This document shows, piece by piece, positions 1 through 64,000 of a stretch of 64,000 bases of DNA. Source of the stretch: Trueperaceae bacterium. Its GTDB lineage: Bacteria; Deinococcota; Deinococci; Deinococcales; Trueperaceae. Within the stretch, counting starts at the first letter, position 1. The number at the start of each line of letters is the position of its first letter. Position numbers and translations under genes: made by a program. The notes under the pieces are model-generated. The model did not search any database. It was not told the DNA's origin and worked only from the letters and a program-made list of their open reading frames with translations. The stretch lies in contig DASSXV010000025.1 in the NCBI GenBank assembly GCA_035703635.1, positions 1 to 64,000 of the forward strand. Direction: 5' to 3'.

Positions 1-621
1 GAACTCGACTCCAAGACGTGGGCGAGCATGCTCGACACGTTCCTCAAGTGGTACCGCCTCCCGGCGTCCGGCGTGGACGCTCCCGGCGACGTCGCGGCGC
101 TGGTGGACGACATGAGCCGCGTGCTCGGCAGCGTCTCGCACGCCATCCGCCCGGCCGCGCTGTTGGCGACCGACCCCAAAGACAGTGGTCGCACGTCCTT
201 CTGGGCCATCATCTGGAACTGGACGGTCTACCCGCGGCTGTTGGTGGTGCGCCCGGATCCTGATGCCGGGACGCGGCCAGCAGACGCGCTGGCGGCGCTA
301 TCCAACTGCGCCGTGCACATCACCGCGTACATCTCGGCGCCAGAGGACTCGGCCAAGAGCCTGTTCCTGTCGCATAACGACTCGCGCATGTACGTGGTCT
401 CCAGCGTGCCAAGCAAGAACGGCTTCTGGCCTTACGAGGTAGCCGCAGGCGAGGAGCTCTCCGCCTTCGCCTTCGACCTTCCCGACTTGAGCGGCGTGCG
501 GCTCTACGCGGCCGTGTTCGACGGCCCCTCTGCCGGGTTCGTCACGCTGCTCGGACTCTTCTGGAACGTCAGAACGAACCTAGCCCCTACGACGTTCATG
601 AGCTACCTAAGCACGCCCTGA
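1..621 (+). CDS. hypothetical protein, 5'-truncated by the window edge
   Basis: Frame is open from base 1 (ELDSKTWASMLDTF...) to TGA at 619-621; GC3-rich codons; no recognisable motif. Confidence 0.6.
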   Translation, partial: ELDSKTWASMLDTFLKWYRLPASGVDAPGDVAALVDDMSRVLGSVSHAIRPAALLATDPKDSGRTSFWAIIWNWTVYPRLLVVRPDPDAGTRPADALAALSNCAVHITAYISAPEDSAKSLFLSHNDSRMYVVSSVPSKNGFWPYEVAAGEELSAFAFDLPDLSGVRLYAAVFDGPSAGFVTLLGLFWNVRTNLAPTTFMSYLSTP

Positions 622-631
622 CCGGGCACGT

Positions 632-1554
632 TCAAGCGCGCCCGAGCGCGTGGTTGAGGTCGGCGCGCATCGTGGCGGCCGCCGCTCGCGCCGCCGCGCC
701 TACCCCGGCCAGGGTCGCTGCCGCGGCGTTCGGGTAGGTGAGACTCCTGCTCGCGTTGACTACCGCGCCCCAACCGTTCGCGTCGAACGCTGCCGCTGCG
801 TCATCTGCGCTGCCGCCCTGGGCGCCGTAACCGGGCACGAGGAGCAGGCTGTGAGGGAGCCGTTTGCGCAGCTCGCGCGTGGCAGCTGGGTGCGTGGCGC
901 CCGCGACGGCGCCGAGGGACGAGTAACCGTGAGCGTCGCGAGGCAAGCTAGCGGCGCGCGCAGTGAGTTCGTCTGCCAGGTGGGCGTAGAGCGGTTGACC
1001 CCCAACTAGTTCGAGCTCCTGCAAGTCCGCGCTCCCCGCGTTCGAGGTTCGCACGAGCACGAACAGGCCGCGGCCACCGGCTTCGGCCGCAGTGATGAAC
1101 GGCTCGAGGGTGTCGAGGCCCAAGTACGGGTTGACCGTCAGGGCGTCGGCCGCCAACGCGCCCTCCGTGAGGTAGGCGCTGGCGTAAGCCTCCGCGGTGG
1201 AGCCGATGTCGCCGCGCTTGGCGTCGAGTATCACGGGCAGGTCGAGGCTGCGGGCGTGACCCATGACGGCAGCTAGCGCCTCGAGGCCGGGCAGACCCAG
1301 AGCCTCGAAGAAGGCGGACTGCGGTTTGCAGCACGCCACCAGGTCGTGGGTGGCGTCCAGGACGTTCACCAAGTAGCGGGTGACGGCCGCGGCGGAGGCG
1401 GCCTGGTCCGCGAGCCCAGCGGTCAAGGGATGGGCGCCAGGTCGCGGGTCGAGGCCCAGGCACACGACGGAGTTCGCGGCCCGCGCCCGCGTCGCCAAGC
1501 GCGCGCCGAACGTGTCGGCGCGCGCAGCAGCATCAGCGCTGTTCGATGGGGCGC

Positions 1555-1558
<4 letters not shown>
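632..1558 (-). CDS. pyrF: orotidine-5'-phosphate decarboxylase (type 2)
   Basis: [52 protein letters not shown] motifs; start uncertain, probably CTG at 1558 overlapping the secA stop. Confidence 0.95.
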
Positions 1559-4389
<2,831 letters not shown>

Positions 4390-4592
4390 CTGGTTCTGGA
4401 CCTTTCCGCGCGGGCGCGGGGTGGCGCCACTTTGGCTAGACGCTACCGCGGCGTGCGCGTCACGCTGGTCGCTTGGTATGGCAGCATTGGCATGGCGGCA
4501 GGTGCGGAGCTGTGGCCGCCTTCTCAGCAGGGCAGTTTAGCACGCTCGCCAGAAGCGGCTTAGCAGCCTGCCAGACGTGACACTCAAACAGA

Positions 4593-5144
4593 TCACTGGT
4601 CGGTGGCGGGCACGCGCACGAACGTGAGCGTGTTGGTGCCGTACTTCTTGCGCCTTACCTCGGCCCCCGCCAGCGCTGGCGGTAAAGGTGGGCTGGCCAT
4701 GTCGCTCGGGTGTTGCAGGACGTAGAGCGCGCCCGGCCGCGCGGCGCCAGAGCCGAGCAGCGCCTTGAACGTGGCCGCTAGGTCCGTCGGGTAGGGCGGT
4801 GCCGCTACCACGACGTCGAACTCACCAACGTGGGCGGCCGCGTAGGCAACGGCGTCGGTCGCTTGAACCTCCACGGCCAGTCCTAGCGCAGTGGCGTTGT
4901 TGCGGATGACGCTTGCCGCTGCCTGGGAGAGTTCGACGCAGACGGCGCTCCAACCGCGGCTGGCTGCCTCGAGGCCCATGGCGCCCGTGCCGGCGAAGAG
5001 GTCGAGGAAGCGCCCGCGCGGTTCGAAGGCGATGACGTCGAAGAGCGCCTCGCGGAGCCGCGCTGGACTAGGCCGCGTGCCGCGCGCGGGAACCTTGAGT
5101 TCGCGGCCCTTGGCGCTGCCAGCGAGGATGCGAGGGTTGGACAT
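4593..5144 (-). CDS. rsmD: RsmD-family 16S rRNA methyltransferase
   Basis: RILAGSAKGREL, TRPSPARLREALF, FLDLFAGTGAMGLEAASRG, APPY; TATGCT 7 nt upstream of ATG 5144. Confidence 0.88.
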   Translation of the reverse strand: MSNPRILAGSAKGRELKVPARGTRPSPARLREALFDVIAFEPRGRFLDLFAGTGAMGLEAASRGWSAVCVELSQAAASVIRNNATALGLAVEVQATDAVAYAAAHVGEFDVVVAAPPYPTDLAATFKALLGSGAARPGALYVLQHPSDMASPPLPPALAGAEVRRKKYGTNTLTFVRVPATDQ

Positions 5145-5204
5145 GACAGCGAGCATAACCGCGGCGGCCGCGTGGTGCGCGGCGGCGCGCTAGACTAGCT
5201 GGTC

Positions 5205-6095
5205 GTGATTCGCACCCTCGAGCCGGACGAACTTGCATGGTTCATGCGCCAGGCGTTGGCGTTCGTCGGCCATACCGATCCGCGCGGGCTAGCGCAGCGC
5301 CTCAACTCGCGGCTCAAGGACGCCGCCACGGAAGCCGAGCACTGCTACGTGTACGCGCCGGACGCCGGACCGCCGACTGCCGGCCTCTACCTTGTTGCCA
5401 GCGGGGGAGGGTACGGCGCCCGTCACCTAGAGTTGCGCAGCGTGTGGCACGACAACGACGCGCCCGCTCTCGCTCACCTCGTCGCTCAGCTCTTGAGTCG
5501 TGAGTCCGCGGAAGCGGCGACGGTGGCGCTTCACTCGCTAGGTGATGGTCGCTCGCAGGAGTTGGCGGCGCTACTCACCCCGTTTGGCTTCAGGCGCGAC
5601 GTGCTGCGGCGCCTGCGCTTCGAACTCACCGACGTTCCGCCCCTCGGCCGCCCGCTGGTGCTAGAAGCGTGGCAGCCGGGCAGCGAGCAGGACTTCCGCG
5701 AGTTGTACGACGACTCCGAGGGTGAGAGGGTCAGCGACGCGAGCTGGTCGTACCTCAAGCGCAGGGCAGGCCGTTTTCAACCCGACCTATGGTTCGCCGC
5801 CCGTGAGGCCCTCGACCAACCCACTGTCGGTTACGCCTTCGCCAGCTCCGCGACGCGTGAGATCGACTCCGTCTACGAACTGACGGGCGTCGGTGTGCGG
5901 CGACGCTACCGCGGCGATAGCGAGATGCTGAAGCGCGTCGCTGTTACGACCCTGCAGGAACTCTCGTTCCGCAGCCCGGCGGGCGCGGTGGACACCGTCG
6001 TGGGAGCAGGCGACCCGAAGCTCGTAGCTATCTTGGCTTCCGTTGGCTTCGTGACGGTAGAGCACCTACCCGCGCTCGTGAAGCTGCCCACCTGA
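5205..6095 (+). CDS. tandem GNAT-like protein of unknown function
   Basis: Two GNAT-like halves; C-terminal VGYAF...LTGVGVRRRYRG and ASVGF; TAGACT 8 nt upstream. Confidence 0.55.
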   Translation: MIRTLEPDELAWFMRQALAFVGHTDPRGLAQRLNSRLKDAATEAEHCYVYAPDAGPPTAGLYLVASGGGYGARHLELRSVWHDNDAPALAHLVAQLLSRESAEAATVALHSLGDGRSQELAALLTPFGFRRDVLRRLRFELTDVPPLGRPLVLEAWQPGSEQDFRELYDDSEGERVSDASWSYLKRRAGRFQPDLWFAAREALDQPTVGYAFASSATREIDSVYELTGVGVRRRYRGDSEMLKRVAVTTLQELSFRSPAGAVDTVVGAGDPKLVAILASVGFVTVEHLPALVKLPT

Positions 6096-6107
6096 CTCGA
6101 CCGACGC

Positions 6108-6812
6108 TCACGGCGTTCCGCGGTGCGCTGGCAGGTAGCGCTCCCAGATGGGGTCGATGTCCGGCATGACCCCGTACGCGCTAGAGAACATGAAGCGCGG
6201 CGCGAAAGGCTTGCGCAGCAGGTGGAGGTGCGCTTCGTCTGGCGTGCGGTCGCGTTTCTTGGCGTTGCACGGTTTGCAGCACGCCACCACGTTGTCCCAG
6301 GTCGTCGGACCCCCACGGCTGCGCGGCATGACGTGGTCGAGGGTGAGGTCGAAAGTGTGCTTGGCGCAGTACTGGCACGTGTGGTCGTCGCGGCGGAACA
6401 CGTTCTTACGGTTGAACGCCACGCGCTGCCTGAACGGGCCGCGCACGAAGCGCCGCAGCTTGATGACGCTCGGCACGGGGAAGAGCGAGCTTGGGGAGCG
6501 CAGGACCATGCCAGAGTCTTCGACGCGTTCCGCGACCTCGTGCATGAGGAGCGCCACTGCGCGCTTGACGGAGCAGACGTGCAGCGGCTCGTAAGAGGCG
6601 TTGAGGATGAGGACCCTAGCAGCGTTGATGTTCTCGAGCGGCCGAACCTCACCCACACCCGCCCCGGCGCTCAAGTCGGCGGCGGTGTGCGCGCCAAGCG
6701 AACCTTCCGGTTTCGCCTCGGCGCCGTGAACAGCGGCGGTCGGGTGATCAACGTGGGTGGCGGTCGGGCCCTCCAGGTGCGGCGTTGTGGCGGAGTATAG
6801 CAGGCGCCTCAC
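6108..6812 (-). CDS. HNH endonuclease (McrA-like, stand-alone)
   Basis: VLILNASYEPL, RDDHTCQYC, LTLDHVMPRSRGG, WDNVVACCKPCNAKK; true start probably downstream of 6812. Confidence 0.9.
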   Translation of the reverse strand: MRRLLYSATTPHLEGPTATHVDHPTAAVHGAEAKPEGSLGAHTAADLSAGAGVGEVRPLENINAARVLILNASYEPLHVCSVKRAVALLMHEVAERVEDSGMVLRSPSSLFPVPSVIKLRRFVRGPFRQRVAFNRKNVFRRDDHTCQYCAKHTFDLTLDHVMPRSRGGPTTWDNVVACCKPCNAKKRDRTPDEAHLHLLRKPFAPRFMFSSAYGVMPDIDPIWERYLPAHRGTP

Positions 6813-6836
6813 GCCGCCACGTGTGAGTTGGCGCGG

Positions 6837-7877
6837 TCAAGCGTCCTCGAGCGCTAGCTCGACGAGACGCCGAACCAGTTCGCCGAAGCCGACTCCGGCG
6901 GCGCCCCACAGCCGCGGGTACATGCTGTGGCGCGTGAAACCCGGCATGGTGTTGATCTCGTTGAGGAGGAGCGTTCCGTCGCTTGGCAGGTAGAAGAAGT
7001 CGACGCGCGCCAACCCACGGGCGTCCACGGCGCGGAAGGCGTCAACGGCCATGGCGCGGCAGGCGGCGGCCACGCTCGGCGGGATGGTGGCGGGTATGTG
7101 CAACTCAGCCTGCCCGTCCGAGTACTTGGTCTGGTAGTCGTAGAAGGCGTTGTTGTGGCTGATCTCGCCGACGGGGCTCGCCTCTGGAGCGTCGTTGCCT
7201 AGCACGGCCACTTCTAGCTCGCGGGCGCCCTCAGCCCCAGCCTCGACGATGACGCGGCGGTCGTGGCTGAAAGCCAGGTCGAGTGCGGACCCCAGGTCGG
7301 CGGCGTGTTGCACGCGGCTGATGCCGATGCTCGAGCCGAGGTTGGCCGGCTTCACGAACAGTGGGAACTCGAGGCGGGCGACGCGCGCGGTGACGGCGAG
7401 CGCGTCGCTGCGCCACTCGTGCCGCACTACCGCCTCGTAAGGGACTTGTGGCAGGCCGTGAGAGGCGAAGACGGCCTTCATCGTTAGCTTGTCCATGCCG
7501 ACGGCGCTGCCTAGCACGCCGGAACCGACGTACGGCAAGCCGATGACGTCGAGCAGGCCTTGCACGCGCCCATCCTCACCGAATGGGCCGTGCAGCAGCG
7601 GGAACACGACGTCGAAGCCGCTCGCGATGGCCTCCAGCCCCATGCAGTTCGCGGGCGCCGCCATGGCGGCCAACGCCGCAGAGCTCTCGCCTTCCGGCAG
7701 CGCTAGCGCTGCGTGGGAAGCGCTGGCCGATAGGAGCTGACCGTTCTCGGCTATGACCAGCGGCGTCACGTGCAGGTCGGCGCTAGCCGCCAAGACCGAG
7801 CGGGCGGAGGAGAGGCTCACGGCGTGCTCCGCTGAGCGCCCACCGCAGAGCAGGAGGACGCGCGGTGCGGCGCTCAC
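6837..7877 (-). CDS. ddl: D-alanine--D-alanine ligase
   Basis: GGRSAEHAVSL, FPLLHGPFGEDG, FVKPANLGSSIGI, NEINTMPGFT. Confidence 0.97.
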   Translation of the reverse strand: MSAAPRVLLLCGGRSAEHAVSLSSARSVLAASADLHVTPLVIAENGQLLSASASHAALALPEGESSAALAAMAAPANCMGLEAIASGFDVVFPLLHGPFGEDGRVQGLLDVIGLPYVGSGVLGSAVGMDKLTMKAVFASHGLPQVPYEAVVRHEWRSDALAVTARVARLEFPLFVKPANLGSSIGISRVQHAADLGSALDLAFSHDRRVIVEAGAEGARELEVAVLGNDAPEASPVGEISHNNAFYDYQTKYSDGQAELHIPATIPPSVAAACRAMAVDAFRAVDARGLARVDFFYLPSDGTLLLNEINTMPGFTRHSMYPRLWGAAGVGFGELVRRLVELALEDA

Positions 7878-7902
7878 GCGCGTACGACCAGGCAGTGCGT
7901 TG

Positions 7903-7917
7903 TGTGTAAGTTACACA
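7903..7917. promoter_or_regulatory. AT-rich inverted repeat TGTGTAA-G-TTACACA upstream of ddl, candidate operator
   Basis: Perfect 7-bp arms with a 1-nt spacer in an 86-bp intergenic gap. Confidence 0.45.
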
Positions 7918-7963
7918 TTGGGAGTAGCGTACTGCCACGATTGCGCTAGCGCAAGCAGGCCGA

Positions 7964-8755
7964 CTACTCTCGCCAGCCAGGCGAGCGCTTCTCGAGGAAG
8001 GCGCGCACGCCCTCGCCAAGCTCAGGACCGACGCGCGCCGTAACGTTGACGTCGACGGCCGCACGCATTGCTGCCTCGAGCGGCAAGCCGCCCGCGGTCA
8101 AGAACAGGCGCTTGGTGAGGGCGAGCGAACCGGGCGCGTTGCGCGCGACCGCGGAAGCCAACTCGCAGGCCACCAGTAGCACGTCGTCGTCCGGGGCAAT
8201 AACGTTCACCAAGCCCATGGCGAGCGCCTCGTCCGCGCCGACAAGCCGTGCGCTGAGCAGGAGGTCGCGCGCGTGCTTCTCGCCGACCTGACGCATGAGG
8301 ATGACCCCTACGAGCGCAGCGACGAAGCCGATGCGCGCTTCCGTATAGCCGATGCGCGCGCTCTCACCCATGACGGCCATATCGCAAGCGGCCACCAGTC
8401 CGGCCCCGCCCGCCACCGCCGGACCGTTGACGGCGGCGACGATGGGTTTTGGGCACGCCAAGAGCGTCATGAACAGGCCGGCGAGCGCCTCAGAGTCAGC
8501 GCGGTGGGCCGCCTCGTCCATCCTTAACGTGCCTTCTAGCTCGGCAAGGTCGAGGCCGGCGCAGAACGCCGCGCCCGCGCCAGTCAGTACGAGCGCGCGC
8601 ACGCCGCTGTCTGCCTCTGCCGCCGCGATGGCGGCCAGCAGCTCTACGCGCATGGCGCGGGAGAGAGCGTTGCGTTGTTCCGGGCGCGCCAGCGAGATGA
8701 CGAGCACGTTGCCGCGCCGTTCCGTAGTCAGGGTGCTGGCAGCTGGGTCCGGCAT
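7964..8755 (-). CDS. enoyl-CoA hydratase/isomerase (crotonase family)
   Basis: LARPEQRNALS, FCAGLDL, KPIVAAVNGPAVAGGAGL, EGVRAFLEKRSP. Confidence 0.92.
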   Translation of the reverse strand: MPDPAASTLTTERRGNVLVISLARPEQRNALSRAMRVELLAAIAAAEADSGVRALVLTGAGAAFCAGLDLAELEGTLRMDEAAHRADSEALAGLFMTLLACPKPIVAAVNGPAVAGGAGLVAACDMAVMGESARIGYTEARIGFVAALVGVILMRQVGEKHARDLLLSARLVGADEALAMGLVNVIAPDDDVLLVACELASAVARNAPGSLALTKRLFLTAGGLPLEAAMRAAVDVNVTARVGPELGEGVRAFLEKRSPGWRE

Positions 8756-8867
8756 TCCTGATGATACCGGCGGGCGTTGGAGAGGGGGCTGCGAACTACC
8801 TGACTACTGGCGCCAAGTCGGCACGGTTACTCTAAGCGAGCCACCAAGTGGCAGTACGGAGGCGACC

Positions 8868-9803
8868 TTGAAGCTCGTTGAGCAGTACCCCACACGCCCG
8901 CTGGCACGGGCGCGCATAGCCGCCATGCTTGCCACCTTTTCGCTCGGACTCGCGTTCTTGGCCGCCTGTGCACCAGGCGCTGCCGTCCTCTCCCCGCCGA
9001 CCTTCCAAGTAGACAGTGCTAGGTCGGGCTTCATCAGCATCGACCCGCCAGGGATCGGTGACGGCTCCGCGCTCTTCCGCTTGGCGCTCACGGTCTCGAA
9101 CCCCAACCCCGTCAGCGTCCGCCTGTCGGGACTTGACGGCACCCTCTTCTTGCGCGAGACGCGGGCGGCCACCACGTCGTTCAGGGGCGGCATAGACCTA
9201 CCAGCCAACAAGTCGGCGCCGCTCGTCCTCGACGTAAGGGTGCCACTTGGCGCCGCGCCAGTGCTCCTCGACACCATCGCCAACTACGTCGCGGGCAACA
9301 CCACCTCGTACCGGTTCGACGCCGCCGTGACGATCGACGTGTTCGGTGCTCCGCAGCGCTTCCCGGCCTTCACCGTCGCCAAGGGCGAGCTCCCGCGGCC
9401 AAGCGGACTCGTTGCGCCGCGCTTCACGCTGCTAAGCAGCGAGCTGCGGTTCGAGGCGGTCAACCGCGTGGCAGTAACCCTAACGGGCGAGCTCACGAAC
9501 GCTGGGCTCATCGGCTTCTTCGTGCAAGTGCCCGAACTCGTGCTCAGCGTCGGCGGAGCGCAAGCCGCCGTCGCCACGCTCGAGTCCGTCGCCGTGCCAG
9601 GCGGCGGCGTCGCGCCCGTCACCCTCGCCTTCCGCTTCGACCCGCTTGCCCTCGGCGCGGCGGTGGCGGCGCAGGTGCAGGCGGCCTCGGCGGGCGTCGG
9701 CGGGCTCGGCGTGCAACTCAACGGAGGTTGGCGCCTCGAAGCGCCTGGCATCGCCACGACCTCGCTCGAGCCAACGGCCATCCTGCGCGACATGCTTAGG
9801 TAG
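8868..9803 (+). CDS. lipoprotein with two LEA_2/WHy-like domains
   Basis: GGAGG RBS before TTG 8868; lipobox LAAC; LTVSNPNPVSVRLSGLDGTL and a second similar segment GELTNAG. Confidence 0.72.
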   Translation: MKLVEQYPTRPLARARIAAMLATFSLGLAFLAACAPGAAVLSPPTFQVDSARSGFISIDPPGIGDGSALFRLALTVSNPNPVSVRLSGLDGTLFLRETRAATTSFRGGIDLPANKSAPLVLDVRVPLGAAPVLLDTIANYVAGNTTSYRFDAAVTIDVFGAPQRFPAFTVAKGELPRPSGLVAPRFTLLSSELRFEAVNRVAVTLTGELTNAGLIGFFVQVPELVLSVGGAQAAVATLESVAVPGGGVAPVTLAFRFDPLALGAAVAAQVQAASAGVGGLGVQLNGGWRLEAPGIATTSLEPTAILRDMLR

Positions 9804-9811
9804 CCTTGCGC

Positions 9812-12052
9812 TCAGTGACCCGCCCGTCGCGCTCGTTCGGCTAGGCGCGCGAGCGGGCCGGGCAGCCACCAGTTCCAGCGCCCTGCCAAGGTCATGACCG
9901 ACGGCACCAACGCCAGGCGCACGAGCGTGGCGTCGAGGATTATCGCCACCGTCAGGCCAAGACCCAACGTGCGGATGAGCTCGACGTGCGAGAAGAGCAG
10001 CAACGCGAACACCGTCACCATGACGGCCGCCGCGCTGGTGATCACCCCGCCAGTACTCGAAAGCGCTGTTGCTACCGCGTCGTGGTCGGACATGCCCTTC
10101 TCGTGCGCCTCATGGATGCGCGCAACCAAGAACACCTCGTAGTCCATGCTCAGACCGAACACGATGGCGAAGATGAACAGCGGAGCAGAAGTATCGATAT
10201 AGCCGAGGACGCTGCCAACACCGAACAGCTTGGTGAAAACGCCGTCCTGCAGCACTAGCGTCAGGAACCCGAAGGTGGCGCCGACGGTAAGGGCGTTCAG
10301 GAGCACCGCCTTGATGGGGATGAGCAGCGAGCGGAACGCCCACCCGAGGAGCACGGCCGTCACGAGCGCGACTAGGGCGAGGGCGAGCGGAAAGTAGGCG
10401 TATAGCGCCTTCGTCCACTCGCTGCCCTGCACGTAGACGCCGCCGATGCGGGCGTCGAGTTGGGCGGCGGCCAGCGCCTCTTCAATGCCGCGGTACACTT
10501 CGGCCCCCGCCGCTGGGGTGAGGTCACCGCCTGGCACGACGCGGGCGAGAACGTAACGCCCGTCACGGCTGATGGTGGCGCGCGCGAGCGGCGCGATCTC
10601 GCTGTTGAGGGCCGTCTCCTTGGTGGCGTAGTACTGGTAGAGGAAGAGGCGGGGGACGCCCTCCAACGCCATGGGCGAAGACACGCCGGACACGCGTGGG
10701 AGCTCCTTGAGTCGCGCCGTCAACAGGGAGACCTTGCGCACGTTCTCTGGGCGAAAGAAGCCGTCGCTGCCGAAGTCTATGAGCACATCGAACGGGTTGA
10801 GGAGCCCCTCCAACCCGAGCCCCTCGAGAGCCGTGAGGGTGCGGCGCGCGTCCGTAGCCGTCGTCAAGCCGCGCGCGCCTGGGTCGGCCACCTGCATGCG
10901 CAAGGACGGCAGGGCGAGCAGCACGAGGATGCCGACGCCGGCTATGGACCACAGCCACGGCCTTCGCATGATGGCTATCGCGCGGGCGCGCCAGAACGCG
11001 CGCGTGCGCAGGCCAGGCTCGCGCCTCGTGACGCGCAGCCAGTTGACTCTGTGCCCTAACAACGCCAGGGTGGCGGGCACGGCCGTTATGGCGACCAGCA
11101 CGCTGACGACGAGCACTACCATGGTGCCGATGCCTATCGATCTGATGAAGGCGACTGGTGGAACCAGCAGCGCCATCAGCGCGACCATGACCGTCAGGCC
11201 GCTGAAGGCGACGGCTTTGCCCGCCGTAGCCGCCGTGCGCGCGGCCGCTTTGCGCGCGTCGAACGTGCTCCTCAGCTCCTCGCGGTAACGGTTGACGATC
11301 AGGAGGGCGTAATCGATGCCCGTTGCCAACCCGAGCATCGTGACGATGGTCTCCGTGAACACGGCGAACTGGATGACCTGGCCTAAGAAGTAGAGGAGCG
11401 CAAGCGAGATGGCGATGGACGTCACGGCACTTAGGAGCGGCAGTAGCGACGCGACCACCGCACCGAAAGCGACGAGCAGGATGAGCAACGAGATCGGTAA
11501 GCCGAACAGCTCCGCGCGCCTAGCATCGCGCGTGCTCACCTCCTCCAACTCGATGACAGTCGCTGGCCCGCCAGACAGGTCGAAACGCATGGCCTTCTCG
11601 GCGGTCAGCACGCGCCTGACGCCTTCCGTTACGGCCTTGCCGCGGCTTAGGTCGTTAGCGTCGATGCCGATGAGCATTATCGAGAGGTCGTTCTGCGCAT
11701 CCAGCAAGTCGAGGCCGCTCGCGCTGCGGTAGTCCTGAACGTAGGTGACGCCGTCGCTAGCAAGCAGCTTCGCCTTGATGGCGTCGAGCTCGGCGGCGTA
11801 CTCAGGCGTACCCGCATGAACCGCGACGCCGTGAGCGACGGCGACCAGCGCCGCCTCCTCGGGGTTGGCGAAGGACGTGGCAAGCAGGTCCTGAACGATC
11901 GCGGCGTTGCCGTGCTGCGGCGCGTCCGGTTGGGCGTTCAGGACGTCGCCGACGTGAGTGGTGAACGGCAGCGCCGCCAGGCCGAGCGCGAACCACACGC
12001 CGAGGACCCAGCGCGGGTAACGCGAAACGAGCTCGCCGAGCGCCGTGAACAT
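9812..12052 (-). CDS. MMPL (RND-family) transporter
   Basis: LGLATGIDYALLIVNRYREE, FGLSMDYEVFLVARIHE, DATLVRLALVP; two TM bundles. Confidence 0.93.
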   Translation of the reverse strand: MFTALGELVSRYPRWVLGVWFALGLAALPFTTHVGDVLNAQPDAPQHGNAAIVQDLLATSFANPEEAALVAVAHGVAVHAGTPEYAAELDAIKAKLLASDGVTYVQDYRSASGLDLLDAQNDLSIMLIGIDANDLSRGKAVTEGVRRVLTAEKAMRFDLSGGPATVIELEEVSTRDARRAELFGLPISLLILLVAFGAVVASLLPLLSAVTSIAISLALLYFLGQVIQFAVFTETIVTMLGLATGIDYALLIVNRYREELRSTFDARKAAARTAATAGKAVAFSGLTVMVALMALLVPPVAFIRSIGIGTMVVLVVSVLVAITAVPATLALLGHRVNWLRVTRREPGLRTRAFWRARAIAIMRRPWLWSIAGVGILVLLALPSLRMQVADPGARGLTTATDARRTLTALEGLGLEGLLNPFDVLIDFGSDGFFRPENVRKVSLLTARLKELPRVSGVSSPMALEGVPRLFLYQYYATKETALNSEIAPLARATISRDGRYVLARVVPGGDLTPAAGAEVYRGIEEALAAAQLDARIGGVYVQGSEWTKALYAYFPLALALVALVTAVLLGWAFRSLLIPIKAVLLNALTVGATFGFLTLVLQDGVFTKLFGVGSVLGYIDTSAPLFIFAIVFGLSMDYEVFLVARIHEAHEKGMSDHDAVATALSSTGGVITSAAAVMVTVFALLLFSHVELIRTLGLGLTVAIILDATLVRLALVPSVMTLAGRWNWWLPGPLARLAERARRAGH

Positions 12053-12058
12053 CAGGGC

Positions 12059-12796
12059 TCAGCTCGCCAAGAAGGCGTCGATCACCTGGCGCGCACCCAC
12101 GTCGTGGTTCCTCGTCTCGCCCGCCACGAGGCCGTCGCGCAGGAAGACGATGCGGTCGGCAACTAGCGCGGCGGCCGGGTCGTGGGTGACCATGACGACC
12201 GTCCACCCAAGCTCGTCGACCCCGCGCCGCAAGAGCGCGAGGACTTCGTTGCCCGTCTTCGTGTCGAGGTTGCCGGTTGGCTCGTCCGCCAGCACGACCG
12301 CTGGGTCGTTGATGAGCGCCCGCGCTAACGCCACGCGCTGCCGTTGCCCACCGGACAACTGCCGCGGACGGTGGCTGAGGCGGTCGCCGATGTTGAGCTG
12401 CACGGCCAGGTCCGCCAGCCGCTCGCGCCCGCTTGCTAGACGCCCCGCCACCTCGGCGGGCAGGAGGATGTTCTCCTCGGCGCTGAGGTTGGGGATGAGT
12501 TCGAACGACTGGAAGATGAACCCCAAGCGGTCGCGGCGCAGGGCCGTGAGCTCGTCGTCGCTTAGGCCGTTGGTTGCCTGGCCTGCCACGGACACGGTGC
12601 CGCTGTCTGGCTGGTCGAGGAGGCCGAGCATGTGCAGCAGAGTGCTCTTCCCGCTGCCGCTAGGTCCCATCACTGCCACGAACTCGCCTTCGCTTACTTC
12701 GAGGGTGACGCCGTCGAGCGCGGGGATCACCTCGTCGCCAAGGTGGTAGGTCTTGCGCAAGTCCCTAGCGGACAGCGCGAGTGGTTTCTCAGACAT
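12059..12796 (-). CDS. ABC transporter ATP-binding protein (LolD/MacB-type)
   Basis: GPSGSGKST, LSGGQRQRVALARAL, LADEPTGNLD, VTHD. Confidence 0.95.
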   Translation of the reverse strand: MSEKPLALSARDLRKTYHLGDEVIPALDGVTLEVSEGEFVAVMGPSGSGKSTLLHMLGLLDQPDSGTVSVAGQATNGLSDDELTALRRDRLGFIFQSFELIPNLSAEENILLPAEVAGRLASGRERLADLAVQLNIGDRLSHRPRQLSGGQRQRVALARALINDPAVVLADEPTGNLDTKTGNEVLALLRRGVDELGWTVVMVTHDPAAALVADRIVFLRDGLVAGETRNHDVGARQVIDAFLAS

Positions 12797-15356
12797 GCTC
12801 ACTCCATGCGGCGAGGGCGCGCGTTGGCGACATCTTCGCCGCGCGCCTAGCGGGCAGTAATGCGGCCACCAGCCCGATGAGGGGCGAAACGATCAGCGCC
12901 AACAACGCTAGCGACCAGGGCACGAGCGGCTCGAGCACGAAGCCAGTCAAAGCGCCCGCGCCGTTCGTGATGATGCGGGCGAGCAGCAGCCCGAAGGCCA
13001 CCCCGATGATGGCGCCCATCGTCGTCACGACCACCCCCTCGGCCGTCACCAGCGCCCGCACGCCAGCGCGCGTCAAGCCGATGGTACGTAGAACGGCGAT
13101 CTCGTGACCGCGACTGACGAGGTTCATGCCCAACGTGTTCGCCACTCCGAGCGCCGCCACCAGCACGGCGATCACGAGCAGCACGCGCGTGGTAGCGAAC
13201 GCCTGGGAGGTGACCTCGAGGATGTAGCGCTTGTAGTCGGCGTTGAGGGTTATGTCAAGCGCCAGGTCGGGGAAGGTCGCTTGGAAGCGCTCGCTCACTG
13301 CCTCTTGCGACTCGCCCTTCTTGAGGACGACGACGAAGAGGTCCGGGTTGCCTCCGCCGAACTGGGCGATCTCGTTGATGCTGCCAACCACCGTCTCGCC
13401 GCCGCCAGTGAAGTCCACGACCACCCCAGCGACCTTGAACGGCGCGAAACCGTTGCTGGTGCGCAGCTCGATGGTGTCGCCTTTGACGATGCCGTAACGG
13501 TCACGCATGGTGTTCGCGATCAGGACCTCGCCGGCTCGCAGCGCTTCGTAGCCCGTCTCGTCGTCACCCTGACCGGGCAGGTACTGGAAGCGGCCGAAGC
13601 CGCCGTTAGGGTCGAAGCGTTCCGGGTCGACGAGGACGAGGGCGACTGAGCGGCCACGCGTATCTTCGGCTGACTGCAGGAACCTGACCGCCGTGATCTT
13701 CACCCCGCTAGCGACGTCCACCCCTGCGATGGCCTCTGCGCGCGTGGCGAAGTCGCTCGGGAAGGTGACGGGGGCCGTGATGAACAAGTCACCGACGACC
13801 GTCGTCTCGACCCATGACGAGATCGCGTGGTTAGTGCTGCCCACCATGCTGCCTACCCCGATCACAAGGCCAGTTCCGACGACTACCGTGCCGATGGCTA
13901 CGCCGTTGCGCGCCCCGTTGCGCTCCGCGAAGCTGGCGCCCAGCTTGCCGGCTGGCCCGAAGACGCGCGTTAGCGGGCCGCGCAGCACGGCCACCATGGG
14001 GGGCAGCGCGTAAGGCGCCGTCAACGCCACCCCGAGGAAGAACAACCCCAAGGCTACGGTCGTCGCATACAGAGCGGACGTGCCTGGCCACGGTAGGAGC
14101 GCCGCCGTCGTGCCGACCACGACGAATGCCAGACCAAGTAGGGCCTGGCGCGTGCTTAGCGGCTTCTCGACCGCCTGCAGCGAGGAGATGGGCGAGGTGC
14201 GCCCGGCGTTGCGCGCCGGAATCAGACCAGCAACGAGCGCGGCAGCGACGCCGAGAACCGAAGCGACGAGCACGTTCTGCACCGGCAGCACAAGCGTGCG
14301 GAACTCGTAGCCGAGGGTGGCGGCGTTGAGGTAGGTGATGACGTACGAGAGCACGACTCCGAGCACTATCCCGCTGATGACGCCGAGCACCGCCAACGCG
14401 AGCGCCTCGTAGAAGGCCAGCCGCATGATGGCGCCCCTCGTCATGCAGATGGTGCGCAGGAGGGCGTACTCGCGCGACCGCTCCACGACGGAAGCCATGA
14501 ACGTGTTGTATGCGAGGAACGCGCCGAGCGCCAACAAGGTGGCGGCAAGGACACTCAACCCGGACTGCAGCGTCTGCACGATGCCGAAGGTGAAGTCGCC
14601 GCTCCCGGCTGGCAAGGTCACCGTGTAGGCGTCGCCCGCCAGGGAGCCGAGGCGAGTCGCCACCGCCTGCACGTCGTCGACGTCGTTGACCTGGATCTCG
14701 ATCTGGGAGATGCGCCCCTTGAGGCTGAGCACGCTCTGGAGGTCAGCCAACGCCATGATGCCGACGCGGCCGCCGTTGGTGCTTGCCACGCCGACCGCGT
14801 CATCGAGCAACCCGGTGACGAGCAACGGCACTGGGCCGCCTGACGTCGTGAAGTCGACCGTCTCGCCGACACTGATGCCACGCGCTTTGGCGAAGCCGTC
14901 AGCTATGGCGATCCCGCGTGAGCCCGCCGCAGGCAGCGCTCCGGTGGCGAGCTTGGCCGGAAGGTCGTCTACGAACTGCGTGAGCCGCCCCTGGATCTGG
15001 AAGCCGCTATCGATGCCGGGTATGACGGACTTCTCGACCGTCCTAACGCTGCGCAGCGGCTCCGCGCGGGTTTGCAGCACTGGATAAGCCGCCTCGACGC
15101 CAGCGTCCGCCCTCACCTCAGCGAGGAGCGGCTCGCTCTCGAACACGGAGCGCCCGCCGGCCCCTGTCGTGAGGAGTAGGTCGGCCTTGCCTGCCGCGGC
15201 CTGCAGTGCGCTGCGGAGGTTAGCTTCGACGTTCGCCCCGACGGAGAGGGTCGTCAGCACGGCCGCGATGCCAAGCCCGATCCCCAACGTCGTAGCTAGG
15301 CTGCGCCACGGGTGACGGAAGAGGTTGCGCATGGCCAGGCGCCCTAGAGTGCTCAC
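12789..15356 (-). CDS. FtsX/MacB-type ABC permease with duplicated MacB_PCD-FtsX units
   Basis: LAMRNLFRHPWRS, ERSREYALLRTI, GHEIAVLRTIGLT, PARRAAKMSP; TACACT 7 nt upstream of GTG. Confidence 0.9.
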   Translation of the reverse strand: MSTLGRLAMRNLFRHPWRSLATTLGIGLGIAAVLTTLSVGANVEANLRSALQAAAGKADLLLTTGAGGRSVFESEPLLAEVRADAGVEAAYPVLQTRAEPLRSVRTVEKSVIPGIDSGFQIQGRLTQFVDDLPAKLATGALPAAGSRGIAIADGFAKARGISVGETVDFTTSGGPVPLLVTGLLDDAVGVASTNGGRVGIMALADLQSVLSLKGRISQIEIQVNDVDDVQAVATRLGSLAGDAYTVTLPAGSGDFTFGIVQTLQSGLSVLAATLLALGAFLAYNTFMASVVERSREYALLRTICMTRGAIMRLAFYEALALAVLGVISGIVLGVVLSYVITYLNAATLGYEFRTLVLPVQNVLVASVLGVAAALVAGLIPARNAGRTSPISSLQAVEKPLSTRQALLGLAFVVVGTTAALLPWPGTSALYATTVALGLFFLGVALTAPYALPPMVAVLRGPLTRVFGPAGKLGASFAERNGARNGVAIGTVVVGTGLVIGVGSMVGSTNHAISSWVETTVVGDLFITAPVTFPSDFATRAEAIAGVDVASGVKITAVRFLQSAEDTRGRSVALVLVDPERFDPNGGFGRFQYLPGQGDDETGYEALRAGEVLIANTMRDRYGIVKGDTIELRTSNGFAPFKVAGVVVDFTGGGETVVGSINEIAQFGGGNPDLFVVVLKKGESQEAVSERFQATFPDLALDITLNADYKRYILEVTSQAFATTRVLLVIAVLVAALGVANTLGMNLVSRGHEIAVLRTIGLTRAGVRALVTAEGVVVTTMGAIIGVAFGLLLARIITNGAGALTGFVLEPLVPWSLALLALIVSPLIGLVAALLPARRAAKMSPTRALAAWSEHV

Positions 15357-15432
15357 GGAGGCTAGTGTACTCGTCAGCTAGTGGGTGACTTTGGGGAAAG
15401 CGCCGCTTGACACGTGGTAGCGTCCGACCGAG

Positions 15433-16545
15433 ATGCGGATCCTCTACGTCGCAGACGACCTTTACGAGGGGTACGGCGGGCAGGCGCGTGCGACGGAGGG
15501 ACACCTGGCGGCGTTGGTCGCGCGCGGGCACACCGTGACAGCCGTAGCTGGGCGAGAGCCGCACCCTACGGTTCCGCCGCCTGGCGTAAGGCTAGTGCGG
15601 ATGCCAGCCGTGCAGCTCGGGAACGCTCAGACTAGGATCGCCTACCCCATCATCGGAACGCTGGCGCGCGAGATCAGCCAGGCTGACGTGGTGCAGGCGA
15701 ACACGCCAGCCATCCTCACCGCGGCAGCGCTCCTCCTCGCGCACCGTCAGAACGTGCCCGTCGTGCTCGGAGTGCACACTCAGATCGAGACGAGCACGCT
15801 GCAGCTGCCGCGCTTCGGCGGCGTCGTGGCTGACCTGCTGCGGCGCTGGTACCGCTGGCTCTTCTCCCGCGCCGACTTGCTCGTCGCTCCGACGGAGTTC
15901 GCTGCGGCGACTAGCAGGGCGTTCTCGCACGTGAGGGTGGAGGTCGTGTCGAACGGCATCGACTTCGGGAGCTACTCGCGGCCGCGCACCGCAACTGCCG
16001 GTCGCCAACTCGCTTACCTTGGCCGCTTGTCGGCCGAGAAGCGACCGCAGGACTTGCTGAAGCTGATGAAGGCACTGCCAACCGACCATCACCTCGTCAT
16101 GGCAGGCACGGGCCCGCTCGCCGCCGAACTAGCAGAGCGTTTCGCGGCGGAGGGATTGGCCGGGCGAGTGCGCCTCGCTGGTTTCATCGACGAGGACGAG
16201 AAACGCGTGCTCCTCTCGCAGACGGACCTATTCGTCATGCCGTCACCGGCCGAGTTGCAGAGCATCGCCACCCTAGAGGCGATGGCGGCCGGGTGCGCCG
16301 TGGTCGCGTTCGATTACGCGAGCAGCGCCGTTCCGCGCCTCGTGACGGAGGCGCAGGCGGGCGTGGTCGTGCCCGCGGACGACGCCGTGGCGCAGGCGGC
16401 CGCGGTCGTCGAGCTGCTTAGTGACCATCAGCGCCTGCGCGCAGCGCAGGAGAGCGCTCAACGTTACGCGGCGCTGCACGACGTAGCGCGCAGCGCGGAG
16501 CGCCTCGAGCAGCTCTACTCCGAGTTGGCGAGCGCAAGGAGGTGA
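15433..16545 (+). CDS. GT4 glycosyltransferase (glycolipid alpha-glycosyltransferase-like)
   Basis: VVSNGID, YLGRLSAEK, FVMPSPAELQSIATLEAMAAG. Confidence 0.88.
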   Translation: MRILYVADDLYEGYGGQARATEGHLAALVARGHTVTAVAGREPHPTVPPPGVRLVRMPAVQLGNAQTRIAYPIIGTLAREISQADVVQANTPAILTAAALLLAHRQNVPVVLGVHTQIETSTLQLPRFGGVVADLLRRWYRWLFSRADLLVAPTEFAAATSRAFSHVRVEVVSNGIDFGSYSRPRTATAGRQLAYLGRLSAEKRPQDLLKLMKALPTDHHLVMAGTGPLAAELAERFAAEGLAGRVRLAGFIDEDEKRVLLSQTDLFVMPSPAELQSIATLEAMAAGCAVVAFDYASSAVPRLVTEAQAGVVVPADDAVAQAAAVVELLSDHQRLRAAQESAQRYAALHDVARSAERLEQLYSELASARR

Positions 16546-18401
16546 CGAAAGTGAAGAGCAGCGAACCTGTCTCACTGCAAGGACGCGTGGTGGCCGTGAC
16601 GGGCGCAAGCGGCGGCATCGGGTTGGCTAGCGTGCGCCGCCTGGTGGCCGCTGGCGCCACCGTGCGGGGGCTGACGCGCACGGCAGCAGGTGCCGAGCAT
16701 CTGCGTGAGGCCGGAGCGCAGGCGGTGCAGGGCGACATCGCCGATGCGAACGCGCTAGCCGCGCTGTTCGCTGGCGCTGACCTCGCGCTGCACCTCGCGG
16801 CGTGGATGGGCGGCAAGGGCGGCGCGGCCGAGGCGCAGCGCGTGAACGTCGAGGGTACGAGGGCCGTGGCTAGCTCCGCGGTCGCGGCGGGCGTGAGCCG
16901 CCTGGTTCACGTGAGCAGCATCGCCGTGTACGGCCCTACGCTCACGGGCGACGTGACAGAATCCCACCCTACGCGCGAGGTCGGGGACCCATATGGCGAC
17001 ACCAAGTTGCGCGGTGAACAGGTCGTCACGGAGGTGACCGCTGGCGGCCCCGAGCTAGTGATCCTGAGACCCACCATGGTGTACGGGCCTCGCGTGGCTT
17101 CCTGGACCCTTACTCCCCTCAAGGCCCTGGCGGCGGGCGCGCCGCTGGTGTTCGGCAAGGGCGACTACGTGCTAGACGCCGTGTACGTCGACGACGTCGC
17201 GCGCGCGGCGGTGTTGGCGCTCACCGCGCCCGCTGCGAGCGGCAGGACCTACAACGTCACTGGCGCGGCAACCACCTGGGGCGAGTTCTTCGGCGCGTAC
17301 GCTGCCATGCTCGGCAAGCCGCTGCGGCGCCTGCCAACGTGGCTCGTGCGCGGCGGGGCACGCTTCGCGGCTACCGTCACGCGGCCGCTCGGTGACGCGC
17401 GCGTCGTTGGCGAGACGGTGGAGACGATGCTGAGCCGCGCCACCTTCAGCGGGGCGGCGGCCGTCACCGACCTTGGTTACGCGCCAGCAGTCTCACTCGC
17501 TAACGGCATGCGCACGACGGCCGCCTGGCTGCGCACGGCCGGCTACCTGAGCGGACCGCGCGTAGCCATGGTCGTTGGAGCGGGGAGCGGCCTTGGCCTC
17601 GCCGTGGCTGAGGAGCTGGTCCGCCGCTACGTGCCGCTGGTGGCCGCGGACCTCGACCCGACCGCGCTCAACGCCGTGCCGTCGTTGGCCGGCGCCACCG
17701 TCGTCACCCTAGACGTCCTAGACCCCGCCAGCATCGCCGCGGCCTTGAAGGGCGTGAGCGAGCTAGGGATGGCGCCTGACGCCGTCGTCATCACCGTCGG
17801 CGGCCTCAAGCCGGGCGCGCTCGAGTCTCAACCGCTGGCGGACGTGCGCAGACAGCTCGACTTGAACGCCATCGGGCCGCTCAACGTGGTGAGGGCCGTA
17901 GCTCCAGGCATGCGTGCTCGGGGCCGCGGGCGCGTGGTGGCCGTCGGCTCGACGAACGGGCTGCTCGTCACGCCGTTCATGGGCGCTTACTCGGCCGGCA
18001 AGTTCGCGCTCGAGGCGCTCATGGACGCCCTACGCCTCGAGCTGCGGCCGTTCGGAGTAGAGGTCGTGCTCGTGCAGCCGGGCGCCATGCGCACGCCGTT
18101 CGCTGCCCGCGCCAAGGCGCAACTGAGCGCGGAAGCAGAGCGCACCGGTGCGCCGTGGGACGCCTACCTGAAGCGCCTGCGCGACTCCAACCTTTGGGGC
18201 GAGAGCAACGCGGCGGACCCTGCGAAAGTGGCCAGCATCGTGGTGCGCGCAGCCACGAGCAAGCACGCCCCTGCTAGGGTACGCGGCACGCCGGAGGTGC
18301 CGTTCGTGCGCTTCTTCTCCTACTTCCCCGATCGCATCAAGGACTTGCCTTTCGTTCGGCCACTAGGCCTCAAGCGTCCGAACGGTCGTCGCGCTCGCTA
18401 A
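16542..18401 (+). CDS. fusion of an extended SDR (NAD-dependent epimerase/dehydratase) and a classical SDR
   Basis: N-half TGASGGIG, HVSSIAVYG, YGDTK, RPTMVYGP; C-half VGAGSGLG, YSAGK, VQPGAMRTPF. Confidence 0.88.
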   Translation: MTKVKSSEPVSLQGRVVAVTGASGGIGLASVRRLVAAGATVRGLTRTAAGAEHLREAGAQAVQGDIADANALAALFAGADLALHLAAWMGGKGGAAEAQRVNVEGTRAVASSAVAAGVSRLVHVSSIAVYGPTLTGDVTESHPTREVGDPYGDTKLRGEQVVTEVTAGGPELVILRPTMVYGPRVASWTLTPLKALAAGAPLVFGKGDYVLDAVYVDDVARAAVLALTAPAASGRTYNVTGAATTWGEFFGAYAAMLGKPLRRLPTWLVRGGARFAATVTRPLGDARVVGETVETMLSRATFSGAAAVTDLGYAPAVSLANGMRTTAAWLRTAGYLSGPRVAMVVGAGSGLGLAVAEELVRRYVPLVAADLDPTALNAVPSLAGATVVTLDVLDPASIAAALKGVSELGMAPDAVVITVGGLKPGALESQPLADVRRQLDLNAIGPLNVVRAVAPGMRARGRGRVVAVGSTNGLLVTPFMGAYSAGKFALEALMDALRLELRPFGVEVVLVQPGAMRTPFAARAKAQLSAEAERTGAPWDAYLKRLRDSNLWGESNAADPAKVASIVVRAATSKHAPARVRGTPEVPFVRFFSYFPDRIKDLPFVRPLGLKRPNGRRAR

Positions 18402-19404
18402 CCCCGTGACCGAGAGTCGCCGCCTGCGGTCGGCGGCGTGAAAGCAACAGCCACGCGCTGAGCGGCCCCAGCAAATAGGCGAGGTAGAAGGTGGTGGCGC
18501 GCCACACGAGCACGGGCGCCGCAACGGACTTGAGCTGTGACCCGGCCGCTCCAACCGCCAGCCCGAGGAGCAACTCCATGACGCCCGACGCGCCAGGGGT
18601 CGGCACGAAGAACGACAGCAACGTGATCATCGATAGCAGGGCGAGCACATCGAGCAGGCGCACGTCCGCGCCGTACATGACGAGCAACGCCCAGAAGAGC
18701 GCGAAGCTCGTCAGCCAGGCTGTGAAGTTGGCGACGTGAAGCGAGAGCCAGTAACGCAGCGGCAGGTCCCGGAAAGCCGTGGCGCTGGCGTGGTACTCGA
18801 TTGCGACCCGCCGCAGGCGGCGCTGGAAACGCGCGAGGAGGCGCCAGCTCGCCAAGGCGTGCAACCCGCGCACTACGGGGCGCGGGAAGCGCACGAGCGC
18901 GACGGCGCCGACGAGCGCAAGTAGAGCGCCGACCCCAGCGCCTACCGACAGCCATGGACCAAGTACCACCGGTGTTGCCAACAGTAGATAGGCGAGTCCG
19001 ATAGGGATGAGCAACCCGAGGGCGGCGAGGTCGAGCACGAAGAGCTGGACGGCCATCGCCAGGCCAGCGCCCGCCGGCACGCCGACGCGCTCGAGCGCGA
19101 CGACGAGGAAAGGCGCCCCGCCAGTGCCAGCCGGAGTCGTGGCCGTTCCGAACACCTGCGCGACGTGCGCCAAGAAGGCGTGCCACCAGGTCAACGGGTA
19201 GCCTTGGTAGCGCGCGAGCAGCACGAGTTTAGCGACCGGCGCCAGCCACAGCGCCACCAGGGTCAGAACGGCGAAGATCAGCAGCCAGGCGGGTAGTTCC
19301 TTGGGGGCGTAAAGGGCAGCGGAGAAGATCTGCTCGCGCGTCGCCAGGTAGAGGCCGGCAAGGCCGAGCCCGACACTCAACAGCAGGAGCAGCACGAGGC
19401 GCAT
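18370..19404 (-). CDS. lysylphosphatidylglycerol-synthase-TM (UPF0104) flippase-like membrane protein
   Basis: Multiple TM helices; TTPAGTGG, FVPTPGASGVME, LVWRATTFY. Confidence 0.8.
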   Translation of the reverse strand: MRLVLLLLLSVGLGLAGLYLATREQIFSAALYAPKELPAWLLIFAVLTLVALWLAPVAKLVLLARYQGYPLTWWHAFLAHVAQVFGTATTPAGTGGAPFLVVALERVGVPAGAGLAMAVQLFVLDLAALGLLIPIGLAYLLLATPVVLGPWLSVGAGVGALLALVGAVALVRFPRPVVRGLHALASWRLLARFQRRLRRVAIEYHASATAFRDLPLRYWLSLHVANFTAWLTSFALFWALLVMYGADVRLLDVLALLSMITLLSFFVPTPGASGVMELLLGLAVGAAGSQLKSVAAPVLVWRATTFYLAYLLGPLSAWLLLSRRRPQAATLGHGVSERDDRSDA

Positions 19405-20636
19405 CAGGCGCCTTGCCTAACGGCCTTTGCGCCTGGGCGCCCTGTTATGAGCGCGCGCGTTACCCTCTCGAAAGGCAAGTCCGCTAACGGCGGTTGGGTA
19501 GGTAGCGCCTCGCCGCATGCCACTGAGCGGACGTGGGCGGCGGCGCGGCGCGCCATGCCGGGGAAGTCGAGCGCCGCCGCGTGAACGCTGGCCGCGGCTA
19601 GCCGTGCCGGCGCGTCACGCCAGGCGGCAACGGCCGCGGCCAGGTCGACGGTGGACGTGATGCCGCCCAACTCGCGCTCCTCCAGGAACCGGACGACGGC
19701 CGCCTCGTTGAGGCCTGCGTACGCCGTGACCAGCAGCGGACGGCCGACGGCAAGGGCCTCCATGGTGCTAGCAGGTCCGGCCTTGCCCACCACCAGGTCG
19801 GCGGCGGCGAGGAGGGTCGGCATGCGGTCCGTGAAGCCGAAGGCCGTAAGCCCGGGGTGCTCCGCGGCCAAGTTGTCGAACCGCGCCTTCAGCTCCGCGT
19901 TGCGGCCAGCTACCGCCAGCAGGCGAGAGCCGGTCGAGAGGATCTGTTCGGCCATCGCCACCGCCTCGCCGGCCAATCCCTCGGCGCCGAGCGTCAACAG
20001 CGTCGTGAAGCCGGGCTCAGCGAGGCCGAGTTCAGCGCGGGCCGCAGCTCGAGCTGGCGGGGCGAGGAACGGTTGCCTAACCGGGTAACCAACGACGTGC
20101 ACCCGCTCAGGCCTCACTCCGAGCCGCACGAGGTCTTCCCGCGCAGCGACGCTAGGCGCGAACACGAGCTCGCTGCGCGGCTCCGACCAGAGCGCGCTGG
20201 CGTCGAAAGGCTCGGTGGCGTAGATGACGACCGGTGCTCTAAGCCCGTAGCGCGTGCGGGCAGCCGCGAACACGGTGGCGAGCCAGCCGTGGTTAGCGAC
20301 GACGAGATCGGGCCCCAGCTCGTTGAGCTGCCGCGCCAGGCTCCTAGCGAAGGCGTCGAGGGTGAGGCTTTGCGAGAGCCGCGTGACGCAAGGGGCAGCG
20401 TCGCTTAACCGTTGGCCGATGCGCACCAGCTGCGGGCGCCGCAGGAGGGCGCGCCAACTCGCCTTGTGGCGCCTGTCGAGTGCGGCGGCGCCGAACTCCG
20501 CCATCACGTCACTCACGCGGGTGGTGAAGTCGTCCGGGTAGTAGGCGTGCAGCGCCTCGGCCAACGCCGTCGCCGTCGCCACGTGACCACCGCCAGCCGC
20601 GATGGTGGCGAAGAACACGTGGCGCGGCTGCCCCAT
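19404..20636 (-). CDS. GT28 MGDG-synthase/UgtP-like glycolipid glycosyltransferase
   Basis: AGGGHVATA, GYPVRQPF, AGRNAELK, DLVVGKAGPASTMEAL; ATG 20636 overlaps the upstream stop (TGATG). Confidence 0.88.
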   Translation of the reverse strand: MGQPRHVFFATIAAGGGHVATATALAEALHAYYPDDFTTRVSDVMAEFGAAALDRRHKASWRALLRRPQLVRIGQRLSDAAPCVTRLSQSLTLDAFARSLARQLNELGPDLVVANHGWLATVFAAARTRYGLRAPVVIYATEPFDASALWSEPRSELVFAPSVAAREDLVRLGVRPERVHVVGYPVRQPFLAPPARAAARAELGLAEPGFTTLLTLGAEGLAGEAVAMAEQILSTGSRLLAVAGRNAELKARFDNLAAEHPGLTAFGFTDRMPTLLAAADLVVGKAGPASTMEALAVGRPLLVTAYAGLNEAAVVRFLEERELGGITSTVDLAAAVAAWRDAPARLAAASVHAAALDFPGMARRAAAHVRSVACGEALPTQPPLADLPFERVTRALITGRPGAKAVRQGA

Positions 20637-21631
20637 CAGGACCGCCCCTGGCGGCCGAGCGCCGCAACGGTAGCGGCTACGCCGGCGCGCCATGAGACTT
20701 GCGGTTCGTAACCTAGTTCTTCGATGGCGTGGCGCAGAGAGAAATGCACGTCGTTGAGCATGAGGCCAGCACGGTAACGCGTTACGGGAGGCTCGAGCGA
20801 AGGCAGTAGGGCAGACCAGGTCGCCTCTACGCCGCTGGCCAGCGCGCGAGTCGGCCTGCCCGGAAGGCGCAGCCGCGGTCCCTCACCCCCCTGGTCGTCG
20901 GCGATGGCGTCGAAGAGCTCGCGCCAACTCGGCATCCCGGCGTCCGCGATGACGTAGACCTTGCCTGCCGCCCGTGGCTCGTGCAGCGCCAGTACGACGC
21001 CGCTGGCGAAGTTGGGGGCGTACGCCGTGTTGAAGACGGCCGCTCCACTGCGCACGAGCGGCAACGTGCCCTTCGCAACGGCCCGCGCCACGCGCCCGAA
21101 CGTCTGGTCACGCTCCCCGAACGGCCACAGGCCAGGCCGCACTACTACGCTCTCGAGGCGCTTCTCCCCAAGCACGAGGTCCTCGGCCAAGATCTTGGAG
21201 TACGCGTAGGCGTTACGCAGGTTGTCGCGCGGTTGCGTGCGGGGGTCGGCGTTGCGGAAGCCAGAGTAACGGTGCACGGCCACGCTCGAGATGAACAGGA
21301 AGCGCTGGCAGCCGGCGTGGGCCGCCTCATGGAGCAGCGTCCGCGTTGCGACGACGTTCGTGCGGTAGAAGGCGTCCCACGGGCCCCAATCGGCGACCCT
21401 GGCGGCGGCGTGCACGACGGCGTCGACCCCGTCGCACAGTCCATGGACTCCCTCGTCGTCCGTCAGGTCCGCGCGCACGATCTCGAGGCGGTCATCGCCC
21501 TGCAGGTTGGCGAGGCTGGCGTCGGAACCCCACGGCGTGACCAGCGCTCTGACGCTGTCCTGGCTGGCGATAAGCTCCTCGCAGATGTGGCTGCCAAGGA
21601 AGCCGTGGGCGCCGGTGACGAGCACCTTCAT
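20636..21631 (-). CDS. extended SDR / NAD-dependent epimerase-dehydratase, candidate ceramide reductase (CerR-like)
   Basis: MKVLVTGAHGFLGS, HAAARVADWG, FISSVAV, YAYSKILAE; CerR role inferred from context only. Confidence 0.8.
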   Translation of the reverse strand: MKVLVTGAHGFLGSHICEELIASQDSVRALVTPWGSDASLANLQGDDRLEIVRADLTDDEGVHGLCDGVDAVVHAAARVADWGPWDAFYRTNVVATRTLLHEAAHAGCQRFLFISSVAVHRYSGFRNADPRTQPRDNLRNAYAYSKILAEDLVLGEKRLESVVVRPGLWPFGERDQTFGRVARAVAKGTLPLVRSGAAVFNTAYAPNFASGVVLALHEPRAAGKVYVIADAGMPSWRELFDAIADDQGGEGPRLRLPGRPTRALASGVEATWSALLPSLEPPVTRYRAGLMLNDVHFSLRHAIEELGYEPQVSWRAGVAATVAALGRQGRS

Positions 21632-21694
21632 GGCGTCACGCCGAGGACGGGGTGGCGGGTACAGGTCATCTCCAAGACGGTAGCAGTCCGAGGC

Positions 21695-22429
21695 TCAGTT
21701 GAGCAGGTGCCCTGAGCGCGCCAACACGGCTAAGTCGAGCGCGAGGCCGATGGCGAGATGCAGCAGCAGCGAGTAGAGGATCGAGCGACTGCGGACCGCT
21801 ATGACCGCGAACAAGATGGAGGCTGGTGCGGCGGCCATGACCTCCGCTAGCGGCTTGCCTAGGTGCACGAGCGTTGCCATGACGACGCTAAGCCACAGCG
21901 CGACTGTCGGGCTGGTGGCCCGCGTGGCTACGGAGAGCACGAAACCGCGGTAGAACCCCTCGAACGCCAAGTAGTAGAGGCCGTAGATGACCGACCATTG
22001 TGCGAGGTGTGCCGCGCTCGATCCGACCCAGGTGCCGGCCCACGGGTAGGTCGCGGCCAGCGTCGGATCCGTGCTCGCGAAGTACATGAGCACGGCGGCA
22101 AGCAGAGCAAGCGGAACGGCGGCGGCCAAGCCGAAACGCCAGTCGCCGATGCGGAAGCCAGCGCCCTCGAGCGGCCCGATCAGGAAGCGGTAGAAGACGG
22201 CCGGGATGAGCAGGAGGAGGATCGCGGACCACGCCACGCTGGAGAACGCAGCCAGTGGCTCCTGTGGAGCCATGCGCAATAGCGTTGGGCCCGGCGTGGC
22301 CAAGTACCAGAAGGCGGCCTGTAACACCAACGAGCCGAGTAGGAAGAACGCGTATTTCGCGCGCTCGCCCCGTGGGAAGAGTGCTCCTAGGTCGGCCGCG
22401 ATGAGCCTAAACGCGGCCCAAGGCTTCAT
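21695..22429 (-). CDS. CPBP (Abi/CAAX-protease-like) intramembrane protein
   Basis: Multi-TM; FEGFYRG, LVHLGKP, RSRSILYSLLLH. Confidence 0.8.
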   Translation of the reverse strand: MKPWAAFRLIAADLGALFPRGERAKYAFFLLGSLVLQAAFWYLATPGPTLLRMAPQEPLAAFSSVAWSAILLLLIPAVFYRFLIGPLEGAGFRIGDWRFGLAAAVPLALLAAVLMYFASTDPTLAATYPWAGTWVGSSAAHLAQWSVIYGLYYLAFEGFYRGFVLSVATRATSPTVALWLSVVMATLVHLGKPLAEVMAAAPASILFAVIAVRSRSILYSLLLHLAIGLALDLAVLARSGHLLN

Positions 22430-23535
22430 AGCTCCTTCTGCACCATGCGGTATGTCTTATTGTGCACCCCACCAGAGGCCTCGATCGCGCGGTTGATGGC
22501 GTGATTGTCCTCTAACGTCCAGCCGCATTCGCCTTCCCTGATGCCGACCTGGTACGCGCGCTTGACCGACTCCTCGATGAGGATGAGGTCGAAGCCCCGG
22601 TTACGGTGCTCGGGCAACACGCCCAAGATGACGAGGCGCGCGCGGTTCATGATCTGCTTGCGGCGCAGCAGCGGCAAGATGCCAGTGACGAGGCGGCCGT
22701 CGAAGTGCGCGAGGACCTGGTTGAGGTCAGGCACGGCTATCGACACGGCGACAGGTTCGCCCTTGTACTCGAGGAAGAGCGCCAGCTCGGGGTTGACGAT
22801 CATCTTCAGCTCGTCTGCCATGTGCGCTATCTCGGCGTCGGTGAACGGCACGTTGCCCCAGTTCTTCTCCCACGCCGCGTGGTGGATCTTCTGTAGCAGC
22901 ATGACTTCGGCGTGGAAGTTCTTGAGGTCGGCTTTGCGGATGACGGGTTGGTAACGCTCCCGCGAGCGCCTGACCAGGCGCGCGACGCGCTCGGGCAAGA
23001 CGCCCTTGTTCTCGAAGTGAAAAGTGTAGAGGTCCTTGACCTTCGCGTAGCCAGCCCCCGTTGCGAGTTCAAGGTAGCCGCGCGGGTTCTGCGGCATCAT
23101 CACGTACGGTTTCTCTTCGAAGGCGTCGACCTGGAAGCCAGCGCCGTCGTTCATCGTCGGGTTGGCTGGGCCCCTGACCGCCTTACGTCCAAGGCCGCGG
23201 GCCTCGGCTTCGACGGCGGTGAACAGCGCCTTGGCCGTCTCGGCGTCCTCGGCCTCGAAGAACCCGAAGAACGCCACGTTATCTTCCGGGTGCGTGGCGT
23301 TGTGCAAGTCGTCGTCGATGCACGCGATGCGCCCGACCACGCGGCCAGCACGCCGCGCGAGGTAATAAGTCGCGCGTGCGTGCTCGAAGAACGGGTTCTT
23401 CTTGGGGTCGAGCAGTTCGAACTGCGAAACGCGTAACGGCGCCACCCAACTCGGGTCGGCAGCGTACTTGCGGTACGGGTAGAGGACGAACTCCTTGAGC
23501 GCCTTGCCGCTGGTTACGCGTTCTACGTCGACCAT
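22426..23535 (-). CDS. GNAT N-acyltransferase of the bacterial ceramide synthase (bCerS/YghO) family
   Basis: DPSWVAPL, KNPFFEHA, VVGRIA, FFGFFE, RGPANP, AWEKNWGNVP, PDLNQ, LGVLPEHRNRG, WTLEDN; 6 nt downstream of spt. Confidence 0.82.
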   Translation of the reverse strand: MVDVERVTSGKALKEFVLYPYRKYAADPSWVAPLRVSQFELLDPKKNPFFEHARATYYLARRAGRVVGRIACIDDDLHNATHPEDNVAFFGFFEAEDAETAKALFTAVEAEARGLGRKAVRGPANPTMNDGAGFQVDAFEEKPYVMMPQNPRGYLELATGAGYAKVKDLYTFHFENKGVLPERVARLVRRSRERYQPVIRKADLKNFHAEVMLLQKIHHAAWEKNWGNVPFTDAEIAHMADELKMIVNPELALFLEYKGEPVAVSIAVPDLNQVLAHFDGRLVTGILPLLRRKQIMNRARLVILGVLPEHRNRGFDLILIEESVKRAYQVGIREGECGWTLEDNHAINRAIEASGGVHNKTYRMVQKEL

Positions 23536-23541
23536 CGACGG

Positions 23542-24777
23542 CTAGATTACGCCGAAGCGCCGCCCGACATCGGCGAAAGCGTGAAGCAACGTGTCGAGTT
23601 GTTCGTCAGTGTGGTTGGCATTGACACTAGTGCGGATGATGGACTTGCCCGGCTGCACGCCGGGTGGGAGGGCGGGCGTCGTGAACACGCCCAACTCCCA
23701 TAATGCCTTCCAGAACGCCATCGCCAGTTCGTCAGGACCGATGAGAACGGGCACGATAGGCGTCTGTGACCCGAGGGTGTCGAAGCCAAGCGCGTTCATG
23801 CCCGTGCGCAGGCGCTCGACGTTGCGCCACAAGTGCTCGCGGTGCTCCGGTTCCGTCTCGATGATGTGGAGCGCTTCTAGCGCCGCCGCCATCTGCATGG
23901 CGGGCAGAGCAGCGGTGAAGATGAACGGGCGGGCGTGGTGCTTGACGTAATTGACGACGGCATGATCGCCGGCCATGAACCCGCCGACGCTAGCGAACGA
24001 CTTCGAGAAGGTGCCGACGAGCACGTCGACTTCCTTCTCCAACCCGAAGTGCTCGCCCGTCCCGCGGCCGTGGTCGCCGAGCACGCCACTGGCGTGAGCG
24101 TCATCGACGATCAGGCGCGCGCCGTAGCGCCGCTTCAACTTCACGATGCCTGGCAAGTTGGCGATGTGGCCGCTCATGGAGAACACGCCGTCCGTGACGA
24201 TGATGCGGCCGCCCGGCTTGTCGACGTCGGCCTCGAGCAGGCGCTCAAGGTCATCGAGGTCGTTGTGCTCGAACTTGCGCAAGGTGGCGTAGGAGAGGCG
24301 CGCAGCGTCGTAGAGCGAAGCGTGGTTCTCGCGGTCGTAATACAAGATGTCGTGGCGCCCCGCGAGCGCCGAAACCACCGAGAGGCAGCCGAGGTAACCG
24401 GCGCTGAAGGTCAGCGAGTCTTCCTTCTGGAAGAAGTTGGCTAGGCGGTGCTCGAGCTGCTCGTGGAGCGTGAGCGTGCCGGTGAGGAACCGCGAGCCGG
24501 TGCAGCTAGTGCCGAAGTCATCGAGTGCGCGGCGCGCTGCCTCTTTGAGGCGCGGGTCTTGCGTGAGCCCGAGATAGTCGTTCGAGCCGGTGATGACCAT
24601 GTCGCGGCCGGCAACACGGACGCTGCCGCCGTGCTGTGACGCGATGGGTTTGAAGTACGGGTGCATGCCAGCTGCTACGGCTTCGTCAGCCCTGCGGAAC
24701 TGGAACGCCTTCGCGAAAGCGTCCTGCGCCTTGGCTTGCGGGGCACCATCCCTCTCATTGCGTGATACGTCTGACAA
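23542..24777 (-). CDS. spt: serine palmitoyltransferase-type alpha-oxoamine synthase
   Basis: HPYFKPI, GSNDYLGLT, GTSCTGSRFLTGT, NHASL, DDAH, GTFSKSFASVGGF (PLP lysine), ARPFIFTAALP; GGAGG before TTG 24777. Confidence 0.8.
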   Translation of the reverse strand: MSDVSRNERDGAPQAKAQDAFAKAFQFRRADEAVAAGMHPYFKPIASQHGGSVRVAGRDMVITGSNDYLGLTQDPRLKEAARRALDDFGTSCTGSRFLTGTLTLHEQLEHRLANFFQKEDSLTFSAGYLGCLSVVSALAGRHDILYYDRENHASLYDAARLSYATLRKFEHNDLDDLERLLEADVDKPGGRIIVTDGVFSMSGHIANLPGIVKLKRRYGARLIVDDAHASGVLGDHGRGTGEHFGLEKEVDVLVGTFSKSFASVGGFMAGDHAVVNYVKHHARPFIFTAALPAMQMAAALEALHIIETEPEHREHLWRNVERLRTGMNALGFDTLGSQTPIVPVLIGPDELAMAFWKALWELGVFTTPALPPGVQPGKSIIRTSVNANHTDEQLDTLLHAFADVGRRFGVI

Positions 24778-25024
24778 AGGTCCCTCCATGGACGGGCGCT
24801 CGGGTGCGCGCATCGTAGCACCTGACGGGGCGAGTGCGCGGCCGAGCCAAGCGTATAGAAGTCGAGCGGTCCTTACAACCTTGTAGGCCCCAACGGGCCT
24901 TTCTGGATGTGAACCAACTGACACCGCCGCGGCCAGCACCCGATTGATAGAATCGCCTCGTGCCTTTCATGGCTATGAGTTCTCGCCACGTTTCAGTCCC
25001 GCGGCGCGTAATGCGCCTGGAGGG

Positions 25025-25555
25025 GTGACTAGTTTGATACCACTGCTTTCTCAGGTGCGGACCCGGCCCGTCACCTTGGCCGACGCACCCCTCGTCCACG
25101 AGCTCTACGTGGCCACACCAGGCTATTTCGACATCATCTCCATCCCCGTCCCGACCTCATCGGAAGTGAGCACCGACTTATCGACCGCCATCGAGGATCC
25201 GCGGCGTTACGTCGAACTCGTGCTCTTGGAGCCGGAGGAGGCGGGGCCAGAATGTGGGATCGACCCCGTGTCGGGGGCGGCGGTCGTCGGCTACCTCGAT
25301 TACAAGCTCGATTACCCGCAGGAGGGCGACGCGACCGTCAACCTGCTGCTCGTACGCTCCGGTCTGCAAAGCCACGGGGTCGGGAGCGCCTGCGTGAGGA
25401 ACCTCGAGGAGCGTCTTCGCGGCCGCAGCGGCCGCCTGCTTGCCAGCATCTACGGCGAGAACCCGCGGGCTAGGCGCTTCTGGGAGAGCCTCGGCTACCG
25501 CTTCGCGATCGACGCTAGGCCCCTGCTCGAGTGGTACAGCAAGAGCCTGACGTGA
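25025..25555 (+). CDS. GNAT N-acetyltransferase
   Basis: LLLVRSGLQSHGVGS, NPRARRFWESLGY; GGAGG before GTG 25025. Confidence 0.82.
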   Translation: MTSLIPLLSQVRTRPVTLADAPLVHELYVATPGYFDIISIPVPTSSEVSTDLSTAIEDPRRYVELVLLEPEEAGPECGIDPVSGAAVVGYLDYKLDYPQEGDATVNLLLVRSGLQSHGVGSACVRNLEERLRGRSGRLLASIYGENPRARRFWESLGYRFAIDARPLLEWYSKSLT

Positions 25556-25559
25556 CCGA

Positions 25560-26480
25560 ATGAGCGAGCGCGCCCTGCAGGTCGTAAGCGTGTCTTTGGG
25601 TTCAGTCAAGCGCGATACCGATCAAGTGGTCGAGGTACTCGGCCGCAGGGTTCACTTGCGCCGTGTAGGCACGAACGGCGATCTAGCTGCCGCCGAGGCG
25701 ATGATCCGCGAGCTAGACGGCAAGGTCGACGCCATCGGGCTTGGCGGCATCGACCTCTACTTCGCGGTCGGCGAACGCCGATATTACGTGAGAGACGCCC
25801 TGCGGCTGGCTAGGGCGGCACGAGAGACGCCTGTGGTTTGCGGTGCTGGCTTGAAGAACACCCTCGAGCGGCTGAGCATCAGGTCACTGGCAGGTAGCAT
25901 CGGCTGGCGCGGGCGCAAGGTCCTCATGGTGTCTGCCGTGGACCGCTTCGGCATGGCGGAGGAACTGGCCAGTCAGGGCGCGGACGTGTTCTATGGCGAC
26001 GTCGTCTTCGCTCTCGGCCTGCCGGTGCCCGTCAGGACGCTGCCTGGCCTCGTCCGCTTGGCCAACGTCCTGGCCCCAGTCGTGGTGCGTGTGCCCTTCA
26101 AATGGCTCTACCCGACGGGCAGCGCGCAGGAGAAGGCGCCCGACGGCCGCAAGTTCGCCAGGTACTACGATTGGGCCGAGGTCTTGGCCGGCGACTGGCA
26201 CTTCATCAAGCGGTACGCCCCTGAGTCGCTGGCAGGAAAGGTCGTCCTCACCAACACGACCACTCCAGACGACGTCGAGTTCCTACGCCAGCGCGGCGCC
26301 GCTGCCCTCATCACGACCACCCCGCGCTTCCAGGGGCGCAGCGTCGGCACTAACCTGCTGGAGGCCGCGTTCGTCGCCATGGAGGGCGCGAAAGCGGAGT
26401 TGAGCCCAGCGCGTTACCAGGAGCTGATCGAGCAGGCGCGCCTACTGCCGACCCGCATCGACTTGCAGACCTCGGCGTAA
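25560..26480 (+). CDS. conserved protein of unknown function (family often auto-annotated 'quinate 5-dehydrogenase')
   Basis: VVSVSLGSVKRD, RRVGTNGD, GLKNTLER, AGDWHFIKRYAP, GRSVGTNLLEA; family recognised from memory. Confidence 0.6.
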   Translation: MSERALQVVSVSLGSVKRDTDQVVEVLGRRVHLRRVGTNGDLAAAEAMIRELDGKVDAIGLGGIDLYFAVGERRYYVRDALRLARAARETPVVCGAGLKNTLERLSIRSLAGSIGWRGRKVLMVSAVDRFGMAEELASQGADVFYGDVVFALGLPVPVRTLPGLVRLANVLAPVVVRVPFKWLYPTGSAQEKAPDGRKFARYYDWAEVLAGDWHFIKRYAPESLAGKVVLTNTTTPDDVEFLRQRGAAALITTTPRFQGRSVGTNLLEAAFVAMEGAKAELSPARYQELIEQARLLPTRIDLQTSA

Positions 26481-26619
26481 CCGCGGAGCACCGCAACGCA
26501 AGCGCCCGGCCGTGGCGGGTCAGGTGGTAGAGTGGCCCGTCTAGAACCTGCTACCGCGCGGTCCGGAGGCCCCTTGGCTTAGAGTCGTGACCGCAGTGTG
26601 GCGAGTCGAAGGAGCTTAG

Positions 26620-27176
26620 ATGATCAGCGTGACTGACTTGCGGAACGGCACCAAGGTCGAGATGGACGGCGGCCTGTGGGAGTGCATCGATTACCAGCAT
26701 CAAAAGATCGGGCGCGGCGGCGCCAAGATGGTCGCCAAGTTCCGCAACCTGGAGACCGGCTCTATCGTTGAGCGCTCCTTCAACGCTACCGAGAAGCTGC
26801 AGGACATCTTCATCGAGTACAGGCAGATGAACTTCCTGTATGCCAGCGGTGACGACTACACCTTCATGGACCTCGAGAACTACGAGCAGCCCGTCCTCAC
26901 CCGTGCTCAGATCGGTGACGGCGCGCGGTTCCTCAAGGAGAACACCGAGGTTACGGTCGACTACTACGCCAACAAGGCACTGAAGGTCACGCTCCCCAAC
27001 GTCGTCGAGCTGGAGATCGTGCAGACCGACCCGGGAGTGAGGGGCGACACCGTCTCTGGTGGCACCAAGCCAGCCAAGCTCGAATCCGGCGCCACCGTCA
27101 ACGTGCCGCTGTTCATCGAACAGGGCGAGGTCGTTCGCGTAGACACGCGCTCGGGCGATTACCTCGGTAGGGCCTG

Positions 27177-27177
<1 letters not shown>
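26620..27177 (+). CDS. efp: elongation factor P
   Basis: [41 protein letters not shown]. Confidence 0.98.
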
Positions 27178-27659
<482 letters not shown>

Positions 27660-27675
27660 GCCGGGTGTGAGCGCC

Positions 27676-29013
27676 ATGTTCCGGAAGATCCTCATCGCCA
27701 ACCGCGGCGAGATCGCCTTGCGCGTCCTCCGCGCCGCGCGCGAGCTTGGCGTGCAGACGGTCGTCGCCTACTCGACTGCGGACGAGAACTCGCTGCCCGT
27801 GCTGTTGGCGGACGAGTCTATCTGTATCGGCCCTGCGCTAGCCGCCGAGAGTTACCTCAACGTCAGGAACCTCCTCGCCGCCGCGCTCGTCAGTGGGGCA
27901 GAGGCCATTCACCCTGGCTACGGGTTCTTGGCGGAGAACGCCGAGTTCGCCGCCATGTGCGAGGAGCACGGCCTAACCTTCATCGGGCCGCGGCCGGACA
28001 GCATCTCGCGCATCGGGGACAAGGCCTCCGCCCGCGCCCTTGCCGTCGAAGCGGGCGTGCCCGTCACGCCAGGCAGCGAGCCGCTGCGCGACTTGGCAGA
28101 CGCCGCGCGCTTCGCCGAGACCATCGGTTTCCCGCTCATACTGAAGGCCTCCGCTGGCGGCGGCGGACGCGGCATGCGCGTGGTGCATAGCCATGCCGAC
28201 CTCGACAGGCAGTTCATCAACGCCCAAGAGGAAGCGCGCGCTGCTTTCGGCAACCCAGAGTTGTACATGGAGAAGTACCTCGAGGAGCCGAAGCACATCG
28301 AGATCCAGGTGTTCGGCGACGGCAACGGCGAGGTCGTGCACCTCTTCGAGCGCGACTGCTCCATCCAGAGGCGCTACCAGAAGGTGCTGGAGGAGGGCCC
28401 GAGCACGCTCGACGACGAGCTGCGCAACCGCATCGCCGCTGCGGCCGTCAAACTAGCGCGCCACATCGAGTACCGCGGCGCTGGAACCTGCGAGTTCCTC
28501 GTCGACCGGGAGGGCAACTTCTACTTCTCCGAGATGAACACCCGCATTCAGGTCGAGCACCCGGTCACGGAGATGATCACGCAAACCGACCTCGTGCAGG
28601 AGCAACTGAGGGTGGCGGCGGGCCTTGGCATGCAGTTCAAGCAGGCCGAGCTGGAAGTGCGCGGCCACGCCATCGAGGTCCGCATCAACGCCGAGGACCC
28701 AGATCACGACTTCAGGCCGAGCGCTGGCGTCATCACCGACGTCCACTGGCCAGGCGGCCCCGGCATCCGCGTCGACTCGCACGTTTACGCCGGCTACCGC
28801 ATTCCTCCCAACTACGACAGCTTGGTCGCCAAGATCATCGCGTGGGCGCCAAGCAGACCGGAGGCCATCGCCCGCATGGAGCGTGCCCTCAAGGAGACCG
28901 TCATAGAGGGCGTGAAGACGACCGTGCCGTTCCACCTCAAAGTCCTCGACAACGCCTTCTTCAGGCGCGGAGCCGTCTACACCAACTTCATCGCACGTAG
29001 GATGAGCTCATGA
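27676..29013 (+). CDS. accC: acetyl-CoA carboxylase biotin carboxylase
   Basis: KILIANRGEIA, HPGYGFLAEN, GGGGRGMR, EMNTRIQVEHPVTE. Confidence 0.98.
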   Translation: MFRKILIANRGEIALRVLRAARELGVQTVVAYSTADENSLPVLLADESICIGPALAAESYLNVRNLLAAALVSGAEAIHPGYGFLAENAEFAAMCEEHGLTFIGPRPDSISRIGDKASARALAVEAGVPVTPGSEPLRDLADAARFAETIGFPLILKASAGGGGRGMRVVHSHADLDRQFINAQEEARAAFGNPELYMEKYLEEPKHIEIQVFGDGNGEVVHLFERDCSIQRRYQKVLEEGPSTLDDELRNRIAAAAVKLARHIEYRGAGTCEFLVDREGNFYFSEMNTRIQVEHPVTEMITQTDLVQEQLRVAAGLGMQFKQAELEVRGHAIEVRINAEDPDHDFRPSAGVITDVHWPGGPGIRVDSHVYAGYRIPPNYDSLVAKIIAWAPSRPEAIARMERALKETVIEGVKTTVPFHLKVLDNAFFRRGAVYTNFIARRMSS

Positions 29014-29357
29014 GCCAGACCGCCGATCTCGCCATCTCCCCGGATGTCCTACTCAACATCACGCAGCTCGCCGTCGAGCAGGTTGGGGGCGTGCGCCCAA
29101 CGCAACCACCTGCGCGGGTGGGCGAGTTCTTGGGTGGCCGCCGTCCGCGCGGCATCAACATCGAACGCGAAGGCGACGACCTGTGGATCGACCTGTCACT
29201 AGCCGTCAGTTACGGCAGCGAGATCCCGAAGGTGGCGGCCGCGGTTCAAGGCGCCGTCCGCGAGGCCATCGGGTCGATGACTGGGTTGGTCGTGCGCAGC
29301 GTGAACGTCGCCGTAGAGAGTGTCGAACTTCCGGACGAGGACGTCGAGCGTGGGTAG
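29010..29357 (+). CDS. Asp23/Gls24 family protein
   Basis: YGSEIPKVAAAVQ, MTGLVVRSVNVAV; usual accC-asp23-nusB order. Confidence 0.88.
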   Translation: MSQTADLAISPDVLLNITQLAVEQVGGVRPTQPPARVGEFLGGRRPRGINIEREGDDLWIDLSLAVSYGSEIPKVAAAVQGAVREAIGSMTGLVVRSVNVAVESVELPDEDVERG

Positions 29358-29844
29358 ACGCCAGGCGCGCGAACTGGCGTTCCGCACCCTGTTCCAGTCC
29401 GAGCGCGGCGCGGAGCCGCTGCTTGACGTGTGGCGCAGCGTGAGGATCGAACTGGCCGAGGAGGACGACGAACCGGACGATGCCGTGTACGGCGAGGCCC
29501 TCGACCAGAGCGACCTGGCGTTCTCCGAAGAGTTGTTGAAGGCGTTCAATGCTGACCGCGAGGCTTTAGACGGCGAGCTAGCCGCGGCCATCACCGGGTG
29601 GTCGTTCGGCCAGATGTCGCAGACGGACCTCAACGTCTTGCGCATCGCTCTGACCGAGATGCGGCACGGCACTGAACCTCCAGAAGTGGCTATCGAGATG
29701 GCCGTGCGCCTCGCGAAGAAGTTCGGCGGCGACGAGTCCGGCCGCTTCGTGAACGGGGTGCTCGCCAAGCTCCTGCGCGTCGGTCACAAGCTTGGGGGCG
29801 AGCAATCGGTAGCCAGCGGGAGCGAAGATGAGCCAAGCGCCTGA
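29350..29844 (+). CDS. nusB: transcription antitermination factor NusB
   Basis: RRQARELAFRTLF, DLNVLRIA, AVRLAKKFG, FVNGVL. Confidence 0.95.
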   Translation: MGRRQARELAFRTLFQSERGAEPLLDVWRSVRIELAEEDDEPDDAVYGEALDQSDLAFSEELLKAFNADREALDGELAAAITGWSFGQMSQTDLNVLRIALTEMRHGTEPPEVAIEMAVRLAKKFGGDESGRFVNGVLAKLLRVGHKLGGEQSVASGSEDEPSA

Positions 29845-30676
29845 GGCCGTCAGGCTAGACGGCAAGGTCGTGTCTGCTGCCACCGTGGAGCGGCTGCGGG
29901 CCCAGGTCGCAGGGTTGGCTTTCGAGCCGCAACTAGTGTTCGTGCGCGTGGGCGATGACCCGGCGAGCGCGTCGTACGTGCGCTCCAAGGAGCGAACGGC
30001 CGCGCGCGTCGGCGTGCGTTCACGAACGGTCGTCTTGCCAGCCGGCACGAGGACGGACGAGGTGCTGGCGCTGGTAGCTGACCTCAACGCAGACGGCGAC
30101 GTCGACGGCATACTCGTTCAACTCCCACTGCCTGGCGTCGACGCGGCCGCCGTGCTCGAGGCCATCGATCCGGCGAAGGACGTAGATGGGCTTCACCCCA
30201 TGAACGTCGGACGCCTTTGGAGTGCTGGCACGGGCCTGGCGCCCGCTACTCCGTTGGGCGTCTTAGCCCTCCTCGATCATTACGGGGTCGCCATCGAAGG
30301 CAAGCACGCGGTGATCGTCGGGCGCTCGAACCTCGTAGGCAAGCCGCTGGCGGCCCTCCTTCTGCAGCGCAACGCCACCGTGACGGTCGCGCACTCGCGC
30401 ACGCGTGACTTGGGTGAGGTGACGCGCCTCGCGGACATACTGATAGCCGCGGTAGGCAGCCCGCGCCTGATAACTCCCGAGATGGTCAAGCCGGGGGCCG
30501 CGGTGCTGGACGTGGGCTTGACCCGCGAGGAGAACGGCATCGCCGGTGACGTGAGCCCGGCCGTGGCGCAGGTGGCTGGCTTCCTGACGCCCATGCCCGG
30601 CGGAACGGGGCTCATGACCGTCGTCATGGTTATCGGCAACACCATCAAGGCGGCGCTCGCGAGGCGCGCGGGGTGA
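29828..30676 (+). CDS. folD: methylenetetrahydrofolate dehydrogenase/cyclohydrolase
   Basis: VGDDPASASYV, GILVQLPLP, KDVDGLHP, GRSNLVGKP, TPMPGG. Confidence 0.96.
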   Translation: MSQAPEAVRLDGKVVSAATVERLRAQVAGLAFEPQLVFVRVGDDPASASYVRSKERTAARVGVRSRTVVLPAGTRTDEVLALVADLNADGDVDGILVQLPLPGVDAAAVLEAIDPAKDVDGLHPMNVGRLWSAGTGLAPATPLGVLALLDHYGVAIEGKHAVIVGRSNLVGKPLAALLLQRNATVTVAHSRTRDLGEVTRLADILIAAVGSPRLITPEMVKPGAAVLDVGLTREENGIAGDVSPAVAQVAGFLTPMPGGTGLMTVVMVIGNTIKAALARRAG

Positions 30677-31116
30677 GCGGCATCCTCGGCAACTTGCCGC
30701 TGTGGGCCGCGCTAACGGCCACCGTGGCCGCGCAGCTGCTCAAGGTCACGCTCGTGCTGATACTGGAGCGGCGCTGGGCGCCCGAGCGCCTACTCGACAC
30801 AGGCGGAATGCCGTCGTCGCATACGGCTTCCGTGGCGGCGCTGGCAACCAGCATTGGCGTGCTGTACGGCTGGGGTAGCCCCACGTTCGCGATAGCCGCT
30901 GTGTTCGGCTCGATCGTCATGTACGACGCCACGGGCATCCGCCGTGCCGCTGGGCAGCAAGCAGAGGCCATCAACGAGCTCGTGAGGGAGCTCGGGCACC
31001 TGTTCGACGCGCGCTTCCAACCGCGAGCCCTCAAGACGCTGTTGGGCCACACGTACCCGCAAGTGTTCGCCGGCGCCCTCCTTGGGATCGCCACGGCGCT
31101 GCTCATGACCCTGTGA
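30673..31116 (+). CDS. divergent PAP2 (DUF212) membrane protein
   Basis: GGMPSSH, VMYDATGIRR, LLGHT. Confidence 0.9.
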   Translation: MSGILGNLPLWAALTATVAAQLLKVTLVLILERRWAPERLLDTGGMPSSHTASVAALATSIGVLYGWGSPTFAIAAVFGSIVMYDATGIRRAAGQQAEAINELVRELGHLFDARFQPRALKTLLGHTYPQVFAGALLGIATALLMTL

Positions 31117-31945
31117 CCGGTTGATTGCCTGGCGCAGGGTCGCCTGCTAGGGCGGCAGGTGCCTCCTCGCCGCGCGCGGCCGTATGCGCCACCACCGCCG
31201 TGGTCACCCGACTGGCGCCTGCTGCTAGTAGCGCCGCCTTGGCGGCCTGGAGGGTGGCGCCGGTCGTGAGGACGTCGTCTAGCAACAGCACGCGTCTGCC
31301 TGCCAAGTACCGCGCCGTGAAGGCGTTCGCTAACTCCGCCTCGCGCGCTGCCCGCCCCTGGCCCGCCAACTTGGTGGTTGCCCGCACTCGAGTGAGCACG
31401 CTGGCGTGGGGCAAGCCCAAGCTGCTCGCGCAGCTGCGGGCCAAGAGCTCGGCCTGGTCGTAACCGCGCTGGCTGCTGCGCTGTTTAGTGGTCGGCACGT
31501 GCGTGACGAGTTGGGGAGTCCAGCCTGCTGACCGCACGCGGCTGGCTAAGAGGGCGCCTAGGAACGGCGCCAAGCGCCGGGCGCCGCGGTACTTGAGGGC
31601 CTGCACGAGGCGGCGCCACACGCCAGCGTAAGGGCCGAGCCACAGTGACTCGCCCGAGGCGACGGGTAGCGCCGCGACGGCCCGGCGGATGATGGCGGTG
31701 CAGTCCGAGCAGAGGCCGGTCAGTTGGGCGGGTCGCGCCTGACATGCGCTGCACGGCGCGAGCCCAGCGAGCAGTGCGGGGAGCGCCACCGTTGCGCAGC
31801 GCCATGTGATACCGCGCCATGTGAGGCCTCGCCAGCCGCTGCCGCGTGGGGCCGGTCGCCGCGGGGCCTGGTCCTGGTCGACCGCGGGCGCCGGCCCTAT
31901 GCGCGTGACCCTACCGCGTGACGAGCGGGCGCTAGTACGGGTCAT
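31103..31945 (-). CDS. ComF-family phosphoribosyltransferase-like protein
   Basis: CSAC...LCSDC, LKYRG, RGYDQAELLA, LLLDDVLTTGATL. Confidence 0.85.
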   Translation of the reverse strand: MTRTSARSSRGRVTRIGPAPAVDQDQAPRRPAPRGSGWRGLTWRGITWRCATVALPALLAGLAPCSACQARPAQLTGLCSDCTAIIRRAVAALPVASGESLWLGPYAGVWRRLVQALKYRGARRLAPFLGALLASRVRSAGWTPQLVTHVPTTKQRSSQRGYDQAELLARSCASSLGLPHASVLTRVRATTKLAGQGRAAREAELANAFTARYLAGRRVLLLDDVLTTGATLQAAKAALLAAGASRVTTAVVAHTAARGEEAPAALAGDPAPGNQPVTGS

Positions 31946-32028
31946 GCGTTTAGCTTAGTGGTACGCGTGCCGTGAAGGACGCGCGCGCTAGGCAACTGCC
32001 TAGTCTGTGGCGGCATTAGTGATGATCG

Positions 32029-33054
32029 TCAGGCCGCGCGCTCCGCCAGGTCTTCCAGCAGGGCGGCCAACTGTGAGGCCGCCTGTTGATCTGGCAGGCT
32101 CCCTAGCCACGCCTTCACCCCTGCGAGGCCCCTTGCCGCCCGCGTTTCCGCTACGTTCTGGGCGTGCGTTAGCGAGCCGTGCTCGTGTATGAGCTGCAGC
32201 ACTTCGGCCATCTCGTCAGCTGTTTTCTCGCCCCTTGGCCGCGCCAACAGGCCGATGACGCGCTTCCGCTCCCCACCGCCTAGCCTGGCGAGCAGGTGGG
32301 CGAGAATCAGGGTGCGCTTGCCCTCGTAGAGGTCGCCCGCCGCCTCCTTGCCATAATCCGTGCTTGGGCTCAAGTTGAGCACGTCGTCGCGGATCTGGAA
32401 CGCTACTCCGAGGTCGACGGCCGCCTCCTCGAGCTGGTGAGGCGCGTCGACACCTGCACACAACGCTCCGAGGCGCAGTGGCGTCACGACCGTGTAGTAG
32501 GCGGTCTTGAGGGTGACCATGCGCAGGTAATCGTCTTCCGTCACGTCGAAGGTCCCTGAGCTCACCCAGGCGAGGTCGAGGTGCTGACCGGCAGCGGTGG
32601 CGAGGAGCATGGTGGTGAACTCGTCGAGCAGCGCCGCCCTGTTCGCGTGAGGGCCTTCTGGCAGGCCGAGAAGGTGACGCCACATGAGCATGTGCATGGC
32701 GTCGCCGACGTTGAGCGCAAGCGGCATGCCGATCTCGCGGTGGAGTGCGGGCAGCCCGCGCCGCTCCTCCGAGCCGTCCTCGATGTCGTCGTGAACCAGT
32801 ACCCAGTTCTGGAACAGTTCCAGGGCCTCTGCGAGGCGCATGGCCGCCTCGTCATCGCGCGCACCGTTCGCCCTTGCGGACCACACGAGCAGTTGGCCGC
32901 GCAGCGTCTTGCCGGGCCGCTGCGGGTACTCACGCAGGAGCAGCCGGAAGCGCTCGAGTTCGGCGGCCACTGCCGGACTCGCGCCCGCGCCTGGTACTTC
33001 AAGGGTTGCTATGGCACGCATGACGCCGCGGCGGATGTTGGATGCCAATGTCAC
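32029..33054 (-). CDS. polyprenyl diphosphate synthase
   Basis: GKTLRG, LVHDDIEDGSEERRG (FARM), FQIRDDVLN (SARM), GDLYEGKRT; start 33054 (leaderless) or 33021. Confidence 0.93.
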   Translation of the reverse strand: MTLASNIRRGVMRAIATLEVPGAGASPAVAAELERFRLLLREYPQRPGKTLRGQLLVWSARANGARDDEAAMRLAEALELFQNWVLVHDDIEDGSEERRGLPALHREIGMPLALNVGDAMHMLMWRHLLGLPEGPHANRAALLDEFTTMLLATAAGQHLDLAWVSSGTFDVTEDDYLRMVTLKTAYYTVVTPLRLGALCAGVDAPHQLEEAAVDLGVAFQIRDDVLNLSPSTDYGKEAAGDLYEGKRTLILAHLLARLGGGERKRVIGLLARPRGEKTADEMAEVLQLIHEHGSLTHAQNVAETRAARGLAGVKAWLGSLPDQQAASQLAALLEDLAERAA

Positions 33055-33151
33055 ACGCGCAAGTATACGGTGGGCCCGACGGGAGCGAGCGCTTACCCCA
33101 AAACGAGAGCGCCCCGGCGTAAACCGGGGCAACTCACGGGTGCTGACGAGC

Positions 33152-33322
33152 TCAGCGGAACAAGTAGGTTGTGACCACCCACGTGGCGATGAGCATGAGC
33201 ACCACGAACAGGACGACGTAGGGCAGGGAGGTGGCGTAAGTCGCGAGGATCAGCTTGAGGATCTCGCGCGGTGGCAGCTTGCGGTCGTTGCCGCCTCCGT
33301 TCTTGTCACCACTGGCGCCCAC
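33152..33322 (-). CDS. small membrane protein, 56 aa (absent from ORF track)
   Basis: MGASGDKNGGGNDRKLPPREILKLILATYATSLPYVVLFVVLMLIATWVVTTYLFR; GAGGTG before GTG; fills the gap after oppF. Confidence 0.65.
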   Translation of the reverse strand: MGASGDKNGGGNDRKLPPREILKLILATYATSLPYVVLFVVLMLIATWVVTTYLFR

Positions 33323-33330
33323 TCTTCACC

Positions 33331-34335
33331 TCAACGGTTGATGCACGCCTTGAAGTGACCTGGTGAGACTTCGACGAGCGGCGGGATGACTTCCGCGCAC
33401 TCCTTGGTCGCGATGGGGCAGCGCGTGCGGAACACGCAACCGGACGGCGGGTTGATGGGTGAGGGGATGTCGCCCTGCAAGATGACGCGGTCACGCTTGA
33501 TGGTCGGATCGGGGATGGGCACGGCCGAGAGCAACGCTTCGGTGTACGGGTGGATGGGGTTGGCGTACAGCTCTTTGGCTGGCGCGATCTCCATGATGCG
33601 GCCGAGGTACATGACGATCACGTGATCGGAGATGTACTCGACTACCCCGAGGTCGTGCGCGATGAACAGCAGCGTGAGGCCGAGCTCGTCCTTCAGGTCC
33701 TGAAGGAGGTTCACGACCTGCGCCTGAATCGACACGTCGAGCGCGGAGACCGGCTCGTCAGCCACGATGAACTGCGGGTTGACGGCCAGGGCGCGCGCGA
33801 TGCCGATGCGCTGCCGTTGACCGCCGGAGAACTCGTGCGGGTAGCGGCGCATGTGCGACGGCGACAGGCCGACTTTCTCGAGGAGTTGCGCCACGCGCTG
33901 CTCGCGGTCCTTGCCACGGGCGAGGTTGTGGATCGTCATGGCCTCGCCGATGATGTCGCCGACCGACATGCGCGGGTTGAGGCTCGCGAACGGGTCCTGG
34001 AAGATGATCTGCATGCGCTTGCGGTACTCGCGCATGTGCGACTTGCTTAGCTTCGTGACGTCGACGCCGTCGAACAAGACCTCGCCAGCCGAAGGCTCGA
34101 TGAGCCTGAGGATGGAGCGACCGACGGTCGTCTTGCCGGAGCCTGACTCGCCCACCAGACCGACGACTTCGCCGCGCTTGACGTTGAAGCTCACGTCCTC
34201 GACGGCCTTGACGTTGGCGACCACGCGCGAGAAGATGCCGCCGCGAATGGGGAAGTACTTGCGCAGGTTCTTGATCTCGAGGAGGTTCTCTGACTGTGGG
34301 GCCTGCACTGCGCCCTTGGTACGCTCGTTGCTCAT
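33331..34335 (-). CDS. oppF: oligopeptide/dipeptide ABC transporter ATP-binding subunit
   Basis: [42 protein letters not shown]. Confidence 0.9.
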
Positions 34336-35345
34336 GCCGGGATCTCCGCTTTGAGGTCGAGTTCCTGCCACCTGACGCAGCGCACCATGTGCCCGTGACC
34401 GGTGTCGACGAGGTCGGGGACGGCCACCTTGCACTTGTCTTGTACGAAGCGGCAGCGTGGGTGGAAGGCGCAACCTGCTGGCAGGTTGAGGGGGTTAGGC
34501 ACGTTGCCTGGGATGGCCTGCAGCCGCTCTTGGTGCTCGGCGGCGCGGTCGACGCGCGGGATGGAGTTGAGAAGTCCGAGCGTGTACGGCATCTTCGGGT
34601 CGGCGAAGATGTCGTTGACGTGCGCTTCCTCAACGGCGCGACCCGCGTACATGACGACGGCCCTGTCCGCCATCTCCGCCACGACCCCGAGGTCGTGGGT
34701 GATGAAGAGAATCGACATGCCGATCTCGTTCTGCAGCTTGCGCATGAGGTCGAGGATCTGCGCCTGGATGGTCACGTCGAGGGCCGTGGTTGGCTCGTCC
34801 GCGATGAGCAACTTCGGGCCGCACGACAGTGCCATGGCGATCATCACGCGTTGACGCATGCCGCCCGACATCTGGTGCGGGAAGTTCTTCACGCGCTTGC
34901 CTGGCTCCGGGATGCCGACCAGGTCAAGCATCTCGGCCGCGAGTTTCATGGCGTCGCGGTACGACTTGTTCTGGTGCAGGACGATGGCCTCGGCGATCTG
35001 ATCGCCGACCGTGTAAACGGGGTTGAGGCTCGTCATCGGCTCCTGGAAGATCATGGAGATGTCGTTACCGCGGATGCGCCGCATCTCGCGCTCGGTCTTG
35101 GTCACCAAGTCCTTGCCTTCGAAGAGGATCTTGCCGCCCGCGATGCGCCCTGGAGGGGTGGGGATCAAGCGCATCATGGAGAGGCTCATCACCGACTTGC
35201 CCGAGCCGGACTCGCCGACGACGGCTAGGGTCTCGCCTTTGTCGAGGTGGAAACTCACCCCGTCGACGGCCTTCACCGTGCCTTCGTCCGTGTCGAAGTA
35301 AGTCTTGAGATCGACGACCTCAAGGAGCCGTTCTTTATTAGCCAT
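34332..35345 (-). CDS. oppD: oligopeptide/dipeptide ABC transporter ATP-binding subunit
   Basis: [38 protein letters not shown]. Confidence 0.9.
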
Positions 35346-35506
35346 CTATGCGTACACTCCTCACTTGATGATTGCGAAGCCAGGCCGTTACGAGAACGGT
35401 TGCTTAGGAATAGCCGAGCCAGGCGCACGGTTCAGATAAGCGCGGCGCGCCTCGCAACATAGTGGTGAGACTGTGGAAATACGCCCGACTTACCTTGGGC
35501 CCCGCG

Positions 35507-36778
35507 TCATCTACGCTTCTTGGGGTCGAAGGCGTCCCGTAGGCCGTCGCCGAGCAGGTTCCAGCATAACACCGCGAAGAGGATAGGGATACCAGGTATC
35601 AGGAGCCAGGGCACGAACTGGATGCTGATGCCGCGCGAAGTCGCGTCACGCAGCAGAAGGCCCCAGCTTGCCGTATCTAGTTCGCTCGGGCCTAACCCGA
35701 GGAACGACAAGCCCGTCTCCGCTAGGATGAACCCTGGGATGGAGAGGGTGAGGTCAACTATCACGTAGCTCGCGGTGCTCGGCAGCAAGTGGCGCCACAG
35801 CACGCGCGTCTCGCTTGCGCCAAGCGCCTTGGCCGCCGCCGCGTAGTCGAGCTCACGGGCCGACAGGATGAGGCTGCGGATGATGCGCGCCAAGCCGCCC
35901 CAACCCACGAAGCCGAGCACGACGACCGTCAGTAGGAACGTCTGCGCGGACGTCATCTGCAGTCCGAACGCCTTCGCGAGCGGGTTATTCGGGTCCCTAA
36001 GCAGCGAAGACAGCACGATCAGCAGGAACAGACCGGGTATGGCGGCGAAGACCTCCACCAGGCGCATTATCAAGTCGTCGACGAAACCGCCGTAGAAGCC
36101 AGCTATGCCGCCTAACAACAACCCGAGGAAGAAGGCGACCCACACTGCCAAGATGCCGATGGTGAGGCTCACCTGACCGCCGAACAGCACGCGTGAGAAG
36201 AGGTCCTTACCTAGGTTGTTCGAGCCCCACAGGAATATCCGAGCAGGGTCGTCGACCCCGAACAGGTGAAGGTCCGACTTGAAGAGGCCGAGGACCTTGT
36301 AAGGCTGCGACGGGCGGTGGACGAAGAACTTGATCGGGTAGCGCGTGTCGGTTACGTCCTCGTAAACCCGCTGCCGCGTGATGGGGTCGCGTGATTCGAC
36401 GACGTCGTACACGAACGGGCGCGTCAGCTTGCCGGTGTCCGGATCCGTCCAGTGGATCTGCGTTGGCGGCCTGAAAGCCGCCGCAGGCGAACGGCGATAC
36501 TCGTTGATGCCGTACGGCGCGAGGAAGCCAGCGAAGATGGCCGTCAGGTACATGAAGACGAGGATCCAGCCGCCGATCAAGGCAGCCTTGTGGCGCCTGA
36601 ACTGCTCCCAGACGATGCGGCCTTGGCTCTTGCTCTCGCGCGTGAGTAGCGGACCGGCTTGGCGCTCGAACGAGGCCTCGTCCTGCTGGGTGGTCGGCTC
36701 GTCGCCGTGGAGGCCAGCGCCCTCGAAGTTGGGGCCTTCGGTCTCTGGCGCCATCTTCTCGTCGTTTCTATCGGTCAT
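35507..36778 (-). CDS. oppC: peptide ABC transporter permease
   Basis: GKDLFSRVLFGGQVSL, AAAKALGAS, LLGDGLRDAFDP. Confidence 0.9.
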   Translation of the reverse strand: MTDRNDEKMAPETEGPNFEGAGLHGDEPTTQQDEASFERQAGPLLTRESKSQGRIVWEQFRRHKAALIGGWILVFMYLTAIFAGFLAPYGINEYRRSPAAAFRPPTQIHWTDPDTGKLTRPFVYDVVESRDPITRQRVYEDVTDTRYPIKFFVHRPSQPYKVLGLFKSDLHLFGVDDPARIFLWGSNNLGKDLFSRVLFGGQVSLTIGILAVWVAFFLGLLLGGIAGFYGGFVDDLIMRLVEVFAAIPGLFLLIVLSSLLRDPNNPLAKAFGLQMTSAQTFLLTVVVLGFVGWGGLARIIRSLILSARELDYAAAAKALGASETRVLWRHLLPSTASYVIVDLTLSIPGFILAETGLSFLGLGPSELDTASWGLLLRDATSRGISIQFVPWLLIPGIPILFAVLCWNLLGDGLRDAFDPKKRR

Positions 36779-36787
36779 GGCCGGGCC

Positions 36788-37789
36788 TCAGCTGTACCGG
36801 ATCCGCGGGTCGACAGCGGCCAGTAGCAGGTCAGAGAGGACGTTTCCGAACATCAGGAGGATGGTCGTGATGACTAGCAGTCCAAGGACAACGTAGATGT
36901 CCTGTGAGCTGAGGGCCGTGAGGAAAGTGGGGGTGATGCCAGGCCACGACATGACGACCTCGACCAGGCCGGCACCGCCAACCAGGCCAGGCAGCACGCT
37001 GCCGATGCCGGCTACGAACGGGATGATGGCTGGCCTAAGCGCGTGCTTGTAGGTGACTTTCGTGTTGCCGATGCCTTTGGCGCGCGCCGTGCGGATGAAG
37101 TCTGAACCGAGGTACTCGATCATCTGCGCGCGTAGCACTCGCGTGAAGCCCGCCATGCCGGAGGTCGCGACGACCAGCGACGGGATCAGCATGTGCCACA
37201 TCACGTCGAGGAACTTGCCGAACGGCGTGAGGGAGAGATAGTTGCTGCTGGTCATGCCGGCCACTGGGAAGATGAGTTGGTTGTAGCCGAACCAGTCCTT
37301 GGTCAGCGTCCGCAGCAGGAACAGCGCGAGGATGATCACCTGGGCAAGGAAGAAGTTAGGTGTCGCCAAGCCGAGGTAAGAGAGGATGCTGACCGTTTGG
37401 TCGCCTACCGAATACTGCCTTACGGCCGAGTAGACCCCAGCGGGAACGGACACCGCCCAGAGAAGCACCAGCGATAGCAGAGCAAGATACATGCTGTTGC
37501 GCATGGGGTTGGCGATGCGCTGCCATACCGGCTGGTTCGACACGAACGACTGTCCGAGGTTGCCAACGGCGAGGTTCTTCATCCACGTCACGTACTGCAC
37601 GTAGACGGGTTTATCAAGGCCGAACTCAGCACGCATGCGTTGGATGGTCTCTGGCCGGACGTTCGGCTCGAGTTCCTTGGCCTTGAAGAAGTCACCAGGC
37701 ACTAATTGGCTGATGAGGAACATCAGCATCGTTGCCCCGATGAAAGTGGGGATGAGCTGAAAGAGTCGCTTGACTAGGTAAACGAGCAC
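36788..37789 (-). CDS. oppB: peptide ABC transporter permease
   Basis: FGLDKPVYVQY, DFIRTARAKG, LLLAAVDPRIR. Confidence 0.9.
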   Translation of the reverse strand: MLVYLVKRLFQLIPTFIGATMLMFLISQLVPGDFFKAKELEPNVRPETIQRMRAEFGLDKPVYVQYVTWMKNLAVGNLGQSFVSNQPVWQRIANPMRNSMYLALLSLVLLWAVSVPAGVYSAVRQYSVGDQTVSILSYLGLATPNFFLAQVIILALFLLRTLTKDWFGYNQLIFPVAGMTSSNYLSLTPFGKFLDVMWHMLIPSLVVATSGMAGFTRVLRAQMIEYLGSDFIRTARAKGIGNTKVTYKHALRPAIIPFVAGIGSVLPGLVGGAGLVEVVMSWPGITPTFLTALSSQDIYVVLGLLVITTILLMFGNVLSDLLLAAVDPRIRYS

Positions 37790-37900
37790 CGTTATGCCCC
37801 CTGTGCCGAACGCGCGGCGAGGTGCGCGTCGTAAAGGGCGTCAGGGCGCCCGTTGGCGGGATCAGAGATTCGCATGTTCCATAAGATAGTTCTTCAGATG

Positions 37901-37927
37901 GAGTGGGCGGCGTAACGCCGCCCACTC
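37901..37927 (-). terminator. perfect 12-bp stem-loop after oppA (mRNA-stabilising hairpin or partial terminator)
   Basis: GAGTGGGCGGCG-TAA-CGCCGCCCACTC; no U-tract. Confidence 0.6.
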
Positions 37928-37957
37928 TGGTACTGCTGCTTGGTCCTAGCCCCTAGC

Positions 37958-39709
37958 TTACTGGGCCTTGAAGAGGAGCGGCAGTTCCCACGCGCCGAGG
38001 AGCGGGTTGATCTCGCCCTCGTTGTGGTAGCCGCGGATGTTGCCTGCCCAGCTGTAGTGAGCCATCGGGCTGACGGCGTACAGGATGGGGATGAGGTCGG
38101 CTTCTACGGCCTGGATGTCGTAACCGATGTCGCGAGCGGCTTCGGTATCGAGCTCTTCACGGCCGACGTTGAACAGCTGAGACATGAGGGTCTCTTGCGT
38201 GGTCAAGCAGGCGTCGCTCGTGTTGTACATGTGGAGGTTGGTGGCGCAAGGTACGACGTTCACGCCGAACGGCCAGTCGCGCGATCCGCCGGTGAGGCCG
38301 ATCAGGATGGCGTCGAACGGACGGTCTTCGCCTTCGGAGAGGAGCTGGTCGACGAGCAGGTTGAAGTCGATGGCCTGGACCTGGACGTCAACGCCGATCT
38401 CGCGGGCGCTGTCAGCGAAGAGCCCGGCGATCTGCTCGCGGGCCGTGTTGCCGGCGTTGGTCGCGAGGATGAAGGACGCCTTGTCGCCGGCGGCGTTCAC
38501 GAGGATGCCGTCGGAGTTCTTGGTGTCGAAGCCGATGCCGGCCATGAGGGCGGCTGCTGCTTCTGGGTCGTAAGGGTACTTCTCGACGTCGTGGTTGACC
38601 CAGAAGTCGTTGATCGGGTAGACGTTCGTGTACATCGGGATGCCCGAGCCGTTGTAGACCAGGTCGATGATGGCGTCGCGGTCCATGACGTGCGCCATGG
38701 CGCGGCGGAAGTCGACGTTACGGAAGAGGGCCTGCTTGACGGGGTCGGAGGCCTTGTTCCAGTTCCAGACGATGAACTGGCTGCTGGCGACGGGGCTGAC
38801 GGCCTCGAGGACGATAGCGCTGATGTCGCCGTTGTTGACGGCCTGGTTGATGACACCGATGTCGTCAAGGTTACGCGGGCTGAAGGAGTCGATCTCGCCG
38901 GCGAGGTAGAGGTTGAGCGCGGAGTCGAGGTCGCCCGCGACGGTCATGGAGTAGCCGTCTAGGTACGGAAGGGCGTTACCTTCTTCGTCGACGTTCCACT
39001 CACCGAAGAACGGGTTGCGCTCGAGAACGATGCGCTCGCCAGGCTGGAAGGAGGTCGGGACGAACGAGGTCGACCAGACGGTCTTGGTGACGTCAACGTC
39101 GGTCCCCCAGAGGGCCTTGACGGCTTCGGCGCCGCCGCTGCGGTACGCCTCGCCGAAGATGGCGTCGGGCACCGGAATGACTGCGGCCACCGGGAAGGCG
39201 AGGCGGTCAGGGCGCGGGAAGTTGAAGCGCAGCCCGTTGTCGCCGACCTTCTCGACCGTGATGGCGTCGTCGCCCATGAACCAGCTGTCGTAGCCGTTGG
39301 AGCCGACATCCGGGTCGGTCTCGAGCACGTAGCGGAGGTAGTAGTCCTGGGCGGTGATGGGGCTACCGTCTGACCACTTCATGCCGTCGCGCACGACCAT
39401 GTCGACCTGGGTGCCGTCTTCGTTGACCGTGTAGGACGCTGCCCCGTAAGGGAGCCAGGCGTCGGAGTCTGGGCCGCGGACGATCAGGGCGGCGCCGGTG
39501 TTGAAGAGGTAGTCGGAGAGGGCCTGCGACTCAGCGGAGGTCACGGGGTTGAACGTGCGCGGGTCGCCGATGAGGGCGATGCGCAGCGTGCCGCCGTACG
39601 CGGCCTCACCTGGGGTGGCGTTGCTCCAGGCGCTCGGCCATACGAAGGGCTGGGCGAAGGCGAAGGACGCCACCGCCAGCAGGCTTAGACCGATTAGCAA
39701 CTTCTTCAT
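37958..39709 (-). CDS. oppA: family 5 ABC substrate-binding protein
   Basis: Signal peptide (AFA), GGTLR, DPRTFNP, KWSDGSPITAQD, FRRAMAHVMDRD; GGAGG RBS. Confidence 0.9.
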   Translation of the reverse strand: MKKLLIGLSLLAVASFAFAQPFVWPSAWSNATPGEAAYGGTLRIALIGDPRTFNPVTSAESQALSDYLFNTGAALIVRGPDSDAWLPYGAASYTVNEDGTQVDMVVRDGMKWSDGSPITAQDYYLRYVLETDPDVGSNGYDSWFMGDDAITVEKVGDNGLRFNFPRPDRLAFPVAAVIPVPDAIFGEAYRSGGAEAVKALWGTDVDVTKTVWSTSFVPTSFQPGERIVLERNPFFGEWNVDEEGNALPYLDGYSMTVAGDLDSALNLYLAGEIDSFSPRNLDDIGVINQAVNNGDISAIVLEAVSPVASSQFIVWNWNKASDPVKQALFRNVDFRRAMAHVMDRDAIIDLVYNGSGIPMYTNVYPINDFWVNHDVEKYPYDPEAAAALMAGIGFDTKNSDGILVNAAGDKASFILATNAGNTAREQIAGLFADSAREIGVDVQVQAIDFNLLVDQLLSEGEDRPFDAILIGLTGGSRDWPFGVNVVPCATNLHMYNTSDACLTTQETLMSQLFNVGREELDTEAARDIGYDIQAVEADLIPILYAVSPMAHYSWAGNIRGYHNEGEINPLLGAWELPLLFKAQ

Positions 39710-39916
39710 ATATCTCCTCCATTAGAGGTAACTGTTGGCGTGGGCGTGAGCCGTTGCCGACCCCTACCTTCACGCTGTGGTTGACGCCTGCCTACGGTAA
39801 CCTCACATCGCGAAACCTGCAAGACCGCTGAGACTGAACAGCAGCTGCCGCGTTGCGCGGAGGAGCCCGGCGGCCGGAGCGCCGGGTGGGCTATGTACAT
39901 TTACCCACTTGGGTCG

Positions 39917-39946
39917 AATCTATCACCACGGTTCTTAGGGCGTCAA
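39917..39946 (-). promoter_or_regulatory. sigma70-type promoter of the opp operon
   Basis: TTGACG-18 nt-TAGATT with TG extension on the minus strand. Confidence 0.55.
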
Positions 39947-40017
39947 CGCGACGAGTACCGCGCATCTGCGCCCCAAGGTGGACCTGGTCGCTAATAGATC
40001 ATGACGCGTGAGACGGC

Positions 40018-40065
40018 AAAAAAGTGCGGGGCGGCGTTCCAACTGCCGTTGGAAAGGCGCCCCGC
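40018..40065 (-). terminator. intrinsic terminator downstream of secG
   Basis: Minus strand GCGGGGCG..TTCCAAC-GGCA-GTTGGAA..CGCCCCGC followed by TTTTTT. Confidence 0.8.
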
Positions 40066-40120
40066 TTGAGTTAACCGAAGTTTTACCGTCACCTGCGCAG
40101 AGGCAGGGCGAACGACTAAC

Positions 40121-40351
40121 TCAGCGCGGGATCAGGCCGAGCAGGAGGGCGAGAACCGCCCACGCCACGGAAAGGTAGATCGTCGAGCGGTGCAGACCGC
40201 CCGCCGTGCCGCCCAGGCTGGCGCCGAAGTCGCCGCCCCCGCCGCCGCCAAGCGCGTCACCAAGACCAGACTGCTTCGGTTCCTGCATGAGTATCGCGAC
40301 CGTGAGTATCACGGACACGATCAAGAAGATTATGAACGCTATCCAGAACAT
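40121..40351 (-). CDS. secG: preprotein translocase subunit SecG
   Basis: Two TM helices, ILMQEPKQSGLG, Gly-rich loop; GGAGG RBS. Confidence 0.9.
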   Translation of the reverse strand: MFWIAFIIFLIVSVILTVAILMQEPKQSGLGDALGGGGGGDFGASLGGTAGGLHRSTIYLSVAWAVLALLLGLIPR

Positions 40352-40404
40352 CCTGCCTCCACGAGCCGTCCGCGGCGTGCCTGTCGGCCGGTCGCGTACT
40401 TGAT

Positions 40405-40488
40405 TGGTGCCGAGAGCGGGACTCGAACCCGCACAGGTCGCCCCGGTTGATTTTGAGTCAACTGCGTCTACCGTTCCGCCATCTCGGC
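40405..40488 (-). tRNA. tRNA-Leu (anticodon CAA)
   Basis: GCCGAGA acceptor stem, GTTGA-CTCAAAA-TCAAC anticodon arm, long variable arm, GGTTCGAGTCC T-arm, encoded CCA. Confidence 0.96.
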
Positions 40489-40618
40489 CCGTCACTGCCG
40501 CTGAATGCGACACACGGACGGTTGAGAATACTACCAACTCCAGCGTGCCGTGAGCAAGTTGCTTAGCGCTCTGAGGTCAGTCGGGGCGCCCCCAGGCGCG
40601 TGGTACCGTAGCGCTCGT

Positions 40619-41314
40619 ATGCGCGTGGCCATAGTGACGTTCCCCGGCAGCAATTGCGTCGAGGACGCATCATACGCCCTCGGCGCCGTGCTTGGCGCCA
40701 GCACGTGGAACGTCTGGCACACGGCAGATACGCTCTCCAACTCAGGTAGTGCGCCGGAGGCGGTCGTCATACCGGGCGGCTTCAGTTATGGCGATTACCT
40801 GCGCTGCGGCGCGCTGGCAGCACACAGCCCCGTCATGAAGGCCGTGCGGTCGTTCGCGGCAGCTGGTGGGCCGGTACTTGGCATCTGCAACGGCTTCCAA
40901 GTGCTGACCGAAGCCGGCTTGCTGCCAGGTCAACTCGCGCGCAACGCGGAGCTGCGCTTCATGTGTCGCGACGTTCACTTGCGCGTGGAGCGCACCGACT
41001 TGCCGTTCACGCGCCGCGCAAGCAGCGGTCAACTCCTGCGCTTGCCCGTTGCCCACGCAGATGGGCGCTACTACGCTGACGACGCCGTCCTCGAGCGCCT
41101 CGAGGGCGAGGGGCAAGTGGCCTTGCGTTACGTCAGTGCCAGCGGCGCGCAAGTAGTGGACGCCAACCCCAACGGCAGCCGCAACGCCATCGCTGGCGTT
41201 ACGAACGCCGCGGGCAACGTGCTCGGCATGATGCCTCACCCGGAACGCGCCGTCGAGGAGCTGCTTGGCGGGGAAGACGGCCGGGTCATCCTGGAATCGC
41301 TCCTAAGCAGTTGA
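40619..41314 (+). CDS. purQ: phosphoribosylformylglycinamidine synthase subunit PurQ
   Basis: FPGSNC, PGGFSYGDYLRCG, LGICNGFQ, NPNGS, GMMPHPER. Confidence 0.97.
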   Translation: MRVAIVTFPGSNCVEDASYALGAVLGASTWNVWHTADTLSNSGSAPEAVVIPGGFSYGDYLRCGALAAHSPVMKAVRSFAAAGGPVLGICNGFQVLTEAGLLPGQLARNAELRFMCRDVHLRVERTDLPFTRRASSGQLLRLPVAHADGRYYADDAVLERLEGEGQVALRYVSASGAQVVDANPNGSRNAIAGVTNAAGNVLGMMPHPERAVEELLGGEDGRVILESLLSS

Positions 41315-41347
41315 CGCCGAACTGCGTGCTTGTCGAAAGGAACCCTC

Positions 41348-43579
41348 ATGGCAGAAGACCTTAGGTCTGCCGCCGCTACTTTCGGGCTGACTCCTGAGGA
41401 GTTCGACGGGGTCGTCGCGGCGCTCGGGCGCCAACCCAACCACCTCGAGGCGGCCATGTTCGGCGCCTTATGGAGCGAGCATTGCGGCTACAAGAACTCG
41501 AAGCCGCTTCTGCGCCGCCTCCCAACCAGCGGTCCGCAGGTGTTGCAGGGCCCCGGTGAGAACGCCGGGGTCGTCGACATCGGTGAGGGTTGGGCGGTGG
41601 CCTTCAAGATGGAGAGTCATAACCACCCAAGCGCCGTCGAGCCCGTGCAGGGCGCGGCGACGGGCGTTGGCGGCATCCTGCGCGACATCTTCGCGATGGG
41701 CGCGCGGCCGTTCGCGACGCTGAACGCGCTGAGGTTCGGGGAGTTCAGCGAGGCAAGGAACCGCTACCTGCTCACCGGTGTCGTGCAGGGGATCGCGCTT
41801 TACGGCAACGCCATCGGCGTGCCGACGGTCGGCGGCGAGATCGAATCCAACCCGTGTTACACGGAGAACCCGCTCGTCAACGTCATGGCGCTTGGCCTGT
41901 TGCGCCACGAAGAATTGCAGAAGGGCACCGTCGGCGCCGTGGGTAACAGGCTCTTGTACGTCGGTTCACGGACTGGCCGCGACGGGCTTGGCGGTGCGGT
42001 GTTCGCCTCCGCCGACCTGTCAGGCGCCTCGAGCGCCGACCGGCCGGCCGTGCAAGTTGGCGACCCGTTCATGGAGAAGCTGCTGCTCGAGGCCTGCCTC
42101 GAGGCGTACTCAGCTGGCTTGGTCGCAGGCGTGCAGGACATGGGGGCCGCTGGCATCACCAGTTCCGTCGGTGAGATGGCGCACCGTGCCGGACTAGGGG
42201 TAGACGTGCACGTCGACCTAGTGCCGACCCGCGAGACCAGCATGACGCCCCTGGAGATCATGCTGTCTGAGTCGCAAGAGCGCATGGTGCTGACCGCCGT
42301 GCCCGGCAAGGAGGAGGAGTTGCTCGCCCTCCTCGCACGGTGGGAACTCGAAGCGGTCGAGATCGGCGAGGTCACAGACGGCGGCCGCTTCCGCGTGGTG
42401 GAGAACGGTGTCGTGGTGGCAGACATGCCGGTTCGTGCCCTCAACGAGCCGCCCGAGTACGTGCGTGACGGCGTAGAGGATGACCGCGTGCGCGCCGCCC
42501 GTGAAGCCGACCTAAGTGGTCTGCCCGTGCCAGCTGATCCGACCGGCGTCCTCGAGCGCCTCCTCGCGAGCCCGACCATCGCCTCGAAGCGCTCAGTCTT
42601 CGAGCAGTTCGACCAACAAGTCATGACCAACACGGTCGTCGGGCCGGGTGCAGCCGACGCCGCCGTGCTGCGCGTCAAAGGCAGCCGACTCGGTGTGGCG
42701 GCAACTGTCGACTGCAACTCGCGTTACGTCTACCTGGACCCAGAACTCGGCGCCATGCACGCGGTGGCGGAGGCCGCGCGCAACCTCAGCTGCGTCGGCG
42801 CGCTCCCGCTGGCCGTCACCGACAACCTGAACTTCGGCAACCCGACCGACCAAGGCGTCTACTACCAGCTCGAGCGCGCCGTAGCCGGCCTCACCACGGC
42901 CTGCTTGGCGCTTGACACCCCGGTGATCGGCGGCAACGTCAGCCTCTATAACGAGTACTCGACGCCAGAGGGCCGGCAGGGCATCCACCCGACGCCAACG
43001 GTTGGCATGGTCGGGGTGCTTGCCGACGTGAGCAGCCATGCCGGTAGTGCGTTGAAGCGCGCAGGGGACGCCATCGTGCTCATCGGCAATCCGGTCGGGA
43101 GTCTCGGCGCTAGCGAGTACCTCTACCGCCTGCACGGCCTCGAGGCGGGTTCACCGCCTGCGCTCGACCTCGTGACGGAGGCGAAGGTTCAAGCAGTCGT
43201 GCGCGGCCTGATCGCGGACGGCCTCTGCGACACGGCGCACGACACAAGCCACGGCGGCCTCGCCGTCGCGTTAGCCGAACTATGCCTCGGTGCGGAAGGT
43301 GCGGCTATCGGCCTCAAGGTCGACGTCGGTGATGGCGGCGGTGCACGCATCGACGAACTCCTCTTCGGCGAGGCGGCAGCGCGCGTGCTGCTCGCGCTGC
43401 GCCAGGAGCATGTCGAAGAGGCGCTGGCGCGCTGCGCGGCGGTGGGAGTGGAAGCGCAGGTGATCGGCGTTTCGGAGGGGTCGACGTTCGTCCTGCGCGG
43501 CGCGGGCGCGAACATCGAGATCGCGTTGCCCGAACTGGCGGCGCCGTACTTCGCCACCTACCCAGAGGCGTTACGCTGA
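41348..43579 (+). CDS. purL: phosphoribosylformylglycinamidine synthase subunit PurL (small type)
   Basis: WSEHCGYK, ESHNHPS, QDMGAAG, LSESQERM, DNLNFGNP. Confidence 0.97.
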   Translation: MAEDLRSAAATFGLTPEEFDGVVAALGRQPNHLEAAMFGALWSEHCGYKNSKPLLRRLPTSGPQVLQGPGENAGVVDIGEGWAVAFKMESHNHPSAVEPVQGAATGVGGILRDIFAMGARPFATLNALRFGEFSEARNRYLLTGVVQGIALYGNAIGVPTVGGEIESNPCYTENPLVNVMALGLLRHEELQKGTVGAVGNRLLYVGSRTGRDGLGGAVFASADLSGASSADRPAVQVGDPFMEKLLLEACLEAYSAGLVAGVQDMGAAGITSSVGEMAHRAGLGVDVHVDLVPTRETSMTPLEIMLSESQERMVLTAVPGKEEELLALLARWELEAVEIGEVTDGGRFRVVENGVVVADMPVRALNEPPEYVRDGVEDDRVRAAREADLSGLPVPADPTGVLERLLASPTIASKRSVFEQFDQQVMTNTVVGPGAADAAVLRVKGSRLGVAATVDCNSRYVYLDPELGAMHAVAEAARNLSCVGALPLAVTDNLNFGNPTDQGVYYQLERAVAGLTTACLALDTPVIGGNVSLYNEYSTPEGRQGIHPTPTVGMVGVLADVSSHAGSALKRAGDAIVLIGNPVGSLGASEYLYRLHGLEAGSPPALDLVTEAKVQAVVRGLIADGLCDTAHDTSHGGLAVALAELCLGAEGAAIGLKVDVGDGGGARIDELLFGEAAARVLLALRQEHVEEALARCAAVGVEAQVIGVSEGSTFVLRGAGANIEIALPELAAPYFATYPEALR

Positions 43580-43584
43580 CCTCC

Positions 43585-45027
43585 ATGACTGAACCCCTGC
43601 GGGAGCGGTTGGAGCTGGACAAACCGCGCGAGGAGTGCGGCGTTTTCGGCGTGCGACTCCCCCAACCAGGCGACGTGGCCGGGTTGTGTCACCTCGGCAT
43701 CTTCTCGTTACAGCACCGCGGCCAGGAGTCGTGCGGCATCTGCGTTACGGGCGGCGGTCAGGTGAGGCTCGAGAAGGACATGGGCTTGGTCGCGGAAGTC
43801 TTCACCGAGGAGCGGCTGGCTAAGCTGCGCTTCGCAGGGGCCAGCCAGGGCGTGGCGCACACGCGCTACTCCGTGACCGGCTCGAGCCTGCCGTTCAACG
43901 CCCAGCCCCTGACGGTGCGCTCCAACAAGGGGCACCTGGCGCTCGTGCACAACGGCAACTTCACGAACGCGCGCGAGATCCGTGACGCCCTGTTAGCTGG
44001 CGGCGCCGTCTTCCAGACGAGCAACGACAGCGAAGTCATGCTCAACCTCATCGCGCGGTACAGCGACCTCGACCTCGTCGAGGCTACCGCGCAGGCCATG
44101 CGCGACCTGGAGGGCGGTTTCGCCGTCGTGCTGATGGACGCCGGCCGCCTCATCGGCCTGCGTGACGGCCACGGCGTTAGGCCGCTCGTCATCGGCGAGC
44201 TGGCTGGCGGGTACGTGTTCGCCTCTGAGCCCGCGGCCCTCGCCGTCGTCGGCGCCACGTTCCTGCGTGACGTGCGCCCTGGCGAGCTGGTGGTTGCAGA
44301 CGCGCACGGTCTCGCGAGCAGGCAGGTCCTGACTCCAGCGCCTACGCCGTGCGCGTTCGAGTGGATCTACTTCGCGAGGGGAGACGCGCGGCTCGACGGC
44401 GTCGACGTGCATGCCGCCCGCGTGCGCATGGGCATGGAGCTAGCGAAGGAGGCGCCGGTCGAGGCCGACGTCGTAGTCGGGGTCCCTGAATCAGGGCTGG
44501 CCGCCAGCGTCGGCTTCGCGCGCGCAAGTGGCGTGGCGTACGACCTCGGACTCTATAAGTCGCCTTACGCGGGCCGCTCGTTCATCAGCCCAACCCAACA
44601 GATGCGTGAGCAGAAGGTCAAACTCAAACTGCGCGCCACGGGCGCCGTAGCTGGCAAGCGCGTGGTGCTGGTGGACGACTCGATCGTGCGCGGCACCACC
44701 TCTGGCCGCATCGTTCAGCTCCTGCGAGAAGCTGGAGCTACCGAGGTGCACTTCCGCGTCTCGAGCCCTCCCATCAAGTTCCCCTGCCACTACGGCATCG
44801 ACACGGCCGCCCGCAAGGAGTTGGCTGCTGCTACCTTGACGATCGAGGAGATCAGGGAGCGCATCGGCGCAGACAGCCTTCACTTCCTCACGGAGGACGG
44901 GCTGCGGCGCGCGTTGACGTTGCCCGGCGTGTGCCTCGCATGCTTCAACGGCAACTACCCTGCCGGAGAGCCGAGTGAACTAGCGCGGCGCGAGGGCCTC
45001 GGGCGAGAGGTCTGGGGTCCCGCCTAA
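43585..45027 (+). CDS. purF: amidophosphoribosyltransferase
   Basis: EECGVFG, LQHRGQE, HTRYS, VDDSIVRGTTS, CLACF. Confidence 0.97.
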   Translation: MTEPLRERLELDKPREECGVFGVRLPQPGDVAGLCHLGIFSLQHRGQESCGICVTGGGQVRLEKDMGLVAEVFTEERLAKLRFAGASQGVAHTRYSVTGSSLPFNAQPLTVRSNKGHLALVHNGNFTNAREIRDALLAGGAVFQTSNDSEVMLNLIARYSDLDLVEATAQAMRDLEGGFAVVLMDAGRLIGLRDGHGVRPLVIGELAGGYVFASEPAALAVVGATFLRDVRPGELVVADAHGLASRQVLTPAPTPCAFEWIYFARGDARLDGVDVHAARVRMGMELAKEAPVEADVVVGVPESGLAASVGFARASGVAYDLGLYKSPYAGRSFISPTQQMREQKVKLKLRATGAVAGKRVVLVDDSIVRGTTSGRIVQLLREAGATEVHFRVSSPPIKFPCHYGIDTAARKELAAATLTIEEIRERIGADSLHFLTEDGLRRALTLPGVCLACFNGNYPAGEPSELARREGLGREVWGPA

Positions 45028-45779
45028 CCAGCGCTGTGGCCGTGGCGGCCACCGCGGGTCAGAACCAACCAGGCGAACTCCATGAGTCGCGGCACGCGCT
45101 TCCACCGCTTGCGGTCAAGTGCAACTCGGAATAGCCATTCGACACCCAACTTGGTGGTCCAGGCCGGCATGCGCTTCACTTCGCCGGCCAGCACGTCCAG
45201 CGTGCCGCCTACGCCGATCATCACGCGAGCGCCAAGTGCTTCCGCGTGGCTGTACAAGAAGAGCTCCTGCCCTTCACCTAGACCAGCGAGCAGGAGGTCG
45301 GGCGCGGCTAGGCGCACGTCCTGACACACGGCCGCTGCGTCGTTGGCGCGGTCGAAGTAACCGTGGTGCTGACCGGCGACCTTGACGCCGTAGCGGCTGC
45401 TTGCCTCCGCGGCCGCCCGCTCGGCCACCCCCGGTTTGGCGCCGAGGAAGTAGACGCGCAGGGTTCCCGCGCCCTGGCGCATGACCTCGCTTGCAAGGTC
45501 GACGCCTGGAACGCGGCCAGGCAGTCGCGTGCCAGCGCGCCGTGCGGCGAGCGCCACGCCGACCCCGTCCGCCACGCTCAAGTCCGCTGCGCGCAACGCC
45601 GCGGCCAGGGCCGGTTGGTCGCGGCCTTGAACGACGATCTCCGGGTTGAGGGTAACCACTAGCTTTGGCTGCTGCGCCGCGCGCGCTTCGTTGAGCACCC
45701 AGGCCGCTGCGCTAGGCAGGTCGATGACGTCGAGCGGGAAGCCAAGGACGTCTATTCGCGGCGGGCCGCCGTCGGTCAA
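45024..45779 (-). CDS. WecB/TagA/CpsF glycosyltransferase (GT26)
   Basis: VVTLNPE, VADGVGV, RVPGVDL, YFLGAKPGVA, HHGYF, IGVGG, GVEWLFR; TTG start overlaps upstream stop. Confidence 0.9.
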   Translation of the reverse strand: MTDGGPPRIDVLGFPLDVIDLPSAAAWVLNEARAAQQPKLVVTLNPEIVVQGRDQPALAAALRAADLSVADGVGVALAARRAGTRLPGRVPGVDLASEVMRQGAGTLRVYFLGAKPGVAERAAAEASSRYGVKVAGQHHGYFDRANDAAAVCQDVRLAAPDLLLAGLGEGQELFLYSHAEALGARVMIGVGGTLDVLAGEVKRMPAWTTKLGVEWLFRVALDRKRWKRVPRLMEFAWLVLTRGGRHGHSAG

Positions 45780-46495
45780 GAGGCCACGAAACGGTAGAGA
45801 TTGCCGTGCTCGCCAGCCTCGACCGCCACGAGCCGCGGAACGACCTCGCTGGCGGAGACGCGCGCCGCGAGGCCGATGTCTTGCTCTAGGCCGATCGAGC
45901 GCAGGTACTGACCAGCTGTCGAGCGCCACAACACATCGACCGGTTCTGGGAAGGCGCGCAAGATGGTCGTCGCCATGCGCGTCGCGCCTTGCACTCTCAA
46001 GTCCTGATGGTAGTTCTTCACGAGACCGGCGATGACGGCGGCCGCCAAGGTGTCGTCGAGGTCCGGTTCGCCAGAGAAGCCGGAGCACACGAGGTCGATG
46101 CGGCCACTCGCGAGTTCCGCCGCCAACCGCGCCACGGCGCCAGCGTTGTAGAGCGAACCGAGGAGCACATGGCGTGCCCCACCCAACTGCTCGAGCCAGC
46201 GCGGGGCGTTCTCAGACACCATCACGACTTCGCGCCCTTGAAGGCCGACACGTGCGAGGTTCGCCGGTGAGTTGCCGTGATTGAAGCCCTCAGGCGGCAC
46301 CCCCTGACGCTCGCCAACAAGGGTCTTGCCTGACCCGGAGGCGGCACGGGCGCGGCGCATGGAGGTCGTCAAGGACAAGCTCACGGCGCCCTGGTCGAAG
46401 AGGATGGGCGCGACGGTGCAGGTGCGCAGCACGTCGATGAGTACAACCACGTCGCTATAAGGTCCGCTCGGGACGAGATCGGTATTGATAAGCAT
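45776..46495 (-). CDS. ComB 2-phosphosulfolactate phosphatase family protein
   Basis: VVLIDVLRT, GERQG, GNSP, LVCSG...DD. Confidence 0.82.
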   Translation of the reverse strand: MLINTDLVPSGPYSDVVVLIDVLRTCTVAPILFDQGAVSLSLTTSMRRARAASGSGKTLVGERQGVPPEGFNHGNSPANLARVGLQGREVVMVSENAPRWLEQLGGARHVLLGSLYNAGAVARLAAELASGRIDLVCSGFSGEPDLDDTLAAAVIAGLVKNYHQDLRVQGATRMATTILRAFPEPVDVLWRSTAGQYLRSIGLEQDIGLAARVSASEVVPRLVAVEAGEHGNLYRFVAS

Positions 46496-46718
46496 GATGT
46501 CGATTCGATCGCTGCCAAGGACCGCTACGTGTTCGAGGTCCAAGGAGGCTCGGCTAGCGCGCTGTGGCTACCAAGCTGTGCTGCGAGGCGCGAGCGGCCC
46601 CCCTTCTTAGTGGTGGCCAACGACTCCACCTTAGCGGCGCGAGTCTACCACGAACCTAGCGCGCTTCCGCAGTCGCCCGGGCCATGACGGCAGCACCTCA
46701 CGCCAGATAAGCTGCCCT

Positions 46719-48287
46719 GTGCTAGCTCACGCCACGCCGCCCGCCCCGTCGTTCCTCGACGCCTTCCTAAGCGGTCAACTGAACGACTTCTTCGAACTAG
46801 CTCCGGGCGACGTCAGCGCGGCTCTTGACCTCCCACGCTCACAGGAAAGGCGAGAACTCGTCGACGCCCTCTCGCGCTACGCGGCTAGCCTCGGCGCGCC
46901 GCAAGCCGTGTTCGACAACTTGGAGCGCTTACGTCACCCCAACGCGCGCGCCGTCGTCACGGGGCAGCAGACAGGCCTCCTCCTTGGTCCGACCTACAGC
47001 CTCTCGAAGGCAGCGACCGCCGTTGCCCTTGCCAAGCGCTTGAGCACCGAGGAGCGGCCGGTGGTGCCGATCTTCTGGTTGGCAACGCAAGACCACGACG
47101 TCGCAGAGATCGATCACACCTACCTGCTCGACGGGAGCGAGACGCTGAGGCGCATCGCCGTGACCTTGCCTGCCGGAGCGGCGGTAGGGCGCGCGCCATT
47201 GACACCAGAACTAGTGGCCACCGTCAAGCAGGGGCTGGCGCAACTCACGCCGCGACCGCGCTTCTTGTCGCAAGTGTGGGAACTGCTAGCCGCCACCGCG
47301 GGTTCCGTGACCATGTTCTCCGACTGGTTCGGCGCCATCCTCATGCGGCTGTTAGGTGACGCCGGGTTGGTGCTGATCGACCCGATGCAGCGCGACGTCG
47401 CTACGCTCTTCACGCCGCTGATAACGGCCGAGCTGGCGGACGCCCAACGCACGCCGGAAGCGATAAACGATGCCGGCAGGCGCCTGAAATCGCTCGGCTA
47501 CGAGCCGCAGTTGGGGCGCGGCCAGGACGCCACCAACCTGTTCGTCGAGCTGAAGGGGCGGCGCGTGCTCCTGCGCCGGGTGGGCGCGGCGTTCGCCGCG
47601 GAGGAGCGCCGCTTCACGCGGGCGGAGCTCCTCGCCATGCTCGAGGTCGACCCGACCGCCATCACGCCGGCGGCTGGATTGCGGCCCGTCATCCAAGACG
47701 CCACGCTTCCAACGGCCGTGTTCGTGCTCGGCCCCGGTGAGCTGCGCTACGTCGCGCAACTGCGCGACGTCTACCGCTTTCACGGCGTGCCGATGCCGCT
47801 CACCTGGCCCCGCGCCAGCGCTACCGTGTTGGAGCCGGTCAGCGCCAGGCTCCTGACTGGTCTCGGCCTGCGGGCCGTAGAGTTCCGTAACCACCGCGCC
47901 GAGACCCTCGAGCGCGTCTTGCTAGAGCGCCACGGTCATGCCGCGCGCTTCCAGGCGGCGGCGAGCAGGCTGGAAGCCGAGTTCACGACCCTCCTGAGCG
48001 CTGTTGACGCCATCGATCCGACGCTAGAGGGCACAGTGCGTAACGGCCACAAGCACCTAGCCGCCACCATGAAACGCCTGCGTGGCAAGTCCGGCGCGGC
48101 TCTCGCCAAGCACGACGCCACGACGGTGCGGCAGTTCGAGCGCCTAGCTTCTCACTTGCTGCCGCTTGGCCAGCCAGCCGAGCGCGTCCTCAGCCCCTTC
48201 TCCCACGCCCTGAAGTTCGGCATCGAACCGCTAATGGACCGCTTCTCGACGCTCGAACCGTCAGGAGACCAGGAGCTCGTCCTCTAG
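46719..48287 (+). CDS. bshC: bacillithiol biosynthesis cysteine-adding enzyme
   Basis: VVTGQQTGLLLGP, PIFWLATQDHD.AEI, LRPVIQD, GPGELRY.AQL, PAERV. Confidence 0.9.
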   Translation: MLAHATPPAPSFLDAFLSGQLNDFFELAPGDVSAALDLPRSQERRELVDALSRYAASLGAPQAVFDNLERLRHPNARAVVTGQQTGLLLGPTYSLSKAATAVALAKRLSTEERPVVPIFWLATQDHDVAEIDHTYLLDGSETLRRIAVTLPAGAAVGRAPLTPELVATVKQGLAQLTPRPRFLSQVWELLAATAGSVTMFSDWFGAILMRLLGDAGLVLIDPMQRDVATLFTPLITAELADAQRTPEAINDAGRRLKSLGYEPQLGRGQDATNLFVELKGRRVLLRRVGAAFAAEERRFTRAELLAMLEVDPTAITPAAGLRPVIQDATLPTAVFVLGPGELRYVAQLRDVYRFHGVPMPLTWPRASATVLEPVSARLLTGLGLRAVEFRNHRAETLERVLLERHGHAARFQAAASRLEAEFTTLLSAVDAIDPTLEGTVRNGHKHLAATMKRLRGKSGAALAKHDATTVRQFERLASHLLPLGQPAERVLSPFSHALKFGIEPLMDRFSTLEPSGDQELVL

Positions 48288-48290
48288 GGC

Positions 48291-49802
<1,512 letters not shown>

Positions 49803-49842
49803 TTACCCTTTCGGTGCAGGCGGCGTAGCTGGAACGGCGCCG

Positions 49843-50244
49843 TCACGGGTTGTTCTCGAGTAGTGCCACTAGGGGAGAGAGCCAGCGTTCTGGGAGCCTT
49901 ACCGCTTTCCCGCTGCGGTCGGTGGGGACGTGCCGCGTTTCAGCGGTCGCGACCAGCGCCCCGTCCGCGGGCCTGGTGATGCGGTACGCGAAGCTCACGC
50001 CGCGGCTCCTCACTGCCGTCAGGACGCTCATGATGTTCAGGACGTCGTCGAAGTAGCAGGCCGCGCGGTACTCGACAGCGACATGCGCGACCGCCAACGA
50101 CAACCCGGCGTCTTCCATCTCGCGGTAACTCAGGCCGCGGTCGCGCAACCACTCCACGCGCCCAGCCTCGAGCCAGGGGACGTAGGCGCTATGGTGCACG
50201 ACGCCCATCTGGTCAGTTTCGACGAACCTCACTCTTAGTTCCAT
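49843..50244 (-). CDS. acyl-CoA thioesterase (YbgC/4HBT family)
   Basis: VRFVETDQMGVVHHSAY; start uncertain. Confidence 0.88.
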   Translation of the reverse strand: MELRVRFVETDQMGVVHHSAYVPWLEAGRVEWLRDRGLSYREMEDAGLSLAVAHVAVEYRAACYFDDVLNIMSVLTAVRSRGVSFAYRITRPADGALVATAETRHVPTDRSGKAVRLPERWLSPLVALLENNP

Positions 50245-50357
50245 GATGGTCGGGGGCGCCGCTGCACGGACGCGCAGCAGGACCTGCTTCCTTGCCGGCA
50301 GCATAACGCCTTCGGGGGCACGCGCCCGGTGCTACAGTGCCAGCAGGAGTCGAGTGA

Positions 50358-51071
50358 GTGACACAAAGCAAGGGACGGGCCTTCGGCGCGGAGTTCTTCG
50401 ACCAAACCAAGTACCGGCGCGGGCAGCTGCCTGCGTCGCGCACGCGCGTGGCGGCGCCGTTCAAGGTGTTCGCCAACCCTGCCGAAGTCGCGGCCCTGCC
50501 GGCCCCGCAGCTGAAGGGCGGGACGGGCGTGTGGACCGCGCTCTCGCGCGACCGGAGCGGTGCGGCAGAAGGCGGCCGCCTGAAGCAGGCGCACCTGTCG
50601 CAACTGCTGTGGAGTTGCGCGGGCTTCAACTACGGCAGGCAACGCGTGCACGCCACGGCGCAGGCCGTGTCGTCACTCGAGTGCTACTTGTTGGCGTTCA
50701 ACGTCCAAGACCTGTTCGCCGGCGTGTACCACTACAACCCGCGCGATCACAGTCTCGATCAGCTCAAGATGGGCGCCGTCGGTGACGAGTTCGCCGACTG
50801 CGTGCTGGCGCCGCTCGACGTGAGCGCGCAGGCCGCGGCCGTCTGCTTCACTGGCCTGCCATCGCGCCATAGGGTTGCCGACGGCGGCCGCGCCTACCGC
50901 TACTTGTTACTCGATGGCGGCGCCGCCGCGCAGGACTTGGTCCTCGCTGGCACGGCCCTGGGACTGGCCGTCACCTACGCAGCTGACTTCTACGACGACG
51001 AGCTAGCGAAGCTACTGCACGTCGACGGGCGCACCGAAGTGCCGCTCTGCCTCGTGACCATCGGGTCGTAG
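50358..51071 (+). CDS. SagB/ThcOx-like nitroreductase-family protein
   Basis: LSQLLW, GVYHYNP, RAYRYLLLDGG..AQ, FYDDEL..LL. Confidence 0.78.
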   Translation: MTQSKGRAFGAEFFDQTKYRRGQLPASRTRVAAPFKVFANPAEVAALPAPQLKGGTGVWTALSRDRSGAAEGGRLKQAHLSQLLWSCAGFNYGRQRVHATAQAVSSLECYLLAFNVQDLFAGVYHYNPRDHSLDQLKMGAVGDEFADCVLAPLDVSAQAAAVCFTGLPSRHRVADGGRAYRYLLLDGGAAAQDLVLAGTALGLAVTYAADFYDDELAKLLHVDGRTEVPLCLVTIGS

Positions 51072-51200
51072 GCACCCAAGCAGCGTCATGGAAGCGTTGG
51101 CTTGGCGGCCACTTGAGGGGGCGTTATGCTGCCACGTATTAGCTGCGCCCAGTTCAGCTGAGGTGAAGCGCAACTCGTGCACCACGAAAGTAGGCAGCGC

Positions 51201-52400
51201 ATGACCCACTCGAGACCCTCCCAGAGCAAGGGCCGAAGGACGGCCGACTACCTCGCCGCCGCAGAAGCGCACGCTAGCGGCCTGTGGCACCCGGAAGTAG
51301 TGTTCGTGCGGGGCGAAGGGGCGCTGCTTTACGACGCTGACGGGCGCGAGTACCTCGACTGCATGGCTGGCATCGCGGTGGCCAGCGTCGGCCACGGGAA
51401 CGCACGGCTGGTTGAAGCCGTGGCGGAGCAGGCCAAGCGTCTGATCGTCTGCCCGCAGAACCTCGGCAACGACGTCCGCACCGACTTCATCACGAAACTC
51501 TTCGAGTACGTGCAGGCGCCCCTCAACCGCGTGTTCCTCGGGAACTCCGGCGCGGAAGCCAACGAAGCAGCGCTGAAGTGGGCGCGCGTCGCCACGGGCC
51601 GCAGGCGCTTCGTGGCGGCCCGCAACGGCTTCTCGGGCCGCACGCTGGGAGTGCTGCCCCTCACGTGGGAACCGAAGTACCGCGAGCCGTTCGCGCCTTA
51701 CGACACCGACGTCGAGTTCGTGCCGTTCAATGACGTCGCCGCCCTCGAGGCGGCGGTGAACGACGCCACCGCCGCCGTGCTGCTCGAGCCGATCCAAGGC
51801 GAGAGCGGCATCCGACCCGCAACGACCGAGTACTTGCGTGCCGCGCGGGAGATAACGGCCGCCAAAGGCGCCCTGCTCGTACTAGACGAGATCCAGACCG
51901 GGGTCGGTCGCACCGGCACGTTCCTAGCCAGCGAAGCCTACGGCGTAACGGCCGACATGGTCACGCTCGCCAAGGGCCTGGCGGGCGGCGTGCCCATCAG
52001 CGCCCTGCTCATGACGGACGCGGTGGCCGCCGCCATGCCGAAGGGCGGTCACGGCACGACGTTCGGTGGGAACCCGCTCGCGGCGGCGGCCGGCCTGGCC
52101 GTGTTGCAGGAACTAGAGGCGCGCGACCTGATGGCTAACGCGCGGCGCCTCGGCGAGCGCTTGATGGCCGGCTTGCGAGGGTGCGGGCCGCTCGTCGCGG
52201 AGGTTCGGGGGCGCGGTTTGCTTATCGGGCTGCAGCTCAACGTGCCGGCAGGACCCGTGATCGCCGCGTTGCAGGCGGCCGGTGTCGTCACCATCGCTGG
52301 CGGCGGCGAAACCATCCGCTTCCTCCCGCCCCTCGTCATCACGGAGGCTCAGGTCGACGAGGTGGTCGAACGCACGCGCCGCGTGCTGGCTCAGGCGTGA
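51201..52400 (+). CDS. lysJ: class III aminotransferase, acetylornithine/[LysW]-aminoadipate semialdehyde transaminase
   Basis: [64 protein letters not shown]; lysJ versus argD inferred from lineage. Confidence 0.75.
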
Positions 52401-52445
52401 GGTTTCCTGTGACGACGATCACCGCTCGTTCCTTATACTGACCGC

Positions 52446-54347
52446 GTGGGCCCCAGACTAGAGAGCATCGCGCTCGAGTTACTCGAGTACAAGGTCGACG
52501 AGTACCGAGCTACTCGGAGCGTGCGCGGCGGGTTGCACTCCCTGTGGGAACTCCTTGGCTTGCTGAACCGCGAGCGCGAACGCCTCACGAGCGCGGAGCG
52601 CGTGCGCCTGGAAGACGCCGCTCAGGCCATGGCAGGCATGTCCGACTCGACGGCAAGCCCCGCGTTCGTGCCAAGCCTCGTCTCTCTGGTGCTCGAGGAG
52701 GACGGGGAAGTTGAGCTAGCCGACGAAGTCGCCTCGAAACCGCCGACGTTTCACGGCTCGACTCCGGAGGAGCGCGACGAGCATGCCGTGCTGCAGCGCT
52801 TGGCCAGGCGCGTGTGGTGGGACGACCTCGAGGAGTACGTGCAGCGCGTTGCCGCCGGTTGGCGCGCGGAACGCGACCGCCTCACTGCGCGCCTCGTGTT
52901 CGCCACGCTGCAGAACCTGCAACGCAACGCGGACCGCAGCACTTTCGGTCAGGACGTACCGAGCAAGGCGTTCCGCGTCGTCGAGGTCATGCCGAACCTG
53001 CGCGACCCGCTCGTCTCCCTCTCCGACCTCGACGCCCTAGCCGAGATCGTGCGCGAGCTCATCAACGTGATCATGACGTCTGGCAAGCCTGGCAACCCGC
53101 TTCCTGCCCTCGAGCGCGGTGAGTCGGCCGCGTTTGCTTACGTCCGCAACGCTGCGCTCGTCGTCGCGAACGACCCGTACGCCGGGCGCGTGACGCCAGA
53201 CGTGAACAAGGCGCTTACCTCCACGCAACTTCGCCTCGCGCTGCAGGAGCTAGTGAAGGAGCGCCTGCCTGAGGAAGAGCGAGCGGCGCAGCGCCGCGAA
53301 CTCGAACGTCGCCTGACGGAAGTGACCGCGCGCGAGCGCGCGGACCAACAGGCGTTCCAGCGCGACACTGCCACGTACGTCGAGCTGGTCGAGTCGTTCT
53401 TCGGGCGCTTGGCTGGGTACTTGCCGACAACGGTCGGCGGCGAAGCAGGCGGCCCTCACCTCGAGGGCGGCGTGCTCTTCGGTGCGAACCCCATCCTCAA
53501 GTGGGACCGCGTGCCGCCTGAGGCCACGGCCATCACGGTGCGCATGGTTGGGCCAGTGAGGCTCACGTTGGCCGGCCACGACCTCGCCATCGGGGGGGTT
53601 GGCAACTCCCGCACTCTTTACCTAGACGGTGAACAGGTTGAGCTTGACGGCTCGCAAGTCATGCAACGCGGCCGGGTGCGCATCGGCGCCTTCCGTGAGG
53701 GCGAGTACGTTCACGTGCGCATCCGCAACGACGCCAAGTCGCTCGGCTCGCGCCTCGCGGACGCCCTCGTCGTGAACGAGGTCCTGAGCAACTCGCAACG
53801 CGATGAACTGCTCGCCGCCCTCAAGGTCTTGGCGAACAACGTGCGCGGAGAAGCCGATGAGGTCGTCGGGCAGGCCGTTGCGCGCGCCAACGTCGTCGCC
53901 GCACGCGCTCCGGAGAAGCTCCGTGCGCTCGAAGGCTTGTTGCGCGGCGCGGCGAAGGCAGCAGGCGTGATGCTAAGCGACCAGACCGTAGCAGAGGTCG
54001 TAACCCGCATGGCGCGCGTAGGCAGCGTCTCGCCGTCAGATGTTCCCGCGTTGATCTCGTCGTCTGGCGCTAGCGAGCACGTCGTCAAGACGATCACGCA
54101 GGAGCCGATGACGTTCGACCTAGCGAACCTCAAGATCACCGTCAGGCAGTACAAGGGCAGGGACCGCGCGGCGCAGGAGAGCCTCGTCGCCATGCTCCCC
54201 GGTCAGGTGCTCGGGTCGTTCACCGACTCGATGCTCGCCCCCCGCCCGAACGGCATGCTGATCTTCGCGCGGGGCGAGGAAGAAGTAGCAGTGCTCTTCG
54301 TCCCGTACGCCGGCGCGGCAGTGCCTGACTCCCCCGGCCTCTTCTGA
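52446..54347 (+). CDS. hypothetical protein, 633 aa
   Basis: Long ORF with normal codon bias; TATACT 6 nt before GTG; coiled-coil-like middle. Confidence 0.75.
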   Translation: MGPRLESIALELLEYKVDEYRATRSVRGGLHSLWELLGLLNRERERLTSAERVRLEDAAQAMAGMSDSTASPAFVPSLVSLVLEEDGEVELADEVASKPPTFHGSTPEERDEHAVLQRLARRVWWDDLEEYVQRVAAGWRAERDRLTARLVFATLQNLQRNADRSTFGQDVPSKAFRVVEVMPNLRDPLVSLSDLDALAEIVRELINVIMTSGKPGNPLPALERGESAAFAYVRNAALVVANDPYAGRVTPDVNKALTSTQLRLALQELVKERLPEEERAAQRRELERRLTEVTARERADQQAFQRDTATYVELVESFFGRLAGYLPTTVGGEAGGPHLEGGVLFGANPILKWDRVPPEATAITVRMVGPVRLTLAGHDLAIGGVGNSRTLYLDGEQVELDGSQVMQRGRVRIGAFREGEYVHVRIRNDAKSLGSRLADALVVNEVLSNSQRDELLAALKVLANNVRGEADEVVGQAVARANVVAARAPEKLRALEGLLRGAAKAAGVMLSDQTVAEVVTRMARVGSVSPSDVPALISSSGASEHVVKTITQEPMTFDLANLKITVRQYKGRDRAAQESLVAMLPGQVLGSFTDSMLAPRPNGMLIFARGEEEVAVLFVPYAGAAVPDSPGLF

Positions 54348-54352
54348 GGCGG

Positions 54353-55675
54353 TCAGTTCGGTGCGTTCTCCTGCGGCGGCGCGAACTCGTAGGCTTCCCG
54401 CAAGAGCTTCAGGTCTGAGCCGTCGACCTTGCCGTTGCCGTCCAGGTCGGCGGCCAGGTTGATGCCCGTCGCGCCGAACGCTTGACCGAAGATCACGAGG
54501 TCGTAGAAGTCGACTCTGCCGCTGCGGTCGAGGTCCTCCGCCAAGTAAGTGCGCAGGTCGCGCAAGTTGGTCACGTCCTGAGGCGTCGGAGCAGCGCTGG
54601 CCGCGCTGACGGTCCACGCCATCATGCCCTCACCGCCCTCCTGCAGCCCCAGGAGGACGCCCAACTCATGAAGCAGAACCGCAGGCACGAGGTCGCCAGC
54701 TAGGGGGGACACCACCACTTCCGTGCGGCCGCCTGGACTAGCTAGCGTTAGCGAGGTGGCGTCCGGCCCCATCAGGTCGGCGGCGCCGTAGCGGATCAGG
54801 TTCGTGGCCGACTCACTTACGGCGAAGGCCGCAGCTCCCGGAGCGGCAACCTCCCACGCGTTAGCCGCAGTCGCGGCGGCCGCAGAGAGCAGCAGCGGCC
54901 CGCCCTCGTCGGACACGCTGTAGGTGATGACCTGCGCGGGTGGTTGAGCGGTTGGCGGGGTCGCCGCGTTCGGCGCGGGCGCGCTTGGCTCAGCTGGTGG
55001 CTGCTCGGCAGGAGGTGTCTCGGAGGCTGGCGCCTCCGCCGCCGGAGTGGCGGCCTGCTGGTCCGTGGAAGGCGCCTCCGTTGGCGCCGGCTCCGCCACG
55101 ACCGCCGGGGCGGCCGAACTGTTCTCCACGCCGCGCTGAAGCAGCGCCGTCAATGCGGTCACCAGTTCTGCCTCGCCAGGGCTGCTCGCGCCGCGCACCA
55201 GGGCCCCTGCGGCGTCGACGTCTAGGTAGCTGCCGTCGAAGGCGAGCGCCCCGCGGCTACTCAACTTCCAAGCCCCCTGGGCGACGCCCGCGAGTGGCGA
55301 CGCCATGCCGTCGGCCTGATAGGCGAGGATGAGCCAGCGCTCACCCACGGCGAACGTCGGCAGTCCGCTGACCTGCAAAGTCGGTAGCCCGATCGCGGTG
55401 CCGCCGAGGAAGTCGAGCACCTCGGAGCCAGGAAACTCCTCGCCTGCCTCAGTTGCCGCTCGGTCACGCAAGACGGTCAGGTCGCCGAAGGTGACCGTCG
55501 TCCACGGTTGGCCGTCCTTGCCGGCCGTCGTTGCGCTGGTGACGCTACCGAAGAACACGACGTCGGCTTTCAGCACCAATGTTTCAGGTGATTCGAACCG
55601 GTAGGTGGTGGCAAGCGCCGTGCTCGCAAGCATGGCGAGCAGAACGGCGCTGAGCGCATGCAAAAGCCGGTTCAC
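54353..55675 (-). CDS. secreted protein with degenerate matrixin-like domain and C-terminal dockerin-like module
   Basis: Signal peptide (ALA-TTY), Pro/Ala/Glu linker, LLHELGVLLGL, two Ca-loops DLDRSGRVDFYDL and DLDGNGKVDGSDL. Confidence 0.75.
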   Translation of the reverse strand: MNRLLHALSAVLLAMLASTALATTYRFESPETLVLKADVVFFGSVTSATTAGKDGQPWTTVTFGDLTVLRDRAATEAGEEFPGSEVLDFLGGTAIGLPTLQVSGLPTFAVGERWLILAYQADGMASPLAGVAQGAWKLSSRGALAFDGSYLDVDAAGALVRGASSPGEAELVTALTALLQRGVENSSAAPAVVAEPAPTEAPSTDQQAATPAAEAPASETPPAEQPPAEPSAPAPNAATPPTAQPPAQVITYSVSDEGGPLLLSAAAATAANAWEVAAPGAAAFAVSESATNLIRYGAADLMGPDATSLTLASPGGRTEVVVSPLAGDLVPAVLLHELGVLLGLQEGGEGMMAWTVSAASAAPTPQDVTNLRDLRTYLAEDLDRSGRVDFYDLVIFGQAFGATGINLAADLDGNGKVDGSDLKLLREAYEFAPPQENAPN

Positions 55676-56556
55676 TTGCGGCCGCTCCCTTCTGGATCCG
55701 CAGGCGGCACGACCTCGAGCGGAGCGTCTGGCGGCGCGCTGTCGGTTGGGGGAACGCTCTGGTTGCCAGCCGCTGGCGGGGCAGCGCCGACGATGCCTGT
55801 CAGGTACTCGTGTTTGCGTGCTGGGTCGGGGCTCAGCGTCGTTACTTCGGCCGCGAACGAGGCCTGCACCCGCACGGGCGGAGCGACGGGTACGAGCGTG
55901 AAGCGGTAGAGCTCGACGTCGCCCGTTAGTTGGGTGCCGAGGGCAGCGAGGTCGACCTGCAGCGACGTTTCGTCCGCCTGCCATAACAGGGTAGTGTCAC
56001 GCCTGCTAGCGGCCGCGCCCTCCGCGGCTAGAGTGAACAACTGTGGGTCCCACGTGACCACGCTGCGCACGCCCGTTACTGCCCTGGCACCTTTGAGCCT
56101 GGCGCGGATCGTCACAGGACCGCGCACTTCGGTAAGCGGCACATCGAGGAGGAACTCGGGCGGTGGTGGGGAAGTGACCTGCAGCGTGTACGTCTGGCTG
56201 ACGCGCGAGAGGTTGGCGTCCGACACTTCGACGCTCAAGGTGTACGCGCCAGTTTCGGTGGCGGCGCCGCGTAGCACGCCGTTCTCTAGCGTTATCCCCG
56301 GTGGCAACGCGCCTGAGACGATAGTGAACGTATACGGCCTGAGGCCGCCGACGGCGTTGAGGGGGGCGTCATACTGCTCGAACAGGGTGGCGCGCGGCAC
56401 TTCCGTGCCAACCAGGCGCAGCGCCTCTCCTCGAGTAGCCAACTCGCCAGCGCATGCGCCAAGGACCAAGGCCAGCGCGAGGAGCAAGACGGCTGCGGCG
56501 GCGCTCCTGGTCAAGCGCGGCGGGCGCGGCGTTACGGTTGGCCCCAAGTTGCGCAT
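55672..56556 (-). CDS. lipoprotein with He_PIG/Ig-like domain and cohesin-like domain
   Basis: Lipobox LGAC; GGLRPYTFTIVSGALPPGITL (He_PIG); VTIRARL...GVRSVVTWDPQLFTL...GDVELYRFTL (cohesin-like). Confidence 0.68.
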   Translation of the reverse strand: MRNLGPTVTPRPPRLTRSAAAAVLLLALALVLGACAGELATRGEALRLVGTEVPRATLFEQYDAPLNAVGGLRPYTFTIVSGALPPGITLENGVLRGAATETGAYTLSVEVSDANLSRVSQTYTLQVTSPPPPEFLLDVPLTEVRGPVTIRARLKGARAVTGVRSVVTWDPQLFTLAAEGAAASRRDTTLLWQADETSLQVDLAALGTQLTGDVELYRFTLVPVAPPVRVQASFAAEVTTLSPDPARKHEYLTGIVGAAPPAAGNQSVPPTDSAPPDAPLEVVPPADPEGSGRK

Positions 56557-56620
56557 GCCATGGATTGTACCGGCCAGCGCATGAGCAGCGCATGGGGACG
56601 TCATCTTCCAAGTTAAGCGG

Positions 56621-59401
56621 GTGGGTGCGTGCGTGGCTCACGCGCGTTCTCGTTCCGTGGCACGCCAGGCCGCGTGGTATCGTCGGGCCTTGAGCGTCAC
56701 CCGAGAACTACACGTCGCGCGTCAAGCTCGGCAGCGGTACGGGCTGCCCGCAGCGGCGTTCAACGCCCACGGGCGCGTCGTGAACCTCGACGTCGCTGCT
56801 GCGGCCACGTGGGCGGCGCGTATGAACGCGGCCCGCAGCTTAGCTGGCGCGCCGTCAGTAACCACGGGTGAGTTGCTCGCCGCGGCCGCGTTACACGAGG
56901 CCGCGCACGAACTGATCACGCAGTACGGAGTGAGCCCCACGGGGACGGCCGTTTTGGCGGACGCCGCTGCCAGCTGGCGCGCAGACGCTGCGCTGCCTAG
57001 CGCAGACACCTTCGCACAGGATTTCGCGGAGGCGTACGCCAAGGCTAGCGAGGCGGCTAACGCCGAAGAGCACGGCGAGGCGGTCGCGGGCCCCGAACTC
57101 CTCGAGGAGACCTGGCTGATAGGTGGCGCCCTCGCCAACTTGGCCTTCGCGCCGCTGCACGAACTCTTTCAACACGAACTCGCGGCGGGCGCTGGCTGGC
57201 AAACGGCGTCGCGCCTCGCCGAACTCGGGTTGGCCACGGTGCAGCTCGCGTCCGTGCGGGGCGCTTCGAACCTCGACTCACGCGAACGGGGCGCGAGGCA
57301 GCCAAGCGAGAACTCGCTCTTGTGGCTGTTGACGTTGCCAGCGCGGCTCGAGCCGACGTCGCTGGCGGGTCAGCTGCGCGTGGCGGTCAGCGCTTGGGGG
57401 CCGTACCTCAAGGGTGGTGGCGCCTTCCTCACAGGGTTGCTCCGAGCAGCTGACCTGTTGCGCGAGGAGGGCAAGGGGGGAGTCGGTGCGCCTGGTCCAC
57501 ACGGCCCACCGCCCGCGTCTGACTTCATGCCGAGTGGTCACGGCGCCGGGCGGGAGAACTTCACCCCCGACCGCGCTTGGATGCCGGAAGTCGCGATGGT
57601 CGCCAAGAGCGTGTACGTCTGGCTAGCGCAACTCGAGCGGCGCTTTGACCGCGAGGTGCGTCGGCTAGATCAGGTGCCGGACGCCGCGCTACGCGACCTG
57701 CGCGCGGACGGCTTCAACGCCGTGTGGTTGATCGGCGTTTGGGAGCGGAGCCACGCCTCTCGCGCCCTCAAGCAGGCCCGCGGCCAGCCAGATGCCGGCG
57801 CGAGCGCCTACGCGCTGCACGATTACGAGATCGCCGCTGACTTGGGCGGCGAAGCGGCGTTCGAGGAGCTGTCGCGTCGCGCCTGGGCGCACGGCTTGCG
57901 GTTGGCGAGCGACATGGTGCCGAACCATACTGGTCTCGACTCGCGCTGGATGGTCGAACATCCGGACTGGTTCCTGCAACTACCGCAGCCGCCGTTCGAA
58001 GGCTACTCGTTCACTGGCCCGAACTTGGCGCTAGACCCGGCCATCGAGGTGCGCGTAGAGGATGGCTACTACGACGGCACTGACGCCGCCGTCGTGTTCG
58101 AGCGGCGCGACCCGAGCACGGGGGCGAGGAGCTACGTCTATCACGGGAACGACGGAACGGCGATGCCGTGGAACGATACGGCGCAGCTCGATTACCTGCG
58201 CCGGGAGGTGAGGGAGGCCGTCATGGCCACCGTGTTGGCCGTGGCGCGCAGGTTCCCGATCATCCGCTTCGACGCCGCCATGACGTTAGCCAAGCGCCAC
58301 GTGCAAAGGCTGTGGCACCCGCTGCCTGGTGATGGTGGCGCCATCCCGTCGCGCGCCCGCTTCGGGGTCAGCGCTGAGGAGTTCGAGCGGCTCATGCCGC
58401 ACGAGTTCTGGCGCGAACTCGTCGTGAACATGGCCGAACGCGCCCCCGACACGCTCCTGCTAGCCGAGGCGTTCTGGTTGATGGAGGGTTTCTTCGTCCG
58501 CGAGCTTGGCATGCACCGCGTTTACAACAGCGCCTTCATGCACATGCTCATGCACGAGCAGAACGTCGCATACAGGCGCCTCCTCAAGACCCTCCTCGCC
58601 TTCGACCCGCGCGTGCTGCAGCGCTACGTCAACTTCATGAGCAACCCGGACGAGGAGTCGGCTCGGGACCAGTTCGGGGCGGGGGACAAGTACTTCGGCG
58701 TGGCAACGCTCCTCGCCACCCTGCCCGGCATGCCGATGTTCGGTCACGGTCAGGTCGAGGGTTTGGCGGAGAAGTACGGCATGGAGTACCTCGCCCCCAA
58801 ACGTTCCGAGACGCCAGACGCAGGCCTGATAGCACGCCACCGGCGCGAGCTCGCACCGCTCCTCAACGCGCGCGCTGCGTTCGCTGGCGCCAGCGCGTTC
58901 AGACTCTTCGACTTGGTCGGCGACGACGGCGTCGAGGAGGCGGCGTACGTCTACGTCAACCGGCCCGCGCCCGCTGGTGGCGCGCTCAGTACGCTGGTGG
59001 CGTTCAACAACTCCCCCGGGAGCGTGGCTGGCGAGGTGAGGATGAGCGTGCCGTTCGCGGACGCCTTGCGTGGTGGGGGGCTGCGCTCCGAGCCACTCCA
59101 CGAAGCGCTCGGCCTGCGCGCTGGCGGTGGGCGCCTCGTGCGGTTCGCGCCGTTCGTTCGAGATGGGCAGGAGGAGTTAGTCGCGCTGACGACCCTGGAA
59201 CAGCGCGGACTGCGCCTTGAGTTGGGTCCGTACGAGGCGCGGGTGTTACTCGTCACGCAGGTGGAAGGGCGAGAGGCGCCAGTCGAAGTCCAAGCGCCAG
59301 CGCCCCCCGTTCGGGTGAGGGCGAGACGGCGCTACGACGCGCGCCTAGCCGGCGACCGCGGCGCGGCGAAACGCAGGGCCGCCAAGCGCGTGCGGCGCTG
59401 A
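56621..59401 (+). CDS. GH13 alpha-amylase-family protein with long N-terminal extension
   Basis: GFNAVWLIGVW, SDMVPNH, IRFDAAM (nucleophile), LLAEAFW (acid/base), FMSNPDE; start uncertain. Confidence 0.85.
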   Translation: MGACVAHARSRSVARQAAWYRRALSVTRELHVARQARQRYGLPAAAFNAHGRVVNLDVAAAATWAARMNAARSLAGAPSVTTGELLAAAALHEAAHELITQYGVSPTGTAVLADAAASWRADAALPSADTFAQDFAEAYAKASEAANAEEHGEAVAGPELLEETWLIGGALANLAFAPLHELFQHELAAGAGWQTASRLAELGLATVQLASVRGASNLDSRERGARQPSENSLLWLLTLPARLEPTSLAGQLRVAVSAWGPYLKGGGAFLTGLLRAADLLREEGKGGVGAPGPHGPPPASDFMPSGHGAGRENFTPDRAWMPEVAMVAKSVYVWLAQLERRFDREVRRLDQVPDAALRDLRADGFNAVWLIGVWERSHASRALKQARGQPDAGASAYALHDYEIAADLGGEAAFEELSRRAWAHGLRLASDMVPNHTGLDSRWMVEHPDWFLQLPQPPFEGYSFTGPNLALDPAIEVRVEDGYYDGTDAAVVFERRDPSTGARSYVYHGNDGTAMPWNDTAQLDYLRREVREAVMATVLAVARRFPIIRFDAAMTLAKRHVQRLWHPLPGDGGAIPSRARFGVSAEEFERLMPHEFWRELVVNMAERAPDTLLLAEAFWLMEGFFVRELGMHRVYNSAFMHMLMHEQNVAYRRLLKTLLAFDPRVLQRYVNFMSNPDEESARDQFGAGDKYFGVATLLATLPGMPMFGHGQVEGLAEKYGMEYLAPKRSETPDAGLIARHRRELAPLLNARAAFAGASAFRLFDLVGDDGVEEAAYVYVNRPAPAGGALSTLVAFNNSPGSVAGEVRMSVPFADALRGGGLRSEPLHEALGLRAGGGRLVRFAPFVRDGQEELVALTTLEQRGLRLELGPYEARVLLVTQVEGREAPVEVQAPAPPVRVRARRRYDARLAGDRGAAKRRAAKRVRR

Positions 59402-59430
59402 GCGCCTTCGCGCAGGGGACGAACCGCTGG

Positions 59431-59961
59431 CTAGGTGAGGGCGCCGAGCCTGCGCGCCTGCAAGTGCGTTAGCGCGAGGGCGATGGCGTCCGTCTCGTGG
59501 TTGGCCTCCGGCGCCGCCGTCAGCTTGAGGAGTGCGCGCACCATGAAGGCTACCTGCGTCTTGTCGGCCCGGCCGTTGCCGACCAGGCTGCGTTTCACTA
59601 CCTCAGGGCCGTACTCGAAGACTGGCAGCCCGGCCTCCGCCGCCGTGACCAACACGACCCCAACGGCCTGGCCGACGAGGAACGACGTCTGCGGTTGGCG
59701 CCGCAGGAACTGCCCTTCGATGGCCATGACGTCCGGCTTGTGCAGTGCGATGAACGACAGCAGTTCGCGCCGCAGGGTGAGAAGGCGCTCGCTCTGCTCC
59801 TGCCTACTGCTCGTCGTGACCAGCCTGCTGCCGAGGAGGCGCGCATCTCTGCGCACCTCCTCGATGGCTCCGAGGCCAAGGTTGGCTAGGCCGGGGTCGA
59901 CCCCAAGCACGCGTAGCGGCCTTGCGCCGCTGCCAGGAGCCGTTACGCGGCCTTCCGTCAC
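59431..59961 (-). CDS. ruvC: Holliday junction resolvase
   Basis: VLGVDPG, MAIE, GQAVGV, VGNGRADKTQV, DAIALAL. Confidence 0.95.
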   Translation of the reverse strand: MTEGRVTAPGSGARPLRVLGVDPGLANLGLGAIEEVRRDARLLGSRLVTTSSRQEQSERLLTLRRELLSFIALHKPDVMAIEGQFLRRQPQTSFLVGQAVGVVLVTAAEAGLPVFEYGPEVVKRSLVGNGRADKTQVAFMVRALLKLTAAPEANHETDAIALALTHLQARRLGALT

Positions 59962-61302
59962 TCAGTACTCCGCGAGGTAGCGGTCGAGTTCCCAGCCGTG
60001 AACCGCGATGCGGTACTCGTCGTACTCCTGCGTCTTCGCCTCGACGAAGCTCTTGTAGACGTGGTCGCCAAGGGCGTCGACTATCACGCGGTCGCGCTTG
60101 AGGTTGGTCACCGCTTCGCGCAAGTTGGCTGGTAGTTCCTTGATCTTGTGCTTGCGCCTGTCGCGCACGCTCATCTCGTAGATGTTCCTGGCGATCGGTG
60201 GTGGCGGCGTGAGGTCGCGCTTCATGCCGTCGAGTCCGGCCGCGACCATGGCCGCCAGCGCCAAGTACGGGTTGGCTGATGGGTCGGGCATGCGCACTTC
60301 GGCGCGCGTGCCGTTGCCGCGCCGCGCCGGGATGCGGATCATGGCGCTGCGGTTGGAAACCGACCAGGCGATGTTCGTTGGCGCCTCGTGCCCTGGCGTG
60401 ATGCGCTTGTAGCTGTTGACCGTCGGGTTGGTGATGGCGACCAGACCGGGAGCGTGCTCGATGAGGCCGGCTATCCAGGCGCGCGCGGTGCTGGAGAGCT
60501 GGTGCTGCCCTTTCGGGTCGAAGAACGCGTTCTCACCGTCCTTGAAGACGCTCAGGTGCGTGTGCATGCCAGACCCGGCGATGCCAGCGACTGGTTTCGG
60601 CATGAAAGTGGCGTGGAGGCCGTGGTTCATGGCGATGCGCTTTACGACCGTGCGGAACGACTGGATGGCGTCGGCGGTCGAGATGGCGTCTGCGTACTTG
60701 AAGTCGATCTCATGCTGGCCGGGACCGACCTCGTGGTGCGCGGCCTCGATCTCGAAGCCAAGTTCCGTGAGGGCGTTGACCATGTCGCGACGGGCGTCCT
60801 CACCGCGGTCGACTGGGGCGAGGTCGAAGTAGCCTGCGCCGTCGTTCGTGATGGTGGTTGGGCTACCGTCGACTCCGCGCTTGAAGAGGTAGAACTCCGG
60901 CTCCACGCCGACGAACAGGTCGTCGAACCCGAGGGCCTTGAGCTTCTCGATCTGGCGTTTGAGCACCCAGCGCGGGTCGCCTTGGAACGGGGTGCCGTCA
61001 GGGAGGTGGACGTCGCAGATGAGGCGCGCGACTTGGCCCCTCACGCTGCCCTCGATGGCAGGTGGGAGCAGGAGGAAGGTGTCGTGATCCGGCCTCAGCA
61101 GCATGTCCGACTCTTCGATGCGCGTGAAGCCTTGCACCGATGAGCCGTCGAACATGATCTCACCGTCGAGCGCCTTGTCGAACTGCGAGGTCGGGACCTC
61201 GACGTTCTTGTTGCGGCCGTGAATGTCGGTGAACTGCAGTCTGAGGAACTTGACGTCGTTCTCGCGCAGTAGCGTGGCGACGTCGTCGCGTGAGTTACCC
61301 AC
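59962..61302 (-). CDS. glnA: glutamine synthetase type I-alpha
   Basis: LRLQFTDI, FDGSS, HHEVGPGQHEIDF, ATFMPKP, GSGMHTH; 446 aa, lacks the I-beta insertion. Confidence 0.93.
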   Translation of the reverse strand: MGNSRDDVATLLRENDVKFLRLQFTDIHGRNKNVEVPTSQFDKALDGEIMFDGSSVQGFTRIEESDMLLRPDHDTFLLLPPAIEGSVRGQVARLICDVHLPDGTPFQGDPRWVLKRQIEKLKALGFDDLFVGVEPEFYLFKRGVDGSPTTITNDGAGYFDLAPVDRGEDARRDMVNALTELGFEIEAAHHEVGPGQHEIDFKYADAISTADAIQSFRTVVKRIAMNHGLHATFMPKPVAGIAGSGMHTHLSVFKDGENAFFDPKGQHQLSSTARAWIAGLIEHAPGLVAITNPTVNSYKRITPGHEAPTNIAWSVSNRSAMIRIPARRGNGTRAEVRMPDPSANPYLALAAMVAAGLDGMKRDLTPPPPIARNIYEMSVRDRRKHKIKELPANLREAVTNLKRDRVIVDALGDHVYKSFVEAKTQEYDEYRIAVHGWELDRYLAEY

Positions 61303-61466
61303 TGATGACCCTCCTGGGGCGTGCTGGGGTGGACGGGCGCGGTCCTTGGCTGAACGGTCGTTGCCGTTCGCGTTCGGCCCGCAGCGCGCGAAAACGGTAA
61401 CACGAAGTGGCAGGTCGTGCGCAAGAGAGTGAACAACGGGTCACTTGCGACGTGACACTGAACAGT

Positions 61467-62879
61467 TCAGCTGTCGTAGTAGAGGTGGAACTCGTACGGG
61501 TGGGGTCGCAAGCGCAGCGGCTCGAGCTCGTGCTCGCGCTTGTAGCCGATCCACGTGGCGATGAAATCATCGGAGAACACCCCGCCCTCGGTTAGGAAGG
61601 CGTGGTCGGCCTCGAGCGCTCCGAGGGCCTCGTCTAGAGATCCGGGCGTGGAGGGCACGCTGTGGAGTTCCGCCGCCGACATGGCGTAGATGTTGCGCTC
61701 GAGCGGGTCGCCTGGCGAGATCTCGTTCTTGATGCCGTCCAACATGGCGAGGGTCATGGCCGAGAAGAGCAGGTAGCCGTTCGCGCTCGGGTCGGGGCAG
61801 CGGAACTCGAGACGCTTGGCTTTCGGTGAGGCGGAGTACGTCGGAATGCGGATGGCGGCCGAGCGGTTGCGTTTGGAGAGGGCGAGGTTAACGGGCGCCT
61901 CGAAACCAGGCACGAGGCGGTGGTAGGAGTTGGCCGTTGGCGCGGCGAAGGCTAGTACGGCGGCCGCGTGTTTAAGGAGCCCGCCTGCGGCGTGGAGGGC
62001 GAGGTCAGAGAGGCCGGCGTAGCGCTCCCCAGCGAAGAGCGGCTGCCCGCCCTTCCAGAACGAGATGTGGGTATGCATGCCAGAACCGTTGTCTTGGAAG
62101 ATCGGTTTGGGCATGAACGTTACGGTCTTACCGTAACGCCTGGCAACGTTCTTGATGATGTACTTGTACCACATCATCTGGTCGGCCATCGTTAGCATAT
62201 CGGCATACCGCATATCTATCTCGCTTTGACCCGCGGTGCCGACTTCGTGGTGGTGCGCCTCGACCGCGATGCCCGCCTTCATCAGTTCGTTGACCATCTC
62301 GCCACGCAGGTCGTGATAGGTATCGGTCGGCGCTACCGGGAAGTAGCCGCCCTTGTAACTGGGTTTGTAGCCGAGGTTGGGCTCTTCGAAGCGGGCCGTG
62401 TTCCAAGCGCCCTCTACGGAGTCGATCTCGTAGTAGCCCTTGTACTGGTTCTGCTCGTACCTGACCTCGTCGAAGATGAAGAACTCCGGCTCCGGTCCAA
62501 CGAATACGGTGTCTGCCACGCCGGACGCCTGCACGTACGCCATGGCCTTGCGCGCTATGTAACGTGGGTCACGGTCGTACTCCTCCAGGCTTTCAGGGTC
62601 GCGGATGGTGGCGAGGACGCTCACCGTTGGCTCCTTGAAGAACGGGTCGAGGAGCGCGGTTCCTGCTTCGGGTACGGCCAACATGTCGGAGCTGCTTATG
62701 TCTTGCCAGCCTCTGATGGAGGAGCCATCGAACCCGACGCCCTCCTCGAAGGTCTGCTCGTCCCACGCCTCGACGGGGTAGCTGCAGTGTTGCCAAGTGC
62801 CGAGCATGTCCGTGAACTTCAGGTCGATCATGCTGGCGCCGTGGCGGCGGGCGAACTCGAAGAACTCCTTGGGCGTCAT
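61467..62879 (-). CDS. glnA: glutamine synthetase type I-beta
   Basis: FDGSSIRGW, GPEPEFFIFD followed by the I-beta insertion, KGGYFP, TFMPKP..DNGSGMH, RLVPGFEAP, NRSAAIRIP, RNIY. Confidence 0.95.
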   Translation of the reverse strand: MTPKEFFEFARRHGASMIDLKFTDMLGTWQHCSYPVEAWDEQTFEEGVGFDGSSIRGWQDISSSDMLAVPEAGTALLDPFFKEPTVSVLATIRDPESLEEYDRDPRYIARKAMAYVQASGVADTVFVGPEPEFFIFDEVRYEQNQYKGYYEIDSVEGAWNTARFEEPNLGYKPSYKGGYFPVAPTDTYHDLRGEMVNELMKAGIAVEAHHHEVGTAGQSEIDMRYADMLTMADQMMWYKYIIKNVARRYGKTVTFMPKPIFQDNGSGMHTHISFWKGGQPLFAGERYAGLSDLALHAAGGLLKHAAAVLAFAAPTANSYHRLVPGFEAPVNLALSKRNRSAAIRIPTYSASPKAKRLEFRCPDPSANGYLLFSAMTLAMLDGIKNEISPGDPLERNIYAMSAAELHSVPSTPGSLDEALGALEADHAFLTEGGVFSDDFIATWIGYKREHELEPLRLRPHPYEFHLYYDS

Positions 62880-62947
62880 GTTGTGGCCTCCGGTAGAAGC
62901 GCCACCCTAGTTGCGCAGCGCGCACTGATGGTGGCATTTCGAGACGA

Positions 62948-62977
62948 AGTGTAATGCTAGGAGTTGCTATTTGTCTA
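62948..62977 (-). promoter_or_regulatory. candidate sigma70 promoter of glnA (I-beta)
   Basis: TAGACA-18 nt-TACACT on the minus strand. Confidence 0.5.
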
Positions 62978-63193
62978 CGTCAGCCTGGACGGTAAGCAAC
63001 ATATCCGCGGACGCCGAGCCAAAGCCGCACCGCTACCTACCGGGGTAGCTGCTTCGTCCCGTAGGCCGCGTATACGCCAAGACCACGAACCACCGCGTCG
63101 TCGGCACGGTTGACGGGCGCACTGACCACGTCGTGCCGCGCCGACAGTCCTTAACCCATTCATCAGCATTGGCAGACTGCGTTCGGACCGCCG

Positions 63194-63222
63194 TTGACAG
63201 CGCCAGTGCCGTTACATACGAT
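63194..63222 (+). promoter_or_regulatory. sigma70 promoter of the downstream ABC binding-protein gene
   Basis: TTGACA-17 nt-TACGAT. Confidence 0.7.
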
Positions 63223-63279
63223 GCAAGCAACCGCCGCAAGTCCAACTTGTCTCTTCACAAGCCTCTGAAGGAGGAGAAC

Positions 63280-64000
63280 GTGCATAAAAGGTTGGTTTGG
63301 ATCGTAGTTGCCGCGCTGGTAGGTTTCGCAGCGGCCCAGGCTCCGGCCGTAAGCAAGGTCGGTTCGTTGATGTCGTTCACCGGCGCGCTTGCCGAGTTCG
63401 GGCCCGCCATCAACAACGGCGTCAACCTCGCCCTCGATCAGCTCAATGCGGCCGCCACGGCGGAACTCGGTGGCCCGATCGCCGAGCTCATCACCGAGGA
63501 CTCCGCTACGAGCCCAGCTGTCGGCGTTGACCGCGCCCGCAAGCTCGTCAACACCGACAACGTCGTAGCCATGGTCGGCGCGCTCTCGTCAGGCGTCACC
63601 GTTGCCGTGGCAGAGTCCGTCGCCATCCCGAGCAACGTCGTCATGGTCTCCCCGGCCTCCACCTCGCCACTCGTCGGCATGCTGCCAGATGCGAGCGACT
63701 TCATCTACCGCACGGTCGCTTCCGACGCCCTTCAAGGCGTGGTCGGCGCCCAGCTCGCACGCGGCGAGATCGTCCCGGGCCACTCGTTCGATACGGCTTC
63801 CATCATCTACGTCAACAACCCATACGGCCAGGGCCTCACTGAAGCCTTCGAGGCCGCCTTCACCGCCCGCGGCGGCAAGGTCCTCGCCAAGGTCGCCCAC
63901 CCAGAGGAACCACAGCCAACCTACGCCGCTCAACTCGAGCAGGCGCTCGCTGGCAACCCGGGCGTCCTCGTCGCCATCAGCTACCCCGGCCAGGCCACCG
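63280..64000 (+). CDS. branched-chain amino-acid-type ABC substrate-binding protein, 3'-truncated (absent from ORF track)
   Basis: GGAGGAG RBS, GTG start, signal peptide (AAA-Q), SFTGALAEFG, GALSSGVT, VSPASTSP, YVNNPYGQG; open to the window end. Confidence 0.9.
   Translation, partial: MHKRLVWIVVAALVGFAAAQAPAVSKVGSLMSFTGALAEFGPAINNGVNLALDQLNAAATAELGGPIAELITEDSATSPAVGVDRARKLVNTDNVVAMVGALSSGVTVAVAESVAIPSNVVMVSPASTSPLVGMLPDASDFIYRTVASDALQGVVGAQLARGEIVPGHSFDTASIIYVNNPYGQGLTEAFEAAFTARGGKVLAKVAHPEEPQPTYAAQLEQALAGNPGVLVAISYPGQAT

Follow-up and report, generated by a model that had tools for sequence, protein, structure and literature searches.

Bacterial ceramide synthesis and the Trueperaceae gene cluster

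The bacterial ceramide pathway is built from Spt, bCerS and CerR, encoded by CC_1162, CC_1154 and CC_1164 in Caulobacter and by spt, yghO and epi in E. coli BL21 (PMC9386255). This core has been predicted in 40 phyla (Ding et al., 2024, PMC11334938), so a further occurrence is only moderately surprising. Bacterial sphingolipid flippases had not yet been identified according to the Caulobacter authors (PMC11087976), and the polar lipids of Truepera have been described only as glycolipids and phospholipids in a complex mixture (PMC3072082). The original prediction for the present locus knew of no experimental sphingolipid report for Deinococcota. Our literature search likewise found no report for Truepera, Rubrobacter or Deinococcus. 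Neither the main text of PMC11334938 nor that of PMC11087976 contains the string "Deinococc"; the supplementary tables of Stankeviciute 2022 and Ding 2024 may list Deinococcota or Rubrobacter.

The window analyzed here is a stretch of 64,000 nucleotides from a Trueperaceae genome (contig DASSXV010000025.1). It contains the following genes, given with the evidence for each assignment:

23542..24789 (longest ORF to 24939), minus strand: Spt-like alpha-oxoamine synthase (AOS), a PLP enzyme (Pfam, tree, residues)
22426..23535, minus strand: YghO/bCerS-type tandem-GNAT N-acyltransferase (YghO homology, linkage, predicted fold)
21695..22429, minus strand: CPBP/Rce1-like polytopic membrane protein (Pfam Rce1-like)
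20636..21631, minus strand: extended SDR in the CerR position, candidate 3-keto reductase (Pfam Epimerase)
19404..20636 (longest ORF to 20693), minus strand: GT28 lipid glycosyltransferase, MGDG-synthase/UgtP-like (Pfam, PDB matches)
18370..19404, minus strand: UPF0104/flippase-like membrane protein (Pfam LPG_synthase_TM, TIGR00374)
16542..18401, plus strand: fused double SDR, extended plus classical, convergent with the operon (Pfam)
15433..16545, plus strand: GT4 glycosyltransferase, lying upstream of the double SDR and overlapping it (Pfam)

The six minus-strand ORFs from the AOS to the UPF0104 protein span 18370-24939 and are separated, in that order, by a 6-nt gap, a 4-nt overlap, a 63-nt gap and two 1-nt overlaps. 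The coordinates thus bear out the predicted set of six co-oriented genes that overlap or lie no more than 63 bp apart, and each of the family calls made then (AOS, GNAT, CPBP, extended SDR, GT28 and UPF0104) has a Pfam match above the cut-off. The AOS probably starts at the ATG at 24789, since the alignment of same-genus orthologs begins at that residue. A Deinococcota host had also been proposed, and as the closest named GNAT homologs are annotated "Trueperaceae bacterium," the genome can be assigned to that phylum. Neither promoter-like sites (0 found, 0.6 expected) nor terminator-like sites (6 found, 5.3 expected) exceeded chance in our scans. Contigs from RNA libraries (four runs, two studies) span all genes and the junctions between them, which is a weak hint only of transcription because such libraries can contain DNA.

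The first genes match the bacterial ceramide pathway and the later ones resemble genes for lipid glycosylation and flipping, which makes a sugar-bearing sphingolipid-like lipid the probable product. We put the probability that the cluster directs the synthesis of a glycosylated ceramide-type membrane lipid at about 0.6, as judged from sequence comparisons.

The AOS is Spt-like and belongs to a separate clade

The AOS matches Pfam Aminotran_1_2 (210 bits, above cut-off), and its best PDB match is the SPT of Sphingobacterium multivorum (343.8 bits, aligned residues 77–458). It is 40% identical to E. coli Spt, for which activity has been reported (PMC9386255). It contains all four of the Spt-type signatures quoted in the original prediction: HPYFKPI (residue 93), GSRFLTGT (148), GTFSKS (309) and RPFIFTA (337). 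E. coli Spt also has the T-G-S-R, S-K and T-A residues, which are different in Kbl and BioF; at the catalytic-lysine site, S-K of the AOS and E. coli Spt corresponds to G-K in the Kbl and BioF of E. coli. In the alignment to S. multivorum SPT, the GTFSKS lysine falls on Lys244.

In a phylogeny leaving aside HemA and the S. multivorum SPT PDB sequence, the AOS falls on the Spt side, split from 12 Kbl/BioF-type rows with 100/100 support, so that it does not group with BioF or Kbl, in line with the Spt-like identity predicted for it. Trueperaceae, Rubrobacteraceae and one sister family together form its clade (100/100), which is a sister group of the E. coli Spt-containing clade (82/89) and not nested within it. 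The best NCBIfam match is the CFB-type Spt model, and the AOS stays below all three Spt equivalog cut-offs (434.8 bits against 640, 391.9 against 500 and 303 against 670). Since the clade lies outside the one with a characterized Spt and the scores fall below these cut-offs, we infer the use of serine and do not take it as given.

Both features would also fit an enzyme of the same chemistry that uses another amino acid (glycine, alanine, threonine or other), in which case the cluster would make an N-acyl amino-alcohol lipid and not a true sphingolipid. The superfamily does switch amino acid, as its cysteate-using relatives illustrate, but these have Gly-Ala where the AOS has Gly-Ser (PMC13692747). 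The AOS moreover keeps the residues that surround the side chain of serine in S. multivorum SPT (Asn52, Gly80, Ser81 and Ser243-Lys244; PMC10196870), and a product lacking the 1-hydroxyl would deprive the GT28 of its usual type of acceptor. We therefore regard another amino acid as unlikely, though worth keeping in mind.

The GNAT resembles YghO, but the candidate reductase is not clearly CerR

The GNAT barely passes the Pfam cut-off for Acetyltransf_1 (21.3 bits), yet aligns over its full length with E. coli YghO (30% identity, 366 columns, E 4e-52). As yghO is listed as the counterpart of Caulobacter CC_1154 (PMC9386255), named elsewhere as the proposed CerS (PMC11324152), the predicted YghO/bCerS type is upheld; the link to Caulobacter bCerS and CerR runs through the E. 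coli cluster and the gene table of PMC9386255. The AlphaFold model (pLDDT 94.6) is closest in fold to tandem GNATs, among them MAB_4324 and MshD. Such a fold fits an amine N-acyltransferase without revealing the substrate. A PDB sequence search returned only matches with E > 0.3, no NCBIfam model matched, and the protein atlas gave generic GNAT names only. Cluster look-ups supplied no informative names either. Natural fusions of AOS and GNAT (P0187) and of GNAT and acyl-AMP ligase also occur.

The original prediction had called the Spt, bCerS and CerR set complete. The Spt-like AOS and the YghO-type GNAT agree with this, but the extended SDR is not clearly a CerR ortholog, judging by its sequence. 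It matches Pfam Epimerase (103 bits, above cut-off), and its best NCBIfam match is the OleD-type 2-alkyl-3-oxoalkanoate reductase (145.7 bits, below cut-off). The E. coli CerR-like protein, epi, is 30% identical to it and scores 72 bits, against 79–144 bits for SDRs adjoining the core in other phyla. In the unrooted SDR tree it has its own clade (100), apart from a 58-row clade with E. coli epi that includes SDRs adjacent to spt in other phyla.

The convergent double SDR has an Epimerase domain at residues 17–239 and an adh_short domain at residues 341–526; with the KdsR model the classical half reaches 134 bits, short of the cut-off. It is probably part of the cluster module, as is the GT4, which matches Pfam Glycos_transf_1 and Glyco_transf_4.

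Conservation within the order and across phyla

The six-gene order is retained in four of the six relatives' loci (G003, G019, G020 and G022), which is far above chance. G024 retains the first four genes, and the sister-family locus the GNAT alone. G003 and G022 also carry the double SDR and the GT4 next to the cluster. CPBP, a Pfam Rce1-like match at 34.2 bits (above cut-off), is retained in five of the six and in none of 80 loci from other phyla, Rubrobacteraceae included. A genome scan with a profile from a 10-row alignment placed the cluster genes in Trueperaceae and one sister family of the order, and did not turn it up in the 12 genomes from three further families. In the sister family the AOS (58–59% identical) and the GNAT (37–39%) are mutually unlinked, and no further cluster gene lies within 20 kb of either.

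At the 80 GNAT loci of other phyla an AOS adjoins the GNAT in 62 and an SDR in 55, so the triad proposed as pathway core does recur across phyla. Four Rubrobacteraceae-type loci (L026–L029) go further. They have an AOS 66–73% identical to that of the window, a GNAT (49–50%), an SDR, a GT28 (43–48%) and a flippase (38–45%), and in L026 these are joined by the double SDR (48%) and GT4 (46%), arranged as in the window. Unlike the window, these loci lack CPBP, and their own SDR after the GNAT falls in the CerR-like clade. The original prediction had missed the extension of the module to the convergent double SDR and GT4, its presence in Rubrobacteraceae and its distribution within the order. Trueperaceae and Rubrobacteraceae are both stress-tolerant lineages, belonging to different phyla and cell-envelope types.

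Putative glycosylation and flipping genes

The GT28 matches Pfam Glyco_tran_28_C (36.6 bits, cut-off 22) and the MGDG_synth N-domain (34.7 bits, cut-off 25), and in the PDB Arabidopsis MGD1 (87 bits) and a UgtP-type processive diacylglycerol glucosyltransferase (49.7 bits). The UPF0104 protein scores 87.3 bits on LPG_synthase_TM (cut-off 33.4) and 72 bits on the TIGR00374 flippase-like domain (cut-off 43.2). Both genes are conserved together, alongside the core, in Trueperaceae and in the four Rubrobacteraceae-type loci. From their sequences they are plausible tailoring and flipping genes, the roles foreseen for the extra tailoring and transport genes. To our knowledge, the known bacterial glycosphingolipid glycosyltransferases (Caulobacter Sgt1/Sgt2 and the Bacteroides alpha-GalCer synthase) belong to families other than GT28, and a GT28/UPF0104 route would differ from those of Caulobacter and Bacteroides. 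A flippase candidate is of interest here, since none had been identified for bacterial sphingolipids (PMC11087976).

The two halves of the operon could also be adjacent modules in a membrane-lipid island with no common substrate, the AOS and GNAT (with the SDR) making plain ceramide and the GT28, UPF0104 protein, GT4 and double SDR a diacylglycerol glycolipid. The best solved relatives of the GT28 are indeed diacylglycerol glycosyltransferases, in 76 of the 80 loci of other phyla the AOS-GNAT core comes without GT28 or flippase, and Truepera has reported glycolipids (PMC3072082). Set against this are the 1-nt overlaps at the SDR/GT28 and GT28/flippase junctions and the recurrence of the whole block, its order unchanged, in Rubrobacteraceae, which belong to a different phylum. 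UgtP can also use ceramide: the B. subtilis enzyme expressed in Mycoplasma pneumoniae is reported to give glucosylceramide (PMC11234194). Two separate modules thus seem rather improbable to us.

A further reading, a housekeeping BioF or Kbl among unrelated neighbors, is close to refuted: the scores of the AOS on the bioF model (379.8 bits) and on the glycine C-acetyltransferase model (357.8), like the 293 bits for a Thermus BioF/Kbl structure, would suit such an enzyme, but both model scores lie below their cut-offs, the tree separates the AOS from Kbl/BioF, its linkage to the GNAT persists across phyla, and the only other AOS found in the genome is a true kbl beside tdh (668 bits, above its cut-off).

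Proposed pathway and comparison with known systems

For the glycosylated ceramide-type lipid, the steps proposed rest throughout on homology, clustering and conservation. The Spt-like AOS would make a 3-keto long-chain base by condensing a long-chain acyl thioester with an amino acid, for which L-serine is the likeliest choice, and the tandem GNAT would N-acylate this base. One reductase domain, of the operon's extended SDR or of the convergent double SDR, would reduce the 3-keto group. The GT28 would then put a hexose on the free 1-hydroxyl, as its relatives do with diacylglycerol, the GT4 may attach a second sugar, and the UPF0104 protein would flip the glycolipid across the cytoplasmic membrane.

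Several observations speak for this pathway: the tight packing, the gene order conserved across Trueperaceae genera, the placement and residues of the AOS, the GNAT-AOS-SDR linkage, the GT28, flippase, double SDR and GT4 that accompany the core in two phyla, and the lipid acceptors of the GT28's best solved relatives together with the glucosylceramide made by UgtP (PMC11234194). Against it stand the position of the AOS outside the characterized Spt clade and below the Spt cut-offs, an SDR outside the CerR-like clade, diacylglycerol as the known acceptor of GT28 relatives, and a CPBP without a role in the scheme.

If the pathway is correct, Deinococcota (Trueperaceae) and Rubrobacteraceae would join the producers of sphingolipid-type lipids, and the GT28 and UPF0104 protein, with the double SDR and GT4, would be a candidate route for glycosylation and flipping. 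More tentatively, the two families might have in common a laterally exchanged block of ~9 kb (a deep-branching Spt-like enzyme, non-CerR reductases, GT28, GT4 and flippase) that makes an undescribed glycolipid class, which could be a glycosphingolipid whose base is unusual or a non-serine amino-alcohol glycolipid. Such a lipid could be part of the uncharacterized "glycolipids" of Truepera.

Among known enzymes, S. multivorum SPT (PDB 3A2B, 8GUH) is the best solved relative of the AOS, which keeps its PLP-contact and serine-contact residues but misses the CFB-type Spt cut-off. MGD1 and B. subtilis UgtP/YpfP have the same MGDG_synth N-domain and GT28 C-domain as the window's GT28; they use diacylglycerol as acceptor in their own hosts, whereas the GT28 here sits in an operon with ceramide-type genes. 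The closest described pathway is that of Caulobacter and E. coli, which likewise has an AOS, a YghO-type GNAT and an extended SDR (40, 30 and 30% identity to the E. coli proteins). The window differs from it in that no dedicated ACP or acyl-ACP synthetase was found among its ORFs of at least 90 aa, in the separate clade of its AOS and in an SDR outside the CerR-like clade, and it adds the CPBP, GT28, flippase-like protein, double SDR and GT4.

Organization of the gene cluster

The six co-oriented genes could be assigned with Pfam and NCBIfam to the families originally named for them, and all six ORFs lie on the minus strand:

23542–24939, minus strand, alpha-oxoamine synthase (AOS), longest ORF
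22426–23535, minus strand, GNAT
21695–22429, minus strand, CPBP
20636–21631, minus strand, extended SDR
19404–20693, minus strand, GT28, longest ORF
18370–19404, minus strand, UPF0104

Same-genus orthologues of the AOS begin aligning with the methionine at position 24789, and the GT28 start is most likely the second ATG, 20636. With these two starts, 6 nt separate AOS and GNAT, GNAT and CPBP overlap by 4 nt, 63 nt separate CPBP from the SDR, and the SDR/GT28 and GT28/UPF0104 pairs each overlap by 1 nt. The G+C content is even over 18370–24939. The genome (2.9 Mb in 88 contigs, 97.65% complete) belongs to Deinococcota, family Trueperaceae, since the nearest named homologs of the GNAT are "Trueperaceae bacterium" records. 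Contigs from RNA libraries (four runs, two studies) covered 29–30 of 30 bins at ≥95% likeness and span the AOS/GNAT, GNAT/CPBP, CPBP/SDR, SDR/GT28 and GT28/flippase junctions, although a two-gene contig does not equal a single transcript. As DNA may contaminate such libraries, these contigs are a weak hint of cluster expression.

Divergent from the AOS, at 24944–26480, are two genes, one for a small RimI-like GNAT of 203 aa, the other for a protein of 306 aa without a Pfam or NCBIfam match. Both are retained in the genomes G003 and G022; they were not detected at the G019 or G020 loci and are therefore probably outside the module. On the other side, beyond the GT4 gene, lie an MMPL transporter (9812–12052) and a MacB-type ABC pair (ATPase, 12059–12802; permease, 12789–15356), which may be lipid exporters. 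A MacB gene adjoins the cluster also in G003, G019 and G022, and in genome G018 a divergent YghO-like GNAT (28% identical) adjoins an MMPL gene 42% identical to that of the window. Further out, the product of 8352–9803 (483 aa) contains a LEA_2 (late embryogenesis abundant) domain.

The oxoamine synthase is Spt-like

The genome contains only two AOS genes. The second, with tdh following it, exceeds the cut-off of the glycine C-acetyltransferase model at 668 bits and is the housekeeping Kbl. For the AOS of the cluster, the best NCBIfam match is the CFB-type Spt model, at 434.8 bits; it reaches the cut-off of no Spt, BioF or Kbl model. Among proteins of known structure it matches Sphingobacterium multivorum SPT best (343.8 bits), followed by a Thermus BioF/Kbl (293), Sphingomonas SPT (∼270), a cysteate acyltransferase (258.7) and Kbl (246). 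The identity to the Spt of E. coli, for which enzyme activity is reported in PMC9386255, is 40%.

The AOS also carries the Spt residues at the positions around PLP and L-serine, as these are described in PMC10196870. It has T-G-S-R, T-A and, at the catalytic lysine, S-K, as do E. coli Spt and six GNAT-linked or same-clade AOS; the equivalent residues are A-S-V-R, G-K and S-N in E. coli Kbl, and G-G-S-G, G-K and S-T in BioF. Cysteate enzymes, according to PMC13692747, have Gly-Ala at a position where the AOS has Gly-Ser.

Two trees were computed. The quick one took in 85 AOS: all that could be extracted from the 80 GNAT loci, those of the relatives, the Spt, BioF and Kbl of E. coli, and paralogues from the order. 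For the careful one, 45 of these 85 were chosen to cover all clades; HemA and PDB sequences were in neither. The two trees agree, and the Kbl/BioF-type sequences stand apart from all other AOS with a support of 100 (SH-aLRT, quick tree) and 100/100 (careful tree). Together with the Spt-type residues, this split bears out the assignment of the AOS as Spt-like rather than Kbl/BioF. Its own clade (100/100) comprises Trueperaceae, four Rubrobacteraceae-type sequences and the sister family f5, and is sister (82/89) to, not nested in, the clade of E. coli Spt and all other GNAT-linked AOS. This sister placement indicates an AOS that is Spt-like by descent, with a serine specificity not bracketed by characterised enzymes. 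At eight Myxococcota-type loci (L032, L037, L042, L044, L055, L067, L074 and L098) the AOS are ∼526–533 aa long, ∼120 residues longer than the others.

The acyltransferase and its linkage to AOS and SDR

E. coli YghO is homologous to the GNAT over its full length (30% identity, E 4e-52). The Figure 9 legend of PMC9386255 reads "aca: CC_1154, yghO ECD_02850", and CC_1154 is the proposed N-acyltransferase CerS (PMC11324152). This homology and the listing of YghO with CC_1154 uphold the bCerS/YghO type. The AlphaFold model of the GNAT is confident (pLDDT 94.6) and most closely resembles the folds of tandem GNAT N-acyltransferases, MAB_4324 and mycothiol synthase among them. The family comprises 6334 clusters (50% identity, E ≤ 0.001). 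Natural fusions occur among its members: P0187 (780 aa) joins AOS and GNAT, P0164 (940 aa) joins GNAT and an AMP-binding acyl ligase, and P0121 (784 aa) is a double GNAT-family protein.

In other phyla, genomes were scanned with one genome per species, leaving out records near the window's own genome and retaining the best 80 of at least 598 GNAT relatives. Among these best 80, an AOS adjoins the GNAT in 62 loci, nearly always directly upstream on the same strand, and an extended SDR is alongside in 55. The remaining 18 loci are without AOS, several of them being short contigs. The phyla include Actinomycetota (Rubrobacteraceae), Myxococcota, Gemmatimonadota, Bacteroidota, Ignavibacteriota, Zixibacteria and Acidobacteriota. 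The intact cluster of E. coli BR1220 (L104) includes spt and genes for an ACP, an epimerase-family protein and a fatty acyl-AMP ligase, with yghO divergent. E. coli K-12 (L017) lacks all four of these genes, and its yghO borders directly on an IS5 element. Of 5426 complete E. coli genomes, 4527 match a yghO DNA query over 80% or more of the query length.

The reductases form separate clades

The E. coli CerR-like protein matches the extended SDR with 72 bits (30% identity) and the N-terminal half of the convergent double SDR (16542–18401, plus strand) with 74 bits; for SDRs adjoining spt and bcerS in other phyla the scores are 79–144 bits. In an unrooted tree of 69 sequences, a 58-member clade (support 89) unites the SDRs encoded beside spt and bcerS, those of Rubrobacteraceae among them, with the CerR-like protein of E. 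coli. The Trueperaceae extended SDR forms a separate clade (support 100), as does the double-SDR N-half with its Rubrobacteraceae counterpart (support 99). In NCBIfam, the extended SDR comes nearest to the OleD-type 3-oxo reductase and HpnA models without reaching either cut-off; the double SDR's classical half, at 134 bits on the 3-ketodihydrosphingosine reductase model, likewise falls short. Judged by these sequences, the reductases of the cluster are not clearly CerR orthologues, and each of their domains is a candidate for reducing the 3-keto group. With the extended SDR in a clade of its own and at 72 bits from the E. coli protein, the terms "complete" and "CerR" in the original prediction were overstated.

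Putative tailoring genes and a block shared with Rubrobacteraceae

The GT28 protein has an MGDG_synth domain and a GT28 C-domain (Pfam), and among solved structures it comes closest to plant MGD1 (87 bits) and to a processive diacylglycerol glucosyltransferase (49.7 bits). Ceramide would be a plausible acceptor for this family, by analogy, because Bacillus subtilis UgtP expressed in Mycoplasma pneumoniae yielded glucosylceramide (PMC11234194). The last gene of the cluster, UPF0104, passed the flippase-like domain model of NCBIfam. The CPBP gene is Trueperaceae-specific.

The core is followed by GT28 and flippase in G003, G019, G020 and G022. Among the best 80 of at least 598 loci from other phyla, only four have GT28 and flippase with the core, and all four are Rubrobacteraceae-type. 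At one of these, L026, GT4 (46% identical) and the convergent double SDR (48%) are present as well, with the layout unchanged. Within the same 80 loci, AOS identity to that of the window is 66–73% for Rubrobacteraceae versus ≤53% for any other phylum, which points to lateral exchange of the whole block between Trueperaceae and Rubrobacteraceae. A named homologue of the GNAT, 53% identical, comes from Rubrobacter taiwanensis.

Distribution in Trueperaceae and lipid context

The GNAT (E ≤ 1e-30) was found in 105 of 128 Trueperaceae genomes (104 of 127 without the unpublished G107), in 69 of 79 high-quality genomes and in 34 of 36 genera. The match in one Trueperaceae genome (G119:C8:2887-3981) contains 10 stop codons and is probably a pseudogene. 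None of 12 genomes from three other families of the order has the GNAT; their best AOS matches, where any were found, are 36–44% identical, as expected of Kbl/BioF. In sister family f5, all four genomes have both AOS and GNAT genes, unlinked.

The genome also has an LpxC match above cut-off (G000:C10:11112-11858, 199.5 bits), and the Thermus and Deinococcus control genomes are without a match to the LpxC family. This Trueperaceae genome may thus make lipid A, and a sphingolipid-type lipid need not substitute for LPS. For Truepera radiovictrix, PMC3072082 characterises the lipids only as a complex mixture in which glycolipids and phospholipids occur; long-chain 1,2-diols were deduced from chain-length equivalents.

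In the literature, no relevant tie of Deinococcus to sphingolipid and serine palmitoyltransferase was found, and supplementary tables might list these taxa. For Truepera and sphingolipid the match examined was a community survey (PMC6801134), and for Rubrobacter there were co-mentions only, going by titles and abstract openings.

Comparison with the known ceramide pathway

The reading as a (glyco)sphingolipid pathway was right in kind: the cluster has a predicted ceramide-type core, joined by putative genes for glycosylation and flipping. The Spt-bCerS-CerR triad is often clustered according to PMC11334938, and the AOS-GNAT-SDR loci correspond to the triad as described there. The core is an already known pathway, and what is distinctive here is the separate AOS clade, the reductases outside the CerR-like clade, the set of GT28, flippase, double SDR and GT4, and the block common to Rubrobacteraceae.
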